NCBI GenBank assembly: GCA_023701245.1
Contig: JAMPXK010000001.1
Location: 23-64,022 of the forward strand
DNA length: 64,000 nucleotides
DNA from: Elusimicrobiales bacterium
GTDB lineage: Bacteria > Elusimicrobiota > Elusimicrobia > Elusimicrobiales > UBA9959
Direction of reading: 5' to 3'
The translations under genes were made by a program, and so were the position numbers. Below, one piece after another: positions 1 through 64,000 of this stretch (position 1 is the first letter of the stretch; every line of letters starts with the position of its first letter). The notes beneath the pieces were generated by a model that worked only from the letters and a program-made list of their open reading frames with translations, did no database searches and was not told the origin of the DNA.

Positions 1-264
1 AAGCTCATCCTGGGCCCGGTGTTCAGCGTGATGGCCCCCGGCGGCGAAACGCTGGCGCTGGTGAAGCCGCAGTTCGAACTGCAGGCCGCGGACCTGCGCC
101 GCGGGATAGTTAAGGACGAAGCTACGCGCCTGGGCGTCATGGACGGGATGCGCGCCTTCCTGAAGGAAAGCCTGCCCGTAGTGAAAGAACTGGGGCTTAC
201 CGACTCGCCCATAAAAGGCGCGAAAGGCAACCTGGAATTCCTGTGGTACCTGAAAAAGAAATAG
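1..264 (+). CDS. tlyA: TlyA-family rRNA 2'-O-methyltransferase/hemolysin, C-terminal fragment (5' end outside window)
   Basis: Frame 1 is open from nt 1. C-terminal signature LVKPQFE...SPIKGAKGNLEFL is typical of TlyA/FtsJ-like proteins. Stop TAG at 262-264. Confidence 0.75.
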   Translation, partial: KLILGPVFSVMAPGGETLALVKPQFELQAADLRRGIVKDEATRLGVMDGMRAFLKESLPVVKELGLTDSPIKGAKGNLEFLWYLKKK

Positions 265-1394
265 CCGGCGGCAGGCCCGGGCCCGCCTGCGTGGTCTGGG
301 AACTTACCCTGGCCTGCAATTTGAAATGCCTGCATTGCGGCTCTACCGCCGGCGGCCGGCGCGCCGCCGAGCTTTCCCCGGCGGAGGCGCTGGCCCTTTG
401 CGAGGACTTTAAACGCGCCGGCGCGCGTGGCGTGGCGCTGATGGGCGGCGAACCGCTGCTCCGGAAAGATTTTTTCGGGATCGCGGCCAAGGTGCGGGAA
501 CTTGGCATGGAGCTTTCGGTCATTACCAACGGCACCGTGCACGGCGAAGAGGTTTTCTCCCGGCTGGCGGCGCTGAAGCCGCGGGCCGTGGCCGTGAGCC
601 TGGACGCCGCCGACCCGGCGCTGCACGACAGGATACGCGGCGTGCCCGGGTCTTTCCAAAAAACCAGACTCTTCATGGAGCGCTGCCTGGCCGCCGGGCT
701 GCCGCTCAGCGTGATCACTACCGTCCACAAGCTGAATATAAAGGAACTCCCCGCTTTGCGGGACCTGCTCAAGGGGCGCGGCATAGCCTGGCAGGTACAG
801 ACCGCCGGCGGCGAAGGGGGGCGTTTTTCCCGCGAGCTGCTGCTGGACCGGGAGGAGTTCTACTCGGTGGGCATGTTCGTGGAGGCCTGCCGGCGGGAAT
901 ATCCACCGGAAGAATTGCCGGTCATCGGCGCGCATGACCTGGGCTATCATTCCCTGCTGCTCAAGAACGTTTCGCTGTACGAAAAGTGGGAAGGCTGCCA
1001 GGCCGGCGTTTCGGTGGCCGGCGTGCGCAGCGACGGGGGCGTGCTGGGCTGCCTGGCCATCAATGACGACAGATTCCTGGAAGGGAACGTCCGCGAAAAG
1101 AGCTTTACGGAGATCTGGAACGCCGCGGGCGGCTTCGCCTATACCCGCGGCTTTACCCGGGCCCAGGCGGGGCCCGGCTGTTCGGATTGCGGCCACGCGG
1201 AGTCCTGCCGCGGCGGCTGCAGCGAGATGTCGCTGATGAAGACCGGCCGTCTGCACAACGATCCCTACTGTTTCGCCCGCATAGAGCAGGAACTCTTCCC
1301 GGAAGAGCTGCCCGGCACCCTGCGGCGCCTGGCCGGCCGCGCCGCGGGCTCCTTCGCCCGGCTGGGCCTTTTCTTTTCCGGTAAACGCGGCTGA
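243..1394 (+). CDS. Radical SAM enzyme with C-terminal SPASM-type auxiliary Fe-S domain
   Basis: 383-aa ORF. CNLKCLHCGS is a CxxxCxxC motif near the N-terminus, and GGEPLL is a SAM-binding motif. C-terminal Cys-rich block: CQAG..DGGVLGC...CSDCGHAESCRGGCS...DPYC. The GTG start at 243 overlaps the tlyA stop; exact start uncertain. Confidence 0.85.
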   Translation: MVPEKEIAGGRPGPACVVWELTLACNLKCLHCGSTAGGRRAAELSPAEALALCEDFKRAGARGVALMGGEPLLRKDFFGIAAKVRELGMELSVITNGTVHGEEVFSRLAALKPRAVAVSLDAADPALHDRIRGVPGSFQKTRLFMERCLAAGLPLSVITTVHKLNIKELPALRDLLKGRGIAWQVQTAGGEGGRFSRELLLDREEFYSVGMFVEACRREYPPEELPVIGAHDLGYHSLLLKNVSLYEKWEGCQAGVSVAGVRSDGGVLGCLAINDDRFLEGNVREKSFTEIWNAAGGFAYTRGFTRAQAGPGCSDCGHAESCRGGCSEMSLMKTGRLHNDPYCFARIEQELFPEELPGTLRRLAGRAAGSFARLGLFFSGKRG

Positions 1395-1413
1395 TTTTTC
1401 ATAGAATATCCAC

Positions 1414-2253
1414 ATGCTGATAGTGGCGGGCTCTAAAGCGTACGATGAGGCCGAATGGCTGCTCTCCAACGGGGCGGCCGAGGTCTATTGCGGCGTGCCG
1501 GGCCTGCCCAACCACCGCGACGCGGACCAATGCCTGAAAGACGACGGCGAGTTCGTGAGCATCGCCAAAATGGCCAGGGCCAAAGGGCGTCGGGCGCTGC
1601 TGGCCATGAACGAGGCTTGTTTCGAAGAGGATTATCCCGTGGTGGCGGCCCGGGTAAAAGCCATATTGAAGCAGTGCAAAGTCCCGGTCATAATCCGCGA
1701 ACTGCCGCTGCTGCATTATCTTCGCAAGAACGGCGTGAAGGCTGAGTTCATCATCAGCAGCCTTTCGCTGGTCTTCAATTCCAGGGCGCTGGAATATTAC
1801 AAGAACCTCGGCGTGAAACGGGTCATCCTGCCTTTCCACCTTATGCCTTACGAGGCCGGCCGGATAATAGGCAACCGTTTCGGCATGGAGACCGAGATCT
1901 TTTTTCACGCCGATTTCTGCTGTCCCAATATGGACCCGGCCTGCCGGCTGGACGGCTGGCTTAAGTCCTTCCAGGTCTGCCGTTTTCATTATACTTCCAG
2001 CGGCAAAGCCCACCGCATGCCCGAGGCCAATGTGCCCCAGAAGCTGGACATGGTCTATGACGCTTTCCACGCCGGAATCGACTACCTGAAGATCATCCGC
2101 GTTACCGATTTCAAAGACCAGCAGGAAGTGCTCAGGGAAGCCAGGGTAATGCTGGCCCTGCTGGAGAAAGGCGTGTCCCGAGAAGATTTCAGGAAGTTGG
2201 GCGAGAAGCTCTATTTCTCCGTCTCGCGACACGGCGGGAGGACCGGCCGATGA
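1414..2253 (+). CDS. Peptidase-U32-family protein, UbiU-like (module 1, subunit A1)
   Basis: 279 aa. Layout matches U32/UbiU as I recall it: GAAEVYCG near the N-terminus, KRVILPF, then ETEIFFHADFCCPNMDPACRL resembling the U32 signature. Cys169/170/177/189 are conserved with paralog A2. Confidence 0.7.
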   Translation: MLIVAGSKAYDEAEWLLSNGAAEVYCGVPGLPNHRDADQCLKDDGEFVSIAKMARAKGRRALLAMNEACFEEDYPVVAARVKAILKQCKVPVIIRELPLLHYLRKNGVKAEFIISSLSLVFNSRALEYYKNLGVKRVILPFHLMPYEAGRIIGNRFGMETEIFFHADFCCPNMDPACRLDGWLKSFQVCRFHYTSSGKAHRMPEANVPQKLDMVYDAFHAGIDYLKIIRVTDFKDQQEVLREARVMLALLEKGVSREDFRKLGEKLYFSVSRHGGRTGR

Positions 2254-2957
2254 AGCCCGAAAGCGCCCTGCAGTTGAGCGCGCCCGCCCTGCGGGCCGCG
2301 GCTCCCGCCGCGCTTAAGAAGCACGGGCTCCTGTATCTGGGCGACGAGTTCTGTCAGAACCTGGTGCCTTCGCCCGAAGATTTCGCCCTGGCCCTGCGCA
2401 AATTTCCCGGCCGTGTGGTCCTGGTGACGCCGCTGCTCACCGACGCCGCTTTCGACTCCGTAGAAGCGATCGTTAAAGCTCACTCTTCCCCGCGCCGCCG
2501 CCTGGAGGTGGTGGTCAACGACCTGGGCCTGCTGCATACGTTCAAGGCCCGCTATTCACACCGGGTGCTGGTTTCGCTAGGCCGGGTTTTCGCCCACAGG
2601 GTGAAGGTGATGCCGCGCAAGTTCGCCGCCGGTTTCCTTAAAGAACACAATGTGAAGCGCGTGGAGCTCGACGACCCGGCGCTGCTGCCGCGTTTCGAAG
2701 GCCTCGGCCTGAAATTCTCCTTTCATACGGGATTCCGCTACGTGTCCGTCACCCGCTTCTGCCCGTGGGAACTGCATTGGCCCGGTGCCTGCGGCCATGC
2801 CTGCTCCGGGCGGGTCAAAAAGCTGGAGCACCCGCGCCTCCCAGCCCCGCTGTTCCTGAGAGGGCAGGCTTACGGCCTGAAGACCGGCGCCGCGCCGAGC
2901 CACCCGGCCATAAACAGGCTGGTGCGCGAACCCCTTCCTGCCGGGGGCCGCAAATGA
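2250..2957 (+). CDS. Peptidase-U32-family protein, UbiV-like (module 1, subunit B1)
   Basis: 235 aa. ATGA overlap with A1. LLYLGDEFC resembles the UbiV VIYLGEAVC region, followed by NDLGLL. Four Cys (35, 171, 181, 185) lie in the RFCPWE..W..ACGHAC context. Confidence 0.6.
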   Translation: MKPESALQLSAPALRAAAPAALKKHGLLYLGDEFCQNLVPSPEDFALALRKFPGRVVLVTPLLTDAAFDSVEAIVKAHSSPRRRLEVVVNDLGLLHTFKARYSHRVLVSLGRVFAHRVKVMPRKFAAGFLKEHNVKRVELDDPALLPRFEGLGLKFSFHTGFRYVSVTRFCPWELHWPGACGHACSGRVKKLEHPRLPAPLFLRGQAYGLKTGAAPSHPAINRLVREPLPAGGRK

Positions 2958-3799
2958 AAACCGTGGTGGGGGTTAAGACCTACGACGAAGCGGCCACTAT
3001 GCTGCGCCTCGGGGCCGACGAACTTTACGGCGGGCTGGCCGCCATTCCCAACCACCGCCTGCCCGCCCAGTCCTTCCAGTCCATGGACGAGTTGAAGGCC
3101 GCGGTGCGGCTGGCGAAAAAAATGGGCCGGCGCTTCTCGCTGCTGGTCAACCAGCCTTCCTTCGGGACCAGGTATAAGAAAACTCTGGCCGTGGCGCAGG
3201 AGCTGGACTCCCAAGGCCTGGGCGCCTGCATAGTGCGCGAACTGCCGATGCTGGAAAGCCTGCGCGCCCTGAAGCTGAAGGCGCGGCTTACGGTCAGCAG
3301 CCTCGCACTTTGCTTCAACCTGCCGGCCATGCGCAGGTACAAGCAGTTGGGCGCTTCACGGGTGGTGCTCCCTTTTCAACTGCTGCCGTCCGAAGCGGCG
3401 CCGCTGATAAAGAACCCCTACGGGCTGGAGACGGAGGTGTTCTTCCACGCCGATTTCTGCTGCGCCAATATAGACCCGGCCTGCCGCCTCTGGAACCTGA
3501 CGCACCGGGACCAGACCTGCCGCTTTTCCTACAAGGGCCCCGGCGGCCGCTGGCGCATGCCCGAGGCCAATGCCCGGGAAAAGATGCGCGCCGTCTACGG
3601 CTTTTACCACAGCGGGGCGCAGTACCTCAAGATCATCCGTATGAACGATTTCGCCGAGGAGCTGGAAGTCTTCAAGTTCGCCCGCATCATAGACCGCCTG
3701 CTCAAAAAAGGCCAGTCCGAGGAGGAGTTCTGCCGGCTGGGGGAAAAACTTTATTTCACCGTATCGCGGCACGCGAGGAGCGCATGGAAAAAGCGCTAG
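2954..3799 (+). CDS. Peptidase-U32-family protein, UbiU-like (module 2, subunit A2; paralog of 1414-2253)
   Basis: Internal ATG at 2954 forms an ATGA overlap with the B1 stop. The 281-aa product aligns end to end with A1 (PNHR, RELP, SSL.L.FN, ETEVFFHADFCCANIDPACRL, RMPEAN, YLKIIR, LGEKLYF.VSRH). The upstream part of the 2765 ORF overlaps B1 and is Arg/Pro-rich junk. Confidence 0.7.
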   Translation: MKTVVGVKTYDEAATMLRLGADELYGGLAAIPNHRLPAQSFQSMDELKAAVRLAKKMGRRFSLLVNQPSFGTRYKKTLAVAQELDSQGLGACIVRELPMLESLRALKLKARLTVSSLALCFNLPAMRRYKQLGASRVVLPFQLLPSEAAPLIKNPYGLETEVFFHADFCCANIDPACRLWNLTHRDQTCRFSYKGPGGRWRMPEANAREKMRAVYGFYHSGAQYLKIIRMNDFAEELEVFKFARIIDRLLKKGQSEEEFCRLGEKLYFTVSRHARSAWKKR

Positions 3800-4470
3800 C
3801 GCTGGAGGCCTGCGGGCCCGAAGATATACGCGCCATCCCCGCCGGGTGTAAGGCCGTGGTGATAGGTTCGGAATTCTGCTCCGGCCTGCTGCCGGCCCCG
3901 GCGCAGGCCCGCGCCCTGAGGCAAGCCTTTAAGGGCAAGATAGTACTGGCCACCACGCTGCTGACGCAGGCCGCGCTTGAAAAAGCAATTGCGCTGGTAA
4001 AGATAATTTCAACGGGCGGGCCCGCCGGGGTTATAGCTAACGACCTGGGCCTGCTGGAAGCGCTGCGCGCCCGAAAGAAATCCCCGCCGGTGAACTGCGG
4101 CCGCATCCTGGCGCACCGGGTGAAGATCATGCCGGAGGCTTACGCTAAGGATTTCCTCGCCCGCTATCGCATCGCCGGGTTCGAAGCGGACGACGCCGCC
4201 ATACTCAAGCGGCTCGAACCTTACGGCCTGCCTTTCTCCTGGCATTACCCTTTCCGTTACGCCACCGTCACGCGGTTCTGCCCCTGGGAGAACCGCTGGG
4301 CCGAAGGCTGCGGCCGCTCCTGCCTGGGGCGGGCCCGCAAGTTAACGAGCCCGAGGCTGCCCGGGCCGCTCTGGCTGCGCGGCTGCGCCTACTTCGTGAA
4401 AGGCAACGCCCCGCGGCGCGGCTCGGCGCGCAGCGTGTATACGCCGCCGGCGGCCAAAAATGAAATATAA
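3784..4470 (+). CDS. Peptidase-U32-family protein, UbiV-like (module 2, subunit B2; paralog of 2250-2957)
   Basis: ATG at 3784 (16-nt overlap with A2). The 228-aa product aligns with B1 (GSEFC, NDLGLL, HRVKIMP, TVTRFCPWENRWAEGCGRSC). Cys32/166/176/180 have the same 10/4 spacing as B1. Confidence 0.6.
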   Translation: MEKALALEACGPEDIRAIPAGCKAVVIGSEFCSGLLPAPAQARALRQAFKGKIVLATTLLTQAALEKAIALVKIISTGGPAGVIANDLGLLEALRARKKSPPVNCGRILAHRVKIMPEAYAKDFLARYRIAGFEADDAAILKRLEPYGLPFSWHYPFRYATVTRFCPWENRWAEGCGRSCLGRARKLTSPRLPGPLWLRGCAYFVKGNAPRRGSARSVYTPPAAKNEI

Positions 4471-5446
4471 ACTGAACCTGGGCTGCGGCTATAACCGCCT
4501 GGAAGGCTGGCTCAACCTGGACGCCAGCCCGGAGTCCGCGGCCGACCGGCTGATGCCGGCGCATGACCTGGCCTTCCCGGACGGGTCGGCCGCAGTGGCG
4601 CGGGCCGCGCAGCTGATTGAACACCTGGGCTTTTTTAAAGCGAAATTTTTCCTGTCCGAGTGCTGGCGCGTGCTGGAAACAAACGGCCGGCTGGAACTGG
4701 AGACTCCTGATATAGAAAAAACTTTCAGGATCTTCCTGGCCGGCGGCCACGCGGTGAAAGAAGCGGCGCTGGGCTGGGTTTACGGTTCTGAAACCCCCGG
4801 GATGAACCACCTGTACTGTTTCCCCGCGGCCCTGCTGGAAGAACTGCTGGCGGAAGCCGGTTTTTCCGCCATTAAAACGGAGGAATTCCTGTTCCAGCCT
4901 GCGCGCCCCGCGCTGCGCCTGGAGGCCGTGAAGAAGGAGTGCGAGCAGGCGGCCCTGAACGCCGCCCTGCGCCGCCGCCTGCTGGACGAGGGGACAGCTG
5001 TTTTCTCCGACGAGGAGACCAGCGCCGGCCTGGACCAGGCCATCCGCAGGCTTACCGCCTGCGGCGGAAAGCCCGGGGCCGCTCTGGAGGCCGCGCTTTG
5101 CAGCGCTCCCGCCGCGCTGGCCTATTTTTCCATAACGCAGGAGAACGAACATCACCAGTCTGCCGAGGCGGCCGCCTGCGCCCGGCTTTGCGGCTGGCGG
5201 CTGCAGGGCAGGCTGGCCGCGGCTTATGCAGGCGCGCTGGCCGGCGGTCTTGACGAGGAAAAGGCTTTCGCCGCCGCCCTGGCTGCCGGCCGGCAGATCC
5301 TGGCCGCGGCCCTCGCCGGCGCCGCGCAGGCGCCGGGGCCCGAACCGGCGGCCGGCGCCCCCGGAGCGTTCACGCCAGGGGCCGCCCGCGCCTGGGCCTT
5401 CCGGCGTAAATACGGCGAAACGGGGGATTTGCGGGGGGCAGGGTAA
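4460..5446 (+). CDS. Class I SAM-dependent methyltransferase with ~170-aa Ala-rich C-terminal extension
   Basis: 328 aa. N-terminal LNLGCG motif I-like, FPDGS, VLETNGRLELETP (Methyltransf_11/23-like). The C-terminal half is low-complexity Ala/Leu-rich and helical-looking. The start overlaps B2 by 11 nt. Confidence 0.7.
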   Translation: MKYKLNLGCGYNRLEGWLNLDASPESAADRLMPAHDLAFPDGSAAVARAAQLIEHLGFFKAKFFLSECWRVLETNGRLELETPDIEKTFRIFLAGGHAVKEAALGWVYGSETPGMNHLYCFPAALLEELLAEAGFSAIKTEEFLFQPARPALRLEAVKKECEQAALNAALRRRLLDEGTAVFSDEETSAGLDQAIRRLTACGGKPGAALEAALCSAPAALAYFSITQENEHHQSAEAAACARLCGWRLQGRLAAAYAGALAGGLDEEKAFAAALAAGRQILAAALAGAAQAPGPEPAAGAPGAFTPGAARAWAFRRKYGETGDLRGAG

Positions 5447-5471
5447 ATATTATACGCTTTAGAAATGGAAG

Positions 5472-5498
5472 GGGCGGGCCGTTGTGCCGCCCTTTTTT
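5472..5498 (+). terminator. Rho-independent terminator after the methyltransferase gene
   Basis: GGGCGG / CCGCCC stem (about 5472-5477 / 5487-5492) followed by TTTTTT at 5493-5498. Confidence 0.6.
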
Positions 5499-5559
5499 GT
5501 TTTAGCGCTCGTAAAATACCGGAACTTGTTTCCGGATATACATCACAGGAGAAACTACA

Positions 5560-5748
5560 ATGAAGAAAACGCTGATATTCGCCCTTCCCCTGGTGGCCCT
5601 CATGCTGGCCGCCGCCTGCAAGAAGCAGGAGGCCGCCCAGCCTGAAGCCCCTGCTCTCGAGCAGGTGGCCGGCACCGCTTCCGAGGCCGCGCCCGCCGCT
5701 GCCCCGGCCGCTGCCCCGGCCGCTGCCCCGGCCAAGACCGGGAAGTAA
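5560..5748 (+). CDS. Small lipoprotein (62 aa) with AAAP repeats
   Basis: AGGAG SD 9 nt upstream. MKKTLIFALPLVALMLAAAC is a signal peptide plus lipobox (LAAAC). Flanked by terminators on both sides. Confidence 0.65.
   Translation: MKKTLIFALPLVALMLAAACKKQEAAQPEAPALEQVAGTASEAAPAAAPAAAPAAAPAKTGK
5695..5733 (+). repeat. Perfect 12-bp tandem repeat (GCCGCTGCCCCG x3 plus partial) inside the small lipoprotein gene
   Basis: Read directly: units at 5695-5706, 5707-5718 and 5719-5730, encoding (AAAP)n. Confidence 0.9.
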
Positions 5749-5767
5749 GCCGCTGCCAGGACTGAAT

Positions 5768-5799
5768 GCCGGCGCCGTTCGCGGCGCCGGCTTTTTTTT
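5768..5799 (+). terminator. Rho-independent terminator
   Basis: GCCGGCGCCG (5768-5777), loop TTCG, CGGCGCCGGC (5782-5791), then T8 (5792-5799). Confidence 0.85.
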
Positions 5800-5866
5800 G
5801 CTCTCAAAATTGATTAGACTATTCTTTCGGACGGCGCAGGCGCCGCCGCGGCGGAGGGGTAAACTC

Positions 5867-6169
5867 ATGAGAAAACTTTACGAACTAGGGGCGAAGACCG
5901 GCCTGGACAGGGCCGAAGTGAACCGGATAGCCAAATTCGGCGTGCTGGGGCTGCTGGCCCTGGGCCTGGCTTCGCTGGCCGCCTGTTTCAAGGCGCAGAA
6001 GCCGGCGGAGCCCGCTGCCTCCAAACCTACGCTCCAGGACCTGGTCAACTCGGTCAACGCCAGTACCGATACTTCCAAGCCGCAGGATAATTGCGGCCCT
6101 TACCCCGGGTATCCCTGCGGCACGCGTTATTACACGGTCAGCCGCGGCGATTTCAGGAGGCAGGCATGA
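5867..6169 (+). CDS. Hypothetical lipoprotein (100 aa)
   Basis: ATG at 5867 is preceded by GGAGGGG. Hydrophobic segment FGVLGLLALGLASLAAC has a lipobox. An in-frame GTG at 5918 would give a more canonical signal peptide, so the start is uncertain. Confidence 0.55.
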   Translation: MRKLYELGAKTGLDRAEVNRIAKFGVLGLLALGLASLAACFKAQKPAEPAASKPTLQDLVNSVNASTDTSKPQDNCGPYPGYPCGTRYYTVSRGDFRRQA

Positions 6170-7110
6170 ACTTTTTTCTTAAATCCCTGGCGCTGGTGTT
6201 CCTGCTTTGCAGCCAGGCCGGCGCGCTGGACTGTCCCCGCGGCGAAGAAAAGGCCGAGGACTGCCCCTGGGCCGGCGCCGCGCGCCTTCTGACGGAACGC
6301 GCCGAAAAAAAAGAACCGCTGGAACCGGTCTTTTCGGCGCAGCTGCCCGGCCTGCTGCGGCAGCTGGATATGGACCGCGCCTCCCCGGCGCTGCAGCTCT
6401 GGGGCGAGAGCATAAATTTCGACGAACTGGCCAAAGGCACCATAGTGCACCCAGGGATACTGGAGTTCCTTTCCTCCCGCCTGGGCGCGCCCCAGCCGAA
6501 GGGCAGGATAGCGCACGCCGGCCTGGAGCATACCTACGGGTATCTTTTCAGCCTGCTGCCCACCAAGTTCGGCTTCAAGCGCGCGCGCTGGGTGCGCCCC
6601 GACATAGAGGACGGCCTGGGCCTGCCGCGCGGCAGCGCCGGCCCCGCTCCCTCCGAGGGTACGCTGCTGGCCAATATAACCTGCCTGGCCGGGGGCATAG
6701 CGCTCAAGGACGACCCCGCCGCCGCGGCCCTGCTGCAGCGGATGGCGCCGTATTGCGGTTCCGCCGTGCGGGCCTACGCCGCGCGGCCGCTGAAGCGCGG
6801 CCGGCTCACCGAGGAAGTTTCCCTGCCCGGCGGGCGCCAGGTGACACTGCGCACCGATTTCGCTCCCTTCAAAGCCGTTTACGGCGGCAATACCCACCTG
6901 CTGGTCTATTCCGTCTACGATTCCGCCATCCGCCGGGCCTACCTGGTGACGGCCTTTCCCGTGAACGCGGGTTTTGTGAACAACGCGCTTTCGCCTTCCG
7001 GCCTGGGGGCCGGCAAGCCGGTGCAGACGCGCTATAACGCCCACGTGGAAGGGCTTACCGGCGCCGGCAAGCTGAAGGGCAGCAGGACCGTTACGATCAT
7101 AGAACAATGA
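6166..7110 (+). CDS. Secreted hypothetical protein (314 aa)
   Basis: ATGA overlap with the upstream gene. N-terminal signal peptide MNFFLKSLALVFLLCSQAGA. No family recognised. Confidence 0.6.
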   Translation: MNFFLKSLALVFLLCSQAGALDCPRGEEKAEDCPWAGAARLLTERAEKKEPLEPVFSAQLPGLLRQLDMDRASPALQLWGESINFDELAKGTIVHPGILEFLSSRLGAPQPKGRIAHAGLEHTYGYLFSLLPTKFGFKRARWVRPDIEDGLGLPRGSAGPAPSEGTLLANITCLAGGIALKDDPAAAALLQRMAPYCGSAVRAYAARPLKRGRLTEEVSLPGGRQVTLRTDFAPFKAVYGGNTHLLVYSVYDSAIRRAYLVTAFPVNAGFVNNALSPSGLGAGKPVQTRYNAHVEGLTGAGKLKGSRTVTIIEQ

Positions 7111-8597
7111 GAAAAGCCGCGCTGCTGCTGCCGCTGCTGCTCTCCGGTTGCGGCGGCTATTATTCCGTAAGGGTGCCGTACAACCTGCCTGACATGCCAG
7201 GGGCCGCCTCCGCGCGGCCGGCCCTTTCTTCCCTTTACCTCAAGGTGGTTACGGCTCCGCCGGAGCCTGACAACGCGCTGGGCGCGCTGGCCGGGGCCCT
7301 GATGAACCGCCAGGGGCCGGAGTTCAGGCCTTCCGAACTGGGGCGGCAGGCGGCCAAAGCGCTGAACCGGCCCGGGGCCCGGGTCTGTGCCTGGCGCGTG
7401 GACAAGACCGGAGGAGAGGACCCGTTCACCGCGGGGCTCAAGCCCGCCGGCCTGCTGAAGGTGGAAGCGCTGCCGCCGTCCGTCTCCTCGAAGAAAGAGG
7501 AACGCTCCACGGTCTATTACAACAAGAAGAAACAGGCCCAGACCGTGAAGAATAAGGTCTGGGCCTATTCCGCCTCTTTGTACGCCAAAGTGGCGCTGTA
7601 TGCCCTGCCGGCCATGGAAGAGCTTGATTCCTGGTCCGATACTTTTTCTTTCACGGAAGACCGCCTGGATAATTCCAAGGACGCCGGGGACTGGTACGCG
7701 GACAACGAAGGCAAACTCTATTCCGCGCTGACGGCCAGGCTGACCGGCCGCTACGCGGGCCGCCCGGTAGAAAGAGTGCGGCCCCTGTTCGCCGTGAAGA
7801 AGGATAAGGAGTCCGAAGAGGCGCTGAAACTGGCCCAGCGCAACAGCTGGAACCAGGCTGAGGAGGTCTGGGCCAGGCGGGCCAAGGCCGCCGGCGGCTG
7901 GCGCGACCACCTGGGGCTGGCCGTAGCCGCCGAGCTGAAGAAGGATTACGCCTCCGCCGGAGAACATTACCGGCTGGCGCAGGCGGCCGGCGGGTCCGAC
8001 AAGGACGCCAGATTCGTGCGCTGGGCGGAGATCTTCCGCGACCTGGAAATTTTTTCCTCTACCGCGGCGGCCGGGCGCTGCGGCGGCGAGTGGTTCGGGC
8101 GCCGCACGGCGCTGCTGCCGTTCACGGACCAGACCACCAGCCTGGACGGGCCGCCTCTGGTGCGCGGCCTGGTCTACGAGAGTCTGAAGGCCGCGGGCTA
8201 TGACCTTGTCCCTCTGGAGGAGACCGACGAGACGCTGCGGCGCCGCGGCTTCTCCGACGGCGGCCAGCTGGCGGCCGCCAAGCCGGCGGATATCGCGGCC
8301 TGGCTGGGCGCGGACCGGCTGATCTATTGCGATATCAGCGATTTCGGCGAGATCATGGCCGGCGTCTATAACCGGCGCATGGTGAAAGGGTCGGCCCGCA
8401 TCTGGGAAGCCGGCGCCGGTGAGCTGTCTTTCGAGGAAAGCGTGGTGAAAGTGAAGACGCCCAAGAGTTTCGCCGCCGGGCTATTTACCCAGCTGGCCAA
8501 GGGCCTGGCCGAGCGCATCAAGAACAAACCGCTCGCCTATGAGTCGGCCCTCTTCGCCCGCCAGCTCACCGAAAACCTCCCCAACCTCTCAAAATAA
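7107..8597 (+). CDS. Lipoprotein (496 aa) with C-terminal DUF799/GNA1162-like region
   Basis: ATGA overlap with the upstream gene. MRKAALLLPLLLSGC lipobox. The C-terminal block LLPFTDQT...GYDLVPLEE...LGADRLIYCDISDF resembles the DUF799 lipoprotein pattern from memory. Confidence 0.6.
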   Translation: MRKAALLLPLLLSGCGGYYSVRVPYNLPDMPGAASARPALSSLYLKVVTAPPEPDNALGALAGALMNRQGPEFRPSELGRQAAKALNRPGARVCAWRVDKTGGEDPFTAGLKPAGLLKVEALPPSVSSKKEERSTVYYNKKKQAQTVKNKVWAYSASLYAKVALYALPAMEELDSWSDTFSFTEDRLDNSKDAGDWYADNEGKLYSALTARLTGRYAGRPVERVRPLFAVKKDKESEEALKLAQRNSWNQAEEVWARRAKAAGGWRDHLGLAVAAELKKDYASAGEHYRLAQAAGGSDKDARFVRWAEIFRDLEIFSSTAAAGRCGGEWFGRRTALLPFTDQTTSLDGPPLVRGLVYESLKAAGYDLVPLEETDETLRRRGFSDGGQLAAAKPADIAAWLGADRLIYCDISDFGEIMAGVYNRRMVKGSARIWEAGAGELSFEESVVKVKTPKSFAAGLFTQLAKGLAERIKNKPLAYESALFARQLTENLPNLSK

Positions 8598-8621
8598 TCC
8601 CCCGTAGTCCGCGGGTTCGCG

Positions 8622-8771
8622 GGTGCCGAGGGTATGCCTGCCTCGGGCACGGGGTCGGAAACACCGTTGCCGCCCCTCCTCACACTGCGGTGTCGCTTCG
8701 CTCCACTCGCCCCTCGCGCTGCGCAAGCTCGGGGCTGCGCGAAGGCCCGAGGCAGGCATACCCTCGGTACC
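8622..8771 (-). repeat. Palindromic intergenic repeat element, copy A (inverted relative to copies B and C)
   Basis: Terminal inverted repeats GGTGCCGAGGGTATGCCTGCCTCGGGC / GCCCGAGGCAGGCATACCCTCGGTACC. The interior reverse-complement matches copy C over a 66-nt stretch with one mismatch. Confidence 0.9.
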
Positions 8772-8800
8772 CGCTCCGGTTATTCGGCCTGCCGGGGGGG

Positions 8801-10081
8801 TTAGTCCCGCTCGAAGACCAGGAGAGTTTCGGAGTGGGGGGTGTTGGGGTAGAAGTCGAAACCGGCGGCGCGGATGATCTTGTACTTTTCCAGGAAGAAG
8901 GCCGCGTCGCGGCCCTGCGTGATGGGGTTGCAGGACAGATAGATGACGCGCTTGGGCAGGATCTCCATGATCCGCTTTATCACCTTGGTATGCAGGCCCG
9001 CGCGCGGCGGGTCCAGCACCAGGATGTCCGTCCCCTCGAAGAGGTCGTCCTTCATCTTCTCTGAGAGCGAGCAGACCATCTCGAAGTTCTTGGCGCCGAG
9101 GTCCTTGGCGTTGAGGGCCGCGTATTTGGAGGAGCTTTCGGAAGCCTCCACCGCCAGCACCTTGCCTGCGAGGTCGCGCAGGTGCAGGCCTATCACGCCC
9201 ACGCCGGAATACAGGTCCACCAGCTTGCCGCATTTAAAGGACGCCGCGCGGATCTCCTTGAGCGCTTCGGCGAGCAGTTCCATATTGTTCTGGAAGAAGC
9301 AGTCGAAGCCGTAATAGAATTTGTCGCCGAGGATCTCCTCGGTCACGAATTCGCGCCCCCAGGTCTTCAGTATTTCGTCCACCTGGCTGACCGAACTGAT
9401 GGGGTTGGAATAGATGGCCAGGAAGCCGTCCACGCCTTCCACCTGCATGTCCGGCAGCTCTATGTCCCGGCGCTTCATGAACAGCGCGGCCACGCGCGAG
9501 CCGGGGTTCTTGGCCTCGCGGATCACCAGCGTCTTGAGGTCGGCCGTGGACAAGTTAAGGGAATTCAGGATCTTCAGGATCTTGCCGGCCGCGGCGTTGG
9601 CCTCGGGGCTTATAAGGGCGCAGCCTTCGGGCAGCAGGTATTTTTCGCGGAAGTTGCCGCGCTTGTGGAAGGCGAAGGACAGCGCGCCCGGTTCGCCGGT
9701 GAAACTGTACTCTATCTTGGTGCGGTACCCGAAGGTCTTTTGGGCTCCGTAGAACTTATCCAGCCTTATGGTCTCCTTGGTGGTCTGGTACAGCAGGTCC
9801 TCTATCAGTTCCTTCTTGGTCTCGCACTGGAAAGGGTAGTCCATGACCTGCCAGGGCGAGCAGCTCAGGTAATGGTCCTCTTTCGGGGCCACGCGTCGGG
9901 GCGACGGTTTGATGATCTCCAGCAGTTCCGCTTCCGCGAAGTTCTTTTTTTCGAAAGTGGTCCGGACCCTGGCGGTCTCTTCCGGCAGGACGCCGTAGCA
10001 GAAGACCACCTTGCCTTCGCTCCGGCCCAGGGCTTTGCCCTCGCCTACTATTTTCTTGAATTCGAGTGTTATTTCACGCAT
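8801..10081 (-). CDS. TRAM-domain RNA (uracil-5-)-methyltransferase, TrmA/RlmD family
   Basis: ATG at 10081 (MREITLEF...). DLYSGVGVIG motif I, VLDPPRAGL motif IV, catalytic YLSCNP. The longer 475-aa ORF start lies inside the divergent promoter region. Confidence 0.85.
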   Translation of the reverse strand: MREITLEFKKIVGEGKALGRSEGKVVFCYGVLPEETARVRTTFEKKNFAEAELLEIIKPSPRRVAPKEDHYLSCSPWQVMDYPFQCETKKELIEDLLYQTTKETIRLDKFYGAQKTFGYRTKIEYSFTGEPGALSFAFHKRGNFREKYLLPEGCALISPEANAAAGKILKILNSLNLSTADLKTLVIREAKNPGSRVAALFMKRRDIELPDMQVEGVDGFLAIYSNPISSVSQVDEILKTWGREFVTEEILGDKFYYGFDCFFQNNMELLAEALKEIRAASFKCGKLVDLYSGVGVIGLHLRDLAGKVLAVEASESSSKYAALNAKDLGAKNFEMVCSLSEKMKDDLFEGTDILVLDPPRAGLHTKVIKRIMEILPKRVIYLSCNPITQGRDAAFFLEKYKIIRAAGFDFYPNTPHSETLLVFERD

Positions 10082-10115
10082 AAAAATCGCCTGTTTGCCC
10101 GCGCCGTTTGTTTTA

Positions 10116-10121
10116 TATACT
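10116..10121 (+). promoter_or_regulatory. Putative -10 hexamer TATACT, 9 nt upstream of ATG 10131
   Basis: AT-rich island (TTTTATATACTACATTTAGA) in a GC-rich context between divergent genes. No SD between the hexamer and the ATG. Confidence 0.3.
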
Positions 10122-10130
10122 ACATTTAGA

Positions 10131-11279
10131 ATGGCGCAACTGCAACAGAAACTTGTCGCGTTCATGGGGAAGGAATTCCCCAGGCGGGTCGCCTTCGCGC
10201 TGGCCGCCTCCGCTTTTATCCTCAACATAGCGTCCTGCTGGGACGTTTACCGGCACGAGCCCCTGCGGGAGGCGGCGTCCAGGTCGCTTTTCGCCGCCAA
10301 TTCCTCTTTTTTCTTCGATTCCGGCCTGGCGGAGCCGGTTCCGGTCTTCGCGCTTAAGGCGGCCATGGCCTTTGGCGCCGACCCCGACGCCGCGCTGCGG
10401 GTGGAAGGCCTGATAGTTTTCGCGCTGCTGGGGCTGGTTACCATGTTTTGCGTCAGGCGCCGCCTGGGCGAGACGGCCGGCGTCATGGCAGGGCTTTTCC
10501 TCGGGGCCAACCCGTACTTCGGCTATTACGCCATCCAGGGCGCGTCCCATCTTTACGCGCTGCTGTTCCTGGTCCTGTTCTGGTATTATTTCGACGTTGA
10601 AGGCGGCGGCCGCCGCGAGGCCCTGCTGGCAGGCCTGGCCGGGGGGCTGGCCTGCCTTTCCCGCCTGGATTCCGCCTGGGTACTGCTCCTTATCGCGGTC
10701 TTTTCCTGGGTCCTCCGGCGAGGCGCTTTCGGCCTGAAGCGGGCGGCGCTGTCGCTGGGGCTGGCGCTGCTGCTGACCGCGCCGTACCTGGCCTGGCAGC
10801 AGGCGAAATACTCCAACCTGTTCTACGCCCAGGAATTAAGCCTCCGGCGCTGGAGCAATATAGACAGCTACGGCTACGCCCCCGGCGCCCCGTACCAGGC
10901 GGCGCCGCTGGGCGCCGCCGGCTTCGTTTTCCGCAACGGCGCGGCCGGGGCCACGCGTTCTTTTTTCAGCGGGCTGGGCCGGGCCTTCGCCTACGAACTG
11001 CCGCGCGCGGTCTACTACAAATTCCTTTTCGTACTGATCTTCCTGGGCGTCTACGCGGCCGTTACCCTCAAGAAGGACCCGCCGCTGTTCTTCCTCGCCG
11101 CGGCGCTGCTGCCGGTGCTGCCGCTGGCGGACATCAAACAGGTGCCGGCCGCCGGGGGCATAGAACTCCGGTATTATCTGGCGGCCGTCTGGGCGCTTTT
11201 CGCGCTGGCCGGCCTTGGTTTCCAGGAAATACTCGCCTGGCTGGAACGGACCCTCGCCCGCGCCGCCGCTAAAAAATAA
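10131..11279 (+). CDS. Polytopic membrane protein, GT-C fold (ArnT/PMT_2, GT39/83-like) glycosyltransferase
   Basis: 382 aa from ATG 10131. Many hydrophobic helices. Pattern resembles the other two ArnT-like proteins in the window. Confidence 0.5.
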   Translation: MAQLQQKLVAFMGKEFPRRVAFALAASAFILNIASCWDVYRHEPLREAASRSLFAANSSFFFDSGLAEPVPVFALKAAMAFGADPDAALRVEGLIVFALLGLVTMFCVRRRLGETAGVMAGLFLGANPYFGYYAIQGASHLYALLFLVLFWYYFDVEGGGRREALLAGLAGGLACLSRLDSAWVLLLIAVFSWVLRRGAFGLKRAALSLGLALLLTAPYLAWQQAKYSNLFYAQELSLRRWSNIDSYGYAPGAPYQAAPLGAAGFVFRNGAAGATRSFFSGLGRAFAYELPRAVYYKFLFVLIFLGVYAAVTLKKDPPLFFLAAALLPVLPLADIKQVPAAGGIELRYYLAAVWALFALAGLGFQEILAWLERTLARAAAKK

Positions 11280-11296
11280 AAAAGGACTACTGGACC

Positions 11297-12244
11297 ATGA
11301 ACGGGAGAAACAAATACAAATTCATAGCCGCCGTGGCCGCGCTTTTCCTGGTGCCCTTCCTGATATTGAGCCGGCATTTCATCTACGGCGAAAGGGAACT
11401 GGAGAAGAAGGACGTGCTGCGCTACCTGGAACTGAGGACCCTTACCGGGGCGGGGATAATTTCGGACGTGCTCAATCTCAACTACAGCCTTTCCCGCCTG
11501 ACCGCGTCGGCCAAGGGCCGCGAAGGCGTCCGCGCCGAACTGCAGCGCCGGGTAAAAGAGAATCCCTTCATCTATTCCGAACTGGCCCTGCTGGGGCCTT
11601 CCGGTTCCGAACTGGCCAGGTACTCCGCGGAGAAAAGCGTGAAAGCGCGCCTGGAGTACGCCAAGAGCCAGGTTTTTGCCGAGGCCAGGCAGGCGGGAGG
11701 GGCCGCGGGCGCGGTGGAATACGGCGAATATACCCCGCCGGCCCTGGTGCTCTGCGAAGCGCGCCCCGAGGGCGCCAAGCCGGAGTATTACCTGGCCGGG
11801 CGCCTCAGCCTGGCCTACCTGGGCGAAGTTGTGCGCATGATGGGCAAGAATTCCTCCGGTAATTTCGGCCTGGTGGACGGCGGGGGGCAGATCATCGCCG
11901 ACTCCATGAGCATGTCCATAGTAAAGCCGGGGCTCAAGGCCCCGCCGGAAGTGGTAAAAATGCTTTCCGTGGCCCTGGAAAGGGCCGACGACAATTTTTC
12001 CAGCGAGGTGTATTTCCGCGGGCGCGTCTACCTGGTCTCTGTTTCCGCCGTTGGCGGGACCAGGTGGTGGATGTATGAGATCATGGACGCGGCCGACATG
12101 CCTTCCCGCCGGGCTTCGGCCTGGGCCGTGCGGGTCGTGGTTTCCGGGATACTGCTGATACTTGCCTTCAGCGTACTTACCTGGCTGCTCGCCCTGCGCT
12201 GGCTGAAAGACGGGCCGCCGCCGGCTTCTGGGTCTTTAGGGTAA
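11297..12244 (+). CDS. Membrane-anchored Cache-like extracytoplasmic domain protein without output domain
   Basis: 315 aa. N-terminal TM (FIAAVAALFLVPFLIL) and C-terminal TM (VVVSGILLILAFSVLTWLLAL). The middle region contains a FGLVDGGGQIIADS-type Cache motif. Confidence 0.5.
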   Translation: MNGRNKYKFIAAVAALFLVPFLILSRHFIYGERELEKKDVLRYLELRTLTGAGIISDVLNLNYSLSRLTASAKGREGVRAELQRRVKENPFIYSELALLGPSGSELARYSAEKSVKARLEYAKSQVFAEARQAGGAAGAVEYGEYTPPALVLCEARPEGAKPEYYLAGRLSLAYLGEVVRMMGKNSSGNFGLVDGGGQIIADSMSMSIVKPGLKAPPEVVKMLSVALERADDNFSSEVYFRGRVYLVSVSAVGGTRWWMYEIMDAADMPSRRASAWAVRVVVSGILLILAFSVLTWLLALRWLKDGPPPASGSLG

Positions 12245-12301
12245 ATTCCCGGGGGCCCTTGTTCACTTGCGCCGCCCTGCGGCGCGTGGTATACCTCTAT
12301 A

Positions 12302-14260
12302 ATGGGTTTTTTCCGCCTCCTTTACGGCCTGCTCCCGCTGCTGCTGCTGTCCTCCCGGCTGTTCGCCGGGCCGGAAGCCGACAGGGCGGCCGCGGGCGCG
12401 CTTTTTGACGGGGCGCTGCCTCTGGCCCCTCTGCCGCAGGCCGACGGCGACAAGGCCGGCGCGGAAACGCAGTTCCTGCTCCAGATGAAGGAAGTGCTTT
12501 CCTCAGGCGCCTGGGACGGCGCGTCGCCCCAGCTGCGCCACTTCGTCTTCAGGAACCGGGAGGAAGGCTGGACCGCGCAGGCCCAGAGCGTGGGACTGGA
12601 AGGTTTCCTCTGGACCAAGAAAGAGCTGGAGGGCAAATACGGCGCCGCCGCTTTTGCCGGCCAGACCGGGGATTATTTCGCTTACCTTGACGCCCTGCTG
12701 CAGCCTGTGCCCTGGACGGGCGACCTGCGCCGGGCGCTGGCGGACCTTAAGGCCTCGCCGCTGCCGGAGGCGGACAAGAACGCCCGCCTGAACCTTATCC
12801 TGGAAAATTATGTGGCGGGCCTGCAGGCCAACATGGAGCGCTACGACCTGGCGGCCTGGGCCAAAACGGCCCGCATCTACGAGCTTTTTCCCCGCGCGTA
12901 CAACCTGGCGGGGCGCCGCGGCGCCGGGCCCGCTTCCGGTCCCGGCGGGACCCGGTTCTTCCGGGATTTCAAGGCCGCGGATTTCGAGGTGATAAAGCGC
13001 ATGGGGTTCGACGCGGTCTGGCCCATGGGCATCCTGCCCATAGGCGTGCGCGGCCAGACCGGCACCGGCGGCGGTTCGCCCTATTCCATCAGCGACCACG
13101 CCACGGTTAACCCCGACCTGGGCACCGAGGAGGAGTTCCGCGGCTTCGTGAAAGAGGCGCACAAGGCGGGCCTGAAGGTGATAGTGGATTTCGTGGTGAA
13201 CCACACCTCGCTGGATTCCAGGCTGCTGGCCGAGAACCACGACTATTTCGTCAGCTACCGCTACGACGGGGCCTGCGCGCCGGACTATTTCGACGTGCGC
13301 TGGAACGGCTCCAAGTACTGCGTGCACCACGGCGGGTTCGAATACGGCGGCGGCGTGTCCAGCTGGATCGACACCGCGCAGGTCAACTACGCCAACAGGA
13401 ACCTGCGCGAAAAAATGACCGCCATAGTGAAGAACTGGGTAACCAGGTTCGACGTGGACGGGTTCCGCGTGGATATGGCGTACCTGGCGCTGAACAACGT
13501 TTTCGCCCGCACCTGGCAGAAGAGCATGCCCCGCGAGGAATTCTACCGGCAGCTCATCTGGACGGTGAAAGCGGCCAAGCCTTCGGCGGCTTTCATGGCC
13601 GAGGCTTACGCCTACCAGGAGGACCTGGCGGCGTGCGGGTTCGACACCATCTACAGCAAGCACGAACAGGCCCGCCCCGAGGGCCAGACCGGCTGGTACA
13701 ACGCCTCCGAATCCGGGGACCCGGCGGCCATACAGAGTTCCCTGAACCGCCAGGCCTTCCTGGCCTGGCAGGCGGGTGGCGCGGGGTCGGTCCTGTTCAC
13801 GGGCAACCACGACGAGGCCGCCCCGGAGAAGGTTTACGGCCGCCGGCTGCCGGCGGCGCTGGCCCTCACTTTCCTCTATCCCGGCGCGGTGCTGATGTAT
13901 TCGGGCGCGGAAATAGGCTACGACGCGGCCGTGCCCGCCGAACATAAACCGCTGCCTTTCAGCGTTCCCTGCGAGATCGACTGGAACGGGGGGGACGCGC
14001 AGATAAAGAAAACTTACCAGGAAGTGCTGGCCCTGGCCGCCAGGGTGCGTGCGGAACTGGGCGACTACAGCATAGAGCCCCTCTGGCCGGGTCCAGGCCA
14101 GGCCTGGGCCGGCTACACGCTGAAGTCCAGGACCGTTCCCGGCCTCAGGAAGGCCGTCATCGGCAACGTTACCTGGAACGCCACCCGGGCCGACCTGCCG
14201 CAGGCCGGGTTTTCCGGCACCCTCCAGCCGGGGGAGTACAGGGTTTTAGACCTCCGCTGA
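12302..14260 (+). CDS. Secreted alpha-amylase-family (GH13) glycoside hydrolase
   Basis: Signal peptide MGFFRLLYGLLPLLLLSSRLFA. GH13 regions VDFVVNHTS, GFRVDMAY, MAEAYAY, FTGNHDE. Confidence 0.85.
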   Translation: MGFFRLLYGLLPLLLLSSRLFAGPEADRAAAGALFDGALPLAPLPQADGDKAGAETQFLLQMKEVLSSGAWDGASPQLRHFVFRNREEGWTAQAQSVGLEGFLWTKKELEGKYGAAAFAGQTGDYFAYLDALLQPVPWTGDLRRALADLKASPLPEADKNARLNLILENYVAGLQANMERYDLAAWAKTARIYELFPRAYNLAGRRGAGPASGPGGTRFFRDFKAADFEVIKRMGFDAVWPMGILPIGVRGQTGTGGGSPYSISDHATVNPDLGTEEEFRGFVKEAHKAGLKVIVDFVVNHTSLDSRLLAENHDYFVSYRYDGACAPDYFDVRWNGSKYCVHHGGFEYGGGVSSWIDTAQVNYANRNLREKMTAIVKNWVTRFDVDGFRVDMAYLALNNVFARTWQKSMPREEFYRQLIWTVKAAKPSAAFMAEAYAYQEDLAACGFDTIYSKHEQARPEGQTGWYNASESGDPAAIQSSLNRQAFLAWQAGGAGSVLFTGNHDEAAPEKVYGRRLPAALALTFLYPGAVLMYSGAEIGYDAAVPAEHKPLPFSVPCEIDWNGGDAQIKKTYQEVLALAARVRAELGDYSIEPLWPGPGQAWAGYTLKSRTVPGLRKAVIGNVTWNATRADLPQAGFSGTLQPGEYRVLDLR

Positions 14261-14329
14261 CCGATTTGCTATAATTGACGTGGGGTAGTATTCACAAGTT
14301 TTAAAGATCAGCGATCACAGAGAGAGGCC

Positions 14330-15826
14330 GTGCTTCGTTCCAACCCGCACTTGATAGAAATCAATACCCGGCTGTGGCTCAAACAGCTGCGGGTGAAGTA
14401 TTCCCTTCCCGAAATGACGCTTTCCGCGGTGCCGGACGAAGAGTGGCTGGAGCTGCGCCACCTCGGCATCGACATCGTCTGGCTGCTGGGCGTCTGGGAG
14501 CCCAGCCCGGAGTCGGAGCGCATCGCCAGGCAGGACCGCGTGCTGCTGGAGGAATTGAAAACGCTCCCGCCCGGTTTCGATCCTTCGGCCGTCGGCTCCT
14601 CCCCCTATTCGGTTTACTGGTACCGCCTCAATCCCGAACTGGGCTTCGAATGGGAGCTGAAAGCCCTGCGCGAAAAGCTCAATTCCATGGGCATGAAACT
14701 GATGGTGGACCTGGTGTCCAACCATACCGCCAAGGACAATCCCTACATAAAGGAATGCCCGGACTGTTTCATCAACGGCAGCGAAGAGGATTTTAAGGCG
14801 CATCCCGACTGGTTCTTCGAGCTGCCTGACGGCGAGAAGAAGCGCTACATCGCCTACGGCCGCGACCCCAACTTCCCGGCCTGGACCGACAGCGCCCAGC
14901 TCAACTATTTCAATCCCGACACCAGGGCCCGCATGCTGGACGTGCTGCTGCGCATAGCGGACATGGCCGACGGCGTGCGCTGCGACATGGTGATGCTGAC
15001 CTTGAACGAGATCCACGAAGGCACCTGGGGCTGGCTCCTGGGCCGCGGCGGCTACAAGCGCCCGCAGGACGAGTTCTGGGAAGGCGCCATCAGGGCCGTG
15101 CGTGAGAAGCACCCCGAGTTCGTCTTCCTGGCCGAGGTGTACTGGGGCCTGGAATGGCGCGTGCAGCAGATCGGCTTCGACTATACCTACGACAAAGGCA
15201 CCTACGACCGCCTGCGTTTCCAGGGGCCGCAGGAAGTGCGCGGCCACCTGCGCGCCGAAAAGCTTTACCAGAAGCGCTCCGCGCGCTTCATCGACAACCA
15301 CGACGAGCAGCCTTCGCTCACGGCGTTCGGCAGGCAGAAGGCGCTGGCGGCCGGCGTGGTGGTGTCCACCATAAAAGGCCTGCGTTTCTATAACGACAAC
15401 CAGCTGGACGGCGTAAAAACGCGCGTCCCGCTGCAGCTGAAGGAACTCTACGACCGGACGCCCGACCTGGAGGTCAGGAAGTTCTACGCCAAGCTGCTCA
15501 AGATCACCGACCACCCCGCTTTCCACGGCGGGGAATGGGCGCTGCTGGACGTGCGCCAGTGCGACAAGGAGAACCGCACCAACGCCAATATCCTGGCTTG
15601 GAGCTGGGCCCAGCGCCGCACGCTCAAGGTGGTGGTGGTGAATTATTCCGGGGAAAGGTCCTGCGGCGTGGTGAACGTCTCCATAAAGAGCGAAGGCGAT
15701 ACGACGGCCATCTTCGAGGAACTTTCGGACCGGTTCTTCTCGTTCCGGGCCGAGGACCTGGCCGGCGGCCTGCGCCTGCAGCAGATGGACCCCTACTGCG
15801 CCTATATCTTCGACGTCCAGTTCTGA
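14330..15826 (+). CDS. Cytoplasmic alpha-amylase-family (GH13) enzyme
   Basis: GTG start preceded by AGAGAGG. GH13 regions VDLVSNHTA, GVRCDMVM, FLAEVYW, FIDNHDE. Confidence 0.85.
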   Translation: MLRSNPHLIEINTRLWLKQLRVKYSLPEMTLSAVPDEEWLELRHLGIDIVWLLGVWEPSPESERIARQDRVLLEELKTLPPGFDPSAVGSSPYSVYWYRLNPELGFEWELKALREKLNSMGMKLMVDLVSNHTAKDNPYIKECPDCFINGSEEDFKAHPDWFFELPDGEKKRYIAYGRDPNFPAWTDSAQLNYFNPDTRARMLDVLLRIADMADGVRCDMVMLTLNEIHEGTWGWLLGRGGYKRPQDEFWEGAIRAVREKHPEFVFLAEVYWGLEWRVQQIGFDYTYDKGTYDRLRFQGPQEVRGHLRAEKLYQKRSARFIDNHDEQPSLTAFGRQKALAAGVVVSTIKGLRFYNDNQLDGVKTRVPLQLKELYDRTPDLEVRKFYAKLLKITDHPAFHGGEWALLDVRQCDKENRTNANILAWSWAQRRTLKVVVVNYSGERSCGVVNVSIKSEGDTTAIFEELSDRFFSFRAEDLAGGLRLQQMDPYCAYIFDVQF

Positions 15827-15846
15827 ACCGTTCTGAAGGTTCTGAA

Positions 15847-15872
15847 GGCCGGCCCTGCAGCCGGCCTTTTTT
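15847..15872 (+). terminator. Rho-independent terminator
   Basis: GGCCGGC (15847-15853) / GCCGGCC (15860-15866) stem followed by T6 (15867-15872). Confidence 0.8.
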
Positions 15873-15874
15873 AT

Positions 15875-16603
15875 TTACGGCTCCCGCGCCAGGGTGAAGG
15901 CCGCCACGGACCGCGCGCCGGCCTTTTTAAATTCTCCCGCCAGCGACTCCAGCGTGGCCAGCGTCGTGGCCACATCGTCTATCAGCAGCACGTTCCTGCC
16001 CTTTACCAGCTCCGGCTTATCGGCCGCAAAGGCGCCGGCCATGTTGGCCTGGCGCTCCTTCTTGGTCAGGGAGGTCTGGCTGGGCGTGTCCCGCACGCGC
16101 CTGGCCGCCCCGTCGAGGTGAAAGAGCCCCGCCGCCGGGGCGAGCTCCGCGGCCAGGAGCCGGGCCTGGTTGAAGCCCCGGGCGCGCAGTTTGGCCGGGT
16201 GCAGCGGCACGGCCGCGCAGAAATTGTAAGGCGCCAGTTCCGGCAGGCGGCGCAGGGCGGCGGCCATCTCCCCGGCGAGCCACAGGGCCAGGTCCTCGCG
16301 GCCGCGGTACTTCAGGGCGTGTACCAGGGAGCGCAGCTGGGGGTTGAAGACGAAGGCGGACCTGGCCAGCGCCAGAGCGCCGCCGCGGCGGCCGCGGCAA
16401 TCCGGGCAGGAAGCGCCGCCGCCGGCGAGCGGCAGCCCGCAGACCCTGCAGCTCAGGGCGGGCGGCGGCTCCAGCGCGGCCGCGCAGGCCGGACAGAGCG
16501 GACGGTTCTCCAGGTAATGCAGGTCCAGGCCGCAATGCGGGCAGGCCCGCGGCAGCAGCGCGTTCAGCAGCCATTTCCCGGCTTTTAACAGATAAGGCTT
16601 CAT
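15875..16603 (-). CDS. comF: ComF-family phosphoribosyltransferase-like protein
   Basis: 242 aa. N-terminal Zn-finger-like CPHCG...CPAC...CRVCG...CPDC. C-terminal PRTase motif VLLIDDVATT. Confidence 0.85.
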   Translation of the reverse strand: MKPYLLKAGKWLLNALLPRACPHCGLDLHYLENRPLCPACAAALEPPPALSCRVCGLPLAGGGASCPDCRGRRGGALALARSAFVFNPQLRSLVHALKYRGREDLALWLAGEMAAALRRLPELAPYNFCAAVPLHPAKLRARGFNQARLLAAELAPAAGLFHLDGAARRVRDTPSQTSLTKKERQANMAGAFAADKPELVKGRNVLLIDDVATTLATLESLAGEFKKAGARSVAAFTLAREP

Positions 16604-16636
16604 ATCCCCCCGGATACTCGCGCTATTGCCCGGCCT

Positions 16637-19600
16637 TTAGAACTGGAAGGTCAGCGTGCTGCCCGCCTGGTAGGAGAGGAACTCCTCCTGCTTGAGGTAC
16701 TTGTGCCACAGGCGCTGCAGGCCGGCGTTGAAGGTCAGGCGCAGGTTCTTGGCGGCCTCGTAGTCCGCGCTGGAGTTCAGCGTGAAGAGCCTGGTGTTCT
16801 CCGCTATGGTGATGGGCGACGACTTGAGGGCGTAGCTCAGCGTCGTGGTCCAGACTATGCGGTTGGTGAAAATTATCGTCTGCTTCATGAACGGCAGCTT
16901 GAGGCCCTTGGGCAGCTGGAAGTCCGTCTTGATGAGCATGCTGGGGGTGATGGTGCGGGTGTTCTGCGTCACCACGCCCAGGGCGGCCTTGGTCTTGTCG
17001 GAGGTGTAGTCCACCTTGGGGGTGAAGCGGAATTTGCCCTTGTCGAACGAGCCCTGCAGGGTGGCGTCGTCGTGGCGGGTGGCGCCCGTGCGCTGGTTCA
17101 CGCGCAGGTCGCGCTTGTCGGTCAGGCGCAGGTTATAGCTGGTGGCCGTGTCCATCCAGTTGAGCAGCTTGAAGCGCAGGTCCAGGCCGTAAGTGTCGGA
17201 GGCGTCCAGGGAGATGCGCTTGTTCTCGTTGGTGTTGTGCGAGTACTTCAGGTTGATGGTGGCGCTCTGGGCCCAGCGGCGCGCCCCGGTGAGGATCTCC
17301 AGCTGGGACAGGGACATGATCAGGTCGGGGAAGGTGCGGTTGACGCTCTTGGAGGTGGTGCCGGTCACCTCGGAGCGCTGCACCGAGTTGCTGAAATTAT
17401 TGGTCACGGACAGCGTGTTGAGCGCGGAGGCGCGGTTCTTGAACCCGTAGCCTTCGAAGGGCTGCCAGCGCTGGGAGGAGCTTACCGTGTCGCGCAGAGT
17501 GACGGAGTTGCGCTGCGCCAGCGGGTTGGCCGGCTCCAGCGTGTCCCGGATCCAGAGCTTGTTGCGGGAGTTGAATTCCTTCTCCACGTTCTGCCAGACG
17601 TCGCCGTCCTGGATCTGGTAATTGGAGGAAAGCACCATGGAGCGCAGCAGGCGGTTGGACGGGATGAGGTCGTTCATGCTGATGGTGAGGCTGACGCCGC
17701 CCTGGGCGGTGCGGTTAACGCTCTTGATCTGCCCGGCGGTGAAGACCTGCGAGCTGCGCGCCACCGTGACGGTGGTGGTGTTGAGATTATTGCTTTCCAT
17801 GATGGTCACGGAGTAGTTGACCGACGGGTTGAGCCAGCGCGCCAGCAGGAAGTTGGAATTGAAATCCGCGGTCTGCTGCATGGATTTGGGATAGCGTTCG
17901 AGGGAAGCGGGGTCGGCCACGGGGTAACGTTCCTCGCGGGCCGTCTGCAGGCTGTAGCCGGGGTTGAACGAAGAGCCGTTCCACGGGACGAAGGTCAGTT
18001 TTGCGCCGTAGACGTCGGTGCGCTCGCTGGTGTCGTAAAGTCCGGACAGGTTGAGCAGGCGGGTGGGGTCGTATTTTACCCGGCTCATGCCCAGCGAGTA
18101 GTTGAGGTTGAGCGAGCGCGGCAGCACCGGCACCGCGCCCGGCACCGAGTAGGTGAGGTTGGCGGAGTAAAGGTCCTTGTTGTCCTTGCGGCTGAGCAGG
18201 TTGTAGTCGGTGAGGCCCTTGGTGTAGTTCAGGCCCAGCCGCGGCAGGGCGCCCACGCTCAGGGTGCCGGCCGCGGTGCCGTCGAACTTCTTGACGCGGC
18301 CCTGCTGCAGCGAGTTGACCAGGTTATTGGAGCCGGTGACCAGGGCGTTGGGGGTCACGGTGATCTGGCGCGCGGCCGTGACGTTGACGGGGAAGAAGGG
18401 CATGCGGGTGATGTTGAGGTAGCCCGTCTGCTGTTCGTTGTCCTGGTTGGAGATGGCGGTGACCGGCGTCTGGAAATTCCGGTCCACGAAGCGGTGCTTG
18501 CCGCCGAAGCTGAACCAGCCGGGGATCTCGAAGGCGCCTTCCACCTTGCGGGCGTTGCCCACGCGGGTCAGCGGTTCCGAGACGTGCAGTTCGTTGAAAT
18601 AGACGGTGCCGCTGTGGCCCTGGCCGTCCTTGGCGGAGATGCCGACGATGAACTGCGGCACCTGCTGCAGGCTGGGCGCGCCGGTGGAGGTGATGGTGAT
18701 CCACGGGGCGCCCGGGGTCCAGACGTCCGGCACCGAATCGCCGGTGAGGTCGGTCTGGTCTATGGTCACCAGGCGCCAGCCCGTGAAGTCCAGCGGGAAC
18801 TCGGCCTGGAAGTAGCTGTTCTGGTCGCCGGCCTTGATGTAGAAACTGGCGCCGGAAACCAGGCCGCTTTCGCTCTTCACCAGGAAGCGCAGTTTGGCGT
18901 GCTGCGAGATGTCTATGGCCCGGGAGAACTTGCGGTACACGTAGGCCGTGGCCGTGGAATGGATATTGTCGTAGGTTATCGAGAGCGTCTGCTCGGTAAC
19001 CACGCCGTTGGTCTTTTCCTTCTGCTTGGAGACGGAGCCGTAGAGGTCGTTGTAGACCAGGGTGGCGTCGCCGCCGGCTTCGTAGATGGGGGTGTAGCCG
19101 GGGTTGTCGGTATTGTTGACGGCCGTGGCCTGCATGGTGCCGGCCTGCGTGGCCGTGCCGGCGTTGACCGACCAGGTATTGCCGACGGCGGAGATGCGGG
19201 CGAACTTGATCACGCCGGAAGCGGCGCCGCCCGGCTTCTGCTTCAGCGAGACCCGGACCTGCTTTATGGCGTTCCACTTGTAGGTGTCCGTGGACGCTAT
19301 GGCCAGCGGCATCATCAGGGTATGCCAGCCGGAGAAGTCCACGAAGTTCTTGGTGTTGCCGGAATCGTTGTTGTCGGCGAACTTGGACCCGTTCACGTAG
19401 CCGAAACCGCCGCCGGTGAAGTCCTGGGCGTCCAGGCGGCCGTTGCGGTTGAGGTCCTGCGAGTCCAGGCGGCCGTTGCCGGCGCCGTAGCGGCGCGTGC
19501 CGGCCACGTTGGAGGGGGCGTAGAGCCAGCCTATGTCCTCGGAGCTTCCCACCTGCTCGTCGCAGTTGAGGTCCTCGCTCTTGGGCGAGTGGGTGAGCAC

Positions 19601-22039
19601 CAGGCCCGAGGCGCAGGTGAAGGTCTGGCCGCCGGAGTTGTCGGCGTCCTCGTTGACCTGGCCCAGGTGGATGTTGATCTGCGGGCCCTCGGTGCCGGCC
19701 GCGGTGCCGTTCTGCCCGTAAAGCACCAGCTCCAGCACGTTCTTCTGGGAGAAGTCCAGCCCGGTGGGGGACAGCGGGTAGACTATGGAGACTTCGGAGG
19801 AGACGTTGAAATCGTAATTTACGCTCAGCACCTGCTGGCTGCCGTCCGAGGTGGCGGCCGGGTTGATATCGCGCGACTTGACGCTTTCGGTGTTCCAGTC
19901 CAGCGCTCCGGGGTCCGCCGGGGCCAGGGTGGGGTTGGCCGCGATGAACCAGTAGTTCTTGTCCATCGCCGCGGAATCCTCCTGCTTGGCGCCTTCCATG
20001 TTGTCCACCAGCGCCACGTCGTTGAGGTTGGGGTTGAGGCGGCTCTGGGCCGCCTCGGCGCCCAGCGAGGCGCGCAGGCCCAGCAGGTTCATGTTCTTAA
20101 GCTGGGCGTCGCCTTCGTAGACCAGCATGCTGTTGGTCAGGTCGGTCACGTTGGGCACGGTATTGGACTTGATGCCGCCCTGGTAGAGCAGGGTGGAGCC
20201 CAGCGAGAAGTGGCTGCTGAAATCGTAGGAGATGCGGCCGCCCACCAGCGACTGGTTGCCCACCCCGCCGAACGGCGAGACTTCGTAGGAGATGTCTATC
20301 TTGGAGTCCTGGCCTATGCGCTCCGGGTAGTAGAAGGTGATGAAACCGGAGTCGTAGTCTATGAAGTATTCCTCGTTGCGGCCCAGCTTCTTGCCGTCCA
20401 CGCGCACCACTTCCGACTGCAGCACTATGTTGGGCTCCAGGGTGAAGGTCTTGAAGCGGAAGGAGTATTCCACCCGCAGGATGCGTTTGGACACGGGGGC
20501 GGCCGAGTAGACCTGCGGGTCCTCCACCGAGTTGTCGCTTTCCGAAGCGAAGGGGTTGGTCAGGCGCAGGATGCCCTGTTCGAAATCCACCTCGATGGTG
20601 TCGGGATATTTTACGATGGGGTTGCCCGCGTCGGCGTTGGCCCCTGGCACATTGACCTGGTTGCGGTTGAGGTCCTGCACCTTGAGGATGAAGCTGCCGT
20701 TGCCGTTGTCGCGCACCAGGTTGGTCTGGCCTATGGAATAGTAGGTCTTGAGCTCGCGGTTCCAGCAGGTTTCGGCCGCGGCGGTGAGCGTGTCGGAGGA
20801 GATCAGCGGGATGTCGCTGGGGGTCTTGATGATCTTGGGGCGGCCCGTGCCGCCGGTATTCAGCGCCGAGGGCGAGGTGTTCTGCGCCAGCATGGTGCCG
20901 TTCTGGTTCTGGAAGTCTATGATCACCACGTCCTGCGGGTTGAGCGTGCGGCTGAAGGTCACGAGGCCCTTCACATAGTCCATGATGTAGTCGATACCGG
21001 GGCTCAGCAGTTGGAAGCGGCCGTTATAGGTGACCGTGGAGAGGGCCAGGTCGTCGGCGGTAATGTCGAAAACGGTGACGTTGTCCACCTGGGCCAGGGT
21101 CTGCTGGTCTATATAGATGCGCTCGGTGCCGGACTTTATGGGCAGGCGGTTGCAGACCGCCGTGTCGCAGCCGAAGGTGACGTCGTAATACTTGCGGCGC
21201 AGGTAGTTGATGTCCAGGATATCGGCGCCCTGGAACTGGGTGTTGCCGGTGAACTGGCGGGTCTTGGTCTGGCCCTTGGTGCGCGAGCCCACGAAGGTGA
21301 ACTTGAGGCGGTTGGTCTTGAGGTCGGCGCGGATACCGAAGAGCTGCTTGTTGTAGGAGACGAACTCCGTGGCCGGCAGCGACAGGTCGATGTCGCCGAA
21401 AGAGACGTTCTGCACCACCTCGTTGGGGTCGCCGGTGTAGACCACCGAGATGTCCTGCTTGTCCACTTTGGTGTCGTCGTAGTCCACGTTGACGGTTATC
21501 TTCTGGCCCACCTTGCCCTGCATGCGTACCTGCATCTGCTGGGTGATCTCGAAGAGGCTGAGGCTCTTTGGGCGGGTATTGGAGGTCTGCTCGTAAAGGT
21601 ATTTCTTGCCGCTGTAGTTGAGGGCGATGACCTTGCGCCCGGTCACCGAGAGAGTGGTGCCTGACTCCTTGAACTCCACCTGCGGCTCCAGCGCGGGGGG
21701 GGTGTCCGTGGAAACCTCTATGGCCGGCAGGGGCGCCAGTTCCTCGCGGCGGAAGCGGCCTGTTTCCACGGCTTCTCGCACGGAATTCCAGGCGTCCTCG
21801 GTGTAGGAGAAAGGCAGGTCCCCTGACATCCCGTCCAGGCCCTGGTCCTGGCCGGCGGCCGGGGCCTCCGGCTGCTCTATGACGCGGTCGGGGTCCGGGC
21901 GGTCCAGCAGCAGGAAGCGGCCTCCGCCCGGAGAGGGGACGGCAAAGTCGCCCGCCGCCGCGCCGGTGGCGCAGGAGAGGACCGCTGCAAGGAAGAACAG
22001 TTTTGCCGTCGCTTTCACTTTATATAAAGCCAAAACCAT
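16637..22039 (-). CDS. Very large (~1800 aa) predicted outer-membrane beta-barrel protein, possibly SprA/Sov-like
   Basis: ATG at 22039 gives the signal peptide MVLALYKVKATAKLFFLAAVLSCATGAAAG. The C-terminus is ...GSTLTFQF (OMP-type terminal Phe). The N-terminal block VNVDYDDTKV..VVYTGDPNEVVQNVSFGDIDLSL....NKQLFGIRADLKTNRLKFTFVGSRTKGQ resembles my recollection of the SprA N-terminal family. The coding call is strong; the family call is tentative. Confidence 0.6.
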   Translation of the reverse strand: MVLALYKVKATAKLFFLAAVLSCATGAAAGDFAVPSPGGGRFLLLDRPDPDRVIEQPEAPAAGQDQGLDGMSGDLPFSYTEDAWNSVREAVETGRFRREELAPLPAIEVSTDTPPALEPQVEFKESGTTLSVTGRKVIALNYSGKKYLYEQTSNTRPKSLSLFEITQQMQVRMQGKVGQKITVNVDYDDTKVDKQDISVVYTGDPNEVVQNVSFGDIDLSLPATEFVSYNKQLFGIRADLKTNRLKFTFVGSRTKGQTKTRQFTGNTQFQGADILDINYLRRKYYDVTFGCDTAVCNRLPIKSGTERIYIDQQTLAQVDNVTVFDITADDLALSTVTYNGRFQLLSPGIDYIMDYVKGLVTFSRTLNPQDVVIIDFQNQNGTMLAQNTSPSALNTGGTGRPKIIKTPSDIPLISSDTLTAAAETCWNRELKTYYSIGQTNLVRDNGNGSFILKVQDLNRNQVNVPGANADAGNPIVKYPDTIEVDFEQGILRLTNPFASESDNSVEDPQVYSAAPVSKRILRVEYSFRFKTFTLEPNIVLQSEVVRVDGKKLGRNEEYFIDYDSGFITFYYPERIGQDSKIDISYEVSPFGGVGNQSLVGGRISYDFSSHFSLGSTLLYQGGIKSNTVPNVTDLTNSMLVYEGDAQLKNMNLLGLRASLGAEAAQSRLNPNLNDVALVDNMEGAKQEDSAAMDKNYWFIAANPTLAPADPGALDWNTESVKSRDINPAATSDGSQQVLSVNYDFNVSSEVSIVYPLSPTGLDFSQKNVLELVLYGQNGTAAGTEGPQINIHLGQVNEDADNSGGQTFTCASGLVLTHSPKSEDLNCDEQVGSSEDIGWLYAPSNVAGTRRYGAGNGRLDSQDLNRNGRLDAQDFTGGGFGYVNGSKFADNNDSGNTKNFVDFSGWHTLMMPLAIASTDTYKWNAIKQVRVSLKQKPGGAASGVIKFARISAVGNTWSVNAGTATQAGTMQATAVNNTDNPGYTPIYEAGGDATLVYNDLYGSVSKQKEKTNGVVTEQTLSITYDNIHSTATAYVYRKFSRAIDISQHAKLRFLVKSESGLVSGASFYIKAGDQNSYFQAEFPLDFTGWRLVTIDQTDLTGDSVPDVWTPGAPWITITSTGAPSLQQVPQFIVGISAKDGQGHSGTVYFNELHVSEPLTRVGNARKVEGAFEIPGWFSFGGKHRFVDRNFQTPVTAISNQDNEQQTGYLNITRMPFFPVNVTAARQITVTPNALVTGSNNLVNSLQQGRVKKFDGTAAGTLSVGALPRLGLNYTKGLTDYNLLSRKDNKDLYSANLTYSVPGAVPVLPRSLNLNYSLGMSRVKYDPTRLLNLSGLYDTSERTDVYGAKLTFVPWNGSSFNPGYSLQTAREERYPVADPASLERYPKSMQQTADFNSNFLLARWLNPSVNYSVTIMESNNLNTTTVTVARSSQVFTAGQIKSVNRTAQGGVSLTISMNDLIPSNRLLRSMVLSSNYQIQDGDVWQNVEKEFNSRNKLWIRDTLEPANPLAQRNSVTLRDTVSSSQRWQPFEGYGFKNRASALNTLSVTNNFSNSVQRSEVTGTTSKSVNRTFPDLIMSLSQLEILTGARRWAQSATINLKYSHNTNENKRISLDASDTYGLDLRFKLLNWMDTATSYNLRLTDKRDLRVNQRTGATRHDDATLQGSFDKGKFRFTPKVDYTSDKTKAALGVVTQNTRTITPSMLIKTDFQLPKGLKLPFMKQTIIFTNRIVWTTTLSYALKSSPITIAENTRLFTLNSSADYEAAKNLRLTFNAGLQRLWHKYLKQEEFLSYQAGSTLTFQF

Positions 22040-22107
22040 ATGCCTGCCGGTTTTTCCCGGGCAAGCAAGACCGCGGCCGCCGCGAAGTTTCCACGGCACC
22101 GTCGATA

Positions 22108-22113
22108 TATAAT
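22108..22113 (+). promoter_or_regulatory. Putative -10 hexamer TATAAT, 11 nt upstream of ATG 22125
   Basis: AT island GATATATAATAGAATAAATAA between divergent genes. No SD. Confidence 0.35.
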
Positions 22114-22124
22114 AGAATAAATAA

Positions 22125-23237
22125 ATGGCCGTGCCTATAGCCAGACTTTACCTGCTGAAGGTCTTCTCCAAATTCCTGGGGCTGTCGCTGTTCGTCTTCG
22201 TGTCGCTCCTGGTGATGCTGAATTTCGTGCAGATAGTGAACCAGGGCGTGCTGGCCGGGTTCTCGTTCTACTTCCTGGCCAAGAGCATCCTCTTCCTGCT
22301 GCCCAATATAGTGGCCACCTCGCTGCCGCTGGCCTTCCTGCTCGCCATGCTGCTCTCGCTGGGGCAGATGTCGCAGGACGGGGAGATCATTGCCCTGCGC
22401 GCCGGCGGGTTCTCCTTCCACGAGATCCTGTCCTGCGTTTTCTGGGCGTCGGTAGCGGCGTCGCTGCTGCTGCTGCTGGTCAATAACTGGCTCGGGCCCG
22501 CGGCCCTGCGGCGGTCCACCGATTACACCGTGTCGATGCTCAATCGCGTCACCAAGATAGAACTTAAACCGCGCACGTTCCAGAAGATCTCGGACTGGGT
22601 GCTGTACGCCGGGGAAGTGGACGCCCTCAGCGGGGACATGCGCAGCGTAAAACTGGTGCGGCGCATCAACAAGGGCGAGGCGCCCGCTTTCGTCACCAAG
22701 ATCAACGCCGCGGACGGACGCTACCGCGTGGTTCGCGAGAAAGGGCTGGAGATAGAACTGGCCAGCGGCCAGTTCAGCCAGACGGACTGCGCCGACGCCG
22801 AAAAACTCCTGTACGGGAAATTCTCCTCCTACAAGACCCTGCTGCCTTTCTTCTCCTCCAGCGGGCCGGGCCGCAAGCTCAACCAGCGCGAGATCTCCAC
22901 TCCCGGCCTCCTGGCGCGTCTGCGCGAAGGCATCTCCGACCCGCAGATCGCCGCCAAATACCGCATCGAGGCGGCTTCCCGTTTCGCGCTGGCGCTGGCG
23001 CCGCTGGTGTTCTTCCTGGTGGGGGCCCCGCTGGGCGTGGCGCTGGACAAGCGCGGCCGCTCGGCCGGTTTCGGGCTTACGCTGCTCATAATTTTCTTCT
23101 ATTACGGCCTGACCATAACGGGGATGGTGCTGGCCCGTAAATACGACGCGCTGTTCCCGTGGATAATCTTCGTGCCGGCGCTGTTGACCGGGGCCGCCGG
23201 CGGCTGGCTCTGGCGCAGGCGGCTGTACGCCAAATAA
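22125..23237 (+). CDS. LptF/LptG-family (YjgP/YjgQ) LPS export permease
   Basis: 370 aa. Six-TM layout with a central periplasmic beta-jellyroll-like insert. Paired with a paralog immediately downstream. Confidence 0.75.
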   Translation: MAVPIARLYLLKVFSKFLGLSLFVFVSLLVMLNFVQIVNQGVLAGFSFYFLAKSILFLLPNIVATSLPLAFLLAMLLSLGQMSQDGEIIALRAGGFSFHEILSCVFWASVAASLLLLLVNNWLGPAALRRSTDYTVSMLNRVTKIELKPRTFQKISDWVLYAGEVDALSGDMRSVKLVRRINKGEAPAFVTKINAADGRYRVVREKGLEIELASGQFSQTDCADAEKLLYGKFSSYKTLLPFFSSSGPGRKLNQREISTPGLLARLREGISDPQIAAKYRIEAASRFALALAPLVFFLVGAPLGVALDKRGRSAGFGLTLLIIFFYYGLTITGMVLARKYDALFPWIIFVPALLTGAAGGWLWRRRLYAK

Positions 23238-24326
23238 ATGAACAGGATCTTCTACCGTTATATCGCGCGTTCCTTCTGGGCCCCCTTCGGGTTCGGGCTG
23301 GGCGTGTTCTGCCTGCTGCTGCTGTTCGGCAGCCTGTTCGATAATCTCAACTTTTTCATGAAGAGCGGCGCCGGCGCCGGCGTTTTCCTGAGCTACGTGG
23401 TCTACCAGGCGCCGTATTTCATGGTCAAGATGACGCCTATCGCCACGCTGCTGGCGGTGCTGTTCTCCCTGGGCGGGATGATGGCCAGCGGGGAATGGAA
23501 AGCGGGGCTTGCCGGCGGCTGGCGGCCTTTCGACATGATCAAGCCGCTCCTGGTCTGCGCGGCGCTCGCCGGGGCGGGGCAGTTCGTCCTGCAGGAGACG
23601 GCGGCCCCGGAATTCTTCCTGCGTTCGGAACACCTGTTCGAGGAAAAGTTGCGCGGCCGCGAGGACTGGCGGCGCGTGGTGAAAAAGGACGTTTCTTTTT
23701 CGGCCGGGGACGAAGTGTTCGTGACGGCGCACCTTTTCGACGGCCGCCGCCGGGCCATGGAAAGGGTGATAGTCAACATCTACAAGGAAGGGGCGCTCTT
23801 CCTGGAGGTCAACGCGGCGTTGGCCACCTGGCAGAGCGGGCCGCGCCGCTGGATCTTCCATGACGGCGTAATGATAAAGTACGACGGCGACAAGAAACCG
23901 GTCACCAAACGGTTCCAAGACTACGATTCCGCCATAGCGGTGCCGCCTGAGAACCTGGTGCTGGAGAAACTGGTGCCGGAGGGGGTATCCTCCCTGGACG
24001 TGCTGCGGCGCCTGCACAGGCTCAAGGCAGTGGGCGCGCCCTCCGCCGCGGAGCGCACGCTGCTATGGATAAAACTGTCCGCCCCGCTGGCCAACCCCGC
24101 TATGGCGCTGATAGGCGCGGCCATGGTGCTCCTGATGCGCAGGAATAATAAATTTTTCAGTTTCGGGCTGGCGCTGGGGTTCGGGTTCTTCTTCTGGGCC
24201 GTGATCATAATGGCGCAGGAAGCGGGGAACGCCGAGATCGTGCCCCCCGTCGTGGCCGGTCTGGCGCCGGCGGCGGCTTTCGCTCTGGCCTCGCTGTGGG
24301 GCCTGCGCAAGGCGCGCGCTATTTAG
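23238..24326 (+). CDS. LptF/LptG-family (YjgP/YjgQ) LPS export permease
   Basis: 362 aa. The start abuts the upstream stop. N-terminus MNRIFYRYIARSFWAPF is typical of the family. Confidence 0.75.
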   Translation: MNRIFYRYIARSFWAPFGFGLGVFCLLLLFGSLFDNLNFFMKSGAGAGVFLSYVVYQAPYFMVKMTPIATLLAVLFSLGGMMASGEWKAGLAGGWRPFDMIKPLLVCAALAGAGQFVLQETAAPEFFLRSEHLFEEKLRGREDWRRVVKKDVSFSAGDEVFVTAHLFDGRRRAMERVIVNIYKEGALFLEVNAALATWQSGPRRWIFHDGVMIKYDGDKKPVTKRFQDYDSAIAVPPENLVLEKLVPEGVSSLDVLRRLHRLKAVGAPSAAERTLLWIKLSAPLANPAMALIGAAMVLLMRRNNKFFSFGLALGFGFFFWAVIIMAQEAGNAEIVPPVVAGLAPAAAFALASLWGLRKARAI

Positions 24327-24819
24327 GGTAGGTTACCGCGAGCACTTCCAGTTTCACCAACTGGTTCTTCCTTTCAAAAGAGACCGCCGCGCCGGCTTTG
24401 GCGCCGATAAGGGCGGCCGCCAGCGGCGCCGACCAGTTCAGCTTTCCCGCCGCCGGGTCCGCCTCGTCCTCCCCGACGATAGAGTAGTTGCGCTCCGCCC
24501 CGCCGGCTTCTCTGACCCGCACCGCCGCGCCGAAGCGCACTTCCCCGTCCGTCAGCCCGCGGTTGTCCACCAGTATGGCCCGCTTTATCTGGCCTTCGTA
24601 GTAACTCAGGTCCAGTTCCGCCTGGCGCAGGGGCAGGCCCGAGGGTTCGCCAGGTTTTTTAGCCGCGGCCAGGCGCGCGCGCAGCGCGTTCACCTCCGCG
24701 GCCCTGGCGTGCAGCTGGGCCAGCCCGGCGGGCGTAACGTAGTTGGGGCGGCCGCTGGGCAGCCGTTTCACCGGTTCTTCCGGGGTTTCCCCGTCGTTCT
24801 TTAAAAAAGCTCGGCTCAT
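24319..24819 (-). CDS. GreA/GreB-family transcription factor homolog with non-canonical coiled-coil tip
   Basis: 166 aa. AAGGAG SD. The C-terminal domain YSIVGEDEADPAAGKLNWSAPLAAALIGAKAG matches the Gre C-domain (YRIVG.DEAD....IS..SP.A.ALIGK). The tip sequence is KKPGEPSG instead of DLxENAEY. Confidence 0.7.
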   Translation of the reverse strand: MSRAFLKNDGETPEEPVKRLPSGRPNYVTPAGLAQLHARAAEVNALRARLAAAKKPGEPSGLPLRQAELDLSYYEGQIKRAILVDNRGLTDGEVRFGAAVRVREAGGAERNYSIVGEDEADPAAGKLNWSAPLAAALIGAKAGAAVSFERKNQLVKLEVLAVTYPK

Positions 24820-24821
24820 GC

Positions 24822-25475
24822 TTACTCCTTCCCGGAAAACAGCAGATAGAACTTCCCGCGCGGGCGCAGGCGGCCGGCCGGTATGCTTTTATCCCCGCGC
24901 GCGGCCCTGGCGAAGATCTCCTTCTTGGCCGGCCCTGCGGCCAGCAGCACGGTTACGCGGGCTTGCTCGAGCGCTGCGGGGGTAAGGGTCACCCTGCGCC
25001 CGGGTGTTACTCCGGCAGGGGCTTTTACCTCCAGCGCCAGCCGGCGGGATCTCCAGGCCGCGAAACCGGGGAAAATAGAAGCCGTGTGCCCGTCCGCGCC
25101 CAGGCCTATAAAGGCAAGGTCCAGACGGCCCGCGGCTGGCCTGAGGGCTTTCTCGAAGGCGGCCGGGGACCGCGCCGGGCGCAGGCTGGCGGGCTGGACT
25201 TTGCCGGGAGAGAAAAAAAGGCGGCGGGCCGCGCCGAAGTTGCTGTGGCGGGAAGTGAACGGGACCAGGCGTTCGTCGGACATAAGGAACACGGCTTTAT
25301 GCCAGGGCAGCCGCGCCGCGCTCAATTCTTTGAACAGCCGCACGGGCGTGGCGCCGCCGGGCAGGGCTACGGTGACCGTCCTGCGGGTTTTTTTCAGCGC
25401 GAGTTCAAGCAGTTGCGCGGAGAAGCGCGCCATGCCGGCGCCAGAGCGAAAGCGTTTTACTATCCTTACACCCAT
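24822..25475 (-). CDS. pgl: 6-phosphogluconolactonase
   Basis: LPGGATP, SDERLVP and GLGADGHTASIFPG motifs. ATG at 25475 was chosen (10-nt overlap with zwf); an alternative ATG lies at 25433. Confidence 0.8.
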   Translation of the reverse strand: MGVRIVKRFRSGAGMARFSAQLLELALKKTRRTVTVALPGGATPVRLFKELSAARLPWHKAVFLMSDERLVPFTSRHSNFGAARRLFFSPGKVQPASLRPARSPAAFEKALRPAAGRLDLAFIGLGADGHTASIFPGFAAWRSRRLALEVKAPAGVTPGRRVTLTPAALEQARVTVLLAAGPAKKEIFARAARGDKSIPAGRLRPRGKFYLLFSGKE

Positions 25476-26950
25476 ACCCTGCCGTCCTTCGTTATCAACT
25501 CGTCCGCCGCCGCCGGGCCCGGGGCGCCGTCCGGGTAAACGTGCAGCGGGTTGCCGGCAGCGTCTTCCCGCCAGGCGGTCAGTATGGGGGAGAGGAAACG
25601 CCACATGCCGCTCATTTCCGCGGAACTGAGGAAGAGCGTCTGGTCTCCGGACATGGCGTCTATCAGCAGGCGTTCGTAATCCGTGGGATAACTTGCGGCC
25701 TCGCCGCCCTCCGGGCGGTAATCCAGGCCCATGGAACGCCGCGCGAAGCAGAGCTTGGGCCCGGGGTGCTTGCTTATCAGCGAGAAACTTACCGTTTCCT
25801 CCGGCTGGATGCTGAAGGAGAAGACATTGGGGTAGCCGATGTCGATGTGGCGGAAGATGCCCTGCTCCGGCTTTTTGTAGACGATGTCCAGGCGAGTTCG
25901 TTTGACGCCGCTTCTCTTGCCGGCCCGGACGTAAAAGGGCACCCCGCGCCAGCGGTCGCTGTCGATCAGCAGCTTCAGGGCCAGGAAAGTCTCCGTTCGC
26001 GAACCGGCGGCCACGCCGGACTCTGCCGCGTACCCGGCGTACTGTCCGCGCACCACGCTGGTTCTAACCTCCTGCGGGGAAAGAACGCGGAGGCTTTCGA
26101 AAAATCGCCGCTTGGAGGCTTTGAAGTCGGTGTCGCGGAAGGTTTCGGGCAGGTCCATGCTGATTATGGCGGCCAGCTGGAGGATGTGGCTCATCATGTC
26201 GCGCGCCAGGCCCAGCTTTTCGAAGAAGGCCGCGCGGCCTTCCAGTCCCAGTTCCTCGAAGACGGTCAGCTGCACGTGGTCCACGAAGCGGTTGTTCCAG
26301 GTATTGTCGAACACGGCGTTGGCGGAGCGCAGCGCCAGCAGGTTCTGGACGGTTTCCTTGCCGGTGAAATGGTCTATGCGGTAGACCTGGTCTTCGGGCG
26401 CGGCCTGCTTAAGGCCGGCGTCCACGGCGGCGGCGCTTTCCAGGCTGGAGCCGTAGGGCTTTTCTATGATGACACGCGACCAGCATTTGCAGTCTTTCGG
26501 GTCGAAAAGCAGCCCGGCGGTCTTGAGGCTGGCGGTGATGCCTTCGAAGGCCTCCGGCGGCGTGGCCAGGTAGAAAAGCCGCTTGTTCTTCACGCCGAAT
26601 TTCCCGTCGAGCCTGGTCAGCGCGGCGGCCAGGCGGCCGAAAAAAGCGGGGCTGGCGTAATCCGCCTGCAGGTATTCCAGGCGCCCCAGGAAGGAACTGA
26701 AGACCTCCGGAGAGGGGGAGAACCCGGCGCGCGTCAGGGTGTTCCAGAGGCGGTTTTCCAGGGCGGGGCGGTCCTGCGGGGTGCGGGCCGCCAGCACCAG
26801 GTAGAAGTTGCCGGGCGCGATCTTCTTTTCGCAGAGCCCGTAGAGGGCCGGGAGGATCTTGCGGGCGGCCAGGTCGCCGGTGGCTCCGAACAGCACGAAG
26901 CCGCAGCTTTCGGGGCGCATCTCCTGGCAGAAGCCGAGGGTTTCCGTCAT
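25466..26950 (-). CDS. zwf: Glucose-6-phosphate 1-dehydrogenase
   Basis: 494 aa. FGATGDLA NADP motif. RIDHFTGKETVQN active-site signature. Confidence 0.9.
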   Translation of the reverse strand: MTETLGFCQEMRPESCGFVLFGATGDLAARKILPALYGLCEKKIAPGNFYLVLAARTPQDRPALENRLWNTLTRAGFSPSPEVFSSFLGRLEYLQADYASPAFFGRLAAALTRLDGKFGVKNKRLFYLATPPEAFEGITASLKTAGLLFDPKDCKCWSRVIIEKPYGSSLESAAAVDAGLKQAAPEDQVYRIDHFTGKETVQNLLALRSANAVFDNTWNNRFVDHVQLTVFEELGLEGRAAFFEKLGLARDMMSHILQLAAIISMDLPETFRDTDFKASKRRFFESLRVLSPQEVRTSVVRGQYAGYAAESGVAAGSRTETFLALKLLIDSDRWRGVPFYVRAGKRSGVKRTRLDIVYKKPEQGIFRHIDIGYPNVFSFSIQPEETVSFSLISKHPGPKLCFARRSMGLDYRPEGGEAASYPTDYERLLIDAMSGDQTLFLSSAEMSGMWRFLSPILTAWREDAAGNPLHVYPDGAPGPAAADELITKDGRVWV

Positions 26951-26964
26951 AAACTTTGCCCGGG

Positions 26965-27876
26965 CTACTTGCCGGCGGCTTTCTTAACGGCGTGGCCGCC
27001 GAATTCGCTGCGCAGGGCGGCCGAGAGCTTGTCGGCGAAATTGTCCTTCATCTGCGAGCGGAAGCGTTTGAAGAGCGAGACGGAGATGGCTGGCAGGGGC
27101 ACGCCCAGCCGCGCGGCCTCTTCCACGGTCCAGCGGCCTTCGCCTGAATCCGGCACCACCCCCTCGACCTTTTCCAGCCCCGGGTCCTTGTCGAAGGCGT
27201 TCTGCGCCAGCTCCAGCAGCCAGGAGCGGATGACGCTGCCGTTGTTCCACAGGCCGGCCACGGCGGACATGTCCATGCCGCCGAAGGGGGAGGCTTTGAG
27301 AAGTTCGAAGCCTTCGCCGTAGGCCTCCATCAGGGCGTACTCTATGCCATTATGGACCATCTTGGTGAAGTGGCCGGCGCCGGCGGCGCCGCAATGCAGG
27401 TAGCCGCCTTCCTGGCAGAGCGCCTTGAGGAAGGGTTCGGCCCTTTTGAAAGAGGCTTCGGGGCCGCCTGTCATGATGCAGTAGCCTTTCTCCAGCCCCC
27501 AGATGCCGCCGGAGACGCCGGCGTCCAGGAAGTCCACGCCGCTTTGCGCGGCCTTTTTGGAGCGGCGCACGGCGTCGTTCCAGTTGCCGTTGGCGCCGTC
27601 TATTATCAGGTCGCCTTTTTCAAGCAGGGAGAGCAGGCCCAGGAAAAGGGCTTCGGTGGCTTCGCCGGCGGGGATCATCATCCAGACCACGCGGGGGGCC
27701 TTCATTTTGGAGACCAGTTCCGTGAGGGTGGCGGCGGTGACGGCGCCGGCTTTCTCCAGCGGCGGCAGTTTTTCGGGTTCCCGGTTCCAGACCGCGGGTT
27801 TGATGCCTTTGGCGAGCAGCCGGCGGGCCATGTTGGCCCCCATCCTGCCCATCCCGGCGATAGCGATAGAATCCAT
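26965..27876 (-). CDS. gnd: 6-phosphogluconate dehydrogenase, short (about 300 aa) decarboxylating type
   Basis: ATG at 27876 (MDSIAIAGMGRMGANMARRL is a Rossmann GxGxxG). GHFTKMVHNGIEYALMEAYGEG signature. The upstream part of the 359-aa ORF runs through repeat copy B. Confidence 0.85.
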   Translation of the reverse strand: MDSIAIAGMGRMGANMARRLLAKGIKPAVWNREPEKLPPLEKAGAVTAATLTELVSKMKAPRVVWMMIPAGEATEALFLGLLSLLEKGDLIIDGANGNWNDAVRRSKKAAQSGVDFLDAGVSGGIWGLEKGYCIMTGGPEASFKRAEPFLKALCQEGGYLHCGAAGAGHFTKMVHNGIEYALMEAYGEGFELLKASPFGGMDMSAVAGLWNNGSVIRSWLLELAQNAFDKDPGLEKVEGVVPDSGEGRWTVEEAARLGVPLPAISVSLFKRFRSQMKDNFADKLSAALRSEFGGHAVKKAAGK

Positions 27877-27929
27877 ATATTGTCCCCCTGAAAACCCAAA
27901 TCTGTCCGCCGCATCTTTGCGCCGGAGGG

Positions 27930-28056
27930 GCGGCAAGGGTATGGGTTCGCCGGGCCTTCGCGCAGGCCTGAGCTTGCGTAAGCGCGAAGGCCGAGTGAGG
28001 AGCGGCGGCCCCGGTGTGGCCGACCGCGTGCCCGACGGGCCCATACCCTTGCCGCA
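27930..28056 (+). repeat. Palindromic intergenic repeat element, copy B (shortest, internal deletion)
   Basis: TIRs GCGGCAAGGGTATGGGTTCGCCGGGC / GCCCGACGGGCCCATACCCTTGCCGC. Shares the core GGGCCTTCGCGCAGGCC.GAGCTT.CGTAAGCGCGA.GGCCG and ...CCGACC.CGTGCCCGA with copy C. Lies between tkt and gnd on the coding-opposite strand. Confidence 0.85.
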
Positions 28057-28066
28057 CCGACTTCTG

Positions 28067-30031
28067 CTACTTTACGAGCTTCCTGGCCGCGGCGGCTATC
28101 TTTTCGGGCGTAATGCCCAGGGCCGCGTAGGCGTGGCCCGCCGGCGCCGACTTGCCGAAAGTCTCCACGCCTATGGTGGAGACCTCCGTGCCCAGCAGCT
28201 CCGTCCAGCCGACTGAGCGGCCAGCTTCCACCGCCAGCTTGGGCAGGTTCGGCAGGAACACGGAGTCCTTGTAAGCCTGTTCCTGCTCGCGGAAAAGTTC
28301 GAAAGAGGGCACCGAGATGATGCGCGCCGCTATGCCGTCCTTCTCCAGCAGGGCGGCCGCCTCGAAGAGCATGGACACTTCCGAGCCGGAGGCTATCAGC
28401 TCCACCGACGGCACCGTGGACGGGCCGCGCAGCAGGTAGGCGCCGCGCTTGAGGCCGGCGGCTATCTTCTCCCGGTACTGCGTCATCAGCGGCAGCTTCT
28501 GCCGCGACAGGGCCAGGCAGGCGGGGCGCCGGCTGCGCACCGCGAGTTCCCAGGCGTAAAGCGTTTCCCAGGCGTCGGCCGGGCGCAGCACCAGCAGGCC
28601 CGGGATCAGGCGCAGGCTCATCAGGTGCTCCACCGGCTGGTGGGTGGGGCCGTCCTCGCCCACGCCGATGCTGTCGTGCGTGAACACGAACACCGCCGGG
28701 GTCTGCATCAGGGCCGCCAGGCGCAGCGCCGGGCGCATGTAGTCGGAGAACACCAGGAAAGTGGCGCCGAAGGGGATCAGCCCGCCGTGCAGGGCCAGGC
28801 CGTTGAGAATGGCCCCCATGGCGTGCTCGCGTATGCCGAAGTGCAGGGTGCGTTCCGGCTCCTTGGTGAAATCCGTCTTGGTGGACGGGCCCAGGTCCGC
28901 AGAACCGCCCGTGAGGCCGGGCAGGCCGGCGGCCATAAGGTTGATGACCTTGCCGGAGGCCTCGCGCGTGGCCATGGGCTTGTCGAAGAAAGCGGCGTCG
29001 GGCGCGAAGAGGCCTTCGGGGATCTCGCGGCCCAGCAGGGCCTTGGCGAGGTCGGCCTTTTCCGGGCTGGCCTCGGAATATTTTTTCCAGAGCTTCAGCC
29101 AGCGCTTGCGGTCCTTCTCGCCGGCCTCGGCCTGCTCGGCAAAGCGCGCCTTCGCCTCTTCAGGTACGAAGAAGGGCTCCTGCGACGGCCAGCCCAGCGC
29201 TTTCTTGGTGGCCAGGATCTCTTCGGGTTTGAGCGGTTCGCCGTGCACGGAATTCTTGTCCTGCTTGGGGCTGCCGAAGCCTATATGGGTCCTGGCGATG
29301 ATGATGGAGGGCTGCTCCGTCTCACGCCGGGCCTTGCGGATGGCGGCGTCCACTTCGTCGAGGTCGTTGCCGTTTTCCACCTCTATGACCTGCCAGTTCT
29401 GCGCCTGGAAGCGCTTCTTAACGTCTTCCGTGAAGGCCAGGTCAGTGGAGCCTTCTATGGTGATGCCGTTGGAATCGTAAAGGCAGATGAGCTTGCCCAG
29501 CTTCATGGTGCCGGCCAGCGAGGCCGCCTCGTAGGAGACGCCTTCCATCAGGTCGCCGTCGCCGCAGAGCACGTAGGTGCAGTGGTCCACCAGCTGGAAC
29601 TCCGGGGTGTTGAGCTTCTGCGCCAGCAGCTTTTCGGCCAGGGCCAGGCCCACGGCGTTGGCGAAGCCCTGCCCGAGGGGGCCGGTGGTGGTTTCCACGC
29701 CTTTGGTGTGGCGGTACTCGGGGTGGCCGGGGGTCAGGCTGTCGAGCTGGCGGAACTTCTTGAGCTCGTCCATTTCCAGGCCGAAGCCGTAAAGGTGCAG
29801 CAGGGAGTAGAGCATGGACGAGCCGTGCCCGGCGCTGAGCACGAAGCGGTCGCGGTCGAACCACTCCGGGTCCGAGGCTGAGAATTTAAGCGAGCCGGCC
29901 CAGAGGGCGTAGGCCAGCGGCGCCGCGCCCAGGGGCAGGCCGGGATGGCCGGAGTCGGCCTTGCCTACCATGTCTATAGAAAGGGTCCGGATGGTGTTCA
30001 CGCACAGGTTGTCGGTCGTGTCGAATTTCAT
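28067..30031 (-). CDS. tkt: Transketolase
   Basis: ATG at 30031 ([31 protein letters not shown]). GDGDLMEG ThDP motif. 654 aa. Confidence 0.9.
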
Positions 30032-30582
30032 TTTCGCTCCAGTAGTTTTATTTTCCACGCCTGCAAAGCTATTATGGTCTTGGCGTCCCTGATGGCGCCG
30101 GCCTCGAACAGCCGCCACGCTTTTTCGAAGGGGATGACCTCGGTGCGCACGAACTCGTCCTCGTCGGGAGAGGCGGGCCCGGGGCGCAGCCCAAAGGCGG
30201 TAAAGATGTGCAGCACCTCGTTGGAGAAGGCGGTGGTGGGCCAGAAGGCGACCAGCGGTTTTATGCTCCTGGCGGTGTAGCCGGTCTCTTCCTGCAGTTC
30301 GGCCTTTACCCGCGCGAGCGGCTTGTCGGCGGCGGAATGCAGCTTGCCGGCCGGGATCTCCAGGGTGGCTTCGCCCACAGGGTAGCGGTACTGCCGCACG
30401 AAGATTATACTGCCGTCGGGCAGCACCGGCAGCACGGCCACCGCGCCGGGGTGCGCCATAAAGGCCCGCGTGGCCTTCCTGCCGTTGGGCAGCACCACCG
30501 TGTCGGCGCGGAAATCCACCGTCCCGGAGAACACCAGGCGCTTCTTGTGGAACCGCTCCGTCAATCCCGCGTGCTTCTTCAT
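30028..30582 (-). CDS. NUDIX hydrolase (ADP-ribose pyrophosphatase-like)
   Basis: 184 aa. ATGA overlap with tkt. Nudix-box-like [25 protein letters not shown], slightly divergent from GX5EX7REUXEEXGU. Confidence 0.75.
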
Positions 30583-30588
30583 CCCCCC

Positions 30589-30599
30589 ATTATATAATT
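30589..30599 (-). promoter_or_regulatory. AT box ATTATATAATT; minus-strand TATAAT (30589-30594) only 6 nt (GGGGGG) upstream of the nudix ATG
   Basis: Read directly. The geometry suggests a leaderless or near-leaderless transcript for the pentose-phosphate operon. Confidence 0.35.
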
Positions 30600-30668
30600 T
30601 CCGCGGGAGCGGCGTATCCTGCGGTCCCGAACCCGGTTGCCCGGAAAATTCCTTAAGGGCTATATTAA

Positions 30669-30684
30669 TTTATATAATTAAAGG
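30669..30684 (+). promoter_or_regulatory. AT box TTTATATAATTAAAGG upstream of dnaE (putative -10 TATAAT at 30672-30677)
   Basis: Shares the exact 15-mer TTATATAATTAAAGG with 50627-50641. Lies about 55 nt upstream of the dnaE ATG. Confidence 0.4.
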
Positions 30685-30732
30685 ACGCGGGTTATTTGGG
30701 CCGCGGGCGGTTTCGCTTTATTCCGGGTATAG

Positions 30733-33700
30733 ATGCAAACAAAGTTCGTACATCTTCATAATCATTCCGAGTACTCGCTGCTCGACGGCATGCTGCGCCT
30801 CAGCGACGGGCACGGCGGCCCCTCGGACTTCCTCAAGGGCCTGGGCGCGCATCCCGGCAACGCCCTGGCCATCACCGACCACGGCAACATGTACGGCGCC
30901 ATGGAGTTCTACTTCATGGCCAAGGCCGTGAACCTCAAACCCATAATCGGCTGCGAATGCTATATCACCCGCGGCTCGCGCAAGGACCGCGACAAGAGCA
31001 CCGGCCGCCGCGACAACGGCCACATGACCGTGCTGGCCAAGAACGACGCCGGCTACCGCAACCTCATGAAGCTGGTCTCCGCCTCCTACATAGAAGGCTT
31101 CTACCACGACCCCCGCATAGACGCGGAACTGCTGGCCAAGCACGCCGAGGGCCTGGTGTGCCTGTCCGGCTGCCTCAAGTCGCATATAGCGCGCAACTGC
31201 GCCGAGAACAAGCTGGACGAGGCCGCCAAGATAGCCATGGAGTACCAGGATATCCTGGGCAAGGGCAATTTCTACCTCGAGCTGATGGACCACAATATCC
31301 CCGAGGAGACCGCCGCCATGGCCGGCCTCATAGAAGTGGCCAAACGCACCGGCATCCCGCTCGTGGCCACCAACGACTGCCACTACCAGAAGAAGGACGA
31401 CTGGGAAGCGCACGACGCGCACATCTGCATCTCCACCGGCTCGCTCATGGACGATCCGGACCGCATGCGAATGACCACCCACGAACTCTACTACAAGTCT
31501 CCCGACGAGATGATAAAGCTCTTCTCGCACACCCCGGAGGCCGTAAAGAACACCCTGGCCATCGCCGAGATGTGTAATGTCACCATAGACACCAGCAAGC
31601 TGCACCTGCCCGCTTTCGACATCCCCGCCGATTATAAAGCCAAACATCCCGGGGGCGACGGGGACTTCTATTACCTGAAGGACCTCTGCGAGGCCGGCCT
31701 GAAGAAAAAGGTGCCCAACGCCGGGGCCGACTACCATAAGCGCCTGGAGTTCGAGCTGGACACCATCAAGAAGATGGGTTTTTCCAGCTACTTCCTGATA
31801 GTCATGGATTTCATCAACCACGGCCGCTCCATAGGCGTGCCCGTGGGCCCCGGCCGCGGTTCCGGCGCCGGCGCGCTGGTGGCCTATACGCTGGATATCA
31901 CCAGGGTGGACCCGCTGCCCAATTCCCTGCTGTTCGAGCGCTTCCTGAACCCTGGCCGCAAGAGCATGCCGGACCTGGACATCGACTTTTCCGACGACGG
32001 CCGGGAAAAGGTGGTGCAGTACGTGCGCGAGAAGTACGGCTCTTCGCGCGTGGCCAATATCATCACCTACGGCACCATCAAGGCCAAGAGCGCCATCCGC
32101 GACGTGGGCCGCGTGATGAACATCCCGCTCACCGAGGTCAACGCCATCGCCAAGCTGATCCCCGGCGACCCCAAGGCCACCCTGTTCAAGGCCATGAGCG
32201 AAGTGGGCGAGCTCAAAGATTTCATGCGGGACCCCAAGCTTAAGAAGATGTTCGACATCGCCCTTAAGGTGGAAGGCCTGCGCCGCCACACCGGCGTGCA
32301 CGCGGCCGGCGTGGTGATCTCCAAGGACGAGGTCACGGACTACGTGCCGCTGTCCAACCGCAACACCAAGGAGATCGTCACCACGCAGTACGACGGCAAC
32401 ATGCTGGGGAGCCTCGGCATGCTCAAGGTGGACTTCCTGGGCCTGCGCACGCTCACCATCATAGAGACCGCCAGCGAATTCATCCGCAAGCTGCCGGATA
32501 AGAAGGATTTCGACATCTATTCCGTACCGATGGACGACAAGAAGACCTTCGACCTGCTGTGCGAAGGCAGGACCACCGGAGTGTTCCAGCTGGAAAGCGA
32601 GGGGATGAAGAAGCTGGTGAAGGGCCTGAAGCCCTCCGCTTTCAGCGACATCGCGGCCCTGGTGGCGCTCTACCGCCCCGGACCCATAGAAAGCGGCATG
32701 CTGGAGATGTTCGTGGAGCGCAAGCACGGCCGCAAGAAGATCGTGTACGACCACCCGCTGCTCGAACCCATCCTGAAGGACACCTACGGCACCATGGTGT
32801 ACCAGGAACAGGTCATGGAAATTTCCAAGAAGCTGGCCGACTTCACGCCCAGCGAGGCCGACGACTTCCGCAAGGCCATGGGCAAGAAGAAGCTGGACGT
32901 CATGGAGAAGCTGCGCGTGAAGTTCGTGGAGCAGTCCAAAAAATTCCACGACGTGCCCAACAAGCTTTCCAGCAAGATCTTCGACGACATGGCGAAGTTC
33001 GCCGGCTACGGCTTCAATAAGTCCCACTCGGTGGCTTACGCCCTGGTGGCCTATCATACCGCCTGGCTCAAGGCCAATTACCCGGTGGAGTTCATGGCCG
33101 CGCTGCTGACGAGCGAGATCGGCAAGAGCGCCGTCAATTCCGAAGAGAAAGAAAATAAGCTGGTCACCTACATAGGCGAAGCCCAGGACATGGAGATAGA
33201 GATAGCCGGGCCCAGCGTCAACCGCTCCTACAAGAAATTCTCCATCGAGGACCATAACGGCCGGCCGGCCATCCGCTTCGCGCTCACCGCCGTCAAGAAC
33301 GTTGGCGAAGGCGTGGTGGAGGCCATAGTGGCCGAACGCGCCAAGAACGGCCCCTTCCGCTCTTTCGAGGAATTCACCCTGCGCGCGGATTCCAAGCAGC
33401 TCAACAAGCGCGTCATCGAGTCCCTGGCCAAGGGCGGCTGCTTCGACTGTTTTTATCCGGCGGAAAAGCCCGAGATCTCCCGCACCAAGGCCATGGAGGC
33501 GGTGGAGCTGTTCTGCGGCGGCAAGAACCGCGACTGCAATCAGACCATGCTCTTCGGCGAGGAGAAGAAGGCCGCGCCCGTGATGAGCGAGCACGCCCTG
33601 CTCAAGAACGAGCACGAAGTGCTGGGGTTCTATTTCTCCGGCCACCCGCTCAACAGCTACCGCCGCCACCTCGGCATGGTGTCCAACGCGCAGGTGGACA

Positions 33701-34245
33701 AGGTGCTGGCCGGCGGCTACGAGGAAGGCGCCATAGTGCGCGTGGCGGGCATAGTCACGCAGTTCAAGAACATGCAGACCAAGAAGACCGGCGAGGCCAT
33801 GGCCAAGTTCGAGGTGGAGGACCTGACCGGCAACATAGGCATCTGCCTGTTCCCCAAGAAGTACAAGATCTACGGCTCCCAGCTGGGCCCCAATAAAGTG
33901 GTGGTGGTCACCGGCAAGGTGCAGAAATCCGATTTCGGCGAGCAGAATTTCGAACTGATAGCCGAGGAGGCCTACGGGCTCTTCGACGCCATGAACAAAT
34001 GGGCCCGCGGGCTGGTGGTGAACCTGCCGGAGGGCATACTTTTCGACGAGAAGCAGCTGCACGAGCTTAAGAGCGCGCTGGGGCGCAGCCACGGCACGTG
34101 CCCGGTGTATTTCCAGGTGAACGCCAAGGGGCGGGGCACCTACATGATAGAGACCACGGAACGGGTGGGGCTGACGGAGCCTCTGCTGCACGACATAGAG
34201 AAACTCCTGGGGGATAAAACATGGAAAGTGGAAAGCGGATCCTGA
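30733..34245 (+). CDS. dnaE: DNA polymerase III alpha subunit
   Basis: 1170 aa. N-terminal PHP domain (FVHLHNHSEYSLLDG). PDLDIDF and GLLKVDFLGL-type motifs. OB-fold C-terminus. Confidence 0.95.
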   Translation: MQTKFVHLHNHSEYSLLDGMLRLSDGHGGPSDFLKGLGAHPGNALAITDHGNMYGAMEFYFMAKAVNLKPIIGCECYITRGSRKDRDKSTGRRDNGHMTVLAKNDAGYRNLMKLVSASYIEGFYHDPRIDAELLAKHAEGLVCLSGCLKSHIARNCAENKLDEAAKIAMEYQDILGKGNFYLELMDHNIPEETAAMAGLIEVAKRTGIPLVATNDCHYQKKDDWEAHDAHICISTGSLMDDPDRMRMTTHELYYKSPDEMIKLFSHTPEAVKNTLAIAEMCNVTIDTSKLHLPAFDIPADYKAKHPGGDGDFYYLKDLCEAGLKKKVPNAGADYHKRLEFELDTIKKMGFSSYFLIVMDFINHGRSIGVPVGPGRGSGAGALVAYTLDITRVDPLPNSLLFERFLNPGRKSMPDLDIDFSDDGREKVVQYVREKYGSSRVANIITYGTIKAKSAIRDVGRVMNIPLTEVNAIAKLIPGDPKATLFKAMSEVGELKDFMRDPKLKKMFDIALKVEGLRRHTGVHAAGVVISKDEVTDYVPLSNRNTKEIVTTQYDGNMLGSLGMLKVDFLGLRTLTIIETASEFIRKLPDKKDFDIYSVPMDDKKTFDLLCEGRTTGVFQLESEGMKKLVKGLKPSAFSDIAALVALYRPGPIESGMLEMFVERKHGRKKIVYDHPLLEPILKDTYGTMVYQEQVMEISKKLADFTPSEADDFRKAMGKKKLDVMEKLRVKFVEQSKKFHDVPNKLSSKIFDDMAKFAGYGFNKSHSVAYALVAYHTAWLKANYPVEFMAALLTSEIGKSAVNSEEKENKLVTYIGEAQDMEIEIAGPSVNRSYKKFSIEDHNGRPAIRFALTAVKNVGEGVVEAIVAERAKNGPFRSFEEFTLRADSKQLNKRVIESLAKGGCFDCFYPAEKPEISRTKAMEAVELFCGGKNRDCNQTMLFGEEKKAAPVMSEHALLKNEHEVLGFYFSGHPLNSYRRHLGMVSNAQVDKVLAGGYEEGAIVRVAGIVTQFKNMQTKKTGEAMAKFEVEDLTGNIGICLFPKKYKIYGSQLGPNKVVVVTGKVQKSDFGEQNFELIAEEAYGLFDAMNKWARGLVVNLPEGILFDEKQLHELKSALGRSHGTCPVYFQVNAKGRGTYMIETTERVGLTEPLLHDIEKLLGDKTWKVESGS

Positions 34246-34592
34246 TAGCGGACGACGACCCGGATATAATAGACCTGCTGGAAGCCTATTTCAAGCGCGC
34301 CGGCTACAATGTCACCGTGAAGGTGAACGGCAAAGAGGCCCTGCAGGCCGCAGAGGCGGAGAAGTTCGACCTGGTGCTGCTGGACGTGATGATGCCCTAC
34401 ATAGACGGCTACCACGTCGCGAGCGAGATCTCCTCGCGCCTGGGCTCGGAAGCGCCCAAGATCATCATCATGACCTCGCGGGACGTGGCGGCGGAGAAAG
34501 GTATAGCCATGCTCAGCGGCGCCACCGACGCCGTGCAGAAACCGTTCTCGCTGGAAGAGCTGGAGGCCAAGGTGAAGGCGGCGCTCGGCTGA
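34221..34592 (+). CDS. Stand-alone response-regulator receiver domain (CheY-like)
   Basis: 123 aa. ILIADDDP acidic pocket, phospho-acceptor in LVLLDVMMP, MTSR Thr, QKPF Lys. Overlaps the dnaE 3' end by 25 nt. Confidence 0.85.
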   Translation: MESGKRILIADDDPDIIDLLEAYFKRAGYNVTVKVNGKEALQAAEAEKFDLVLLDVMMPYIDGYHVASEISSRLGSEAPKIIIMTSRDVAAEKGIAMLSGATDAVQKPFSLEELEAKVKAALG

Positions 34593-34634
34593 AGGATTTA
34601 GTCTCGAAGTAAACTTACTCTAAGGAAGGTTAAA

Positions 34635-35384
34635 ATGAAAAAACTCAACATCGTTCTGACACTGCTGCTGCTGGCCGCGGTTCCCGCCCTGGCCGCCAAG
34701 GACAAGGACAAAGGCGAAGCGGTAGTGCTGCCCGACGTGGAAATGATAGACATTCCCACCGCGGGCATCCTGGACTACTACGGCTTCATGGTCAAGACCC
34801 GCGCTTATTCCGGCGGCGGCGTGCTTACCGGGCTTAATTTCGGCGTGCTGGAGCGCCTCAATCTGGGCGCCGCCATGACGGTGGACAAGTTCATCGGCTC
34901 GGATTCCGGCATAAAGATGCGCAAACCGGAGATCCAGGTGAAGTTCCGCTTCTACGACGGCGGGTACTACATCCCAGCCGCGGCCGTGGGCTACGACGGC
35001 CAGGGTTACTTCTACAACCCGGACAGCAAGAAATACCTGGAAAAGGGCAAGGGTCTCTACCTGGTGGGCTCCAAGGAGATCGGCGTGCCGAGCCTGGTGC
35101 TCCACGGCGGCTTCAACGTGCCGGACTTCGACAACAACTACCTGTTCGGCTTCCTGGGGATGAACTACACCCTGGAGGACAAGATCGCCTTCATGCTGGA
35201 ATACGACAGCATGTTCCATTCCGACGACCCGTCCCGCTTCAACGCCGGCACGCGCATCTACATCACGCCTTATTTCCAGCTGGACTTCGCCCTGCGCGAA
35301 ATAGGCCGCAACGGCACCTTCGCCAACGGCTTCCCGCGCAAATCCGAGCGCATAGTGCAGATGCGCTACAACACCAGCTTCTAA
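34635..35384 (+). CDS. Small outer-membrane beta-barrel protein (hypothetical)
   Basis: Signal peptide MKKLNIVLTLLLLAAVPALA. Alternating beta-strand pattern. C-terminal ...RYNTSF. Confidence 0.6.
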   Translation: MKKLNIVLTLLLLAAVPALAAKDKDKGEAVVLPDVEMIDIPTAGILDYYGFMVKTRAYSGGGVLTGLNFGVLERLNLGAAMTVDKFIGSDSGIKMRKPEIQVKFRFYDGGYYIPAAAVGYDGQGYFYNPDSKKYLEKGKGLYLVGSKEIGVPSLVLHGGFNVPDFDNNYLFGFLGMNYTLEDKIAFMLEYDSMFHSDDPSRFNAGTRIYITPYFQLDFALREIGRNGTFANGFPRKSERIVQMRYNTSF

Positions 35385-35410
35385 CTTTACACCAAGGAGA
35401 CCAGACCTCT

Positions 35411-36451
35411 ATGAAAAAGAAGATAGGCATACTCACCGGCGGCGGCGACTGCCCCGGCCTTAATCCCGCGATCCGCGGCTGCGTCTACGCCGCCGAGCGT
35501 TTCGGCTTCGAGTGCGTCGGCATCACCGACGGCTGGAAGGGCATGCTCGAGGGCACCACGACCCCCCTGACCCGCGAGATCACGGAGTATATCATCATGA
35601 AGGGCGGCACGATGCTGGGCTCATCGCGCACCAACCCGTTCAAGAAGGACGACGGCTCCAACGTGAAAAAATGCCTGGAGACCTTTAAAAAACTGGACCT
35701 GTACGCGCTCGTGGCCATGGGCGGCGACGACACGCTGGGCGTGGCCACCAGGCTCTACCGCGACCATAAGCTCAACGTCGTGGGCGTGCCCAAGACCATG
35801 GACAATGACCTGAACGTGACTGACTATACCTTCGGCTTCGACACCTCGGTGACCCGCGCCGTGGAGGCCGCCCAGGCCCTTCAGGACACCGGCAACAGCC
35901 ACCACCGCGTGATGGTGCTGGAGGTGATGGGCCGCCACGCCGGCTGGGTGGCGCTCTACACGGGTATCGCCGCCGCGGCGGACTATGTCTGCATTCCCGA
36001 GCGCAAGATAGACACCGCCGACATGCTCAAGAAGATCAAGGCGGCCCACGCCCGCAAGCGCTACGCGCTGGTGGTCACCAGCGAGGCCGCAGAGCTGCCC
36101 GAGGTGGGCGAGGGGCAGTCCAAGCGCGAGGTGGACCAGTTCGGCCACGCGATCCTGAAGGACCGCGGCATGGGCGAGCGAATCGCCAACTTCATAGAGG
36201 CTCAGACCGGCATAGAGACGCGCCACGCCGTGATCGGGCACATGCAGCGCGGCGGCGCGCCGACGCTGTTCGACCGGATGCTCGCCACCCGCGTGGGCAT
36301 CAAGGCCGCCGAGCTCGTGCGCGACGGCGATTTCGGCAAGATGAGCGCCCTCGTGGGCAATAAGTACATGGGCGTACCCCTCGAGAAGGCCACCGGGCAG
36401 CTCAAGACGGTGGACCAGGAGTGGTTCGACCTGATGGAAGTGCTGTTCTAA
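35411..36451 (+). CDS. pfk: 6-phosphofructokinase, residues suggest the PPi-dependent type
   Basis: GGDCPGLN, MGGDDTLG, PKTMDNDL, MGRHAGW. Asp in GGDD and Lys in PKTMDND are the positions classically associated with PPi rather than ATP use. Confidence 0.85.
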   Translation: MKKKIGILTGGGDCPGLNPAIRGCVYAAERFGFECVGITDGWKGMLEGTTTPLTREITEYIIMKGGTMLGSSRTNPFKKDDGSNVKKCLETFKKLDLYALVAMGGDDTLGVATRLYRDHKLNVVGVPKTMDNDLNVTDYTFGFDTSVTRAVEAAQALQDTGNSHHRVMVLEVMGRHAGWVALYTGIAAAADYVCIPERKIDTADMLKKIKAAHARKRYALVVTSEAAELPEVGEGQSKREVDQFGHAILKDRGMGERIANFIEAQTGIETRHAVIGHMQRGGAPTLFDRMLATRVGIKAAELVRDGDFGKMSALVGNKYMGVPLEKATGQLKTVDQEWFDLMEVLF

Positions 36452-36460
36452 AGGACGTTT

Positions 36461-37003
36461 ATGGAAAACACGCAAAACAAAGCCGCGCCGCAGTTCCAGC
36501 GCAAGACCATACTCATAAAGAAGCACCTGCAGTACCGCTACATGGCGCTCATCTTCGCGAGCGTCCTGCTGGCCTTCATAGTGGTGGGCCTCGACGTGCT
36601 CTGGACCATCTCCAAGGTGGTCAACGAACACCCCATGATGCAGCCCCTGCTGGAAGAGATGTCCGCCATGATGCCGCTGTTCGGCATCAAGATCGTGATG
36701 TACATGATCATGGTGCTGATAGTTTCCGCCGTGGTGTCGCACCGCATGGCCGGCCCCATCTTCAAGTTCGAGAAGAGCTGCGCCACGGTGGCGGAAGGCG
36801 ACCTGGCGCACCGGGTCTACCTGCGCAAGGGCGACCAGCTGACCGAGCTGCAGGACCAGTTCAACAACATGGCCGGCGCCGTGAACGAAGTGGTGAAGGA
36901 ATACGAGGCGCTCCGCCAGGCGGCGGCCGCCGCGGGCCTGCAGGACCAGGCCGCGGCCGTGCAGAAGAAAGTGGCGGAGATAATGCCGAAATTCAAGGTG
37001 TAA
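36461..37003 (+). CDS. Membrane protein with HAMP domain only
   Basis: 180 aa. Two TM segments, then SHRMAGPIFKFEK...GDL..RV.LRKGDQLTELQDQFNNMA (HAMP). No kinase/MCP/GGDEF output. Confidence 0.65.
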   Translation: MENTQNKAAPQFQRKTILIKKHLQYRYMALIFASVLLAFIVVGLDVLWTISKVVNEHPMMQPLLEEMSAMMPLFGIKIVMYMIMVLIVSAVVSHRMAGPIFKFEKSCATVAEGDLAHRVYLRKGDQLTELQDQFNNMAGAVNEVVKEYEALRQAAAAAGLQDQAAAVQKKVAEIMPKFKV

Positions 37004-37004
37004 G

Positions 37005-38288
37005 ATGCTATTTGCCAGGTTAGCCGCCGCGCTGCTGCTGGCCCTGCCGGCGGCGGCCGCGGCGCAGGGCGCCGAGCCCCTCTCCATAGACGACGCGGTC
37101 TCCCTGGCCGTGAAGAACAGCCCCGCGGCCCTGGCCGCGGAGCAGGACATCATCATCGCCCGCCAGCGCGTGCGCGAGGCGCGCTTCATGGCCCTGCCGC
37201 AGTTCACCCTGTCGGGCATAGCCAGCCGCGCCAGCCTGGAGTATCCCGCGGTGCTGGGCGCGGAACTCGGAGAAAGCTACCTCTCGCCCGTCATCGACAA
37301 CTCCTTCTATACCCTGCGCGCGCAGGCGCTGCAGCCTCTTTATACCGGCGGCAAGAATACCAACACGCTGAAGCTGGCCAAGACCGCGCATAACCAGGCC
37401 AAGATGAATTATGAGACCGCCAAGGCGGACGCTTCCCTGGCGGCCAAGAAAGCTTTTTATACGCTCCTCTACCAGCGGCGCCTGAGCGAAGCCGCCCGGG
37501 AGTGGCTGCGGCGCGCGCGCGCCCTGGAGGCCGCCCTGCGCAAGGACCCCTTCGAGGAACTCGAGGCCTCCATGCTGCTGGCGGGCCTGGAAGATAAGGC
37601 CCGGCAGGCCGGGGGGGAGCAGGAGGCCGCCGAGGCCGACTTCCTCCGGGCCCTCAACCTGGAGCCGGGCGCGCTGCCCCGCCTGGAAGGCGCTTTCGAA
37701 CCGCTGCCGGTGGAAGCCGACCCCACGCGCAGCCTGGTGACGGCCATGGAGCTGCGCCCCGAGCTCAAAAGCGAGATCTACAAGGCGCAGATGGACGACA
37801 TCGCCGTGAACATGGCCATGGTGCGCCGCTACCCTACCATCTACCTCGGCGCCAGTTACGACGCCAACGCCTACCGCCTGCAGGACCTGGGCGACGCGGC
37901 CCGCCGTTCCAATAACTGGCTGGCCTCGCTGGCCATCAGGTTCCCGCTTTCCTACGACGTCTGGACGCAGGTTCAGCAGCGGCGCGCCCAGCAGCGGCAG
38001 GGCGAATTGAAGCGGGCCGAACTGCAGGACAAGGTGCGTTTTGAAATAATGTCCGCGCATAAGGAAGCTTCCTCCTGGCAGGCCGAGGCCCTTAAACTGG
38101 CCGGGGAAACGGCGCGCATGAAAGCCGGCTATGAAGCGGCCCTGCGTACGGCCAGGCCGTCCATGGCGGCGCTGCGCGCCCTTTGCGCCCTTTGCGAACT
38201 GGACCGCAAGGCGCTGGACGCCGTCTACCGCCAGCTGCTGGCCAGGATACGCCTGGAGTGGGCGCGCGGCCGCGACCTGCCGCGCTGA
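37005..38288 (+). CDS. TolC-family outer-membrane efflux protein
   Basis: 427 aa. Signal peptide. Duplicated OEP-type helical/barrel repeat (LSIDDAVSLAVKNSP..., second repeat LVTAMELRPELK...). Confidence 0.8.
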   Translation: MLFARLAAALLLALPAAAAAQGAEPLSIDDAVSLAVKNSPAALAAEQDIIIARQRVREARFMALPQFTLSGIASRASLEYPAVLGAELGESYLSPVIDNSFYTLRAQALQPLYTGGKNTNTLKLAKTAHNQAKMNYETAKADASLAAKKAFYTLLYQRRLSEAAREWLRRARALEAALRKDPFEELEASMLLAGLEDKARQAGGEQEAAEADFLRALNLEPGALPRLEGAFEPLPVEADPTRSLVTAMELRPELKSEIYKAQMDDIAVNMAMVRRYPTIYLGASYDANAYRLQDLGDAARRSNNWLASLAIRFPLSYDVWTQVQQRRAQQRQGELKRAELQDKVRFEIMSAHKEASSWQAEALKLAGETARMKAGYEAALRTARPSMAALRALCALCELDRKALDAVYRQLLARIRLEWARGRDLPR

Positions 38289-38307
38289 ACAGCCCGGCCC
38301 TTTTTCG

Positions 38308-39255
38308 ATGCCTACTAAACTTCTGCTTGCCTTAAGCCTGTTCTGCCTGCCGCCCGCTTTCGCGGCCGCGCAGGAGTCCGACGACGAGATCTTCAGGGAA
38401 GCCCTGTGGACCAGGGCCTCTACGGCCAAGCCGCCGGCCAGGCCGCTGGTGGGCCTGGCCCTGTCCGGCGGCGGCGCGCGGGGATTCGCCCATACCGGAG
38501 TGCTGGAGGCGCTGGAATACGCCGGCTTCCCGGTGGACTACGTGGCAGGCACTTCCATGGGCGCGCTGATAGGGGCCATCTACTCTTCCGGCCAGTCGAT
38601 AGAGGAACTCTGGGGCTTCGGCCGCGACGCCGCCCGGCTCAAGGTCGGCCGGGATTTCGGCGGCATCAAGATGCTGCCGCTGCTGATCGCCGACAAACTG
38701 ATAACCCCCAAGCACATCACGCGGTTCATAGAAAGCCGCCTCTCCGGCCTGACCTTCGAGAAACTCCGGAAGCCTTTCGCCTGCACGGCCATGGACATCC
38801 GCACCGGGGAGAAAGTGCTGTTCACGGAGGGACCGCTGGATATCGCTGTGCGGGCCAGCGTCAACCTCCCGGGGGTTTTTGCCCCGGTGCAGTACCGGCA
38901 CCGCTACCTGGTGGACGGCGGCGTGGTGGACAATGTCCCGGTGCACGCCGCCCGCGGCATGGGGGCGGACTGGGTACTGGCCAGCGTAATGGAGAATTCC
39001 GTCAACAAGAATCCGGAAAGCGTGCTGACCACGCTTCTGCAGGTCATAGACATCCGCGGTTCCCTGCTGGCGAAGGAATCCGAACGGGCGGCCAACTTCG
39101 TGATGCGCTCCCAGGTGGGGGACATGGGCGTGGCCGATTTCGAGCGCTGCACCGAGGCCGGCGAAGCCGGGCTTACGGCCGCTTCTTCGGAGATGGCCGC
39201 GGCCCGGGAGAATTACCTTATTTACGCCGCGCCGCTGCTGGTGGAGAAACTATGA
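38308..39255 (+). CDS. Patatin-like phospholipase with signal peptide
   Basis: ATG at 38308. GLALSGGGARGFAH oxyanion motif, GTSMGA (GxSxG), VDGGVVDNVP (Asp dyad). Confidence 0.85.
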   Translation: MPTKLLLALSLFCLPPAFAAAQESDDEIFREALWTRASTAKPPARPLVGLALSGGGARGFAHTGVLEALEYAGFPVDYVAGTSMGALIGAIYSSGQSIEELWGFGRDAARLKVGRDFGGIKMLPLLIADKLITPKHITRFIESRLSGLTFEKLRKPFACTAMDIRTGEKVLFTEGPLDIAVRASVNLPGVFAPVQYRHRYLVDGGVVDNVPVHAARGMGADWVLASVMENSVNKNPESVLTTLLQVIDIRGSLLAKESERAANFVMRSQVGDMGVADFERCTEAGEAGLTAASSEMAAARENYLIYAAPLLVEKL

Positions 39256-40226
39256 GGCCCGCGCTGGCGCTGCTCCTGCTGCTGGCGGCCGGGCCCGCCG
39301 ACGCCTTCCTCTTCGGCAAGGCCTCGGACGTTAAGGCCTCTGTCATCCTGGCTGAAATGCGGGCCGCCCATGAGCGCGGGGATTGCCCGGCGGCTACGGC
39401 CCTCTCCGAAACCTTCCTGGCCCAGAAACCTCCGGCGGCCATGCGGGAAGAGGCCTATGCCTATATGGGTGACTGCTACGAGCGTGGCGGCCTTACGGAC
39501 AAGGCCATAAGTCTCTATAAACTGGCCATAGGCCTGTACCCGGGGAATCCCCGGTTCTCGGCGCGCCTGGCCGGCATCTACAACAACTCCGGCTTTTATT
39601 CCGACGCGGTGCCGCTGCAGCTGGAGGTGCTGCGCCTGCGCCCCGACGACGTGGAGGCCAACCTGGGCCTGGCGCGCGCCTACGCGGCGCTCGGCTTCTA
39701 CGGCAGGGCCAAGACTTATTTCTCGCGGGGCGTGGTCCTGAAGGAATTTTCGGACCCGGCGGCGCTTAAGGAATACGCGGTCTGCCTGCTGCGCAAGCGC
39801 GACTGGGACGAGGCGCTGTTCATAGCCGGCAAAGGGGCGCTGGCCCAGCCCGGCTCTTTCTACTGGCCGCTGACGCGGGCCCGGGCGCAGGCCGGCCGCG
39901 GGGATTATCACAAGGCCCTGCCTGAACTGGAAGCGGCCATAAAACTGCAGCCTTCCCGCCAGCTGCGCCTGGAGCGCGCGCTTTACCTGCTGCTGGGCGG
40001 CCTGCCGCGGCGCGCCATAGCGGCGGCGGAGCCCGAACTGGCGGCCGATCCCAAAGATCCCCTGGCCTCCGCCGTAAAGGGTATGGCCTTGTACAATCTC
40101 GGGGAAAAAGGCGCCGCGGCCGTTTATTTCGAAGCTGCCCGCGCCGGCGGGCCGTTCACGGCCAAAGTGGCGGCCTCTTTCCTGGACAAGAAGCCCGAGG
40201 CGGCGGTGGAAGCATGCAAAAACTGA
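39252..40226 (+). CDS. Secreted TPR-repeat protein
   Basis: ATGA overlap with the patatin gene. Signal peptide MRPALALLLLLAAGPADA. TPR-like A..Y..A......A...Y..AL periodicity. Confidence 0.7.
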   Translation: MRPALALLLLLAAGPADAFLFGKASDVKASVILAEMRAAHERGDCPAATALSETFLAQKPPAAMREEAYAYMGDCYERGGLTDKAISLYKLAIGLYPGNPRFSARLAGIYNNSGFYSDAVPLQLEVLRLRPDDVEANLGLARAYAALGFYGRAKTYFSRGVVLKEFSDPAALKEYAVCLLRKRDWDEALFIAGKGALAQPGSFYWPLTRARAQAGRGDYHKALPELEAAIKLQPSRQLRLERALYLLLGGLPRRAIAAAEPELAADPKDPLASAVKGMALYNLGEKGAAAVYFEAARAGGPFTAKVAASFLDKKPEAAVEACKN

Positions 40227-41017
40227 AATTCTGGAAAATGTCCGGCGCGGGCAACGATTTCGCGCTGCTGACCGGCGGCCGCCGCGGCACGGCCGCCCTT
40301 AAAAAACTCGCAGTTAAGCTCTGTGCGCGCCGCTCGGGCGTAGGCGCGGACGGCCTGCTTTACGTGAGGCCGGCCGGCCGCGGCGCGGTGTCGGTGCGCT
40401 ATTTCAATTCCGACGGGTCCGAGGCTTTCTGCGGCAACGGTTCGCGCTGCGCCGCCTGGTGGGCGTATTCCCGGGGGCTGGCGGGGAAAAAATTCGACCT
40501 CTATACCGCGGCTGGCGTCCTGCCGGCGGCTATCGTCGGGCGCGAGAGCGTTCGCATGCGCATGCCCGACGTGGACGGCGCGTCCCTGGGCCACAAGGGC
40601 AGGTACCCGCGCGGCATAGGCGGCGTCCATTTCCTGAATACCGGCGTGCCGCACGCGGTGACCGTGGTACGGGGGCTGGAGGCGACGGATGTGAGAGGGC
40701 TGGGCCGCCTGCTGCGGTTCAACCGCGTTTTCGGGCGCGCGGGCAGCAACGTGGATTTTGTGGAACTGAAAGGCGGGCGCGCGGGTATCCGCACTTACGA
40801 GCGCGGCGTGGAGGACGAGACCCTGGCCTGCGGCACCGGTATTACGGCCGCGGCCGTGGCGCTGGTCCTTACCGGCCAGGCGGCGGCGCCGGTCACCCTG
40901 ACGGCCCGCAGCGGAGAAAAGTTCAAGGTCTGGCTGAAGCCGGTCAAGGCGGGCGCGCGAGAGATCTTCATCCAGGGGCCGGCCAGGATAGTTTTCCAAG
41001 GAGAGATAAAATGCTGA
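40214..41017 (+). CDS. dapF: Diaminopimelate epimerase
   Basis: MSGAGNDF, NSDGSEAFCGNGSRC and ETLACGTG catalytic-Cys motifs. Confidence 0.9.
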   Translation: MQKLKFWKMSGAGNDFALLTGGRRGTAALKKLAVKLCARRSGVGADGLLYVRPAGRGAVSVRYFNSDGSEAFCGNGSRCAAWWAYSRGLAGKKFDLYTAAGVLPAAIVGRESVRMRMPDVDGASLGHKGRYPRGIGGVHFLNTGVPHAVTVVRGLEATDVRGLGRLLRFNRVFGRAGSNVDFVELKGGRAGIRTYERGVEDETLACGTGITAAAVALVLTGQAAAPVTLTARSGEKFKVWLKPVKAGAREIFIQGPARIVFQGEIKC

Positions 41018-41895
41018 AACTCAAGGGCGTCTATACCGCGATAGTAACTCCTTTCAGGCAGGGGAAGCCGGACCTGGCCGCCCTGAAGCGGATAGTCCGG
41101 TTCCAGTTGGACGGCGGGGTGGCGGGCCTGGTGCCCTGCGGCTCCACCGGCGAGGCGGCCACCCTGGCGCCGGAGGAATACCTGGCCGTCATCAAGACGG
41201 TGGTGGCGGCCGCCAAGGGTAAAGTGCCGGTGATCCCCGGCGTGGGGACCAATTCCACTGAAAAGTCGGTGGAGATGGTGCGCAAAGTTTCGGCCCTGGG
41301 CGTGGACGGGCTGCTGGCCATAGTGCCTTACTACAACAAACCCACGCAGGAGGGCATGACCGCGCATTTCTCTCAGCTGGCGCGCGCTACCCGCCTGCCG
41401 GTGATCCTTTACAATATTCCCGGCCGCACCGGCGTCAATATGCTGCCCGCCACGGCCCTGGGGCTGCGCGCCAAATTCTCCAATATCGCCGGCATCAAGG
41501 AAGCGTCCGGCAGCCTGGACCAGGTGAGCGAGCTCCTTGCCGGGGCGGACGGGGACTTTGCCGTGCTGAGCGGCGACGACTCCCTGACGCTGCCTATGAT
41601 GGCGGCGGGGGCCCGCGGCGTGATCTCCGTGGCGGCCAACGTGGCGCCGGCCCAGACCGTGCGGATGTGCGAGCTTTTCATGCGGGGGGACGTCGCGGGC
41701 GCGGCGGCGCTGCACCGCATGCTGTTCCCGCTGGTAAAGGCGCTTTTCTGCGAGACCAATCCGATCCCCGTCAAATACGCGGCTTCGCTGCTGGGCCTGT
41801 GCTCACCGGAGCCGCGCCTGCCGCTGTTGCCGCTCTCCGCGGCCCGCCGCGCGCCGCTGAAAGCTGCAATGATAAAGGCAGGAATACTCGATTAG
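41011..41895 (+). CDS. dapA: 4-hydroxy-tetrahydrodipicolinate synthase
   Basis: ATG at 41011 with GGAGAG SD. GVYTAIVTPF, CGSTGEA, YNIPGRTG, GIKEASG (Schiff-base Lys). Confidence 0.9.
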   Translation: MLKLKGVYTAIVTPFRQGKPDLAALKRIVRFQLDGGVAGLVPCGSTGEAATLAPEEYLAVIKTVVAAAKGKVPVIPGVGTNSTEKSVEMVRKVSALGVDGLLAIVPYYNKPTQEGMTAHFSQLARATRLPVILYNIPGRTGVNMLPATALGLRAKFSNIAGIKEASGSLDQVSELLAGADGDFAVLSGDDSLTLPMMAAGARGVISVAANVAPAQTVRMCELFMRGDVAGAAALHRMLFPLVKALFCETNPIPVKYAASLLGLCSPEPRLPLLPLSAARRAPLKAAMIKAGILD

Positions 41896-41939
41896 TCAGG
41901 TCGCCTGGTGCAGGTTCGGGGGCCTGCCGCCAAGTTAAC

Positions 41940-42104
41940 ATGCGTGGACGGAGAGGGTAAGCCTTCTGAGGGCCTTCGCGCAGGCCCGAGCTTACGTAAG
42001 CGCGAGGGCCGGGTGGAGCGAAGCGACACCGCAGTGTGAGGAGGGGCGGCAACGGTGTTGCCGACCCCGTGCCCGAGGAAGGCTTACCCTCTCCGTCCAC
42101 GTGC
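41940..42104 (+). repeat. Palindromic intergenic repeat element, copy C (longest)
   Basis: TIRs GCGTGGACGGAGAGGGTAAGCCTTCTGAGGGC / GCCCGAGGAAGGCTTACCCTCTCCGTCCACGTGC. The core matches copies A (reverse complement) and B. Lies between convergent dapA and mtgA. Confidence 0.9.
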
Positions 42105-42131
42105 TTAAAGTTGGACCGGCAGTAAACCTGA

Positions 42132-42959
42132 TCAGTCCTGGGGGATTTCGCCAGCGGCGGCGGGGGTGCTTACAGCTATTACGGTGGAATTTATCACTTC
42201 GAAGGAGTCCTGCAGGGCTTCGTCTTCGGCTTCGTCGGGCAGGTAGCCCGAGGCGCGCATGCGGCCGATGATGCGGCTCTTCTGGCGCTCCATGAAGCGC
42301 GTCCCGCCGGTGGGGTTGTAGCGGCGGGGGCTGGGCAGGGCCGCCGCGAGGGCCGCGGATTCTTCGGGGGTGAGGTCCGCCGGGCTCTTCCCGAAATAGG
42401 CCTGGGCCGCGGCGCCGGCGCCGTAAATGCCTTTGCCCCACTCCGCCACGTTCAGGTAAAGCTCGAAGATGCGCCGCTTGCCCAGTTCGCGTTCCAGCCG
42501 GCGGGCTATCAGTATTTCCTTGATCTTGCGCAGCGGGTTCTTGGAGGGGGAAAGGTAGAGGTTGCGCGCCAGCTGCTGCGTGATGGTGCTGCCGCCCTTG
42601 GCAAAACGGCGCTGCTTCCAGTCCTCGGCCAGGGCGCGCTGGGTGCTCTCCCAGTCCACCCCCTTGTGCCGGTAGAAGCCGTCGTCTTCCGCCACCAGCA
42701 CCGCGTGCTTGAGGTTCTCCGAAATATCCGCCCACGGCGTCCAGACCATCTGCCGCACGGGCTTTTTGCCCTGGGCCCTGGCCTGGCGTTCCTTCAGCCG
42801 CATGAAAGAGGTTTCCGCGGGGTTGTGCTTTTTCAGGCCGGAGACGTCGGGCAGCCAGAGAACATAGCCGGCGCTGGCTGCCAGCAGGAGGGCTATGACG
42901 GCCGCGATAAGCTGCAGCTCGCGGCCGGCGAGAGGATAAGAGGTCTTGCCGCTTCTCAT
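42132..42959 (-). CDS. mtgA: Monofunctional peptidoglycan glycosyltransferase (GT51)
   Basis: 275 aa. N-terminal TM. AEDDGFYRHKGVD, GGSTITQQLARN, RKIKE, PSPRRYNP motifs. Confidence 0.9.
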   Translation of the reverse strand: MRSGKTSYPLAGRELQLIAAVIALLLAASAGYVLWLPDVSGLKKHNPAETSFMRLKERQARAQGKKPVRQMVWTPWADISENLKHAVLVAEDDGFYRHKGVDWESTQRALAEDWKQRRFAKGGSTITQQLARNLYLSPSKNPLRKIKEILIARRLERELGKRRIFELYLNVAEWGKGIYGAGAAAQAYFGKSPADLTPEESAALAAALPSPRRYNPTGGTRFMERQKSRIIGRMRASGYLPDEAEDEALQDSFEVINSTVIAVSTPAAAGEIPQD

Positions 42960-42977
42960 GATGCCTTAAGTCAGTGC

Positions 42978-44270
42978 CTACAGGAGAGCGTCGGCGGCCT
43001 CGAGGCCTTCTTTGACGCTTTCTTCCATGAAAGAGTATTTCCAGCCGCCGTAACGGCCTATGCTCTGCGCCTTCCGGGCCTTCAGCCAGGCCGTGATGAC
43101 CGGCAGCGCGGCGGCGCGCTCCTTGTTGTAGATCACGTAGGCGCAGGGGATCTTGAGCCAGAGCTTCTGGACCACGCGCGCGCCGGGACCGAGCAGCCCG
43201 CAGGCCTTCAGGCCTTTAAGGGCCGCGGTTTCGGCCGAGGCCAGGTCCAGGGCCTCTCCGGCGGTGGAGAACTCCACGTAAAACGAGGCGCAGCCGCGCG
43301 GGGCCAGTTCCCGCGAAAAATTGGTGGCCAGGCCGGCCCGGTAGAAAGCGAACTCCGGCCCCGGGAAATAGCCCCAGTGCATATCCGACTTTACGCCTTT
43401 CACGCCCAGGTTGAGCACGTAGACGGTATTGTGGCGCAGCGCCGCCGCCGCGCGCTTTACCGCGGCCGGCGCGTCCTGCGCCATGCCCACGAAGCTGTCC
43501 AGCGGCGAGGTGTTGATGAGGCGCTTGAAATGCACCGGCCCGAAGTGCCGTACCATGGCCACGCCCGCTTTAAGGTTGACGCTCTCCACTTCCAGGCCCA
43601 GGCGCAGGCCGGAGGACTTCATGGCCAGGGCGTTGGCCAGCGCGCCTATGCCGCCGCGGCGCGGGTAGTGAAAGACCGTGTTGTAGCCCAGGCCCTCGGA
43701 TCTTTTGCCGTAAGCGCCTTCTATGACTTCTTCTGGGCGAGGCATGGGCACGAAAGGCGCGCACCATTCCGTGGTGAGGCGGGCCAGCGGGTAGCGCCAG
43801 AGCTTGGCGTTGTAGGGCACCATGAAGTGCCTGGAGATGCCCGCGCCGAAGACGCGGCTGGTCCAGCGGCTGAACGGCTCCGTGCCGTCGCCGGGGCCGC
43901 CGCCGGCGCTGTAGGCCTTCAGGAAGCCGCTCACGCATTCCGCCTTGACCTTGCCGGGCATGCCTGCCAGGTTGGCCTGGAAAGGGTAAGGGGTCCAGCG
44001 CCGGTGGGCGAAGACGCGCGCGTCGCGCTTGAGGCGCAGGCAGTTGCCGCCCAGCGCGCCCAGGATGAACCTGGAGGTCTTGGGCCAGCGCAGGTGCAGC
44101 AGGTGGCCGGAATAGTCGAAGTGGAAGCCGCCTTTCGTTACGGTGGCGGACAGGCCGCCGGGGCGGTTCTCCCGTTCGGCGACGATATGGCTTTTTTTGC
44201 CTTCCAGGGCCTTGGCCGCGGAAAGCCCGGCCAGGCCGCCGCCGATTATGAGCACGTCTGTCTTAAGCAT
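42978..44270 (-). CDS. FAD/NAD(P)-binding oxidoreductase (amine-oxidase / UDP-galactopyranose-mutase-like fold)
   Basis: 430 aa. N-terminal DVLIIGGGLAGLSAA dinucleotide motif, ERENRPGG, YPFQANL. Substrate not inferable. Confidence 0.65.
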   Translation of the reverse strand: MLKTDVLIIGGGLAGLSAAKALEGKKSHIVAERENRPGGLSATVTKGGFHFDYSGHLLHLRWPKTSRFILGALGGNCLRLKRDARVFAHRRWTPYPFQANLAGMPGKVKAECVSGFLKAYSAGGGPGDGTEPFSRWTSRVFGAGISRHFMVPYNAKLWRYPLARLTTEWCAPFVPMPRPEEVIEGAYGKRSEGLGYNTVFHYPRRGGIGALANALAMKSSGLRLGLEVESVNLKAGVAMVRHFGPVHFKRLINTSPLDSFVGMAQDAPAAVKRAAAALRHNTVYVLNLGVKGVKSDMHWGYFPGPEFAFYRAGLATNFSRELAPRGCASFYVEFSTAGEALDLASAETAALKGLKACGLLGPGARVVQKLWLKIPCAYVIYNKERAAALPVITAWLKARKAQSIGRYGGWKYSFMEESVKEGLEAADALL

Positions 44271-45339
44271 TCGCGGTTTCTCCGGTGAGGCTGGCGGCCG
44301 CGGCCTTGAGCCGGGCCAGGTCGATATCGTGCAGGCATTCGCGGCCGCCGCATTTAAGGCGCATGCGGGTGCTGGCGTAAGGGTAATCGTAGCAGGGGGC
44401 GCAGGGCAGCTTTGGGCCTACCACGGCGTTGCGCCGCCCGTAAGGGGCTGTCATAGCCGGATTGGAGGGGCCGAACACGGTTACCGACGGCACGCCTACG
44501 GCGGCCGCCAGGTGGCCCAGGCCGGAGTCCGTGTTCACGAACAGCGAACAGCGCTTTATAAGGGCCGCGGCCTGGGTTACCGAGGCGCCGGCGCAGAGCG
44601 CGGGCCGCTGCGCCGCGTTGGCCAGCACGGCCGCGGCTGCCTCTTTTTCGTCGGGGCCGCAGAAAACTATGACTTTCAGGCCGCGGTCGGCGCAAAGCCA
44701 GTCCGCCAGCGCGGCCAGGGTCTTGAGTACGGAGGGGGCCCAGGCCTTATAGATCTGCGCCGGGTTCACCGCCGGGTGCAGGCCGGCCAGCCTGGCGCCG
44801 CCCAGGCCGTTCTCCCGGATGAAGGCCTCCGCGAAAGCTTCGTCTTCGGCCGTCAGCCAGGGCGCCAGGTCCCTGGGCGCCTCCGGGTCCAGGGCCAAAC
44901 CGGCCAGCAGGTCCATGTTGTGTTCCACTTCGTGCTTGTGCGGCTCGGCCGGGATTCTGAGGTTCTGCAGTGCCGCCAGCGTGGCCAGCGGCGCGTGGGC
45001 GTAGGAGTGGGTTATGCGCCTTGGCGCCCCGGTCCAGCGGGCGAGCAGGTTGTACCAGAGCTTGTTGGATGGAAAGGTGGTTATGGACGCGTCGAATTTT
45101 TCCCGGCGCAGGAAAAACAGGAGTTTAAGCGTTTCCGGGAGGAGCGCCGGGCGCGGGTGTCTGAACCCTACTTTTACCGCGCGGACGAAGGGGCAGTTGC
45201 GCAGGGCGTCTTCGCAGGCGCTGTCGGGCACCAGCACGGTAAGGCGGGCGGCGGGCAGGGCGCGGTTGATGGCCCGCAGCAGCGGTATCATCATGAGCGT
45301 GTCGCCCAGGCCCTTGAGGGAAAGTATCAGTATTTTCAT
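44263..45339 (-). CDS. Glycosyltransferase family 9 (heptosyltransferase-like)
   Basis: 358 aa. MKILILSLKGLGDTLM... N-terminus and C-terminal VNTDSGLGHLAAAVGVPSVTVFGP motif typical of GT9. Confidence 0.8.
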   Translation of the reverse strand: MKILILSLKGLGDTLMMIPLLRAINRALPAARLTVLVPDSACEDALRNCPFVRAVKVGFRHPRPALLPETLKLLFFLRREKFDASITTFPSNKLWYNLLARWTGAPRRITHSYAHAPLATLAALQNLRIPAEPHKHEVEHNMDLLAGLALDPEAPRDLAPWLTAEDEAFAEAFIRENGLGGARLAGLHPAVNPAQIYKAWAPSVLKTLAALADWLCADRGLKVIVFCGPDEKEAAAAVLANAAQRPALCAGASVTQAAALIKRCSLFVNTDSGLGHLAAAVGVPSVTVFGPSNPAMTAPYGRRNAVVGPKLPCAPCYDYPYASTRMRLKCGGRECLHDIDLARLKAAAASLTGETANA

Positions 45340-45368
45340 CTTGACCGCAGACTGACGGACCGCGGCGC

Positions 45369-47312
45369 TCAGGCGCCGGCGGGCTTCCTGGCCAGCACGG
45401 CGATGCGCCGCCGCGCCAGCGGGCAGTACGGCAGCAGCGCTTTCTCCAGAAGCGAAAAGACCGGGATATGGGACTCGGCGTAATACGCCTTCTCCGTGGT
45501 GAAGCCCGCCGCGGCCAGGCTGGCCTTGAGGCCTTCCAGCGTCTTGTAATCCACGTGGGCGACGTCCTTGGCGAGGAAAATGTCGTTCTCGCGCAGGATG
45601 GTCAGCAGGCTGTCGCGGCAGTCGGTCCAGATGACCAGGCGGCCGCCGGGTTTAAGCAGGCGCCGGCATTCCGCCAGCATCTTCTCGAAAACTTCCGGGT
45701 AGAGGTGCTCCACCAGGTCGGCGCAGAACACGGTGTCGTAGGCCGCGGAGTCCAGGCCGGTGGCGGAGGCGTCCGCCCTGACGAATTTGACGTTGGGCGC
45801 GGCCAGCCCTTTAAAGGCCCGCTCGCAGAGCTCTATGCTCTTGGCGCTGTAGTCCACGCCGGTTATCTCCCGCACGCGGGAATGCAGAACTTTTTCCATG
45901 GTGCCCCAGCCGCAGCCGAGGTCCAGCACCGCTTCGCCGGGGCCCGGGTCGTAGATGCCGAGTATTTTGGAGATCCGGTAGCGCTGAAAGGGGGTATCGG
46001 GGCTGCCTATCTCCCCGAAGTTCTTTTCGCTGGTGAAGTAATCCGTGCTGTCGTAGAATTCGCGGATCTGCTCCTGCCTGGCGAAATCCCCGCCCGGGCT
46101 TGGGGCCCGCCGGGCCGCCGGGCCAAGGCGCAGGGCGGACAGCCTGGCCAGGGCGTAGGCCGCGAACATTATGATGTAGGGATCGACCGGGACCCGGTAG
46201 CGCAGCGTCACCACGAACAGCATATGCACCAGGGTGTAGAGCAGCAGCAGGCCGATAAGCAGCGAAGTCTTGCGCAGGGCCCCCAGGGACAGGAGGATGC
46301 CGAGGAAACAAAGAGGGATATAAAGGCCGGAGGTGGCCATGGCGGCGTACTTCTGCCATTTGTAGGCCATCATGGGGTAGAGGCGCCAGAAGTGCAGCGC
46401 CCTCAGGTACAGCAGGTAGCTGAAGGTGTCCGGGTTCTCCCGCAGCCATTCCAGGGACTTTTCCCTGCAGTACTTGTCGCGCTCCGGCAGCGGCAGGTTG
46501 GTGACGTAGTCCCAGTCCTTGGGGGAGATCTGGGCTATCTGCGGGGAATCCTGCTCTCCCATCATCTCCACCCTTACGGCGGCGTCGGAACAGGAACCGT
46601 AGAAAGTGTACCAGGGCGTCGAGACCGGCATAACGTAGCCGTCGTGGTGCAGGTAGTTGCGCAAGGTCCAGGGCATGATGGCCAGGGCTGTGAAAAGTCC
46701 CGCGAGGAGCGCCGCTTTGAGCTTGCCGCTCTGCCACCAGAGCCAGCCGCAGGCGAGCAGCAGGAAGGGCAGCGTGGTGGACTTGGTGAGGGCGGTAAAG
46801 CCCATCACCACGCCGGCTGCGGCGAGGTTGGGCAGGGAGGCGCGCTCGCCGGCCCGGGCCAGCGCGTAGACCGCCGCGGACAGGATGAAGGTGAGGAACG
46901 TTTCGCTGAGCAGGTCCCCGGTGTAGGCGATGAAGTAGGGGTAGAAGCTCATCAGCGCCGCCGTGATCCGCGCGGTCCGCCCGTCAAAGAGGCGGCCTGC
47001 GGCCAGGTAGGCCAGCAGCACGGTGGCCGTGCCCAGCAGCACGTTCAGCAGTTTGGCCGCCATCACGGATTTGCCGAAGACCGCGAAGACCCCGGCCAGG
47101 TAGAAGGCGTAGCCGGGCGGGCGCCAGGAGCCGCCGAAACCTTCCCCGGAGGCTATGCGCCAGGCCGTGTTGAGCCAGTCGTAGGCGTCGGGCGAGAGGC
47201 CGCCGGTACCGGTCTTGAGCACCCAGGCCAGCCGCAGCAGCGCGGCCAGGCCCAGCCAGAAAAACAGGAAGTTGCGTTCAACGTCGAACCACGCGGCCAG
47301 TTTCTTGATCAT
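45369..47312 (-). CDS. Fusion: N-terminal GT-C (ArnT/PMT_2-like) membrane glycosyltransferase + C-terminal class I SAM methyltransferase
   Basis: 647 aa. About 380 aa of polytopic membrane domain (SPDAYDW...GYAFYLAG...). Then a cytoplasmic domain with VLDLGCGWG motif I and RLLKPGGRLVIW. Confidence 0.75.
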   Translation of the reverse strand: MIKKLAAWFDVERNFLFFWLGLAALLRLAWVLKTGTGGLSPDAYDWLNTAWRIASGEGFGGSWRPPGYAFYLAGVFAVFGKSVMAAKLLNVLLGTATVLLAYLAAGRLFDGRTARITAALMSFYPYFIAYTGDLLSETFLTFILSAAVYALARAGERASLPNLAAAGVVMGFTALTKSTTLPFLLLACGWLWWQSGKLKAALLAGLFTALAIMPWTLRNYLHHDGYVMPVSTPWYTFYGSCSDAAVRVEMMGEQDSPQIAQISPKDWDYVTNLPLPERDKYCREKSLEWLRENPDTFSYLLYLRALHFWRLYPMMAYKWQKYAAMATSGLYIPLCFLGILLSLGALRKTSLLIGLLLLYTLVHMLFVVTLRYRVPVDPYIIMFAAYALARLSALRLGPAARRAPSPGGDFARQEQIREFYDSTDYFTSEKNFGEIGSPDTPFQRYRISKILGIYDPGPGEAVLDLGCGWGTMEKVLHSRVREITGVDYSAKSIELCERAFKGLAAPNVKFVRADASATGLDSAAYDTVFCADLVEHLYPEVFEKMLAECRRLLKPGGRLVIWTDCRDSLLTILRENDIFLAKDVAHVDYKTLEGLKASLAAAGFTTEKAYYAESHIPVFSLLEKALLPYCPLARRRIAVLARKPAGA

Positions 47313-48005
47313 TCAGGTCCCCGCCGCCCCTCCGCGCCTGCGGGCGAGCACGCAGAGTTCCGTGTAGGCGCTTTTGAAAGGGATGGTCTTCAGGGGCGGG
47401 TCGAAAGAGAGGTTCAGCAGCTTCATGACCGCGCCCTGCGCGCTGAACGGGTCCAGCCCGGTGTACTCCAGCACCTCGTAGCCGGTCGTTCCAAAAAGCG
47501 TCATCAGCCCGCCGTGGGTGTAGGATTTCTCGTAACCGTGGGAGAGCAGACAGAAGAACAGCAGCTGGTGCAGGCGCCACAGGGTGTAGCGGCCGGGAAC
47601 GCAGGTGAGCATAACGCCGCCGTCCTTGAGGAGGCGGCGCATTTCCAGGAGGAAAGGTTTTTCGTCGGGGAAATGTTCCATGAGGCCCGCGCTGTAAATG
47701 AGGTCGAACTTGCCGCTTTCGAAGGGGGAGCGTTCGCAGTCGCCCAGGACCGCGTTGGGGAAATCCGCTTTTACGCGGCTGATGGCTTCCTGGCTGTTGT
47801 CCAGGGCGTAGCAGGTCACGTCCCGGCGGCGCCGCTGCAGCAGGCGCAGGTTATTGGCGGAACCGCAGCCTACCTCAAGTACGTTCTTGGGGCCGGGGGG
47901 GAGGGCGTCCAGGCAGCGGTTGAGCAGCTTGTCGCGCTCCAGCATGAGCCAGGTCTCGGCCTTGGAGGCCTTGTGCCCTTTCCAGAAATCGTCCCAGTCG
48001 TACAT
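47313..48005 (-). CDS. Class I SAM-dependent methyltransferase
   Basis: 230 aa. VLEVGCGSANN motif I, DLIYSAGLMEHF, LLKDGGVM. Confidence 0.8.
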   Translation of the reverse strand: MYDWDDFWKGHKASKAETWLMLERDKLLNRCLDALPPGPKNVLEVGCGSANNLRLLQRRRRDVTCYALDNSQEAISRVKADFPNAVLGDCERSPFESGKFDLIYSAGLMEHFPDEKPFLLEMRRLLKDGGVMLTCVPGRYTLWRLHQLLFFCLLSHGYEKSYTHGGLMTLFGTTGYEVLEYTGLDPFSAQGAVMKLLNLSFDPPLKTIPFKSAYTELCVLARRRGGAAGT

Positions 48006-48020
48006 CGGCCTCTGTTGCGC

Positions 48021-48881
48021 TCAGGCGCGCTTGCGGGTGGAAACCACCACCAGGTCCGCCAGCAGGCCTATCATCACCACGTTGAAGGTGAAGATGAGCA
48101 TCATCATGCCGGTCTGGCTTAAGTGGGAATAGGCGCAGATGTCGAAGGCGCACTTGGCCGCCGAAAGCGCGGCGGAGACGATCGTAAGCGGGATGAAAAT
48201 GCGCAGCGGGTTGAAATACATCACGGTGCGGATGACCAGGCTGATGTAATTATACGTGTCGCGGAACGGCGTGAACGAGGACTTGCCGCCCAGGCGCTTG
48301 TAATAATCCACGGGCACGAACTTCACCGGGTGGTTATTGAAGAGGAAGGACAGGGTGATAGTGCTCTCCCAGGAATGCGAGTCCGGCAGCAGGTAGAAGT
48401 ATTTCAGCGCCACGTCCTTCTTGAACACGCGCAGGCCGCTGTTGAGGTCCGGGATCTCGTGGCGGGTCAGGTAGGCCGCCAGCTGGCGGATAAGGTACTT
48501 GGGCAGCCAGCGGATCCAGGAGGTGTAGACCTTGCTGCCCGTGCGCGCGCCCACCACCATGTCGTATTCTCCCACCAGCCGGGCCAGGCCGGGCATCTCG
48601 TGGTTGGGGTAGGTGCCGTCGCCGTCGGTGGTGGCCACGATGTCGTACTTGGCCTCCATGATGCCGGTCTTGCGCGCGCCGCCCACGCCCTTGTTGCGCT
48701 TGTGCGTTATCACCCGCACGCCCTTGGCGCGGGCCGCATCCCCGGAGCCGTCCGTGGAGGCGTCGTCGATGACCAGCAGCTCGTAGACCAGGCCGGTGCC
48801 TTCGAAGGCTTTGTGGACGGAATCTATGTCGTGGGCTATGGATTCGGCTTCGTTGTAAACGGGAATTATGACGCTTATCAT
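48021..48881 (-). CDS. GT2 polyprenyl-phosphate glycosyltransferase (GtrB/ArnC/Dpm1-like) with C-terminal TM helices
   Basis: 286 aa. ISVIIPVYNE, VIDDASTDGS, TDGDG (DxD). Two C-terminal hydrophobic helices. Confidence 0.8.
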   Translation of the reverse strand: MISVIIPVYNEAESIAHDIDSVHKAFEGTGLVYELLVIDDASTDGSGDAARAKGVRVITHKRNKGVGGARKTGIMEAKYDIVATTDGDGTYPNHEMPGLARLVGEYDMVVGARTGSKVYTSWIRWLPKYLIRQLAAYLTRHEIPDLNSGLRVFKKDVALKYFYLLPDSHSWESTITLSFLFNNHPVKFVPVDYYKRLGGKSSFTPFRDTYNYISLVIRTVMYFNPLRIFIPLTIVSAALSAAKCAFDICAYSHLSQTGMMMLIFTFNVVMIGLLADLVVVSTRKRA

Positions 48882-50599
48882 TATTTTCTCCGGGCTATGT
48901 AATTTTCCAGTATGACGTGATCCAAATGCGAATTGAGCAGGGTGCGGACGGCGTCGTCGGGGGTGTTGACGATGGGGTCGCCGTGCAGGTTGAAGCTGGT
49001 GTTAAGGAAGGCCCCCATGCCGGTCAGGCGCTCGTAGTTCTTGAGGATGCGGTAGTAGCGCGGGTTGGTCTTCTCCTCCACCAGCTGCGGGCGGCAGGAG
49101 AGGTCCATGGGGTGCAGGGCGGACACTATATCCTTCTGGGCCTTTTCCCGGCTGGGGAAAGCCAGGATCATGAACTTGGCCTTGAAGTTGCGGGGGTTGT
49201 CCACGTAGTCCGCCTGGCGCTCGGCCAGCATCGACGGCGCGAAAGGCATCCAGAAGTCGCGCATCTTGATGGCGCGGTTGAGCTTGTTGAGGTTGCCGGG
49301 GTTGGCGGCGTTGGCGATGATGGAGCGGTTGCCCAGGGCGCGCGCGCCCCATTCCATGCGCCCGAAGAAAGTGGCCACGATGTTGTCCTTGGCCACCAGC
49401 TCCGCGATGCGCTCTTCCACGGCCTCCACGCGCTCGTACTCTATAAGGCCGCGCTTCTTGTAATCGGCCAGCACGGTCTCTATTTCCTGCTCGGAATAAG
49501 TCGGGCCGAAATAGGTGTTCTCGAAAGGCTCTATCGGCGCCTTGCCGCCGGCGGCCAGGTAGGTGAGGAAGGCCGCGCCGGCCGCCAGGCTCTCGTCGCC
49601 GCCGGAGGGCATGAAGAAAGCGTCGCTCACTTCCGGCTGCTGGGTGATGAGCATGTTCAGTTTCACGTTCATGAAACAGCCGCCGCCGCAGGCCACGCGG
49701 CTTATGCCGGTCTTCTTTATCCAGGCCTTCACGAAGCCCAGCACCAGCTCCTCGAAATGCTTCTGCAGGCCCCAGGCCACGTAGTCGAAGCGGAGATTGG
49801 CGAAATCGCGGTTGATCCTCTGCAGCAGGGCAGGCCCGAAGGAGGCCTTGTTGATTATGCTGAGCCCGTCGTCGGAGAGGGTCATGTAGCGGCGGAAGAG
49901 CTGGTAGGCCTTTTCGCCGCCGGCGCCGTGGCCGTAGGGGGCCAGGCCCATCACCTTGTATTCGTGGTCCCAGGGGCGCATGCCGAGGTGCATGGTGGCG
50001 CGGGTATAAAGTTCGCCGGGCGCGTGAAAGCTGGGCAGGGAGAAGACGCGTTCCAGTTTGTCGCCTTCGGCTATGCTGACGCTGCCGCCAAGGCCGTCGC
50101 CGGAACCGTCGAGGGTTATCACCAGGGACTTCTGGCCGTCGGCCCTGAAGCCGGAGGCGAAATAGGCCGCCGCGACATGCGCCGGGTGATGCTCTACCAC
50201 GCGCAGTTTATCCTTGCTGATGCCGTACTTGGCGAAAAATTTGTCGGATTCGGAGAAGTCCCGGAATTTGCTGAAGAACTTCATGTAGGGCGCCACCCAC
50301 AGGCGCGACCCCATCACCATGGCGGGCAGGTGCCTGACCAGGGAAAAGAACACTCCGCGGCGTACGGACGGCTCGGCTATCTCGGAAGTGGGCTGTACGA
50401 TGCCGGCCAAGGCTACCAGGTCTATGTCCCTGGGGTCGGTTTTGGTGCTGGCCAGCAGCCATTCTATCGTCAGCCAGGGGAAACCGCCGCAGTTCTTGCG
50501 CTTGTTGAAGCGCTCCTCGCTGGCCATGCCGAGCAGCTTCCCGTCCTCGAAAAGGCAGGCGGTGGCGAGGTGGCCTTCGTGTATGCCGAGTATTTTCAT
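48881..50599 (-). CDS. Carbamoyltransferase, NodU/CmcH family
   Basis: 572 aa. N-terminus MKILGIHEGHLATACLFEDGKLLGMASEERFNKRK is typical of the family. C-terminal LNTSFNLHGDPIV. Confidence 0.85.
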   Translation of the reverse strand: MKILGIHEGHLATACLFEDGKLLGMASEERFNKRKNCGGFPWLTIEWLLASTKTDPRDIDLVALAGIVQPTSEIAEPSVRRGVFFSLVRHLPAMVMGSRLWVAPYMKFFSKFRDFSESDKFFAKYGISKDKLRVVEHHPAHVAAAYFASGFRADGQKSLVITLDGSGDGLGGSVSIAEGDKLERVFSLPSFHAPGELYTRATMHLGMRPWDHEYKVMGLAPYGHGAGGEKAYQLFRRYMTLSDDGLSIINKASFGPALLQRINRDFANLRFDYVAWGLQKHFEELVLGFVKAWIKKTGISRVACGGGCFMNVKLNMLITQQPEVSDAFFMPSGGDESLAAGAAFLTYLAAGGKAPIEPFENTYFGPTYSEQEIETVLADYKKRGLIEYERVEAVEERIAELVAKDNIVATFFGRMEWGARALGNRSIIANAANPGNLNKLNRAIKMRDFWMPFAPSMLAERQADYVDNPRNFKAKFMILAFPSREKAQKDIVSALHPMDLSCRPQLVEEKTNPRYYRILKNYERLTGMGAFLNTSFNLHGDPIVNTPDDAVRTLLNSHLDHVILENYIARRK

Positions 50600-50624
50600 G
50601 GTCTGTCCTCAAAAAACTTATCCT

Positions 50625-50641
50625 AATTATATAATTAAAGG
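50625..50641. promoter_or_regulatory. Palindromic AT box AATTATATAATT + AAAGG in a divergent control region
   Basis: The 12-bp perfect palindrome contains TATAAT on both strands. On the minus strand it sits 26 nt upstream of the carbamoyltransferase ATG, with GAGGA SD in between. The 15-mer is identical to 30670-30684. Confidence 0.45.
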
Positions 50642-50784
50642 CCCCGCCAGAAGAAGACCGTGCCGGAACAAAGGGCCTAGCCCTTGCTGGGCCAAAAGAG
50701 GCCGGAGCGGGGGGCTTTGGGCTCATTCGCCCGCGGCGGCTTTTTTGTTCTAATAGTGATGAAATGAACTTAAGGAGAGTTGTA

Positions 50785-51450
50785 ATGGCTACCGTTAAGG
50801 CCGTCCCCGCCCTGCTGCTGCTCTTTCTGGGCAATGCCCTGGCATTCGACCTGCCCGGCCTGGAGAAAGGCCCGGCCCCTTCCCGCCTGCCCGAAGTCGG
50901 CCAGCCCGCCTCGGCTTACGGGGAAGAAGCCGGCCTGGCCGCCCTGCGCGCAGAGGCCGCGGCGGACCCCGTGAAATTCCTGGACGAACATTCCCCCGCC
51001 GAGATCGGCCTGGCCTATGGCCTGCCGCCGGTCAGCCGCTTCCGCATAGATAATGAAGCGGCCGCGAAAGCTTCCGTGCGGCTCATAGTGAACCTGACTG
51101 ACCAGCGGCTGCTGGTGCTCTCCCCGGAGTTTAAGGGGCTTTTCAAGATCTCCAGCGGCCTGGGCCCCGACAATATCACTCCCGGCAGCGGCCGTTGCTA
51201 TGCGCCGGACTTCATCGAGGAAATGCATTACTCCAGCCTTTACAACAAAGCGCCCATGCCCAATTCCATCTTCTTCAACGGCAATATCGCCATGCACGGG
51301 ACCAACGCCGAGCAGCTGCTGGGCCAGCCGGCCTCGCACGGCTGCGTGCGGCTCTCCAAGGCCGACGCCAAGGCCGTCTACGACGCGGTCAAAGCCCACG
51401 GCAAAAGCAACGCCAGCATCTGCGTTACCGGCACGACCCCCGCCAGGTAG
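50785..51450 (+). CDS. L,D-transpeptidase (YkuD domain)
   Basis: ATG at 50785 is preceded by AAGGAGAG. Signal peptide MATVKAVPALLLLFLGNALA. Catalytic HGT...ASHGCVRL. Confidence 0.85.
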   Translation: MATVKAVPALLLLFLGNALAFDLPGLEKGPAPSRLPEVGQPASAYGEEAGLAALRAEAAADPVKFLDEHSPAEIGLAYGLPPVSRFRIDNEAAAKASVRLIVNLTDQRLLVLSPEFKGLFKISSGLGPDNITPGSGRCYAPDFIEEMHYSSLYNKAPMPNSIFFNGNIAMHGTNAEQLLGQPASHGCVRLSKADAKAVYDAVKAHGKSNASICVTGTTPAR

Positions 51451-51468
51451 AAAAACGCGCGCCAAAGA

Positions 51469-51503
51469 GAAGGGCCGGCGTCGAGCCGGCCCTTCGCTTT
51501 TTT
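51469..51503. terminator. Bidirectional rho-independent terminator between convergent genes
   Basis: 11-bp perfect stem GAAGGGCCGGC (51469-51479) / GCCGGCCCTTC (51485-51495) followed by GCTTTTTT. A weaker T-rich tract is present on the other strand. Confidence 0.8.
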
Positions 51504-51513
51504 CCGCCGCCGG

Positions 51514-53373
51514 TTACAGGTATTCCGTCTGCCAGAGGAACAGCGAGATGAGGCAGGTGAGCTTGCGCGTATTGTCGCTGCGGCCGTCCAGGTGGTCCTG
51601 CAGAAGTTTCTCCGCGTAGGCGTAATCGCAGAAATCCGGGTGGCGGGCGCGCGCCCCGGCGATAGAGTCCCGGGCGAAGTCCTTGAGTTCCTTCTTCAGC
51701 CACTGCCCGGTAGGCATGTTGAAACCCTTCTTGGGCATCTTCAGGATCTCTTCGGGCAGGTACTGGCGCAGGGCCTTGCGGATGATGTGCTTGGTGGTGA
51801 AGCCCTTTATCTTCAGGTTCAGCGGGATCTCCTCCGAGAGGGTTATCATCTCGTTGTCGAGGAAAGGCACCCTGGCCTCCTGCGAGTTGAACATCGTCAC
51901 CAGGTCGGTGGCGTGCAGCGAGCAGTAGGGCAGGAAGACGTTGAGGTCCAGGTACAGCAGGCGGTCCAGCAGGCGGCTGGAGGCCACGGCGGGCAGGTGC
52001 TGCGCGAACACTTCGAAAGGGTCCGCGTGCTTTAGGCCTGGCAGGAGGGCTTTGATGTCCTGCGGGGTCAGGATCTCCTTGTACTTCATGTGCGCCACTT
52101 CGGGCCTGAAGGCGGCGCCGCGGGTGAAGGACTTCACCTTGAAATCCAGGCTGAGCCGGCGCGTGGAGACGGGCAGGCGCTCCGCGGCCGCCCTGATGGC
52201 CGCTTTCACCGGGCCTGGCAGGTACTGGTAGAAACGGCCCACCTTGGCCGCGGTCAGCGTCGGGTACCCGGCGAAAAGTTCGTCGCCGCCGGCCCCCGTG
52301 AGGGCCACGGTTATGTCCGCTCGCGACTGGGCCGACACGTGGCCCATGGCCAGGTAGGTCCAGTCCCCGTGCGGTTCCGCGAAGCCGTGCGCCGCCTTCG
52401 GCAGCTGCTCTATTATGTCGGCGGGCCCCAGCAGGCAGTCGTGGTGGTCCGTGCCGTATTTCTTCGCCACCAGGCGCGCTTCGGCCAGTTCATTGTAGGT
52501 GCCGCCGTCCTCGTAGCCTACGGTGTAGGTTTTGGGTTTCACGCCCAGCTTGGACATCATGGCCACTATGGCCGTGGAGTCCAGGCCGCTGGAGAGGAAG
52601 ACTCCCAGCGGCACGTCGCTGACCAGCTGGCGTTTCACCGAAGAGAGCAGGGCCGCCTCCACGCGGGCGGCGGCGTCGGCCTCGGTCATGCGGTGCGGGC
52701 GGAACCGGTAATGCCAGTACTGCCTGATCTCGGCTTTCTTGCCGGCCACCTTGATGCAGTGCCCCTGCGGCAGGCGGCGGATATGCTTGAAGATGGAACG
52801 GGGGGAGGAGACGTAATAGAAAGAAAGATAATTGGCCAGCGCCTGCTGGTCGATGTCGCGCGGCATGCCGTTGAAGGCCAGCAGCGACTTCAGCTCCGAG
52901 GCGAAGTAGAGCGAACCGCCCAGGTCCGCGTAGAACAGCGGCTTCACGCCGGCGCGGTCGCGCGCCACGAAAAGCTCGCCCCGGCGCGCGTCCCAGACCG
53001 CCAGCGCGAACATGCCGTTGAGCTTCTCCAGGCAGCGCTCGCCGTATTCTTCGTAGAGGTGGACCAGCACTTCGGTGTCGGAGTTGGTGGAGAAACGGTG
53101 CGCGCCTTCCAGTTCCCGGCGCAGTTCCCGGTAATTGTAGATCTCGCCGTTGAGGACCACCGCGATGGTGCGGTCCTCGTTGAAGACCGGCTGGTGGCCG
53201 CCTTCCAGGTCTATGATCTTGAGCCGGCGCATGCCCAGGCCGCAGTTGCGGTCGGTCAGGACGCCTTCGTCGTCGGGGCCGCGGTGCAGCATCTCGAACA
53301 GAGGCCGCTTAAGTTCGGACTCGCGCACCGGCGCGCCGGAGGCGTAGTTGATCTTGCCGAGTATTCCGCACAT
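51514..53373 (-). CDS. asnB: Asparagine synthase (glutamine-hydrolysing) family amidotransferase
   Basis: 619 aa. N-terminal MCGILG nucleophile. LSSGLDST PP-loop. Confidence 0.85.
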   Translation of the reverse strand: MCGILGKINYASGAPVRESELKRPLFEMLHRGPDDEGVLTDRNCGLGMRRLKIIDLEGGHQPVFNEDRTIAVVLNGEIYNYRELRRELEGAHRFSTNSDTEVLVHLYEEYGERCLEKLNGMFALAVWDARRGELFVARDRAGVKPLFYADLGGSLYFASELKSLLAFNGMPRDIDQQALANYLSFYYVSSPRSIFKHIRRLPQGHCIKVAGKKAEIRQYWHYRFRPHRMTEADAAARVEAALLSSVKRQLVSDVPLGVFLSSGLDSTAIVAMMSKLGVKPKTYTVGYEDGGTYNELAEARLVAKKYGTDHHDCLLGPADIIEQLPKAAHGFAEPHGDWTYLAMGHVSAQSRADITVALTGAGGDELFAGYPTLTAAKVGRFYQYLPGPVKAAIRAAAERLPVSTRRLSLDFKVKSFTRGAAFRPEVAHMKYKEILTPQDIKALLPGLKHADPFEVFAQHLPAVASSRLLDRLLYLDLNVFLPYCSLHATDLVTMFNSQEARVPFLDNEMITLSEEIPLNLKIKGFTTKHIIRKALRQYLPEEILKMPKKGFNMPTGQWLKKELKDFARDSIAGARARHPDFCDYAYAEKLLQDHLDGRSDNTRKLTCLISLFLWQTEYL

Positions 53374-53376
53374 GGG

Positions 53377-54960
53377 TCAGCCTTTTGCCGGCCTGGCGTA
53401 GATGCGCAGCCAGTCCGGGATGAAGAACATTTTAGGGACACGGGCCCTGAGTTTAAAACCGAAAAGAGAGAAGTCCGCCCTGAATCGCGCCGCGGGAGAA
53501 TAGCCGGCCCCGGCGAGCGCCGCCTCCAGCGCGGCTTCGTCGAGGTAGCCCGCCTCGGTGCTGGAGACTATCACCAGGCCGGGCTTTTGGGCGGCAAGGC
53601 GGTCGTAGCCCGGCGAACTGGCCCATTCTCCCGAGGTGAGCCGCGCAAAACTCGCGCCAGGCAGGACGGGGGACAGCGGATGGCGGTATTTCAGTTCCAC
53701 TACCCCGGGCCCGAACCAGGAGGGTTCCCGCAGGAGGCCGATAACCGCTCCCGGGCGGGCGTTCTCGGCCAGCCAGCGCGAGGCGGCGTCCCGGAGGTCC
53801 TCGGCCAGCAGCAGGCGCGCCGTGGCGGCCTGGAAAAGCAGCAGTTCCGCCAGGATGAGCGCGGCGCCGGCGCGGCGCACGGAGGGGAACTTTTCGCCGG
53901 CGGCCGCCAGGGCGCGGGCGGCGTATAAAGCCAGGAACGGGAAGAGCGGCAGCATCCTGCCGGCCGAAGCTGCCGCGGCCGCTTTCACGAAGATCGCGAG
54001 CAGCGGCAGCGTCCAGGCGGCCAGCAGCAGGTCGTCCTTGGTGCGCCGCCAGAGGGAAAAGACCAGACCTCCCAGCCCGGCCGCGGCCAGCAGGCCGCCG
54101 GTACCGTCGCAAAAAGCCGCCGCCAGGGTCCGCAGGCCGCCCGTGCCCTGCGTCACCACTCCGGCGATGGCGCCGGTGCCCCGCTGGAAAGCGGCGAAGT
54201 CCAGGACCGAATAAGGCGTCCCGATAAGGAAAGCGGCCGCCATGGCCAGCAGGCCGAGCAGCGGCTGCCTGAGGTCCAGCGCCCGGCGGGGCCCCAGCAA
54301 ATGCGCCGCCAGCAAAGGCAGCACCAGGGGGGCGGCGGAATAGCGCGTGGAAACGGCCAGGCCGGCCGCTATGCCGCCCAGCCAGTAGAAGCGGCTTTCC
54401 CCTGTGTCCATCAGCCGCTTGAACAGGAATATGGCGAGGATGATCCAGAAAAGCCCGGGGCCGTTCATCAGCAGGTAGCGCGAGAAGGCCGTGTGCGCCG
54501 GCGCCAGCGCCAGGAACAGAGCCGCCAGCGCGGCGGCCGCCGGGCCGAACATGGCCCGCCCCAGGAAGTAGAGGACCACTACGGACAGCGCGCCGTACAG
54601 AGCGGACAGGCCCCGGCCCGCCAGGTAGAAACGCGCCCACTCGGCGGGATTGGCGTAGTAGAACTCCTTATCCGGGACCAGGGTAAGGGCTTTTGCCAGG
54701 GCCAGGGCTTTAAGCGAGACCGCGAAGGTGTAGAGGTGGAAGGTGCCCTCGCCCAGGGCGTTGGGGGTTCTTTCTCCTACGGGGCTGAAGTCCAGGCGGG
54801 CCGGGTCCATGGCCTGCAGGTGGGCCATGGGCGTGTTCTCGTCGCAGTTGTAAGTGTTGAGGTGGTAAGGGCCGGGCAGCGCCCAGCGCAGGCCGATCAG
54901 TACGGGGATGGCGCCGGCCAGGACTATGGCTGCGAGCCGTAATTTTTCTGATCTTTGCAT
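53377..54960 (-). CDS. GT-C fold (ArnT/PMT_2-like) membrane glycosyltransferase
   Basis: ATG at 54960 (the track start at 54990 is a TTG). Polytopic membrane N-terminal two-thirds plus a soluble C-terminal domain. Confidence 0.6.
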   Translation of the reverse strand: MQRSEKLRLAAIVLAGAIPVLIGLRWALPGPYHLNTYNCDENTPMAHLQAMDPARLDFSPVGERTPNALGEGTFHLYTFAVSLKALALAKALTLVPDKEFYYANPAEWARFYLAGRGLSALYGALSVVVLYFLGRAMFGPAAAALAALFLALAPAHTAFSRYLLMNGPGLFWIILAIFLFKRLMDTGESRFYWLGGIAAGLAVSTRYSAAPLVLPLLAAHLLGPRRALDLRQPLLGLLAMAAAFLIGTPYSVLDFAAFQRGTGAIAGVVTQGTGGLRTLAAAFCDGTGGLLAAAGLGGLVFSLWRRTKDDLLLAAWTLPLLAIFVKAAAAASAGRMLPLFPFLALYAARALAAAGEKFPSVRRAGAALILAELLLFQAATARLLLAEDLRDAASRWLAENARPGAVIGLLREPSWFGPGVVELKYRHPLSPVLPGASFARLTSGEWASSPGYDRLAAQKPGLVIVSSTEAGYLDEAALEAALAGAGYSPAARFRADFSLFGFKLRARVPKMFFIPDWLRIYARPAKG

Positions 54961-55057
54961 AGGGTGCTGGGCGGCAGTTGCGGGCGCCAATTAAATATAC
55001 AATAATTAACATAGCGTAACAACCCGGCGGCGGCGCGCCGCTCCGGGCGGAAAACTA

Positions 55058-56491
55058 ATGAGGATCCTGCTTATAAACCTGCCGCGTGTCGACGGCTTCC
55101 CGGTGATCCGGGAGGAGCGGTTCGAACACAAGGATTTCGAGATGGTCCAGCCTCCGCTGGGCCTGCTCTACTGCGCGTCCATGCTGCGCGCGGCGGGACA
55201 CGCCGTGGCCCTTATAGACGCCAACGCGCTGGACCTTTCGCAGGCAGAGACGGAGCGCAGGGCGGCCGCCTTCGCGCCGGGGATCATAATCGCCAGGGTG
55301 GCTTTCGACGCGCAGGACCAGGACGCGGCGGCGCTGGCCCGCATAAAAGCGGCCGTGCCCGGCGCCCTGGTGCTTACCCGAAATAAAATACTTTCCGACG
55401 TTCCGGCCCTGCGCGACGCTTTCATGGCGCGGCACCCGCAGCTGGACTACTTCCTGCTGATGGAACCTGAATCCGTAGTGGGCCAGGTCTGCGCGGCCCT
55501 GGCGGCCGGGCAGCGCCCGCCCGCCGCCGCCTGGCTGGAGAAAGGCGCGGTCACGGAAGGCGCCCCCGCCCAGCTGCCCGCCGCCCTGGACGAGTTCCCT
55601 TTCCCGGCCTATGACCTGCTGGAGACCATGGCGCCGTACAAGACCAGCATGTTCGGCCCCGTCTATACGCTGGTGCTTTCCAGCCGCGGCTGCCCGTTCC
55701 AGTGCACTTTCTGCGCCTATTGCCGTTCCAAGTACCGCGAGCGGTCCGCCGCCAACGTGGTGGCCGAACTGAAATGGCTCAAGGAGACCGTCGGGCTCAA
55801 GAATTTCGTGTTCTTTGACGACACTATCTCGCTCAAGCGCGAGCGCACCATGGAGATCTTCCGGCTCATGCGCGAGAGCGCCCTGGACCTGAAGTTCGGA
55901 GTCTGCACCCGGGTGGACCTGATAGACGACGAGATGGTGGCCGCGGCCAGGGCCGCCGGCTGCGTGGAGATCGGTTTCGGGGTGGAGTCGGGCTCCCAGA
56001 AAGTGCTGGACCTGGCCAAGAAGGGGATAAAGCTCGACCAGGTGCGCGCCGCCTTCGCCCTCTGTAAAAAACACGGCATAAAATCCATCGCCTCGGTGAT
56101 CCTGGGCCTGCCCGGGGAGACCGAAGAGACCGTCCGCGAGACTTTCCGCTTCATCTCCGAATTGAACCCGTATTACTGCCAGTACGCCATCGCGGTACCC
56201 TTTCCCAATACGGAAGTGTACCGCTATTACGACGAGCGCGGCCTTATCCTTACCCGCGACTGGACCAAATACAACCCGCTGGAGGTCTCCCCGGTGTTCC
56301 GCACCGAGGCGCTCAGCGCCGAGCGTCTTACCGAACTGAAACGCCAGGGCTACATAAAGTTCCTGCTGCGCCCCTCGTTCATACTTTCCAAGATAGAACC
56401 GTTCAACCTGCTGTGGAACATAAAGGGTTTCTTCATGTACGCTCACCGGCTGGCCGGGCTGCTGCTGAGCGGCAGGAAGTACGTCCGCTGA
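55058..56491 (+). CDS. B12-binding-domain radical SAM enzyme (class B), paralog 1
   Basis: 477 aa. N-terminal Rossmann-like B12 domain (MRILLINLP...PPLGLLYCASMLR). SSRGCPFQCTFCAY is a CxxxCxxC motif. Confidence 0.85.
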   Translation: MRILLINLPRVDGFPVIREERFEHKDFEMVQPPLGLLYCASMLRAAGHAVALIDANALDLSQAETERRAAAFAPGIIIARVAFDAQDQDAAALARIKAAVPGALVLTRNKILSDVPALRDAFMARHPQLDYFLLMEPESVVGQVCAALAAGQRPPAAAWLEKGAVTEGAPAQLPAALDEFPFPAYDLLETMAPYKTSMFGPVYTLVLSSRGCPFQCTFCAYCRSKYRERSAANVVAELKWLKETVGLKNFVFFDDTISLKRERTMEIFRLMRESALDLKFGVCTRVDLIDDEMVAAARAAGCVEIGFGVESGSQKVLDLAKKGIKLDQVRAAFALCKKHGIKSIASVILGLPGETEETVRETFRFISELNPYYCQYAIAVPFPNTEVYRYYDERGLILTRDWTKYNPLEVSPVFRTEALSAERLTELKRQGYIKFLLRPSFILSKIEPFNLLWNIKGFFMYAHRLAGLLLSGRKYVR

Positions 56492-57609
56492 TGAAATTCT
56501 GCGTCCTCTCCTCTCTGGCGTCCCGCAGCGGCAGCTCCATCCGCAACCGCGGGATCTGCCGCGCGCTGGCCGGGCTGGGCCACCAGGTGGAGTATCTCGA
56601 GCCCGTGGTTCCCGGCGACGAGCCCCCGGCGGGAGAGGGGTTCGGCCAGCTGCCGTACCGCGCCTCCTTCGCCAGCCCGGCGCTGTGGACCATACCTGCC
56701 CTATTCCATAACGCCGGCCGCCTGCTGGAACTGAAGCCGGACATGGTCATGGTGATGAAGCCTTTCGCGCATACCGCGCTGCCCGCCCTGCTGGCCCGTC
56801 TGGCGCACGGCGCCAGGGTAGTAATGGATTTCGACGACCTGGACTGCGGCTACTTTTCCGGCGGCGCCGCGCAGGCGCTGGTGGAACAGCTGCAGTTGTT
56901 TTTCCTGCGCCGCGCGGACAGGGTCTGCGTTCATAATCCTGCCCTGCGCGCCTACCTGGAAGAGAACGGCGTAAAGCCCGGGCGTATAACCTTCCTGGGC
57001 CAGGGCATAGACCCGGAGAAGTACCGCCTTGGCGCCGCCCCGGCGCCGGCCCTGCCCAAAGACTGGGAAACGGCGACGGTGCTGCTTTACGCGGCGCATC
57101 TCGGGCCGGCCGCGGCGCTGGAACCCATCCTTAAACTGACCGCGGAACTTCCGGGTAATTTCCGCCTGCTCGTAGTAGGCGGCGGCGCCAGGCTGGAAGA
57201 GTTCCGGCTGGCGGCCGGGCGCCTTGGCATAGAGGGCCGGACCCTGTTCACCGGCTACCTGCCGCACGCCGAAGCCCTTGGCTGGCTGCGGCGCGGGCAG
57301 ATAGCCCTGAACTATCTCTGGGAGAACGAGCCGCGAGAAAAATTCCGCTCGCAGATAAAGCTACGGGAGTACCTGGCGCTGGGCCTGCCGGTGGTGTCCT
57401 CCCGCGGGGGCGACGTGGAACTTTTCGGGGAATTCCTGGAGATAGCCGCCGACGACGCGGATTTCAGGAACAAGGTGCTCAAGACCGCGGCCGGCCTGCC
57501 GGCGGCCGCGGCCCGGGCGGCCCGCGGGCGGGCCTGGGTGAACGAAAAATTCTCCTGGGCCGGGCTGGTCCGGGAATGGCTGGCCGCCGCGGAGCTGGAA
57601 AAGTTATGA
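56491..57609 (+). CDS. GT4-type (GT-B fold, Glycos_transf_1) glycosyltransferase
   Basis: ATG at 56491 overlaps the upstream stop. C-terminal E..K..EYLALGLPVVSS motif. Confidence 0.75.
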   Translation: MKFCVLSSLASRSGSSIRNRGICRALAGLGHQVEYLEPVVPGDEPPAGEGFGQLPYRASFASPALWTIPALFHNAGRLLELKPDMVMVMKPFAHTALPALLARLAHGARVVMDFDDLDCGYFSGGAAQALVEQLQLFFLRRADRVCVHNPALRAYLEENGVKPGRITFLGQGIDPEKYRLGAAPAPALPKDWETATVLLYAAHLGPAAALEPILKLTAELPGNFRLLVVGGGARLEEFRLAAGRLGIEGRTLFTGYLPHAEALGWLRRGQIALNYLWENEPREKFRSQIKLREYLALGLPVVSSRGGDVELFGEFLEIAADDADFRNKVLKTAAGLPAAAARAARGRAWVNEKFSWAGLVREWLAAAELEKL

Positions 57610-58580
57610 CAAAAGTATCGGTGGTAGTTCCCGTATATAACGGGGCCAGGACCATAGGCCTGGCCCTGGACGCGCTGCTGGCGCAGACAGTGAAGGACCT
57701 CGAGATCATAGTGGCCGACGACGGGTCTACCGATAATACGGCGGAACTGGTCAGGGCGCGCCCCGTTAAATACCTGCGTCAGGAGAACGCCGGGCCCGCC
57801 AAGGCGCGCAACCTGGGCTGGCGCGCGGCCTCCGGAGAGATCATTTTTTTCACCGACTCGGACTGTGTGCCCGAGCCGGAGTGGGTGGCTAAGCTCTTGC
57901 GCGCTTTCGCGGACCCGGCTGTTTCCGCCGCCGGCGGCACTTACGGCATAAAGAACCCGGAAAGCCTGGTGGCGCAGTGCATCCATTACGACATCCAGTA
58001 CCGTCACGCGCGTCTGGGCACCGAGGTGGCCTACCTGGGCTCCTTCAGCCTGGCCCTGCGCCGCACCGCCCTGGAGGCGGCAGGCGGCTTCGACGAGAGT
58101 TTCCGCATAGCCTGCGGCGAGGACGCCGACCTCTCCTACCGCCTCTACAAGGCAGGCCACCGCTTCCGTTTCGACAAGAACTGCCTGGTCTTCCATCATT
58201 TCCCGGTCGGTTTCACCCATTTCTGCCGTCAGCAGTTCTGGCGCGGCTACTGGATCATGAAGCTGCTGGCCCGGCACGGCAGCACCGGCGCTCCGGGATA
58301 CAGTAATTTCCTGGACGCGCTGCAGCCGCCTCTTTTCGCGCTGGCCCTGGCCGCGCTGGCGGCGGCGCCGCTGCTGCCGGCCGTCAGAACCGCGGCGCTG
58401 GTCCTCAACCTGCTGGCGTTCGCCGTGAACCTGCCCTCGGCGCTGTTCGGCGTCCGCGCGTCGGGGTCGCCCCGCCTGCTGTTCTCCCTGGTTCTGTTCT
58501 ATTTCAGGGGTTTCGCCTGGGTGCTGGGCCTGGCTTACGGCTCTGGCTTCCTGCTTTCCCGCGGCGGTGACAAGAAATGA
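57606..58580 (+). CDS. GT2 glycosyltransferase with C-terminal TM helices
   Basis: ATGA overlap. VSVVVPVYNG, VADDGSTDNT, FTDSDC (DxD), QQFWRGYW (QxxRW-like). Confidence 0.8.
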   Translation: MTKVSVVVPVYNGARTIGLALDALLAQTVKDLEIIVADDGSTDNTAELVRARPVKYLRQENAGPAKARNLGWRAASGEIIFFTDSDCVPEPEWVAKLLRAFADPAVSAAGGTYGIKNPESLVAQCIHYDIQYRHARLGTEVAYLGSFSLALRRTALEAAGGFDESFRIACGEDADLSYRLYKAGHRFRFDKNCLVFHHFPVGFTHFCRQQFWRGYWIMKLLARHGSTGAPGYSNFLDALQPPLFALALAALAAAPLLPAVRTAALVLNLLAFAVNLPSALFGVRASGSPRLLFSLVLFYFRGFAWVLGLAYGSGFLLSRGGDKK

Positions 58581-59992
58581 AAATACTGCTCCTTAACCCG
58601 CCGGCCGGCACCAGCCTTTCTTCCACGCTGCCGGATAAGTACACCTCCGTGGAGATAGGATATTACCCGCCGCTGGGCCTGATGTACCTGGCCGGTTACC
58701 TGCGCGCCCGGACCGCCCACACGGCCGTGATAGCCGACATGGTGGCCCAGCGCCTGGTGCTGGGCGACCTGGCCGGCCTGCTGGAACGCCACCGTCCCGA
58801 CGCGGTGGGCGTTTACTCGGCCAGCGCCACCGCCAACAGCGTGTACAAGATCTGCGCCAGGCTAAAAGAGCTCGCCCCGACGCTGCCGGTCATAGTGGGC
58901 GGTCCCCACGCCGACATTTTCCCGGCGGAAACCGTGGCCTGGCCCGCGGTGGACTACGTGGTGCGCGGCGAGGGCGAGCTGACCCTGGCCGAACTGCTCG
59001 ACCGCTTGGCCGGCGGCGGGGACCCGGCCGGGGTGGCCGGGGTGTACAGCAAGAAGGACGGGGTTGCGGTTTCCGGCGGCGACCGGCCGCCCGTGGCCGA
59101 TCTCGACGAACTGCCTTTCCCGGCCCGGGACCTGACCGAGTATAAGAAGTACCATTCCGCCATAGGCAAGGACAAGGTGGCCACCACGCTGATGACCAGC
59201 CGCGGCTGCCCTTACCGCTGCAATTTCTGCTTTGTGCAGTACGGCGGGCGCTACCGGGCCCGCAGCGCGGCCAACGTGCTGGCCGAGATAGAGGAATGCC
59301 TGAAGCTGGGTATCCGCGAGTTCTTCTTCTTCGACGAGATCTTTACGGTGGACAAGAAGCGCGTGCTGGCCATCTGCGACGAGATAGTCAGGCGCAAGCT
59401 GGATATAACCTTCGAGGTGCGCTCCCGCATCAATACCATGGACGCGGAGATGCTCGCCGCCCTGAAGAAGGCCGGCTGCGAGCGGATCTCCTACGGCGTG
59501 GAGTCCGCCTGCGACGAAGTGCTGAAGGCCATGAACAAGCGCATTACCGCCGCGCAGGCCCGCGAGGTGACGGCGCTGACACAGCGGGCGGGGATAGAGG
59601 TGTTCCTGGATTTCATGCTGGGCTACCCCGGAGAGACCAGGGAGCAGATGCTGCGCACCATGGCCTTCGCGCGCGAACTGGACCCCGACTACGTGCAGTT
59701 CGCCATAACGGTGCTTATTCCCGGCACTACCATTTACGACGAGGCCCTGGCCTCCGGGCAGCTTAAGTCGGATTTCTGGCGCGAGGTGGCCAAGAACCCG
59801 CCTGACCTGATAGTGCCGCCGCTGGCATCGGATAAATACGGCCGCGAGTTCCTGGAGGAGATGTTCAGGAAGGCTTACAGGGGGTTCTATTTCCGGCCGG
59901 CCTACGTCCTGAAGCGGCTCAAGAAGATCTCGTCGCTGACGGAGCTGGGCAGGCACATAAAAGGCGCCTTCCAGCTTTTCAGGGACAGTTAG
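58577..59992 (+). CDS. B12-binding-domain radical SAM enzyme (class B), paralog 2
   Basis: 471 aa. ATGA overlap. MKILLLNPP...PPLGLMYLAGYLR. TSRGCPYRCNFCFV. Confidence 0.85.
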   Translation: MKILLLNPPAGTSLSSTLPDKYTSVEIGYYPPLGLMYLAGYLRARTAHTAVIADMVAQRLVLGDLAGLLERHRPDAVGVYSASATANSVYKICARLKELAPTLPVIVGGPHADIFPAETVAWPAVDYVVRGEGELTLAELLDRLAGGGDPAGVAGVYSKKDGVAVSGGDRPPVADLDELPFPARDLTEYKKYHSAIGKDKVATTLMTSRGCPYRCNFCFVQYGGRYRARSAANVLAEIEECLKLGIREFFFFDEIFTVDKKRVLAICDEIVRRKLDITFEVRSRINTMDAEMLAALKKAGCERISYGVESACDEVLKAMNKRITAAQAREVTALTQRAGIEVFLDFMLGYPGETREQMLRTMAFARELDPDYVQFAITVLIPGTTIYDEALASGQLKSDFWREVAKNPPDLIVPPLASDKYGREFLEEMFRKAYRGFYFRPAYVLKRLKKISSLTELGRHIKGAFQLFRDS

Positions 59993-59995
59993 AGG

Positions 59996-61417
59996 TCAGG
60001 CTTTTTTCCTGCCGAGCAGGTAGGAGAAGAAACTGCGCGCGCCGTAGAGCTTGCGCATCAGGTCCGACGGGGAAGTGAAAAGCATCCGCAGTATCTGCAG
60101 GGGGCGCAGGTAGAATTCCTTCAGGCCCCTGTCTATAAAATAATCTATTTCTTCCTTGGACAGCTGGGGATAGCTGAGCAGGGTCACCTGCTCGCAGTTC
60201 GGGCTCACCCACTCGCGCCAGTCCTTTGGCACCAGGTAGCCTTTTTCCCTGGCCCAGTCGTAAAGTTCCGTGCCAGGGTACACGCAGATGCCGGAGAACT
60301 GCACCGTGTCCAGGGGGAGGCTCTTGGCGAACTCTATGGTGGCCTCCGCCGATTCCCTGGTCTCGCCGGGCGCGCCTACCATGAAGCAGCCGTGCAGGGT
60401 AAAACCCAGCCGCGAGGCTTCGGCCGCGAAACTGCGGGACTGCTCCAGCGTTATCCCTTTCTTTACCGCGTCCAGGGCGGCCTGGGTGCCGAATTCGAAC
60501 CCTACCATCAGCATGCGGCAGCCGGCCTTTTTCATGAGCGGCAGCAGGGAGAGGTCCATGTCCACCCGGGTATTGCAGCTCCAGGTGACCTTGAGACCGC
60601 GCTTGAGGATCTCCTCGCAGAGCGCCTTCAGGTGGACGGCCGAACCGGTCAGGGTATCCGTTTCGAACATGAGCTCGCGCAGCCGGGGGAAAAGCTTCAG
60701 GTCGTATTCCATCTCGTCCACGATAGCCCGGGCGGAGCGCAGGCGCATGTGGCGGCCGTGCATGGACTCGGTGGTGTCGCGGCAGAAGGTGCAGCGGCCC
60801 AGGCAGCCGCGCCCGGAGATGATGGTGAGGAAAGGGACGCGCTTGGCCACGTCCTTGTAAAGTTCCGGATCGATGTGGCGCCAGGCGGGGAAAGGCAGGG
60901 AGTTCACGTCCACCGGCGCGCCGTAGGGGTTGTTGACGGCCTTGCCGTCCTTGAGGTAGCTCAGGCCGGCTATCGATGCCGGGTCCTTGCCGTAGGCCAG
61001 GTCCAGGAGGACGTAGTCGTATTCTCCGCGCGCTACGTAGTCCGCGGCGCCGCCGGCGAGGGCCAGGGTCTCGGCGGGCAGGGCGGTGACATGGGGGCCT
61101 ACCAGCACGGTGCGGCAGCCGCAGGTCTCCTTGAGCATCCTGGCGTGGTCGATGTCGGAATAAATGGAGGGGGTGGTGGTATGGACCACGGCCAGTTCCG
61201 GGCGGAAGTCCGCGGCTATGGCGGCCACTTTCTTCATGTCCAGGTTGAGGGCCGCGGCGTCGGTGAACACGACCTGGTGGCCGCCGCGCTCCAGCACGGC
61301 CACGGCGGTGAGCAGCCAGTCGGGGTGGCGCTGCACGCGGCCGCGGGATTTGGCGGCCCACCTGGCGGAGCGGCAGAAATCTTCGCCGTAGAAAGGGTTG
61401 AGTACCAGGACTTTCAT
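59996..61417 (-). CDS. B12-binding-domain radical SAM enzyme (class B), paralog 3
   Basis: 473 aa. MKVLVLNP.... SGRGCLGRCTFCRD. The N-terminal FCRSARWAAKSRGRV segment is reminiscent of HpnJ-like members (from memory). Confidence 0.8.
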   Translation of the reverse strand: MKVLVLNPFYGEDFCRSARWAAKSRGRVQRHPDWLLTAVAVLERGGHQVVFTDAAALNLDMKKVAAIAADFRPELAVVHTTTPSIYSDIDHARMLKETCGCRTVLVGPHVTALPAETLALAGGAADYVARGEYDYVLLDLAYGKDPASIAGLSYLKDGKAVNNPYGAPVDVNSLPFPAWRHIDPELYKDVAKRVPFLTIISGRGCLGRCTFCRDTTESMHGRHMRLRSARAIVDEMEYDLKLFPRLRELMFETDTLTGSAVHLKALCEEILKRGLKVTWSCNTRVDMDLSLLPLMKKAGCRMLMVGFEFGTQAALDAVKKGITLEQSRSFAAEASRLGFTLHGCFMVGAPGETRESAEATIEFAKSLPLDTVQFSGICVYPGTELYDWAREKGYLVPKDWREWVSPNCEQVTLLSYPQLSKEEIDYFIDRGLKEFYLRPLQILRMLFTSPSDLMRKLYGARSFFSYLLGRKKA

Positions 61418-61429
61418 GTTTTAAAAAAC

Positions 61430-62110
61430 TTAGTCGAACCTGTTCTTCACTACCACGCGCAGCGATTTGAACCCGTCGCGCCAGCTGATCTTCTTGCCTT
61501 CGCCGTAGGTGCGGGGATTGTAACTGATGGGGATCTCCAGTATCTTAACGCCCTTGCGGATGAGCTTTACCGCCAGCTCGCAGTCGAAATCGAAGCCTTT
61601 GCACTCGAAGGCAAGCCCCTCCAGCGCCGAGGCGCGGAAAACCTTGTAGCAGGTGAGGATGTCGGTGAGCGAGGTGCCGTAGAGGAGGTTGGCCAGGGTA
61701 ATGAGGACCTTGTTGGCGAGCAGGCTGGCGTAGCGGAATTTGGCCTTGCCCAGGAAGCGCGAACCGAACACCACGTCCGTTTCGTTGGCGACGATATGCT
61801 TGAGCAGGGCCGGGTATTCTTCGGGGCTCACTTCCAGGTCCGCGTCCTGTATCAGCACTATGTCCCCGGCGGCGTGCCGCAGGCCTTTCTGGACGGCCGC
61901 GCCTTTGCCTTCGCGCCGGTCTTCGTAAATTATGCGGGTGTCGGGCCTGCCTTCCTCCTGCCTGAGCCGGTCGCGGGTGCCGTCGGAAGACGCCCCGTCC
62001 ACCACAATTATCTCTTTCTCCATGCCTACCTGCACCTGCCGCACCCTGGAGATGATCTCCAGGATGGTGCCGGCTTCGTTGTAGACAGGGATGATGACGG
62101 AAAGTTTCAT
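61430..62110 (-). CDS. GT2 glycosyltransferase (Dpm1/polyprenyl-phosphate sugar synthase-like, soluble)
   Basis: ATG at 62110 (ATGA overlap with the upstream gene). LSVIIPVYNE, VVDGASSDGT, QDADLE. Confidence 0.8.
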   Translation of the reverse strand: MKLSVIIPVYNEAGTILEIISRVRQVQVGMEKEIIVVDGASSDGTRDRLRQEEGRPDTRIIYEDRREGKGAAVQKGLRHAAGDIVLIQDADLEVSPEEYPALLKHIVANETDVVFGSRFLGKAKFRYASLLANKVLITLANLLYGTSLTDILTCYKVFRASALEGLAFECKGFDFDCELAVKLIRKGVKILEIPISYNPRTYGEGKKISWRDGFKSLRVVVKNRFD

Positions 62111-62802
62111 GCGCCGCAGGTCCAGGCCTTGGCGGCGCGCCCGGCTTCTTCCAGCTGGGAGACGCGTTCTATGGCGAGCCACGGGTCCTTGAATTCGTAT
62201 TTAAGCACGCGCTTGCCGCCGCGCAGGAGGGCTTTTACCAGGTCCGGCATGGTGAAGAAGCGGCCGCGGGGCACGGCCGCGAGTGCCGCGCCGCCCAGCA
62301 CGTAGATGCCGGCAGAGATGAGGTATTCCTTCACGGGCTTTTCGGTGATGCCGGTAACGGCGTCCCCGGCTATCTCCAGCGTGCCGAAGGGCAGCTGGTC
62401 GGAGTATTTGCGCACGGCGATGGTCAGGTCCGCGCGGTTCTGCGCGTGGAAGCGGCGCAGGCGGTTGAAATCCAGCTTGGTCAGGATGTCGCCGTTCATG
62501 ACCAGGAAGGGGGGCTTGAGGCCGCGGATGAGCTTGAGCGGGCCCGCCGTGCCCAGGGGCTTCTTTTCCCTGGTATAGGCGATGTTCACGCCGAACTTGC
62601 GCCCGTCGCCGAAGTAGGCCTCGATGAGTTCCGCGCCGTAGCCCAGCGTCAGGGTGACGCTTTTTATGCCCTGCGAGCGCAGGCGCATCAGGATGTGTTC
62701 CAGGATGGGGCGCTCGCCTACGGGCAGCAGCGGCTTGGGAATGGAAAAAGTGAAAGGCTGCAGGCGGGTACCGCACCCGCCAGCCACTATGACGGCCTGC
62801 AT
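62107..62802 (-). CDS. Sugar-1-phosphate nucleotidyltransferase
   Basis: ATG at 62802. MQAVIVAGGCGTRLQPFT..PKPLLPV is the G-G-x-G-T-R-L signature. Confidence 0.85.
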   Translation of the reverse strand: MQAVIVAGGCGTRLQPFTFSIPKPLLPVGERPILEHILMRLRSQGIKSVTLTLGYGAELIEAYFGDGRKFGVNIAYTREKKPLGTAGPLKLIRGLKPPFLVMNGDILTKLDFNRLRRFHAQNRADLTIAVRKYSDQLPFGTLEIAGDAVTGITEKPVKEYLISAGIYVLGGAALAAVPRGRFFTMPDLVKALLRGGKRVLKYEFKDPWLAIERVSQLEEAGRAAKAWTCGA

Positions 62803-62812
62803 GGGCCGCGCC

Positions 62813-63802
62813 TCAGATCTGGTATTTGTCCGGGTCATAGCCTTCCATGTGGGCGCGCATCCAGTCCACGGTATGCCGCAGCCCCGCTTCCAGGGAAGTT
62901 TTGGGCTCCCAACCTATCAGTTCTTTGGCCCTGGAGTTGTCGCAGAGCAGCTGCATCACTTCGCTGCCCTTCGGGCGCTTGCGGGCGCTGGTGGTGACTA
63001 TCCGGGCCTTCTTGCCGGTCACCTTGAGGATGGCCGCGGCCAGTTCGCCCACGGAAATATCCCGGCCGGTGCCGATATTGATAGCCTGGCCTATGGCCTT
63101 GGGGGATTCCGCCGTTTTGATGAACCCGTCCACGGTGTCGAGCACGTAGTTCATGTCCCGGCGGGGGGTGAGCGAGCCCAGCGTTATCTGCTTCTTGCGC
63201 AGCGCCTGGATGATGATAGTGGGGATGATGGCCCGGTCGGACTGGCGGGGGCCGTAGGTGTTGAACGGCCGCAGGGTGGCCACGGGCACGCCGTAGGTCT
63301 TGTGAAAGGCCTCCGCCACTTTATCCGCGGCTATCTTGCTGGCCGAATAGGGCGACTGGGCCTGCAGGGGGTGGTCCTCGTCGATGGGGGTGTAGAGGGC
63401 CGTGCCGTACACTTCCGATGTGGAGGTGGTCACCACTTTGCTGGCGCCGGCGTCGCGCGCGGCCAGCAGCAGGTTGAGGGTGCCGGTGGCGTTCACTTCG
63501 AAAACCTCGCGCGGGTTGACGTAGGAGTACGGGATGCCTACGAGCGCCCCGAGGTGGAACACCACGTCCTTGCCGCGCAGCAGCTTCTTGATCATCTCCG
63601 GGTCGCGCAGGTCGCCCGGGGCCAATTCTATGTGGGAGAGGACGCTTTTGGGGAGGTGGCGCAGGCAGCCCAGGTCGTTGTACGGCGTGTATTCCAGCAG
63701 GGCCGTTACTTTGGCCCCGCTGGTCACCAGCCGCTCGGTCAGGTGGCTGCCTATGAAGCCGCTGCCGCCCGTTATGAATACCTTTTGCCTGCGCCAGTTC
63801 AT
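62813..63802 (-). CDS. NAD-dependent NDP-sugar epimerase/dehydratase (extended SDR)
   Basis: 329 aa. ITGGSGFIGSHL; catalytic YSASKIAADK (YxxxK). GGAGG SD upstream. Confidence 0.85.
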   Translation of the reverse strand: MNWRRQKVFITGGSGFIGSHLTERLVTSGAKVTALLEYTPYNDLGCLRHLPKSVLSHIELAPGDLRDPEMIKKLLRGKDVVFHLGALVGIPYSYVNPREVFEVNATGTLNLLLAARDAGASKVVTTSTSEVYGTALYTPIDEDHPLQAQSPYSASKIAADKVAEAFHKTYGVPVATLRPFNTYGPRQSDRAIIPTIIIQALRKKQITLGSLTPRRDMNYVLDTVDGFIKTAESPKAIGQAINIGTGRDISVGELAAAILKVTGKKARIVTTSARKRPKGSEVMQLLCDNSRAKELIGWEPKTSLEAGLRHTVDWMRAHMEGYDPDKYQI

Positions 63803-63816
63803 CGTGCCTCCGGGGG

Positions 63817-64000
63817 TCAGACCGCGACTTTTACGGATTCTTTGACCGCGTCGGTCACGGCCTTGATCTGCTCGTCGGAGAGTTCCGGGTACATCGGCAG
63901 CGAGAACACGGTGTCCTGCACCGCGTCGCAGACCGGCAGGTCCCCGCGCTTGTAGCCGAGGTGCTTGTAGGCCTCCTGCAGGTGCAGCGTGATCGGGTAA
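63817..64000 (-). CDS. DegT/DnrJ/EryC1-family PLP aminotransferase, C-terminal fragment (5' end outside window)
   Basis: Hand translation of the minus strand gives YPITLHLQEAYKHLGYKRGDLPVCDAVQDTVFSLPMYPELSDEQIKAVTDAVKESVKVAV*. This is the typical DegT-family C-terminus. Stop (TCA on the plus strand) at 63817-63819. Confidence 0.75.
   Translation of the reverse strand, partial: YPITLHLQEAYKHLGYKRGDLPVCDAVQDTVFSLPMYPELSDEQIKAVTDAVKESVKVAV

Follow-up and report, generated by a model that had tools for sequence, protein, structure and literature searches.

A six-gene locus in an Elusimicrobiales genome joins a radical-SAM/SPASM enzyme and a methyltransferase to two tandem UbiU/UbiV-like pairs, with a small lipoprotein as candidate substrate

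The window analyzed here is a 64,000-nucleotide stretch of contig JAMPXK010000001.1 from an Elusimicrobiales bacterium. ORF reading of its + strand delineated six tightly packed genes between positions 243 and 5446, in the order rSAM/SPASM-A1-B1-A2-B2-MT. These genes and their neighbors are as follows.

19..264, + strand: 3' end of a tlyA-like rRNA 2'-O-methyltransferase gene (NCBIfam TlyA, E about 8e-6 over the C-terminal 81 aa), a neighbor outside the system
243..1394, + strand: radical-SAM/SPASM enzyme (rSAM; start GTG243 or GTG291), putative maturase of the downstream small lipoprotein
1414..2253, + strand: A1, UbiU-like U32 Fe-S subunit of pair 1 (Pfam U32, 1e-9)
2250..2957, + strand: B1, UbiV-like Fe-S subunit of pair 1 (UbiV cysteine pattern)
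2954..3799, + strand: A2, UbiU-like U32 subunit of pair 2 and paralogue of A1 (Pfam U32, 7e-11)
3784..4470, + strand: B2, UbiV-like subunit of pair 2 and paralogue of B1 (four UbiV-type Cys)
4460..5446, + strand: MT, divergent and class-I SAM methyltransferase-like, its C-terminal domain rich in Ala (weak Methyltransf_11/23)
5472..5503, + strand: intrinsic-terminator-like hairpin and U-run closing the six-gene unit (sequence reading and fold)
5560..5748, + strand: 62-aa lipoprotein with Ala/Pro repeats (ORF and lipobox)
5867..6169, + strand: PEP, 100-aa small lipoprotein and candidate substrate (leader, lipobox LAAC, C-terminal core)
6166..8597, + strand: two exported proteins, one of 314 aa and one a 496-aa GNA1162-like lipoprotein (ORFs; GNA1162-like, 2e-8)

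The rSAM gene ends at 1394 and A1 starts at 1414, leaving a 19-nt gap; A1/B1 (2250) and B1/A2 (2954) are joined by ATGA overlaps, A2 and B2 overlap by 16 nt, and B2 and MT overlap by 11 nt. These ORF coordinates agree with the six packed same-strand genes and the junctions given in a preliminary description of this DNA. That description also had the first gene overlapping the tlyA stop, which holds if rSAM starts at GTG243; a start at GTG291, the one used in a database protein 100% identical to the window rSAM (P0085), leaves a 26-nt gap instead. The terminator that it placed after the sixth gene was recovered as a hairpin with a U-run at about 5472-5503 (fold, −17.5 kcal/mol; z = −2.0), missed in a simple terminator scan because its loop is 9 nt. 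A second, strong terminator (5768-5799; 10 G-C pairs, eight consecutive T's) follows the gene for the 62-aa lipoprotein, which had no family match. Further downstream, PEP and the 314-aa and 496-aa exported proteins are translationally coupled by ATGA overlaps. The link of these two exported proteins to the system is uncertain; a 314-aa/GNA1162-like pair is found in locus L006 without PEP, rSAM, or MT. On the opposite strand, 3 kb downstream, is a gene for a tRNA U5-methyltransferase.

The order rSAM-A-B-A-B-MT was repeated in two relatives, L001 (rSAM 85% identical; full tlyA of 245 aa, S4+FtsJ) and L008 (75%), and the composite order is retained down to 75% (rSAM) and 63% (MT) identity. The arrangement is therefore not due to chance.

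The domain assignments were examined with Pfam, NCBIfam, and structural comparisons. The first protein matched Radical_SAM (95.3 bits) and SPASM (30.8 bits), both above the Pfam cutoff, and carries the CX3CX2C radical-SAM core motif as CNLKCLHC. Its best NCBIfam matches were peptide maturases, all below cutoff; it belonged to none of the named NCBIfam maturase families (TIGR03913, TIGR04103, PqqE, HxsB/C, or QhpD), the best score being 188 bits for TIGR03913 against a cutoff of 592. A profile search of the PDB returned SkfB (7e-25), PqqE (2.5e-22), and a "Radical SAM" chain, 5v1q (2.5e-16). Identity of rSAM is 57 to 86% across Elusimicrobia and about 60% to Geobacter proteins.

A1 and A2 matched Pfam Peptidase_U32 (PF01136) with 38.5 bits (1e-9) and 42.3 bits (7e-11) against a cutoff of 22.4, over the N-terminal part of the model only, while B1 and B2 had zero Pfam or NCBIfam matches; of the domains expected from the preliminary description, Radical_SAM, SPASM, and the U32 domain of the A proteins were thus found by Pfam, and that of the B proteins was not. 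The AF2 model of A1 (pLDDT 82) had as its best PDB match by TM-score the U32 protein 5D88 (TMq 0.56, TMt 0.62, E = 1.7e-6), placing A1 and A2 in the U32 superfamily by both profile and TIM-barrel fold. The AF2 model of B1 (pLDDT 92) has a beta/alpha barrel-like fold with generic PDB matches only, and it is the UbiV cysteine pattern that ties B1 and B2 to the superfamily. The closest named model for A1 and A2 was UbiU (NF047963; cutoff, 440 bits), with scores of 39 and 32.5 bits; the TrhP model (cutoff, 534 bits) scored 26 and 30.5 bits, excluding them from that family, and the UbiV-type model NF011991 (cutoff, 283 bits) did not match B1 or B2. The DUF3656 domain that marks RlhA was absent from the cassette proteins in Pfam and NCBIfam.

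The cysteines were compared with the ligand sets of UbiU (C169/C176/C193/C232) and UbiV (C39/C180/C193/C197). In A1, Cys170, Cys177, and Cys189 align with UbiU Cys169, Cys176, and Cys232, so that three of four ligand positions are kept; UbiU C193 sits in an insertion absent from A, and A has an extra adjacent cysteine, Cys169. A2 carries the same four cysteines as A1. In B1, Cys35, Cys171, Cys181, and Cys185 are invariant in the family and align with UbiV ligands Cys39, Cys180, Cys193, and Cys197, positions that are cysteine in 51 to 52 of the 52 B family members, B1 and B2 included. With these Fe-S motifs and the paralogy of the subunits (A1 and A2, 47% identical; B1 and B2, 46%), the earlier proposal of two UbiU/UbiV-like pairs stands, and A1B1 and A2B2 would each form a [4Fe-4S] heterodimer. 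In the A-subunit tree, the A1 clade is sister to the A2 clade, and the window-type A proteins form their own clade, separate from UbiU and from TrhP/RlhA types. The subfamily is so far found almost only in Elusimicrobia.

The methyltransferase is more divergent: it had sub-threshold Pfam matches only (Methyltransf_11/23), no PDB sequence match, and no match to the TrmR or Cmo families of NCBIfam. Three Elusimicrobia loci (L058, L059, and L060) and Geobacter (L057) have MT next to rSAM or overlapping it, with no U32 genes; the window MT is 62% identical to the L058 gene that directly overlaps the rSAM stop and 42% identical to the gene immediately 3' of rSAM in L057. The rSAM and MT are thus an ancestral pair that spans phyla, and the A-B-A-B cassette was placed between them only in this lineage, where it is translationally coupled to MT. 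Many genomes have rSAM and MT together without the cassette on the same contig, and therefore neither enzyme needs it.

The converse also occurs. A-B-A-B cassettes lacking rSAM or MT are found in L006, L007, L009, L051, and L053; in L006 and L007 its chromosomal position is unchanged, with rSAM, MT, and PEP all absent, and it also persists in L009 without MT. The cassette may therefore work independently. The six-gene block is thus a lineage-specific merger of a widespread rSAM-MT pair with a two-pair U32 cassette and not, as first suggested, a self-contained six-gene system: its order is conserved in L001 and L008, but its modules also occur separately elsewhere.

A candidate substrate emerged outside the six genes. 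The preliminary description had seen no obvious precursor peptide in the window; a conserved candidate, PEP, starts 420 nt 3' of the MT end. PEP has a conserved N-terminal leader, the lipobox LAAC, and a C-terminal core (CGPYPGYPCGTRYYTVSRGDF). A lipobox is normally processed by the general lipoprotein signal peptidase, which argues against a need for U32 proteins as peptidases in its maturation. Across the family the core has the consensus YP-x-GT(R/K)Y-x-TVS-xx-DF, which reads CGPYPGYPCGTRYYTVS..DF in this lineage. PEP was without a match among the families of Pfam, NCBIfam, and PADLOC. Among 1.84 billion proteins, the PEP family was represented by 46 clusters (counted by representatives), almost all of them 96 to 160 aa long. 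The core stood at the C-terminus in all 20 clear members among 22 retrieved, the other two being a fragment and a spurious repeat protein. PEP homologues lie 0 to 2.7 kb from rSAM in 10 loci, in Elusimicrobia and in Geobacter/deltaproteobacterial genomes (at least two phyla), and overlap the rSAM start in L139, L140, and L141. By gene neighborhood, then, a candidate cognate substrate is encoded alongside the enzyme, as is expected of a radical-SAM/SPASM maturase, and PEP is the likely substrate of the rSAM-MT pair.

The best explanation of the locus, to which we give a probability of roughly 40%, is that the A/B cassette hydroxylates aromatic residues of PEP without O2. In this model, (i) rSAM/SPASM and MT would act in the cytoplasm on the C-terminal core of PEP before export, rSAM making a cross-link or another radical modification and MT adding a methyl group; (ii) A1B1 and A2B2, as two paralogous UbiU-like/UbiV-like [4Fe-4S] heterodimers, would hydroxylate aromatic side chains of PEP, most likely Tyr, without O2; and (iii) the exported protein would end up carrying a catechol, methoxy, or quinone-type group. 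Each chemical step is a proposal, as is the formation of heterodimers, and the assignment of PEP to the cassette is the most tentative of all. Aromatic hydroxylation was proposed because UbiU/UbiV hydroxylate a phenol ring, with prephenate as the oxygen donor (PMC10990095), and because distant U32 pairs occur in qhp operons without a nearby gene for QhpG, which dihydroxylates peptidyl-Trp in an O2-dependent manner (PMC7876137). Four qhp operons, from anaerobes and a denitrifier, have such a distant B+A pair between qhpB and qhpF, and no FAD monooxygenase/qhpG gene was found within 8 kb of these four. The qhp-linked pairs are 24 to 29% identical to B1, and in the A tree their A subunits group in another clade. 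Hints of heterodimers and of prephenate use are the ATGA coupling of A and B genes and, in three genomes (L010, L013, and L046), a chorismate mutase/shikimate operon adjoining a second-type cassette. Cassettes of the window's clade are also met close to genes for radical-SAM-modified proteins: HxsA, which is matured by radical-SAM enzymes, is near them in L011, L015, and L017, and in L053 one operon holds such a cassette with HxsD and HxsB.

Several observations weigh against PEP as the substrate of the cassette. PEP is separated from the six-gene unit by two terminators and belongs to a different transcription unit, and its core shows no clean difference between loci that have the cassette and loci that lack it. 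A B-A pair found in Nitrospirota has a CbiF-like tetrapyrrole-type methylase as its coupled partner and not a peptide system. We know of no U32 protein that has been shown to act on a protein. If the reading is true, U32 hydroxylase-like enzymes may modify proteins.

A possible but rather doubtful alternative is that the cassette is a passenger, encoding O2-independent hydroxylases for another substrate that share only a transcript with rSAM-MT. That substrate could be an HxsA-like radical-SAM-modified protein elsewhere or a secondary metabolite of radical-SAM-rich islands. Retention of the cassette without rSAM, MT, and PEP in L006, L007, L051, and L053 fits this view, as does a second A-B-A-B locus in the same genomes (L010-L019), whose variable, radical-SAM-rich contexts include B12-rSAM, SPASM-rSAM, asparagine synthase, deacetylase, and an amine oxidase gene adjoining a B12-rSAM gene. 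HxsA is found within 6 kb of the cassette in four loci. However, Hxs genes were confined to related loci (L011, L015, L017, and L053), and neither Hxs genes nor His-x-Ser runs (at least three repeats) were found in any frame of the 64-kb window. Also against a passenger, the cassette has been kept, despite considerable divergence, precisely at the junction of two genes that normally overlap, and it runs 11 nt into MT.

It is improbable that the pairs work like UbiU/UbiV on an aromatic lipid or a quinone precursor, with MT as a UbiG-like O-methyltransferase. Such a role would account for UbiU being the nearest named NCBIfam model for A1 and A2, for the UbiV cysteine pattern preserved in B, and for the ubiquinone pathway logic of hydroxylation followed by methylation (PMC10990095). 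However, the UbiU scores (39 and 32.5 bits) are far from the equivalog cutoff of 440, the A proteins form their own clade and do not group with UbiU, and MT is a conserved partner of rSAM in loci without any U32 gene. Moreover, the SCP2 (UbiT), UbiA, UbiD/X, and UbiE families were absent from the annotated neighborhoods of L001, L046, L051, L052, and L053.

Less probable still is hydroxylation of rRNA or tRNA, as by TrhP, RlhA, or YrrN/YrrO, with MT methylating the hydroxyl and tlyA marking an RNA-modification neighborhood. Formation of ho5U and ho5C is among known U32 functions (PMC6599085, PMC5727448), tlyA is directly upstream of the system in the window, L001, and L006, and the downstream tRNA U5-methyltransferase gene would fit as well. 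The physical coupling to tlyA had been taken to leave an RNA target open, but it is local synteny only and therefore lends no support to one: tlyA adjacency is missing in L008, L058, L051, and L053, and the tlyA of L059 is 2 kb away from an rSAM-MT pair without U32 genes. The TrhP scores (26 to 30 bits; cutoff, 534), the absence of DUF3656, and an MT that lacks a TrmR/Cmo match and is part of the rSAM-PEP module also argue against RNA, and four heterodimers per genome, from two A-B-A-B loci, would be excessive for one RNA mark. Neighborhood evidence thus does not support an RNA or a quinone substrate for the cassette. The least probable proposal, that the U32 proteins are peptidases processing the precursor of the rSAM-modified protein, draws on the reported collagenase activity of PrtC and HP0169 that defined the family (discussed in PMC5727448) and on the frequency of proteases in peptide-maturation clusters, but Fe-S cysteines are kept in both subunits (four of four UbiV positions in B; three UbiU positions plus an adjacent Cys in A), and the U32-bearing qhp operons already encode a dedicated protease, QhpE, while having no nearby hydroxylase gene.

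Overall, the observation made in the preliminary description is confirmed and its interpretation partly supported. Its statement that no system of this composition had been characterized agrees with literature searches, NCBIfam, Pfam, and PADLOC, none of which yielded a description of one.

Among known systems, the cassette most resembles UbiU/UbiV (E. coli YhbU/YhbV), the O2-independent, prephenate-dependent hydroxylase. As there, the genes for two different U32-type subunits are direct neighbors, B has the four UbiV cluster cysteines and A three UbiU positions, the A1 model has the TIM-barrel U32 fold, and the target would likely be an aromatic ring. Unlike UbiU/UbiV, the window A and B proteins are shorter (by about 50 and 60 residues), the pair is duplicated in tandem, scores are far below cutoffs with no profile match for B, and the cassette has no UbiT or ubi neighbors; it adjoins radical-SAM peptide-type enzymes and belongs to a separate clade, so far almost only in Elusimicrobia. 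Bacillus subtilis yrrMNO (TrmR plus the U32 pair YrrN/YrrO; tRNA mo5U) is likewise an operon of two U32 proteins and a SAM methyltransferase, but the window MT is unrelated to TrmR and sits in an rSAM-PEP module, an rSAM is present, and A and B are not close to TrhP types.

The logic proposed for the whole locus is closest to cysteine tryptophylquinone biogenesis, in which QhpC is acted on by the rSAM QhpD and then dihydroxylated by QhpG: an rSAM/SPASM enzyme acts on a small exported protein, aromatic hydroxylation follows, and distant A/B relatives lie inside qhp operons without nearby qhpG, although their hydroxylase role is itself proposed only here. PEP has no relation to QhpC, nor is the window rSAM a QhpD, and qhp genes are absent from the window. 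In PQQ biosynthesis (PqqA and the rSAM/SPASM PqqE), a Tyr-containing core is cross-linked and its ring then hydroxylated, a hydroxylation that is O2-dependent; PqqE is among the nearest solved relatives of rSAM (2.5e-22), but the window has no other pqq genes, and the substrate would be a lipoprotein versus a free peptide. The HXS antiphage system (HxsA effector, rSAM HxsB/HxsC, and HxsD; Nat Commun 2026, PMC13128918) would share with the proposed system a radical-SAM-matured protein exported to the periplasm, and in L053 HxsD and HxsB form one operon with a U32 cassette of the window's clade. The window itself had no PADLOC match to a defense system and does not belong to HXS: it has no HxsA/B/C/D, its rSAM is not HxsB/HxsC, and PEP has no His-x-Ser repeats, while canonical HXS systems, for their part, are made up without U32 genes.

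The window belongs to an Elusimicrobia genome, with best matches to Elusimicrobia bacterium GWA2_62_23 and related groundwater genomes. The six ORFs of the operon lie on one strand, exactly at the positions reported in the preliminary description:

243-1394, same strand as the other five: rSAM, radical-SAM/SPASM gene
1414-2253, same strand as rSAM: A1, UbiU-like U32 gene
2250-2957, same strand as rSAM: B1, UbiV-like U32 gene
2954-3799, same strand as rSAM: A2, UbiU-like U32 gene
3784-4470, same strand as rSAM: B2, UbiV-like U32 gene
4460-5446, same strand as rSAM: MT, divergent SAM methyltransferase-like gene

The junctions were also confirmed (rSAM and A1 are 19 nt apart, A1/B1 and B1/A2 have ATGA overlaps, and A2/B2 and B2/MT overlap by 16 and 11 nt, respectively), as was a terminator after MT consisting of a hairpin and U-run at approximately 5472-5503. 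The overlap of rSAM with tlyA holds only with a GTG243 start; the alternative, GTG291, is the start of an identical database protein (P0085). Pfam searches bore out Radical_SAM and SPASM domains in rSAM and Peptidase_U32 in A1 and A2, but B1 and B2, also presented as U32 proteins, had no Pfam match; MT gave weak matches to Pfam methyltransferase models. The gene order of the block was found again in the related loci L001/L005 and L008.

Sequence identity is 47% for A1 versus A2 and 46% for B1 versus B2; thus, the four U32 genes represent an A-B pair duplicated in tandem (here termed the cassette; the window carries type-1). Cysteine correspondence in B was decided by a family alignment of 52 sequences, E. 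coli UbiV among them, in which the UbiV cluster ligands C39, C180, C193, and C197 are Cys in 51 to 52 of the 52 sequences, B1 and B2 included; hhalign comparisons of the B profile with individual UbiU and UbiV sequences were nonsignificant, although the N-terminal Cys motif aligned. Three of the UbiU ligands have aligned counterparts in the A family: C169 in Cys170, C176 in Cys177, and C232 in Cys189. The remaining one sits in an insertion absent from this family, which has an additional adjacent Cys169. The A1 model (pLDDT 82) had its top TM-score to 5D88, to our knowledge the sole solved U32 structure. The B1 model (pLDDT 92) is beta/alpha barrel-like, and Foldseek returned only generic TIM barrels for it; PDB sequence searches with A1 and MT gave no useful match. 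Scores to the curated UbiU, UbiV, and TrhP models were far under cutoff, and a rough neighbor-joining tree placed the Elusimicrobial A proteins (type-1 A1 and A2, type-2, and type-3 groups and one Omnitrophota sequence) in a clade of their own, separate from UbiU, TrhP, RlhA, and other U32 pairs. Taken together, A and B are predicted UbiU/UbiV-like Fe-S proteins of a new subfamily, outside every characterized one.

The preliminary description regarded the six-gene block as a self-contained unit, a view that the neighborhoods do not bear out, as rSAM and MT adjoin without U32 genes in L057 to L060. The rSAM protein is 57 to 86% identical across many Elusimicrobia and approximately 60% identical to proteins of Geobacter and other Deltaproteobacteria; its homologues form more than 120 clusters at at least 57% identity, versus approximately 50 for B1 and 33 for A1. 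L058 (Elusimicrobia) lacks U32 genes between rSAM and the next gene, which shares 62% identity with MT and whose start overlaps the rSAM stop, and L059 and L060 have the same overlapping pair; in L057 (Geobacter hydrogenophilus), the gene 3' of rSAM is 42% identical to MT over 305 residues. In a metagenome scan, most matches to the rSAM profile were unrelated SPASM enzymes (∼30% identity); orthologue-level matches were limited to L059 to L065. The cassette also occurs without rSAM and MT, as tlyA-A-B-A-B in L006, in L007 and L009, and, in quite different surroundings, in L051 and L053. In the simplest history, the cassette was inserted once between rSAM and MT, and flanking genes were later lost in some lineages.

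The solved structures closest to the rSAM-family profile were the peptide maturases SkfB (7e-25) and PqqE (2.5e-22), followed by a "Radical SAM" chain, 5v1q (2.5e-16), and the best NCBIfam matches were also peptide maturases. The window was previously described as lacking a precursor peptide, but it encodes a candidate:

5867-6169, downstream of MT, past two terminators: PEP, ORF for a 100-aa small lipoprotein, matching no Pfam, NCBIfam, or PADLOC model

In order 3' of MT are the terminator, a gene for a 62-aa lipoprotein, a second strong terminator, and PEP. PEP has a conserved N-terminal segment (MRKLYELGAKTGLDRAEVNRIAKFG), a hydrophobic stretch with the lipobox LAAC at its end, and the C-terminal sequence CGPYPGYPCGTRYYTVSRGDF. 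When 1.84 billion representative proteins were searched exhaustively, a family of 46 clusters emerged; nearly all are of 96 to 160 residues and align end to end, and no model in the same three databases covers the family. Of 22 sequences retrieved, 20 were clear members, one was a fragment, and one (P0242) was rejected as a spurious repeat protein. All 20 clear members have the core YP-x-GT(R/K)Y-x-TVS-xx-DF at their C-terminal end. Two Cys are present in a subset only. Homologues retaining leader and core adjoin rSAM in the window, L001, L008, and L058 to L060, and also in Geobacter locus L057 and the further loci L139 to L141 (one of these three labeled Deltaproteobacteria); in these four loci, PEP carries a Kunitz domain and the end of its gene is the rSAM start. 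Together, neighborhoods and family relationships support a protein-maturation module in which rSAM, often accompanied by MT, is paired with a small lipoprotein.

Several features surround this module. The Kunitz/BPTI protease-inhibitor domain lies between leader and C-terminal core (L057, 7509-7988; L139, 6577-7011; L140, 6601-7011; L141, 6574-7011); in L139 to L141 the core is without Cys and MT is not adjacent. The 62-aa lipoprotein between the two terminators (5560-5799), flanked by MT upstream and PEP downstream, has (A/P)-rich repeats and matches no family. At 6166-8597, ATGA coupling links PEP to two genes, one for a secreted protein of 314 aa and one for a GNA1162-like lipoprotein of 496 aa; this pair is also found in L006, where PEP, rSAM, and MT are missing.

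Radical-SAM genes are the commonest cassette neighbors (SPASM type at 20 of 47 loci, B12 type at 11). The quinohemoprotein amine dehydrogenase operons (qhpC, A, D, B, F, E) of Schinkia azotoformans (L043, 3087-12300) and three other genomes (L030, L033, L037), two of them labeled Thermodesulfobacteriota, contain a distant B+A pair with qhpB on one side and qhpF on the other. QhpC, QhpA, and QhpE scored over their cutoffs, and QhpD scored 445 bits against a cutoff of 453. In aerobes, the FAD monooxygenase QhpG puts two O2-derived oxygens on a Trp of rSAM-cross-linked QhpC (PMC7876137); no FAD monooxygenase was found within 8 kb of the U32-carrying operons. This arrangement suggests an O2-independent path to the cysteine tryptophylquinone cofactor.

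A third association is with His-Xaa-Ser (Hxs) genes. In L053, whose A1 is 69% identical to that of the window, the cassette is the tail of a tight operon, HxsD-HxsB-(100 aa)-(383 aa)-rSAM/SPASM-A-B-A-B, with an HxsA-like gene close by that has a long His-Gly-Ser repeat run. Several Elusimicrobia have a second A-B-A-B locus per genome (L010 to L019), and the second-type cassettes of L011, L015, and L017 are flanked by HxsA and HxsB. The HxsA-like genes (L011, 13306-13626; L015, 14921-15247; L017, 14887-15213; L053, 1802-2128; all minus strand) are at most 6 kb from a cassette and are accompanied by HxsB above the NCBIfam cutoff and by several conserved genes of no known role. Whereas canonical HxsA has five repeats, the Elusimicrobial proteins have a long His-Gly-Ser run. 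HXS was recently shown to defend against phage through an effector, HxsA, that radical-SAM enzymes mature and that is exported; U32 genes are not mentioned in that study (PMC13128918). PADLOC defense models gave generic viperin-type rSAM similarity only.

Other contexts differ. Second-type cassettes adjoin a chorismate mutase/shikimate operon in three genomes (L046, 2141-12468; L010; L013), where the cassette, with a DJ-1/PfpI gene behind it, is convergent with the complete operon. UbiU/UbiV depend on prephenate as oxygen donor (PMC10990095), a dependence that fits the position of the cassette beside a source of prephenate. In Nitrospirota (L049, 9222-11754; L004, 9277-11478), the gene tightly coupled to the B-A pair encodes a CbiF/CobM-like tetrapyrrole-type methyltransferase (127 bits, under cutoff); contexts are thus not all peptide related, and the coupling hints at a nonpeptide substrate for this subfamily. 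The window also has a glycan-type cluster (42978-63802), similar in content to the flanks of second-type cassettes, with three B12-binding radical-SAM genes (55058-56491, 58577-59992, 59996-61417), asparagine synthase, carbamoyltransferase, a PMT_2-methyltransferase fusion, glycosyltransferase, and an amine-oxidase-like flavoprotein. Beside the type-1 cassette, two divergent Elusimicrobia have adjoining genes for a B12-binding radical-SAM protein and an amine-oxidase/PRK07208-type flavoprotein (L051, 6826-9587, minus strand; L053, 15633-18454, plus strand); this flavoprotein family is also present in L019 and L020.

We consider A and B likely to be oxygen-independent Fe-S enzymes of hydroxylase type that form a new subfamily, and the downstream lipoprotein to be the likely target of rSAM and MT. 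In our main reading, to which we assign a probability of about 0.4, aromatic residues of this lipoprotein are hydroxylated by the cassette. In its favor, the cassette retains a translationally coupled place between two normally overlapping genes, U32 pairs recur beside rSAM-modified proteins in three unrelated systems, and, by analogy, Tyr hydroxylation would resemble the phenol-to-catechol step of ubiquinone synthesis. However, the cassette persists at loci without rSAM, MT, and PEP, PEP is in a separate transcription unit, and the core motif does not follow cassette presence.

The neighborhood evidence does not support an RNA or a quinone substrate. Coupling to tlyA had been taken to leave an RNA target open, but adjacency to tlyA is not conserved; ubiquinone-pathway and UbiT families are absent from every annotated neighborhood; and MT is part of the rSAM module, with no resemblance to TrmR or UbiG in the curated models. 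A tetrapyrrole substrate, raised by sub-threshold NirJ/AhbD-like rSAM matches and the Nitrospirota methylase, was set aside for the window, as the rSAM matches to peptide maturases have the higher scores and PEP provides a candidate cognate protein. Membership of the second loci in the nitrogenase-paralogue/radical-SAM islands reported for groundwater Elusimicrobia was rejected because no annotated neighborhood contains a NifH/D/K-type family and that report does not mention U32 (bioRxiv 10.1101/765248).

Hydroxylation of the lipoprotein by the cassette can be extended to a bolder proposal, which we consider unlikely: A1B1 and A2B2 would be the first O2-independent protein-side-chain hydroxylases and, together with rSAM and MT, would convert tyrosines of the C-terminal core to a catechol, methoxy-catechol, or quinone group. 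If true, this would be an anaerobic path to a protein-derived redox or metal-binding cofactor, and the A/B class would stand in for QhpG in anaerobic cysteine tryptophylquinone biogenesis.

We know of no U32 substrates to date other than ubiquinone precursors and RNA bases. The family has twelve subfamilies, and the majority are without known function (PMC10990095, PMC5727448). Our literature search found no paper tying U32 proteins to peptide or protein modification, qhp operons, or Hxs loci (one "U32" match was a false positive, residue U325 of a selenoprotein), and none on the rSAM-lipoprotein family. The rSAM-(MT)-lipoprotein module is a putative, undescribed, cross-phylum maturation system with a well-defined core motif, suited to reconstitution. 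Since a new U32 subfamily lies repeatedly beside radical-SAM enzymes modifying ribosomal proteins, at the window locus and its relatives, and the missing step in the qhp operons is already known (two oxygen atoms onto Trp), two questions become directly testable: whether prephenate-type hydroxylation reaches proteins, and how anaerobes make quinone cofactors thought to require O2. The components themselves are of known kinds, U32 anaerobic hydroxylases and radical-SAM/SPASM maturases, and the finding is not categorically new.

Follow-up and report, generated by a model that had tools for sequence, protein, structure and literature searches.

UbiU and UbiV (YhbU-YhbV) of E. coli form a hydroxylase of ubiquinone biosynthesis that works in an O2-independent, prephenate-dependent fashion, with prephenate as the oxygen donor (PMC10990095), and are encoded by adjacent genes, the large subunit preceding the small one. 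U32 Fe-S proteins carry four conserved cysteines in a CX6CX15CX3/4C-like arrangement, which takes the form CX6CX16CX38C in UbiU (C169/C176/C193/C232) and CXnCX12CX3C in UbiV (C39/C180/C193/C197) (Pelosi et al. 2019, PMC6747719). Further U32 proteins, TrhP (YegQ), TrhP1-TrhP2 (YrrO-YrrN) and RlhA (YdcP), serve in the prephenate-dependent formation of ho5U34 and ho5C2501 in RNA, and E162/C170/C177 of TrhP as well as E161/C169/C176 of RlhA are essential in those enzymes (PMC6599085). We describe here a locus whose gene pairs resemble UbiU-UbiV in their order and in part of their cysteine pattern, but which differ from them in sequence, in size and in genomic company.

Two tandem gene pairs in an Elusimicrobia lineage

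The window, i.e., the whole 64,000-nucleotide stretch that was analyzed from an uncultured Elusimicrobiales bacterium, contains four genes on the forward strand, A1 (1414..2253, 279 aa), B1 (2250..2957, 235 aa), A2 (2954..3799, 281 aa) and B2 (3784..4470, 228 aa), whose start and stop codons overlap throughout: the A1/B1 and B1/A2 junctions are ATGA overlaps, and A2/B2 overlap by 16 nt. In each pair, the putative UbiU-like large subunit (A) precedes the putative UbiV-like small subunit (B), as in ubiU-ubiV; yet UbiTUV has a reported range that is proteobacterial, whereas here the unit is found in Elusimicrobia, in two tandem copies. A1 and A2 align end to end without gaps (128/274 residues identical, 47%, E 1e-87) and share the same cysteine loop, and B1 and B2 are similar to a comparable degree (99/215, 46%, E 7e-58); both similarities are far above chance. 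No additional A or B paralog was found elsewhere in the window. The preliminary description of this DNA had placed the four reading frames, their cysteines and their gene order correctly, had given the UbiU and UbiV ligands as they are published (PMC6747719), and had rightly stated that both subunits are shorter than the E. coli proteins, A by 52 residues compared to UbiU and B by 57 compared to UbiV.

The A-B unit was duplicated in tandem inside this Elusimicrobia lineage. A1 and A2 are monophyletic (bootstrap 82), as are B1 and B2 (bootstrap 90), and groupings across cassettes received a bootstrap of 0. This is an old duplication of which both copies persist, each forming its own ortholog clade (bootstraps of 91 for A1, 90 for A2 and 100 for B2; range 90-100). 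Purifying selection acts on each of the four genes, with dN/dS values between 0.11 and 0.23 (A1 0.11, A2 0.13, B2 0.23), which argues that the copies are not redundant. It had been proposed that the second pair is not a recent redundant copy, and the separate clades together with these dN/dS values bear this out and fit non-redundant roles. Given that purifying selection has preserved both tandem copies, the two pairs probably act at two positions or on two substrates, or else form one A1B1A2B2 assembly.

The large subunit

The A proteins share the U32 domain with UbiU and with the TrhP and RlhA enzymes. Pfam PF01136 (U32) matches A1 with 38.5 bits and A2 with 42.3 bits (cut-off 22.4), the match being confined to the N-terminal part (model positions 11-96 for A1 and 6-107 for A2, of 233). 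A comparison of the A-family profile with E. coli UbiU gave a probability of 99.3% (E 9e-21, 259 columns), and UbiU is also the top NCBIfam match of A (NF047963; 39.0 bits for A1 and 32.5 bits for A2, below the equivalog cut-off of 440), the TrhP model (NF011996) yielding 26.1 and 30.5 bits, below its cut-off of 534. By these measures, we take A to be a clear, yet distant, homolog of UbiU.

In A1, C169, C170, C177 and C189 lie in the loop FFHADFCCPNMDPACRL...QVCRF, with four more cysteines elsewhere in the protein; A2 has cysteines at the same four positions. E161 is conserved in A, and the arrangement CCX6CX11C is one of four cysteines, as in the U32 Fe-S proteins. C170, C177 and C189 are invariant among 23 sequences, and C169 is conserved in at least 90% of them; one variant, P0084, lacks C169 but has an extra cysteine three residues past C177. 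In paralogous cassettes, at least four cysteines are retained at shifted positions, the extra one being placed elsewhere.

Of these four residues, three superpose on UbiU ligands. In the profile alignment, C170, C177 and C189 correspond to C169, C176 and C232 of UbiU, so that the numbering is not one to one, and C193 of UbiU has no counterpart, as it lies within a 44-residue insertion that A lacks. A has the vicinal C169 instead, and this residue is tentatively seen as a likely stand-in for C193. It would be unusual for one cubane to be ligated by two adjacent cysteines, and for this reason, as well as because the paralogous cassettes place their extra cysteine elsewhere, the ligand assignment for A is a tentative one.

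An AF2 model of A1 (pLDDT 82.7) has low confidence over the cysteine loop (residues 170-195). Its resemblance to 5d88, the TIM-barrel-like beta/alpha domain of the U32 peptidase Mk0906 from Methanopyrus kandleri, reaches a TM of 0.52/0.58, the highest among the matches listed, although 5d88 ranks only 41st by E-value. Mk0906 shares 12% identity with A1 and, unlike the paired proteins, is a single subunit.

The small subunit

B has no match to any Pfam, NCBIfam or PADLOC model. Neither B1 and B2 nor nine of their homologs matched Pfam at E values up to 1, and the same threshold gave no match of B1 or B2 to the UbiV model NF047965 (equivalog cut-off 275 bits). A profile comparison between B (176 sequences) and A/U32 (61 sequences) nonetheless gave a probability of 92.8% (E 4e-7, 195 columns), by which B is a divergent, remote U32-type homolog that lies outside the Pfam model. 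When the B profile was compared with an alignment of the UbiV family that was made from close relatives only, the match (E 3.6e-4, 224 columns) was weak taken alone. It nevertheless puts C35, C171, C181 and C185 of B1 on C39, C180, C193 and C197 of UbiV, such that the superposition of cysteines that had been proposed is found at all four positions in this subunit. The N-terminal part of the match, GDEFC against GEAVC, is seen also with UbiV as a single sequence.

These four are the only cysteines of B1 (CX135CX9CX3C), and they are invariant in 30 sequences; B2 has the equivalent motif cysteines C32, C166, C176 and C180 and four others. B thus has the UbiV pattern of one cysteine near the N-terminus and a C...CX3C cluster, while being invisible to the Pfam U32 model. 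In the AF2 model of B1 (pLDDT 91.8), beta and alpha elements alternate, with beta strands at the C-terminus, and its 50 top structure matches are generic TIM barrels (TM ~0.4), 5d88 not being among them.

The family is sizeable, with about 2,105 clusters at 50% identity. Among 46 loci, which come from many phyla, 43 have a U32 gene next to B on the same strand. The small subunit is a member of a large family of proteins that Pfam, NCBIfam and PADLOC do not recognize.

A predicted two-subunit U32 enzyme

On the strength of these comparisons, we regard it as probable that each pair is a two-subunit enzyme of the U32 superfamily, composed of a UbiU-like large subunit and a UbiV-like small subunit, a grading that applies to the explanation as a whole, i.e., to the paired enzymes, their ligands, chemistry and history and to the cassette as a self-contained unit. 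A and B are predicted to work as a heterodimer, with one [4Fe-4S] cluster probably bound by four cysteines in either subunit. The adjacency of the two genes in 43 of 46 loci and the overlap of their coding regions point indirectly to such a dimer. In B, the ligands would follow the UbiV pattern, with one cysteine after the first beta-strand and the others in CX9CX3C. In A, three would correspond to C169, C176 and C232 of UbiU, and the vicinal C169 may serve as a local fourth ligand, since A lacks the insertion that carries C193 in UbiU. By analogy with UbiU-UbiV, TrhP and RlhA, the pairs would most likely hydroxylate an aromatic or heteroaromatic carbon in a prephenate-dependent reaction that does without O2. 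In line with this, E161, C170 and C177 of A, compared by numbering, agree in type and almost in position with the essential residues of both TrhP and RlhA.

The likeness to UbiU and UbiV does not extend to membership in these groups, since A and B fall outside the ortholog groups of UbiU, UbiV and TrhP, the NCBIfam scores being 15-39 bits compared to cut-offs of 275-534, and B having no match. Function therefore cannot be transferred by orthology.

A separable cassette inside another operon

The cassette is flanked on its 5′ side by a gene for a radical SAM/SPASM enzyme (243..1394, + strand, 383 aa; Pfam Radical_SAM and SPASM) with the motif CX3CX2C at C25/C29/C32, which forms part of a co-transcribed context and whose best solved relative is PqqE (6c8v, E 1e-21). 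On its 3′ side, a gene for a putative class I SAM methyltransferase (4460..5446, + strand, 328 aa, the C-terminal half rich in alanine) overlaps B2 by 11 nt; it has weak matches to Methyltransf_11/23, and no PDB relative was found for it. There follow, on the same strand, a 62-aa lipoprotein gene (5560..5748; signal peptide, LAAAC lipobox and Ala-Pro repeats), which is conserved 3′ of the cassette in L006, L007, L008 and L010, a terminator-like hairpin (5768-5791), and a gene for a small exported protein (5867..6169, ~100 aa). The latter has no Pfam or NCBIfam family, but it is found in 35 metagenome loci, and its C-terminal core, C-GPYPGYPCGTRYYTV, does not vary among 31 aligned sequences.

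This arrangement invites the reading that the composite operon is one pathway, in which the small exported protein is hydroxylated by A and B at tyrosines of its invariant CGPYPGYPCGTRYYTV core, with the radical SAM enzyme and the methyltransferase acting alongside. Indeed, the radical SAM and methyltransferase genes bracket the A-B-A-B array precisely (window, L007/L063, L010 and L072), the junctions are overlapping or of 20 nt, the core has four invariant tyrosines, and PqqE, the closest solved relative of the radical SAM enzyme, starts the synthesis of a peptide-derived quinone. However, 18 metagenome loci have the trio of radical SAM, methyltransferase and small-protein genes but no A/B, the first two genes being directly adjacent there, and the sister genomes L008 and L006 lack all three genes of the trio and have kept A-B-A-B. 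Neither module needs the other, and we consider a single pathway improbable. The small exported protein, which accompanies the radical SAM and methyltransferase genes and is missing along with them from L006 and L008, is likely the substrate of that module, separate from A/B, and the A-B-A-B cassette is a self-contained unit that here sits inside an unrelated operon.

Quinone and RNA hydroxylation

The resemblance to UbiU, the best-matching characterized relative of A, raises the question whether the pairs are hydroxylases of anaerobic quinone biosynthesis, the two acting at different positions on the ring of a prenylated phenol or quinone, with the neighboring methyltransferase O-methylating the new hydroxyl. 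The large-then-small gene order and the overlap of the methyltransferase gene with B2 would suit this idea, as would the fact that ubiquinone synthesis requires three hydroxylations (PMC10990095). Yet A and B are not orthologs of UbiU and UbiV (39 bits at most, where the cut-offs are 440 and 275), the methyltransferase is part of the module that does without A/B, and no match to SCP2/UbiT, to a prenyltransferase (UbiA) or to a decarboxylase (UbiD) was found among the proteins scanned in the operon and just 3′ of it. Furthermore, paralogous cassettes lie in clusters for peptide maturation and sugar modification, and among the neighbor families scanned there were no recognizable quinone clusters. 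Nothing ties A/B to ubiquinone, and a role in quinone synthesis is in our view rather unlikely.

A TrhP/RlhA-type activity, making ho5U or ho5C in tRNA or rRNA that is possibly methylated thereafter, as with yrrM-yrrN-yrrO of B. subtilis, is likewise to be weighed. The rRNA methyltransferase gene tlyA directly precedes the cassette in L006, L007 and L008, where the C-terminal TlyA fragment is conserved (the L006 gene having S4 and FtsJ domains). A tlyA-like gene does so in the window (3′ end at 19..264, + strand) and marks the site, a conserved one, at which the cassette is inserted; furthermore, an RlmD-like gene is located at 8801-10228. The formation of mo5U in B. subtilis requires two tandem U32 proteins and a methyltransferase (PMC6599085), a gene arrangement that resembles the window. 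In addition, E161, C170 and C177 of A equal the essential TrhP residues in type and, compared by numbering and not by alignment, in near-identical position. Against this, the TrhP model gives 26-30 bits where 534 are required, A at 279-281 aa is too short to include a C-terminal extension like that of TrhP, B is not a U32 protein that Pfam can recognize, and the methyltransferase of the window comes from another module. The unrelated radical SAM/methyltransferase/small-protein module is found without A/B at the same site after tlyA, so that this site looks like an insertion hot spot and not like a functional link, and other orthologous and paralogous cassettes lie in Hxs clusters or next to shikimate operons. 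Two cassettes, i.e., four pairs, are present in the surveyed genomes, which seems excessive for a housekeeping role in RNA. An RNA substrate is thus an unlikely one.

Peptide context of related cassettes

The recurrent genomic company of the clade, namely His-Xaa-Ser clusters and quinohemoprotein amine dehydrogenase operons, leads us to a best guess, which is a tentative one, that a hydroxylase of this kind acts on the side chain of an aromatic residue in an exported peptide or protein that is made by the ribosome and matured by radical SAM enzymes. This guess rests on relatives elsewhere, since the window itself has no HxsA-like gene and no identified qhp genes. HxsA4 and HxsB adjoin the cassette of L002, which is orthologous, and those of L013, L016, L017, L019, L020 and L021, which are paralogous; in L013 they were confirmed by NCBIfam (HxsA4 71.9 bits, cut-off 55; HxsB 429.9 bits, cut-off 370), in the other loci they were matched via sequence similarity. 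The association is limited to 7 of ~16 cassette loci. In the window, no ORF with H-x-S repeats was found in any frame, and by NCBIfam the radical SAM enzyme is neither HxsB nor HxsC. The published HXS system, HxsABCD, is a periplasmic antiphage effector matured by radical SAM enzymes (Nat Commun 2026, PMC13128918) and has no U32 component; compared to it, the Elusimicrobia clusters are enlarged by numerous genes for radical SAM, B12-radical SAM and sugar-modifying enzymes.

More distant B and U32 pairs occur in a qhp operon of confirmed identity (L045) and, as judged by similarity clustering, with the same gene families in L032, L035 and L039. QhpG is the FAD/O2-dependent tryptophan dihydroxylase that starts the formation of cysteine tryptophylquinone in quinohemoprotein amine dehydrogenase. 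L045 encodes the protease QhpE, no QhpG was found there, and the U32 pair would thus fill the hydroxylase slot. This suggests that such pairs perform the task of QhpG without O2, although the two are unrelated in fold and cofactor, and the link is one of gene context of distant relatives and not of genes in the window. The Hxs and qhp contexts alike point to peptide or protein substrates.

The L045 locus also speaks against the view that A and B are U32 peptidases, for instance leader peptidases for neighboring ribosomal peptide systems. U32 proteins were historically annotated as collagenase-like PrtC proteases, some sources name the A homologs in this way, and relatives are found near exported, processed small proteins. 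However, the qhp operon already has its dedicated protease, and conserved four-cysteine Fe-S motifs are the hallmark of hydroxylase-type U32 proteins (PMC6747719), such that a peptidase function is very improbable.

As regards the predicted hydroxylation, a paralogous cassette in L048 adjoins a complete shikimate operon with chorismate mutase, and the same gene families are present in L012 and L015, a context that hints at prephenate.

Two anciently duplicated enzyme pairs

As judged from their sequences, A1, B1, A2 and B2 are two anciently duplicated pairs of predicted Fe-S enzymes, each with a UbiU-like large subunit (A) and a UbiV-like small subunit (B), and in this the preliminary description was essentially right. 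They are not orthologues of UbiU, UbiV or TrhP, and no link to ubiquinone was found. Their genes lie in a tightly packed string on the plus strand, which consists of the partial 3′ end of a tlyA-like gene (19-264), a radical SAM/SPASM gene (243-1394, 383 aa), A1 (1414-2253, 279 aa), B1 (2250-2957, 235 aa), A2 (2954-3799, 281 aa), B2 (3784-4470, 228 aa) and a putative methyltransferase gene (4460-5446, 328 aa). There is an ATGA overlap at both the A1/B1 and the B1/A2 junction, and the overlaps amount to 16 nt for A2/B2 and 11 nt for B2/methyltransferase. The proposed tandem duplication was borne out, since A1 and A2 are 47% identical in a gapless alignment (E 1e-87), and the identity between B1 and B2 is 46% (E 7e-58). 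The cysteine positions quoted for A and B were all exact on recheck, and the UbiU and UbiV cluster ligands given in the preliminary description agree with the published ones (PMC6747719). The window stems from an uncultured Elusimicrobia bacterium, and its nearest public relative is GWA2_62_23, with 78-91% identity in the four A/B proteins.

Eight orthologous loci share the A-B-A-B order (L002, L006-L011; L numbers denote loci fetched for comparison). In four of these genomes there is a further A-B-A-B cassette of a second type (L013, L015, L017, L019), about 35% identical to the first; the cassettes of L012 and L014 are also of this second type, and a third type is found in L016, L020 and L021. 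Neighbour-joining recovered an A1 clade (bootstrap 91), an A2 clade (90) and the two together (82), and likewise B1 (100), B2 (100) and B1 with B2 (90), the B tree having been built with capped distances and an outgroup closer than UbiV. A grouping of A1 with the first A, or of B1 with the first B, of the second cassette had bootstrap 0. These groupings indicate that the tandem duplication of the A-B unit came later than the split between the cassette types. In the second cassette, A likewise supports such a duplication (neighbour-joining bootstrap 83%); B gives a bootstrap of 19%. Between the window and L007, dN/dS is 0.11 for A1, 0.13 for B1, 0.13 for A2 and 0.23 for B2. Both copies of the A-B unit are thus old and maintained, and the earlier claim that they are not redundant is supported by their age together with these ratios (0.11-0.23). 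A third, divergently transcribed pair, encoding a 319-aa U32 protein and a 277-aa B-like protein, lies between tlyA and A-B-A-B in L006 (2423-4212, minus strand).

The large subunit

Both large subunits match the Pfam U32 model (A1 38.5 and A2 42.3 bits, cut-off 22.4), with the N-terminal part of the model only. Their top NCBIfam match is UbiU, at 39 bits (A1) and 32.5 bits (A2) against a cut-off of 440, while the TrhP model gives 26 and 30 bits against a cut-off of 534; by these scores A is a homologue, not an orthologue, of UbiU and TrhP. E. coli UbiU matched a profile of 61 A-like sequences with a probability of 99.3% (E 9e-21, 259 columns). The preliminary description had likened the four cysteines of A to the cluster ligands of UbiU, and for three of them this holds: in the profile alignment C170 corresponds to UbiU C169, C177 to C176 and C189 to C232. 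The fourth UbiU ligand, C193, has no counterpart in A, as it lies inside a 44-residue insertion that A lacks and whose absence mostly explains why A is shorter than UbiU. Tentatively, the extra vicinal cysteine of A, C169, may stand in for the absent C193 ligand.

The cysteine loop (A1 residues 156-196) differs by cassette type. In the primary type it reads CC..C..C, that of the second cassette is FC....C...C(.C)....C without the vicinal pair, and the third type differs again. P0084, an A homologue of 43% identity, lacks C169 and has a new cysteine three residues past C177. In the alignment of A-like sequences, the A proteins of the paralogous cassettes keep at least four cysteines, and the positions of C177 and C189 are the only constant ones. 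The putative Fe-S ligand set of the large subunit thus appears flexible, with two cysteines fixed and two shifting. E161, C170 and C177 of A share residue type and near-identical numbering with essential residues of TrhP and RlhA (PMC6599085), a comparison made by numbering and not by alignment. The AF2 model of A1 (pLDDT 82.7) has low confidence in the Cys loop alone; of the PDB matches listed for it, the U32 structure 5d88 had the highest TM-score, at rank 41 by E-value. PDB sequence searches with A1 and with UbiU gave no significant match.

The small subunit

B1, B2 and their homologues matched nothing in Pfam, NCBIfam or PADLOC. A was likewise without a match in PADLOC, and the radical SAM matches to its pVip models span only the radical SAM core region. 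An alignment of 30 B homologues has few invariant positions, among them exactly four cysteines, C35, C171, C181 and C185, which fall in the motifs G-x-EFC, VVND-G and TR-C. The AF2 model of B1 is confident (pLDDT 91.8) and shows beta/alpha elements in alternation, with beta strands after them at the C-terminus. A fold search with the B1 model returned generic TIM barrels only, at a TM of about 0.4, and no specific PDB neighbour; PDB sequence searches with B1 and with UbiV gave no significant match.

A small B alignment compared with single UbiV or UbiU sequences gave matches too weak to stand by themselves (E 0.03-0.08), which called for a larger B profile. One built from 176 B sequences matched the A/U32 profile (probability 92.8%, E 4e-7, 195 columns), which makes B a divergent member of the U32 superfamily. 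In the comparison with the UbiV-family alignment, all four cysteines of B superpose on the UbiV ligands C39, C180, C193 and C197, as had been proposed (E 3.6e-4, 224 columns, with a shallow UbiV profile, the homologues listed being all at least 73% and nearly all 85% or more identical to UbiV). B would therefore have the arrangement of UbiV, in which the first ligand is distant from the remaining three (PMC6747719), with its own first ligand far upstream of the others.

With E up to 1e-3, the B profile found 2,105 clusters (at 50% identity) among 1.84 billion representatives; with E up to 1e-10 it found 1,534. A U32 gene adjoins the B gene on the same strand in 43 of the 46 fetched loci, which span Elusimicrobiota, Omnitrophota, Planctomycetota, Lentisphaerota, Thermodesulfobacteriota, Nitrospirota, Bacillota, Altiarchaeota and other groups. 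On these profile matches, B is a large UbiV-like partner family, unrecognised by any library searched, and since it nearly always stands beside a U32 gene, predicted two-subunit U32 enzymes would be far commoner than annotation suggests. In L004 (9222-11754) and in L028, which is from a Nitrospirota MAG, a B-then-A pair lies downstream of a TP_methylase (tetrapyrrole methylase family) gene.

A composite operon

The radical SAM enzyme of the window is a full SPASM protein whose closest solved relative is PqqE (E 1e-21); no NCBIfam equivalog matched it. A PDB sequence search with the methyltransferase returned nothing at E up to 1. On the 3′ side of the methyltransferase gene follow a small lipoprotein gene, a terminator-like hairpin and a gene for an exported protein of ~100 aa (5867-6169). 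The latter has a conserved N-terminal leader, MKKLYELGAKTGL..EVNRIA.FG, then a membrane/lipobox segment, and a C-terminal core, C-GPYPGYPCGTRYYTV, that is invariant in the aligned sequences; no Pfam or NCBIfam family matched it.

A metagenome scan for this small protein gave 35 loci (L051-L085). In 18 of them the genes for radical SAM enzyme, methyltransferase, in some cases lipoprotein, and small protein occur in this order with A/B genes absent, and tlyA was seen upstream in 11 of these 18. Among the 35 loci, A-B-A-B stands between the radical SAM and methyltransferase genes in only L063 (the L007 contig) and L072. L008, which is the sister of the group of window and L007 in the A1, A2, B1 and B2 trees, and L006 keep A-B-A-B after tlyA, with all three trio genes absent. 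As the trio exists without A/B, and A-B-A-B without the trio, the two modules are functionally separable. Gene content thus indicates that the operon of the window is two independent modules, one nested inside the other, and not one pathway; its reading is corrected accordingly, and the methyltransferase cannot count as evidence for a hydroxylate-then-methylate pathway.

The trio is an unnamed module of a PqqE-like radical SAM/SPASM enzyme, a methyltransferase with an Ala-rich tail and the ~100-aa exported protein, and by its appearance may be a system for peptide or protein maturation that has not been described before. That the small protein might be the substrate of A/B had been suggested by co-occurrence in three loci; this was downgraded, since the trio is usually free of A/B. 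The 62-aa lipoprotein was rejected as a substrate because its mature part contains no aromatic residues.

Possible substrates

No function has been assigned to most U32 subfamilies (PMC10990095). The experimentally studied U32 proteins that we found, UbiU-UbiV, TrhP and RlhA, have been linked to a prephenate-dependent hydroxylation of aromatic or heteroaromatic carbons that needs no O2 (PMC6747719, PMC6599085, PMC10990095), and the only U32 roles with an experimental link that we found in the literature are ubiquinone and RNA hydroxylation. By analogy, we infer that the A/B pairs share this chemistry. In L048 (2141-12468), a second-type A-B-A-B cassette lies beside a complete shikimate operon on the opposite strand, with a gene for chorismate mutase, which forms prephenate. 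Prephenate is the oxygen donor of UbiU-UbiV (PMC10990095). L012 and L015 have gene families in common with this locus.

A different context is provided by His-Xaa-Ser proteins. The orthologous cassette of L002 (969-12239) lies among radical SAM genes beside an HxsA4-type protein of ~105 aa with the C-terminal end (SHG)n-SY, as do the paralogous cassettes of L013 (47-19537), L016, L017, L019, L020 and L021. In L013, both HxsA4 (71.9 bits against a cut-off of 55) and HxsB (429.9 bits against 370) were confirmed, and genes for B12-radical SAM and sugar-modifying enzymes lie nearby. Besides HxsB, these clusters hold several more radical SAM and B12-radical SAM genes, as well as genes for a DegT aminotransferase, NAD-dependent epimerase, short-chain dehydrogenase, polysaccharide deacetylase, GT28-like glycosyltransferase, methyltransferase and a carbamoyltransferase-like protein. 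They amount to a greatly enlarged form of the four-gene HXS antiphage system, which has a radical-SAM-matured periplasmic effector and whose description mentions no U32 component (PMC13128918). In the window itself no Hxs gene was found. A relation to the nitrogenase-paralogue/radical SAM clusters of Elusimicrobia (Meheust et al., where U32 is not mentioned) was rejected, none of the 10 neighbour families scanned having a Nif-like match.

In Schinkia azotoformans LMG 9581 (L045, 5087-14300), a pair of a distant B and a full-length U32 protein is encoded inside a quinohemoprotein amine dehydrogenase operon with qhpC, qhpA, qhpD, qhpB-like, ABC exporter, qhpE and aldehyde dehydrogenase genes. 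QhpC (score 153.7, cut-off 50), QhpA (416.7, cut-off 274) and QhpE (168.6, cut-off 165) exceed their cut-offs; QhpD scores 445 against 453 and the QhpB-like protein 94.7 against 223. The FAD monooxygenase QhpG, which depends on O2 and dihydroxylates the tryptophan of the quinone cofactor (PMC7876137), was not found among the neighbouring ORFs scanned. With its B + U32 pair, this operon may make the cysteine tryptophylquinone cofactor without O2. Similarity clustering found gene families in common with L045 in three MAG loci (L032, L035, L039); none of the annotated window genes is a qhp gene. Our literature search found no paper joining U32 and quinohemoprotein, and the papers joining U32, RiPP and radical SAM deal with unrelated topics only.

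If one kind of substrate is to be named for the cassette clade, the Hxs, qhp and shikimate contexts together favour a peptide or protein, though the odds are rather against it. Slightly more doubtful still is the wider proposal that the cassettes and the B/U32 family are O2-independent, prephenate-dependent hydroxylases of side chains in radical-SAM-matured, exported ribosomal peptides or proteins. Candidate substrates would then be His-Xaa-Ser repeat proteins of the HxsA4 type and, in the case of the distant pairs found in qhp operons, the tryptophan from which cysteine tryptophylquinone is formed. If this were true, U32 chemistry would extend to proteins, beyond quinones and RNA, and anaerobes would gain a route to protein-derived quinone cofactors. 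The leads to such a new substrate class are the His-Xaa-Ser clusters, the qhp operons in which no QhpG was found and the shikimate/chorismate mutase operons. Besides these contextual leads to protein substrates, our analysis adds a corrected ligand mapping for A, the recognition that B is a large family of UbiV-like partners without annotation, the lineage-specific tandem duplication and the composite operon.

Rfam and tRNA scans of the window returned nothing. An RlmD-like 23S rRNA m5U methyltransferase gene lies at 8801-10228 on the minus strand (180.5 bits, NCBIfam cut-off 183.55); with tlyA, this places two RNA-modification genes near the cassette, which is probably a coincidence.

Follow-up and report, generated by a model that had tools for sequence, protein, structure and literature searches.

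Between genes in a 64,000-nt window of an Elusimicrobiales genome lie three long palindromic elements, here called copies A, B, and C, which are flanked by mutually unrelated housekeeping genes. We asked what kind of element they are, whether their structure acts in RNA or in DNA, and how such a structure comes to stand in these gaps. The answer we favor, at a probability of about 0.68, is that all three represent an undescribed, lineage-specific, non-coding small mobile DNA repeat, referred to below as R1, which is non-autonomous, is copied as a whole hairpin, and has its tips exchanged and overwritten between loci. This probability applies to the overall picture, and we place its details lower.

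The window is the whole stretch of DNA that was analyzed. It forms part of contig C76 of genome G000, an assembly of 2.55 Mb in 96 contigs with 63% G+C. All genomes used here are metagenome bins, and since mobile genes may be missing from such assemblies, the absences reported below are provisional.

Three copies of one element in the window

All three intergenic elements are present at the positions originally given and share a common interior. The original prediction held that the reverse complement of A is identical to C over 66 nt except for one base, and our alignment bears this out with a single mismatch over that length. A BLAST comparison of the two copies gives 89.9% over 139 nt (E = 7e-48). 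The terminal inverted repeats that had been proposed around AGGGTA/TACCCT measure 24–28 bp in each copy, and the stem bases next to this motif do vary among the copies with complementarity kept. The positions first assigned to the elements were right, but their real size is larger, as both A and C extend further outward. See Table 1 for the coordinates, arms, cores, and neighboring genes of each copy.

Table 1. Location and anatomy of R1 copies A, B, and C in the window
Feature	Position	Strand	Description
Copy A, full extent	8598..8800	-	Fills the entire 203-nt gap between two stop codons
Copy A, outer layer	8598-8618 / 8775-8800	-	GGCAGGCCGAATAAC... subfamily
Copy A, as first read	8619..8774	-	Arms 8619-8643 and 8750-8774; three-way-junction core 8644-8749
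Copy A, 23-nt insert module GTGGAGCGAAGCGACACCGCAGT	8684..8706	-	Hairpin GGUG-GA-GC-GAA-GC-GA-CACC; contains GCGAAGC
Copy A, neighbors			Stop codons of GNA1162-like lipoprotein gene (+) and tRNA U5-methyltransferase gene (-)
Copy B	27927..28058	+	Arms 27927-27950 and 28035-28058; core 27951-28034; without the 23-nt module
Copy B, neighbors			Transketolase and 6-phosphogluconate dehydrogenase, both minus strand
Copy C	41942..42102	+	Arms 41942-41968 and 42075-42102; core 41969-42074
Copy C, with extra outer stem	41924..42122 (at least)	+	CTGCCGCCAAGTT / AAGTTGGACCGGCAG
Copy C, 23-nt insert module	42013..42035	+	
Copy C, neighbors			Convergent DHDPS and transglycosylase genes

A conserved three-way junction on a variable stem

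The R1 unit is a long imperfect palindrome of 115–260 nt. Full copies have an outer stem with a median length of 29 bp (range 17–63) and a copy-specific sequence, capped by a three-way junction. The resulting Y-shaped tip is made of two hairpins, one with the apex GCG(N)NAGC and the other with CAC-GGT-GTG. We evaluated this junction fold, which has 31 pairs in five helices, on an alignment of 38 copies. In total, 88.8% of the cells are paired, compared to 71.9% in column shuffles, none of which reached 88.8% in 500 trials, and to 34–51% in controls with slid partners. Double-sided changes were found in 24 of the 31 pairs, and the stem covariation first suspected from three copies is therefore real in the larger alignment. 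The helices backed by covariation are P3 (CTTCGC/GUGAGG), P3b (GGCCY-GA-GC...GC-GA-RGGCC), and P4 (GCGGC-GGCCAC-GGT-GTGGCC-GA-CCGC). An internal hairpin, GGCCTTCGCGC/GCGCGARGGCC, had been predicted in all three copies; this part of the prediction did not hold, as the hairpin is an alternative pairing available to one subtype, and covariation over the 38 copies backs the other fold.

The best-conserved letters of the element are two apical regions, GCTTGCG(T)AAGC and CAC-GGT-GTG, and tandem G·A mismatches recur at fixed positions of the fold. The tip apex reads GCGNNAGC or GCGNAGC in 29 of the 38 copies. Both forms follow the consensus of the “mini-hairpin DNA” motif (PMC13037366), and judged by its letters, the R1 apex would fit a DNA mini-hairpin in those copies. 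Two main subtypes differ in the helix below the junction, which is CGGGC/GCCCG in one and GCAAAAC/GTTTTGC in the other. The 23-nt hairpin module GTGGAGCGAAGCGACACCGCAGT has 17 near-identical copies in G000, 16 of which lie within elements and always in the element's orientation, at a position that differs between the two subtypes. Visual inspection also revealed a core-less remnant at G000:C19:1829-1903, a 75-nt hairpin with typical R1 arms (GGGTATGCCTTC) whose tip is deleted between short GCG/CGC repeats.

Copy number and distribution

Iterative nhmmer searches of G000 found 66 copies of the R1 family, far above the chance expectation, and the covariance model R1 built here found 60. The early description of the elements as dispersed, structured, and REP/MITE-like is borne out by these many dispersed copies. 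Thirteen of the 66 copies lie at contig ends or within 45 nt of them, which shows that the R1 repeat breaks the assembly.

Within the genus, the covariance model, applied to at most 84 scored candidates per genome, matched 41 of 43 genomes, with 9 to at least 84 copies in each and a genus-wide total of about 2000 R1-family copies; the remaining two genomes gave no match to the model. In a phylum-wide sample of 151 genomes, matches were found in four genera of one family only, namely the genus of G000 and three sister genera, plus three weak matches in a single genome from another family. Searching for strain-level variants by exact protein identity gave no result, and we found no description of such repeats for Elusimicrobia in the literature searched.

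Insertion of whole hairpins

Next, we compared occupied sites with their counterparts in other genomes, using five relatives for 16 sites and the whole genus for A, B, and C. All 16 sites, which comprise A, B, C, and 13 others, are insertion-polymorphic between species, as had been proposed for checking. Each is empty in some species and filled in others, often with the other orientation or subtype when filled. Site A is empty in G018, G038, G016, and G004 and holds a reversed copy in G017; in G018, two stop codons are separated here by 1–2 nt. Site B is empty in G044, G002, and G013, and site C is empty in G037, where its flanks are contiguous. Because at some of the empty sites only 1–2 nt separate two stop codons, or a stop codon from a start codon, no hairpin stood in these places beforehand.

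Genome G158, which belongs to a sister genus and is 100% complete, contains seven copies that are 94–100% identical over 142 nt, arms included. Since these copies share their arms too, the whole hairpin is the copied unit. At one site of this burst, approximately 230 extra bases stand where four relatives have a stop codon, 1–2 nt, and an ATG. We looked for a target-site duplication and found no consistent direct repeat, either at the seven recent G158 copies or in the empty-site comparisons, and the termini are not sharply defined.

These data led us to reject two local origins of the structure. Neither insertion of the core into pre-existing hairpins, such as terminators, nor formation of the arms as an inverted duplication of target DNA agrees with empty sites of 1–2 nt between codons and with arms that are identical throughout the G158 burst. 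The CGGA...GACTTC borders at site B could be taken for a single insertion point shared by several subtypes. G043 copies at unrelated loci share the same borders, however, and the borders are therefore part of the element.

Overwriting, tip exchange, and inversion

Younger copies overwrite older ones, and tips are swapped between loci while arms stay local, which is new in this analysis. G197, a sister genome of G158, has flanks that are 86–99% identical to it (mostly at least 93%). Of the seven sites of the G158 burst, at least four are occupied in G197 by an inserted element that is different or older, and three of these elements belong to the R1 family, in either orientation. At one burst site, G158 itself retains a remnant of roughly 30 nt from the earlier, reversed arm. 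The site B orthologues of G018 and G036 are 87–91% identical in the arms and 84% in the flank but only 54% in the tips, and the 23-nt module is located elsewhere. In G043, a pair consisting of a reversed subtype-II copy and a subtype-I copy occurs at three loci; the elements are 97–99% identical, whereas the 40-nt spacer between them is only 47–54% identical. Across G000, the tips have a mean identity of 68% and a maximum of 95%, while the outermost 14 paired nucleotides of the arms are 35% identical between copies, which is the random level. Helix variants are mosaic and occur in all four combinations (e.g., 7 of 30 allele pairs for P3b versus inner P4), and orthologous copies in G000 and G016 show a G:C to C:G swap in an arm.

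At site B in G033 (L070), a segment between 11-bp repeats is flipped, and the spacer of a head-to-head dimer in G098 (L134-L136) is flipped in one of three copies. Such flipped DNA between inverted copies or short repeats indicates that the elements promote local inversions. Among the matches listed, all seven close pairs are head-to-head (-,+), although three come from one composite, so that there are about five independent cases. Some head-to-head (-,+) pairs are 1.0–1.3 kb apart and enclose cargo. One of these, L132 (G038:C8:109900-111900), contains an Mrr_cat restriction-endonuclease-like gene, and another, L133 (G013:C91:48100-50300), contains two genes without a Pfam match, one of them membrane-like.

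Folding strand and gene context

Of 45 copies, 43 fold more stably on the modeled strand than on the complementary one, and the difference averages 9.4 kcal/mol. Paired positions have 144 G·T against 22 A·C (p = 4e-23), and the core mismatches comprise 78 G·A against 12 C·T. This bias in stability and in G·T and G·A indicates that one particular strand is folded, as a single strand, at some stage that matters. The surplus of G·T on one strand would agree with selection on its fold, or else with C-to-T damage during a single-stranded phase.

R1 copies lie within a few nucleotides of the adjoining genes and in many cases take up the entire gap. Convergent gaps make up 10% of all gaps but contain 16 of 51 copies, an enrichment (p = 3e-5). 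Few copies lie in divergent, promoter-bearing gaps, which account for 29% of the intergenic length and contain 3 of 51 copies (p = 4e-5), but there is no depletion when divergent gaps are taken by number instead of length (p = 0.22). Where both neighboring genes share a strand, 13 copies have the folding strand in sense and 19 in antisense orientation, a difference without significance. Orientation relative to GC skew or gene-strand bias is 34:29 and 30:34, in a fragmented genome where skew follows the coding strand. As the folding strand has no fixed relation to gene direction, the fold most likely serves the element's own propagation rather than gene expression.

Search for a mobilizing enzyme

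Profile searches of G000 found no Y1_Tnp, TnpB, RVT_1, IS110, DDE_Tnp_1, or rve. The window had been described as free of transposases, and the absence of these six transposase and reverse transcriptase families from the entire genome, and hence from the window, agrees with this. No multicopy protein genes were found in G000. A reverse transcriptase is also absent from G158, G197, G043, and G098, all of which carry the element and are at least 98% complete, and we rejected retro-mobility for this reason. The Mrr_cat nuclease described above was considered as an autonomous partner and rejected as well, since close homologues occur in only 2 of the 43 genomes and the homologue in G044 has no flanking elements. 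The Mrr_cat gene within the G038 inverted pair is cargo, and the other genes between inverted pairs are likewise unrelated cargo.

Alternative readings

A structured RNA, whether a cis-acting mRNA 3'-end stabilizer, a processing site, a Rho-independent terminator, or a multicopy small RNA, has several observations in its favor. The fold is highly stable, shows covariation, and has G·U and tandem G·A pairs; one apex can be read as a GNRA tetraloop, C(GUAA)G; and copies are enriched at gene 3' ends, a few nucleotides off stop codons. We nevertheless consider this reading quite unlikely. Of 32 tandem cases, 19 have the folding strand antisense to the operon around it, among them copy B, which is on the plus strand between two minus-strand genes and is thus antisense to the tkt-gnd mRNA. 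The terminator role raised in the original prediction is not supported, because of the 62 gene 3' ends from which transcription would enter an element, just 5 show a T-run beyond the stem, compared to 39 of 66 for the canonical terminator hairpin of G000 (CCGCCGGG..CCCGGCGG), and because orientation relative to the genes is random. No Rfam family matches in the window at gathering score, in line with the early statement that the element was not recognized as a known family, and an E-value search of Rfam returned only sub-threshold generic hairpin (miRNA) models. A stand-alone small RNA gene is unlikely given unique flanks, which leave the copies without a shared promoter, and given that presence varies among species at each examined site next to unrelated genes. 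R1 may still have a generic protective role as a hairpin at mRNA 3' ends, in either orientation. A DNA element that serves the host, as a site for the nucleoid, gyrase, priming, or a recombination protein, with copy turnover as a by-product, appears very unlikely to us. Escherichia coli REP/BIME elements do bind gyrase, IHF, and Pol I, the conserved loops in variable stems of R1 suggest recognition by a protein, and the repeat has persisted for long in one bacterial family at tens of copies per genome. Even so, its position is not conserved, each site being empty in some species, two genomes of the genus have no match, no orientation bias relative to GC skew or gene strand was seen in a weak test, and the G158 burst of near-identical copies resembles selfish amplification.

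Two further readings concern the means of spread. If R1 were a REPIN-like repeat mobilized by the RAYT (Y1 HUH transposase) genes of the genus, a strand-specific fold would suit an enzyme acting on single-stranded DNA, and the head-to-head arrangement of close pairs among the matches listed would resemble REP doublets. PF01797 (Y1) genes are indeed widespread, occurring in 37 of the 43 genus genomes and in all five other element-bearing genomes tested, and one Y1 protein scores 76 bits on NF047646, the REP-associated tyrosine transposase. Against this, we found no R1 element within 1.5 kb of any of 10 Y1 loci, nor one at an eleventh (L066), and the Y1 genes are bordered by inverted REPs of their own (GGGGACAGGCTACTTTTT, GGGGACACAATACC..., and GGGGACGCTGCACAATAACTCAAT). 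The two also do not co-vary: six genomes with 30–64 R1 copies, including G000 and G051 (98% complete), have no PF01797 match, as far as incomplete bins can tell, and both R1-negative genomes have 3–4 such matches. We therefore rejected RAYT as the mobilizer and consider this reading highly improbable. Alternatively, R1 might have no transposase of its own, and the Y-tip might be a structure-driven selfish module that spreads in a homing-like manner, a proposal that we hold only tentatively and at well below even odds. The extruded hairpin would be cut or would stall replication, and active tips or entire hairpins would then be copied into other hairpins and into breaks by a structure-specific host nuclease acting with recombination or template switching. 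This would explain the homogenized mosaic tips, the local complementary arms, the overwriting, and the lack of a mobilizer gene that co-varies with the element.

Proposed mode of spread

In our preferred reading of R1 as a non-autonomous mobile repeat, whole hairpins are copied into the few bases between genes, and a trans-acting factor would recognize the conserved tip. Breaks or stalls at an extruded hairpin would be repaired from other copies in a manner that resembles gene conversion or homing. Such repair would homogenize the tips and let active variants overwrite old ones. Arms could drift and yet stay complementary, either because copies that do not fold cannot propagate or through repair within the hairpin. 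We infer that the active or intermediate form is single-stranded DNA of the modeled strand because reverse transcriptase is absent from the four near-complete genomes, so that the choice of DNA over RNA rests on negatives. The mobilizing enzyme is neither the RAYT of these genomes nor a reverse transcriptase.

Several observations weigh against this mobile-repeat reading. No mobilizing protein of the six families searched was found in G000, and no target-site duplication or sharp termini were seen even for the recent G158 copies. Transposition of single-stranded DNA of the IS200/IS605 type predicts an orientation bias, and none was seen relative to GC skew or local gene strand, which is a weak test on a fragmented genome. 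Furthermore, the reuse of sites could reflect a small number of permissive gaps.

Other structured elements

A number of other structured elements were observed in these genomes. The near-constant terminator stem CCGCCGGG-N3-8-CCCGGCGG forms 66 hairpins across G000, for example at C51:9659-9709 and C42:4452-4513. G000 also contains a separate REP/REPIN family of GGGGTCAGGTCTTTACTTTTGACC inverted doublets (C24:15537-15617, C27:4860-4945, C53:11911-11986, and others). RAYT-like Y1 loci of relatives (L090, L092, L131, and L066) have matching GGGGAC... inverted repeats on their flanks, and a CCCGACA-N6-TGTCGGG palindrome lies directly upstream of the relatives' Y1 gene. The G000 assembly has these REPINs and no Y1 gene.

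A second structured repeat, unrelated to R1, has the hairpins GGGAACCGYGCAACGGTTCCC, CAATCGCGCAGCGATTG, and GGGGTGACTATT..AATAGTCAC and is found at G000:C76:124648-124803, outside the window, and at G000:C32:15714-15871. In G017 (L018, L026, and L052), it occupies intergenic sites that hold R1 in G000. Immediately 3' of tRNA genes, we found structured inserts of approximately 200 nt, with the tRNA 3' end duplicated on the far side (G000:C35:4038-4365, C84:20145-20491, C19:2435-2790, and C93:1-307; G197 L124 and G196 L125). They resemble a small element that uses tRNA genes as integration sites. Lastly, a strongly conserved non-coding unit is located upstream of one R1 copy at G000:C6:2400-2620, with orthologues at L016-L020. 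This unit, which includes a TTGACA...TATACT promoter, the hairpin GGAGCGGAACACCTTATCGACGGTTGCCTTCCGCTCC, and a terminator, is probably a small RNA gene.

Significance

With about 2000 well-folded copies in one genus, R1 provides a large natural data set of structure kept by compensatory change. It spreads without a recognizable transposase, reverse transcriptase, or RAYT. Solving its propagation could reveal either a new enzyme for folded single strands or conversion-based, transposase-free selfish DNA. There are also practical consequences for work on these uncultivated bacteria: the repeats break assemblies and generate spurious ORF calls, inverted copies create inversions, and any search of intergenic regions for regulatory RNAs should first mask R1.

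Comparison with known systems

R1 resembles the attC sites of integrons, in which structure is conserved, sequence is variable, and a single strand folds into the active form. attC sites stand in cassette arrays beside intI and have R''-L''/L'-R' core sites; R1 copies are not gathered in such arrays but are single and dispersed among housekeeping genes. Conserved multi-hairpin folds with compensatory changes and mosaics of modules are also known from the double-hairpin elements and GC clusters of fungal mitochondria and from the RIME elements of Rhizobium. To our knowledge, no transposase is known for these fungal and Rhizobium elements, and we know of no description of a Y-junction inside a long copy-specific stem in either. 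The hosts of R1 differ from theirs, and the sequences are unrelated. PATE elements derived from IS200/IS605 go with TnpA/TnpB and have an orientation tied to the direction of replication. Both TnpA and TnpB are absent from G000, and the orientation counts of R1 (34:29 and 30:34) are a weak test in a fragmented genome.

In general, R1 works like REP/REPIN/BIME elements and hairpin MITEs, yet it fails defining tests of both. Like REP/REPIN/BIME elements with their RAYT (TnpA-REP) (PMC3116915, PMC3733652, PMC8266576), R1 consists of high-copy, GC-rich, non-coding intergenic palindromes that are enriched at gene 3' ends, are inherited vertically within a lineage, form inverted doublets, and presumably fold as single strands. 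The REP/REPIN-RAYT unit, however, is defined as a 20–40-nt palindrome with a GTAG/CGTC-type terminal tag (PMC3733652). R1 is instead a unit of 115–260 nt with a conserved three-way-junction tip and unconserved outer arms (35% identity between copies), and the RAYT genes of R1-bearing genomes adjoin another REP and do not co-vary with R1.

Hairpin MITEs such as Correia/NEMIS, ERIC, RUP, and Nezha (class, PMC3184786) are, like R1, non-autonomous intergenic elements of 100–250 nt that fold over their whole length and are insertion-polymorphic between relatives; MITEs are sometimes co-transcribed. Conserved terminal inverted repeats, a target-site duplication, and a parent IS are features of MITEs. 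R1 has no conserved terminal inverted repeats, as its arms are copy-specific in G000 and common only within recent bursts; no consistent direct repeat was seen at its sites; and we found no IS that shares its ends and encodes a transposase. The part that R1 conserves is its internal tip, not its ends.
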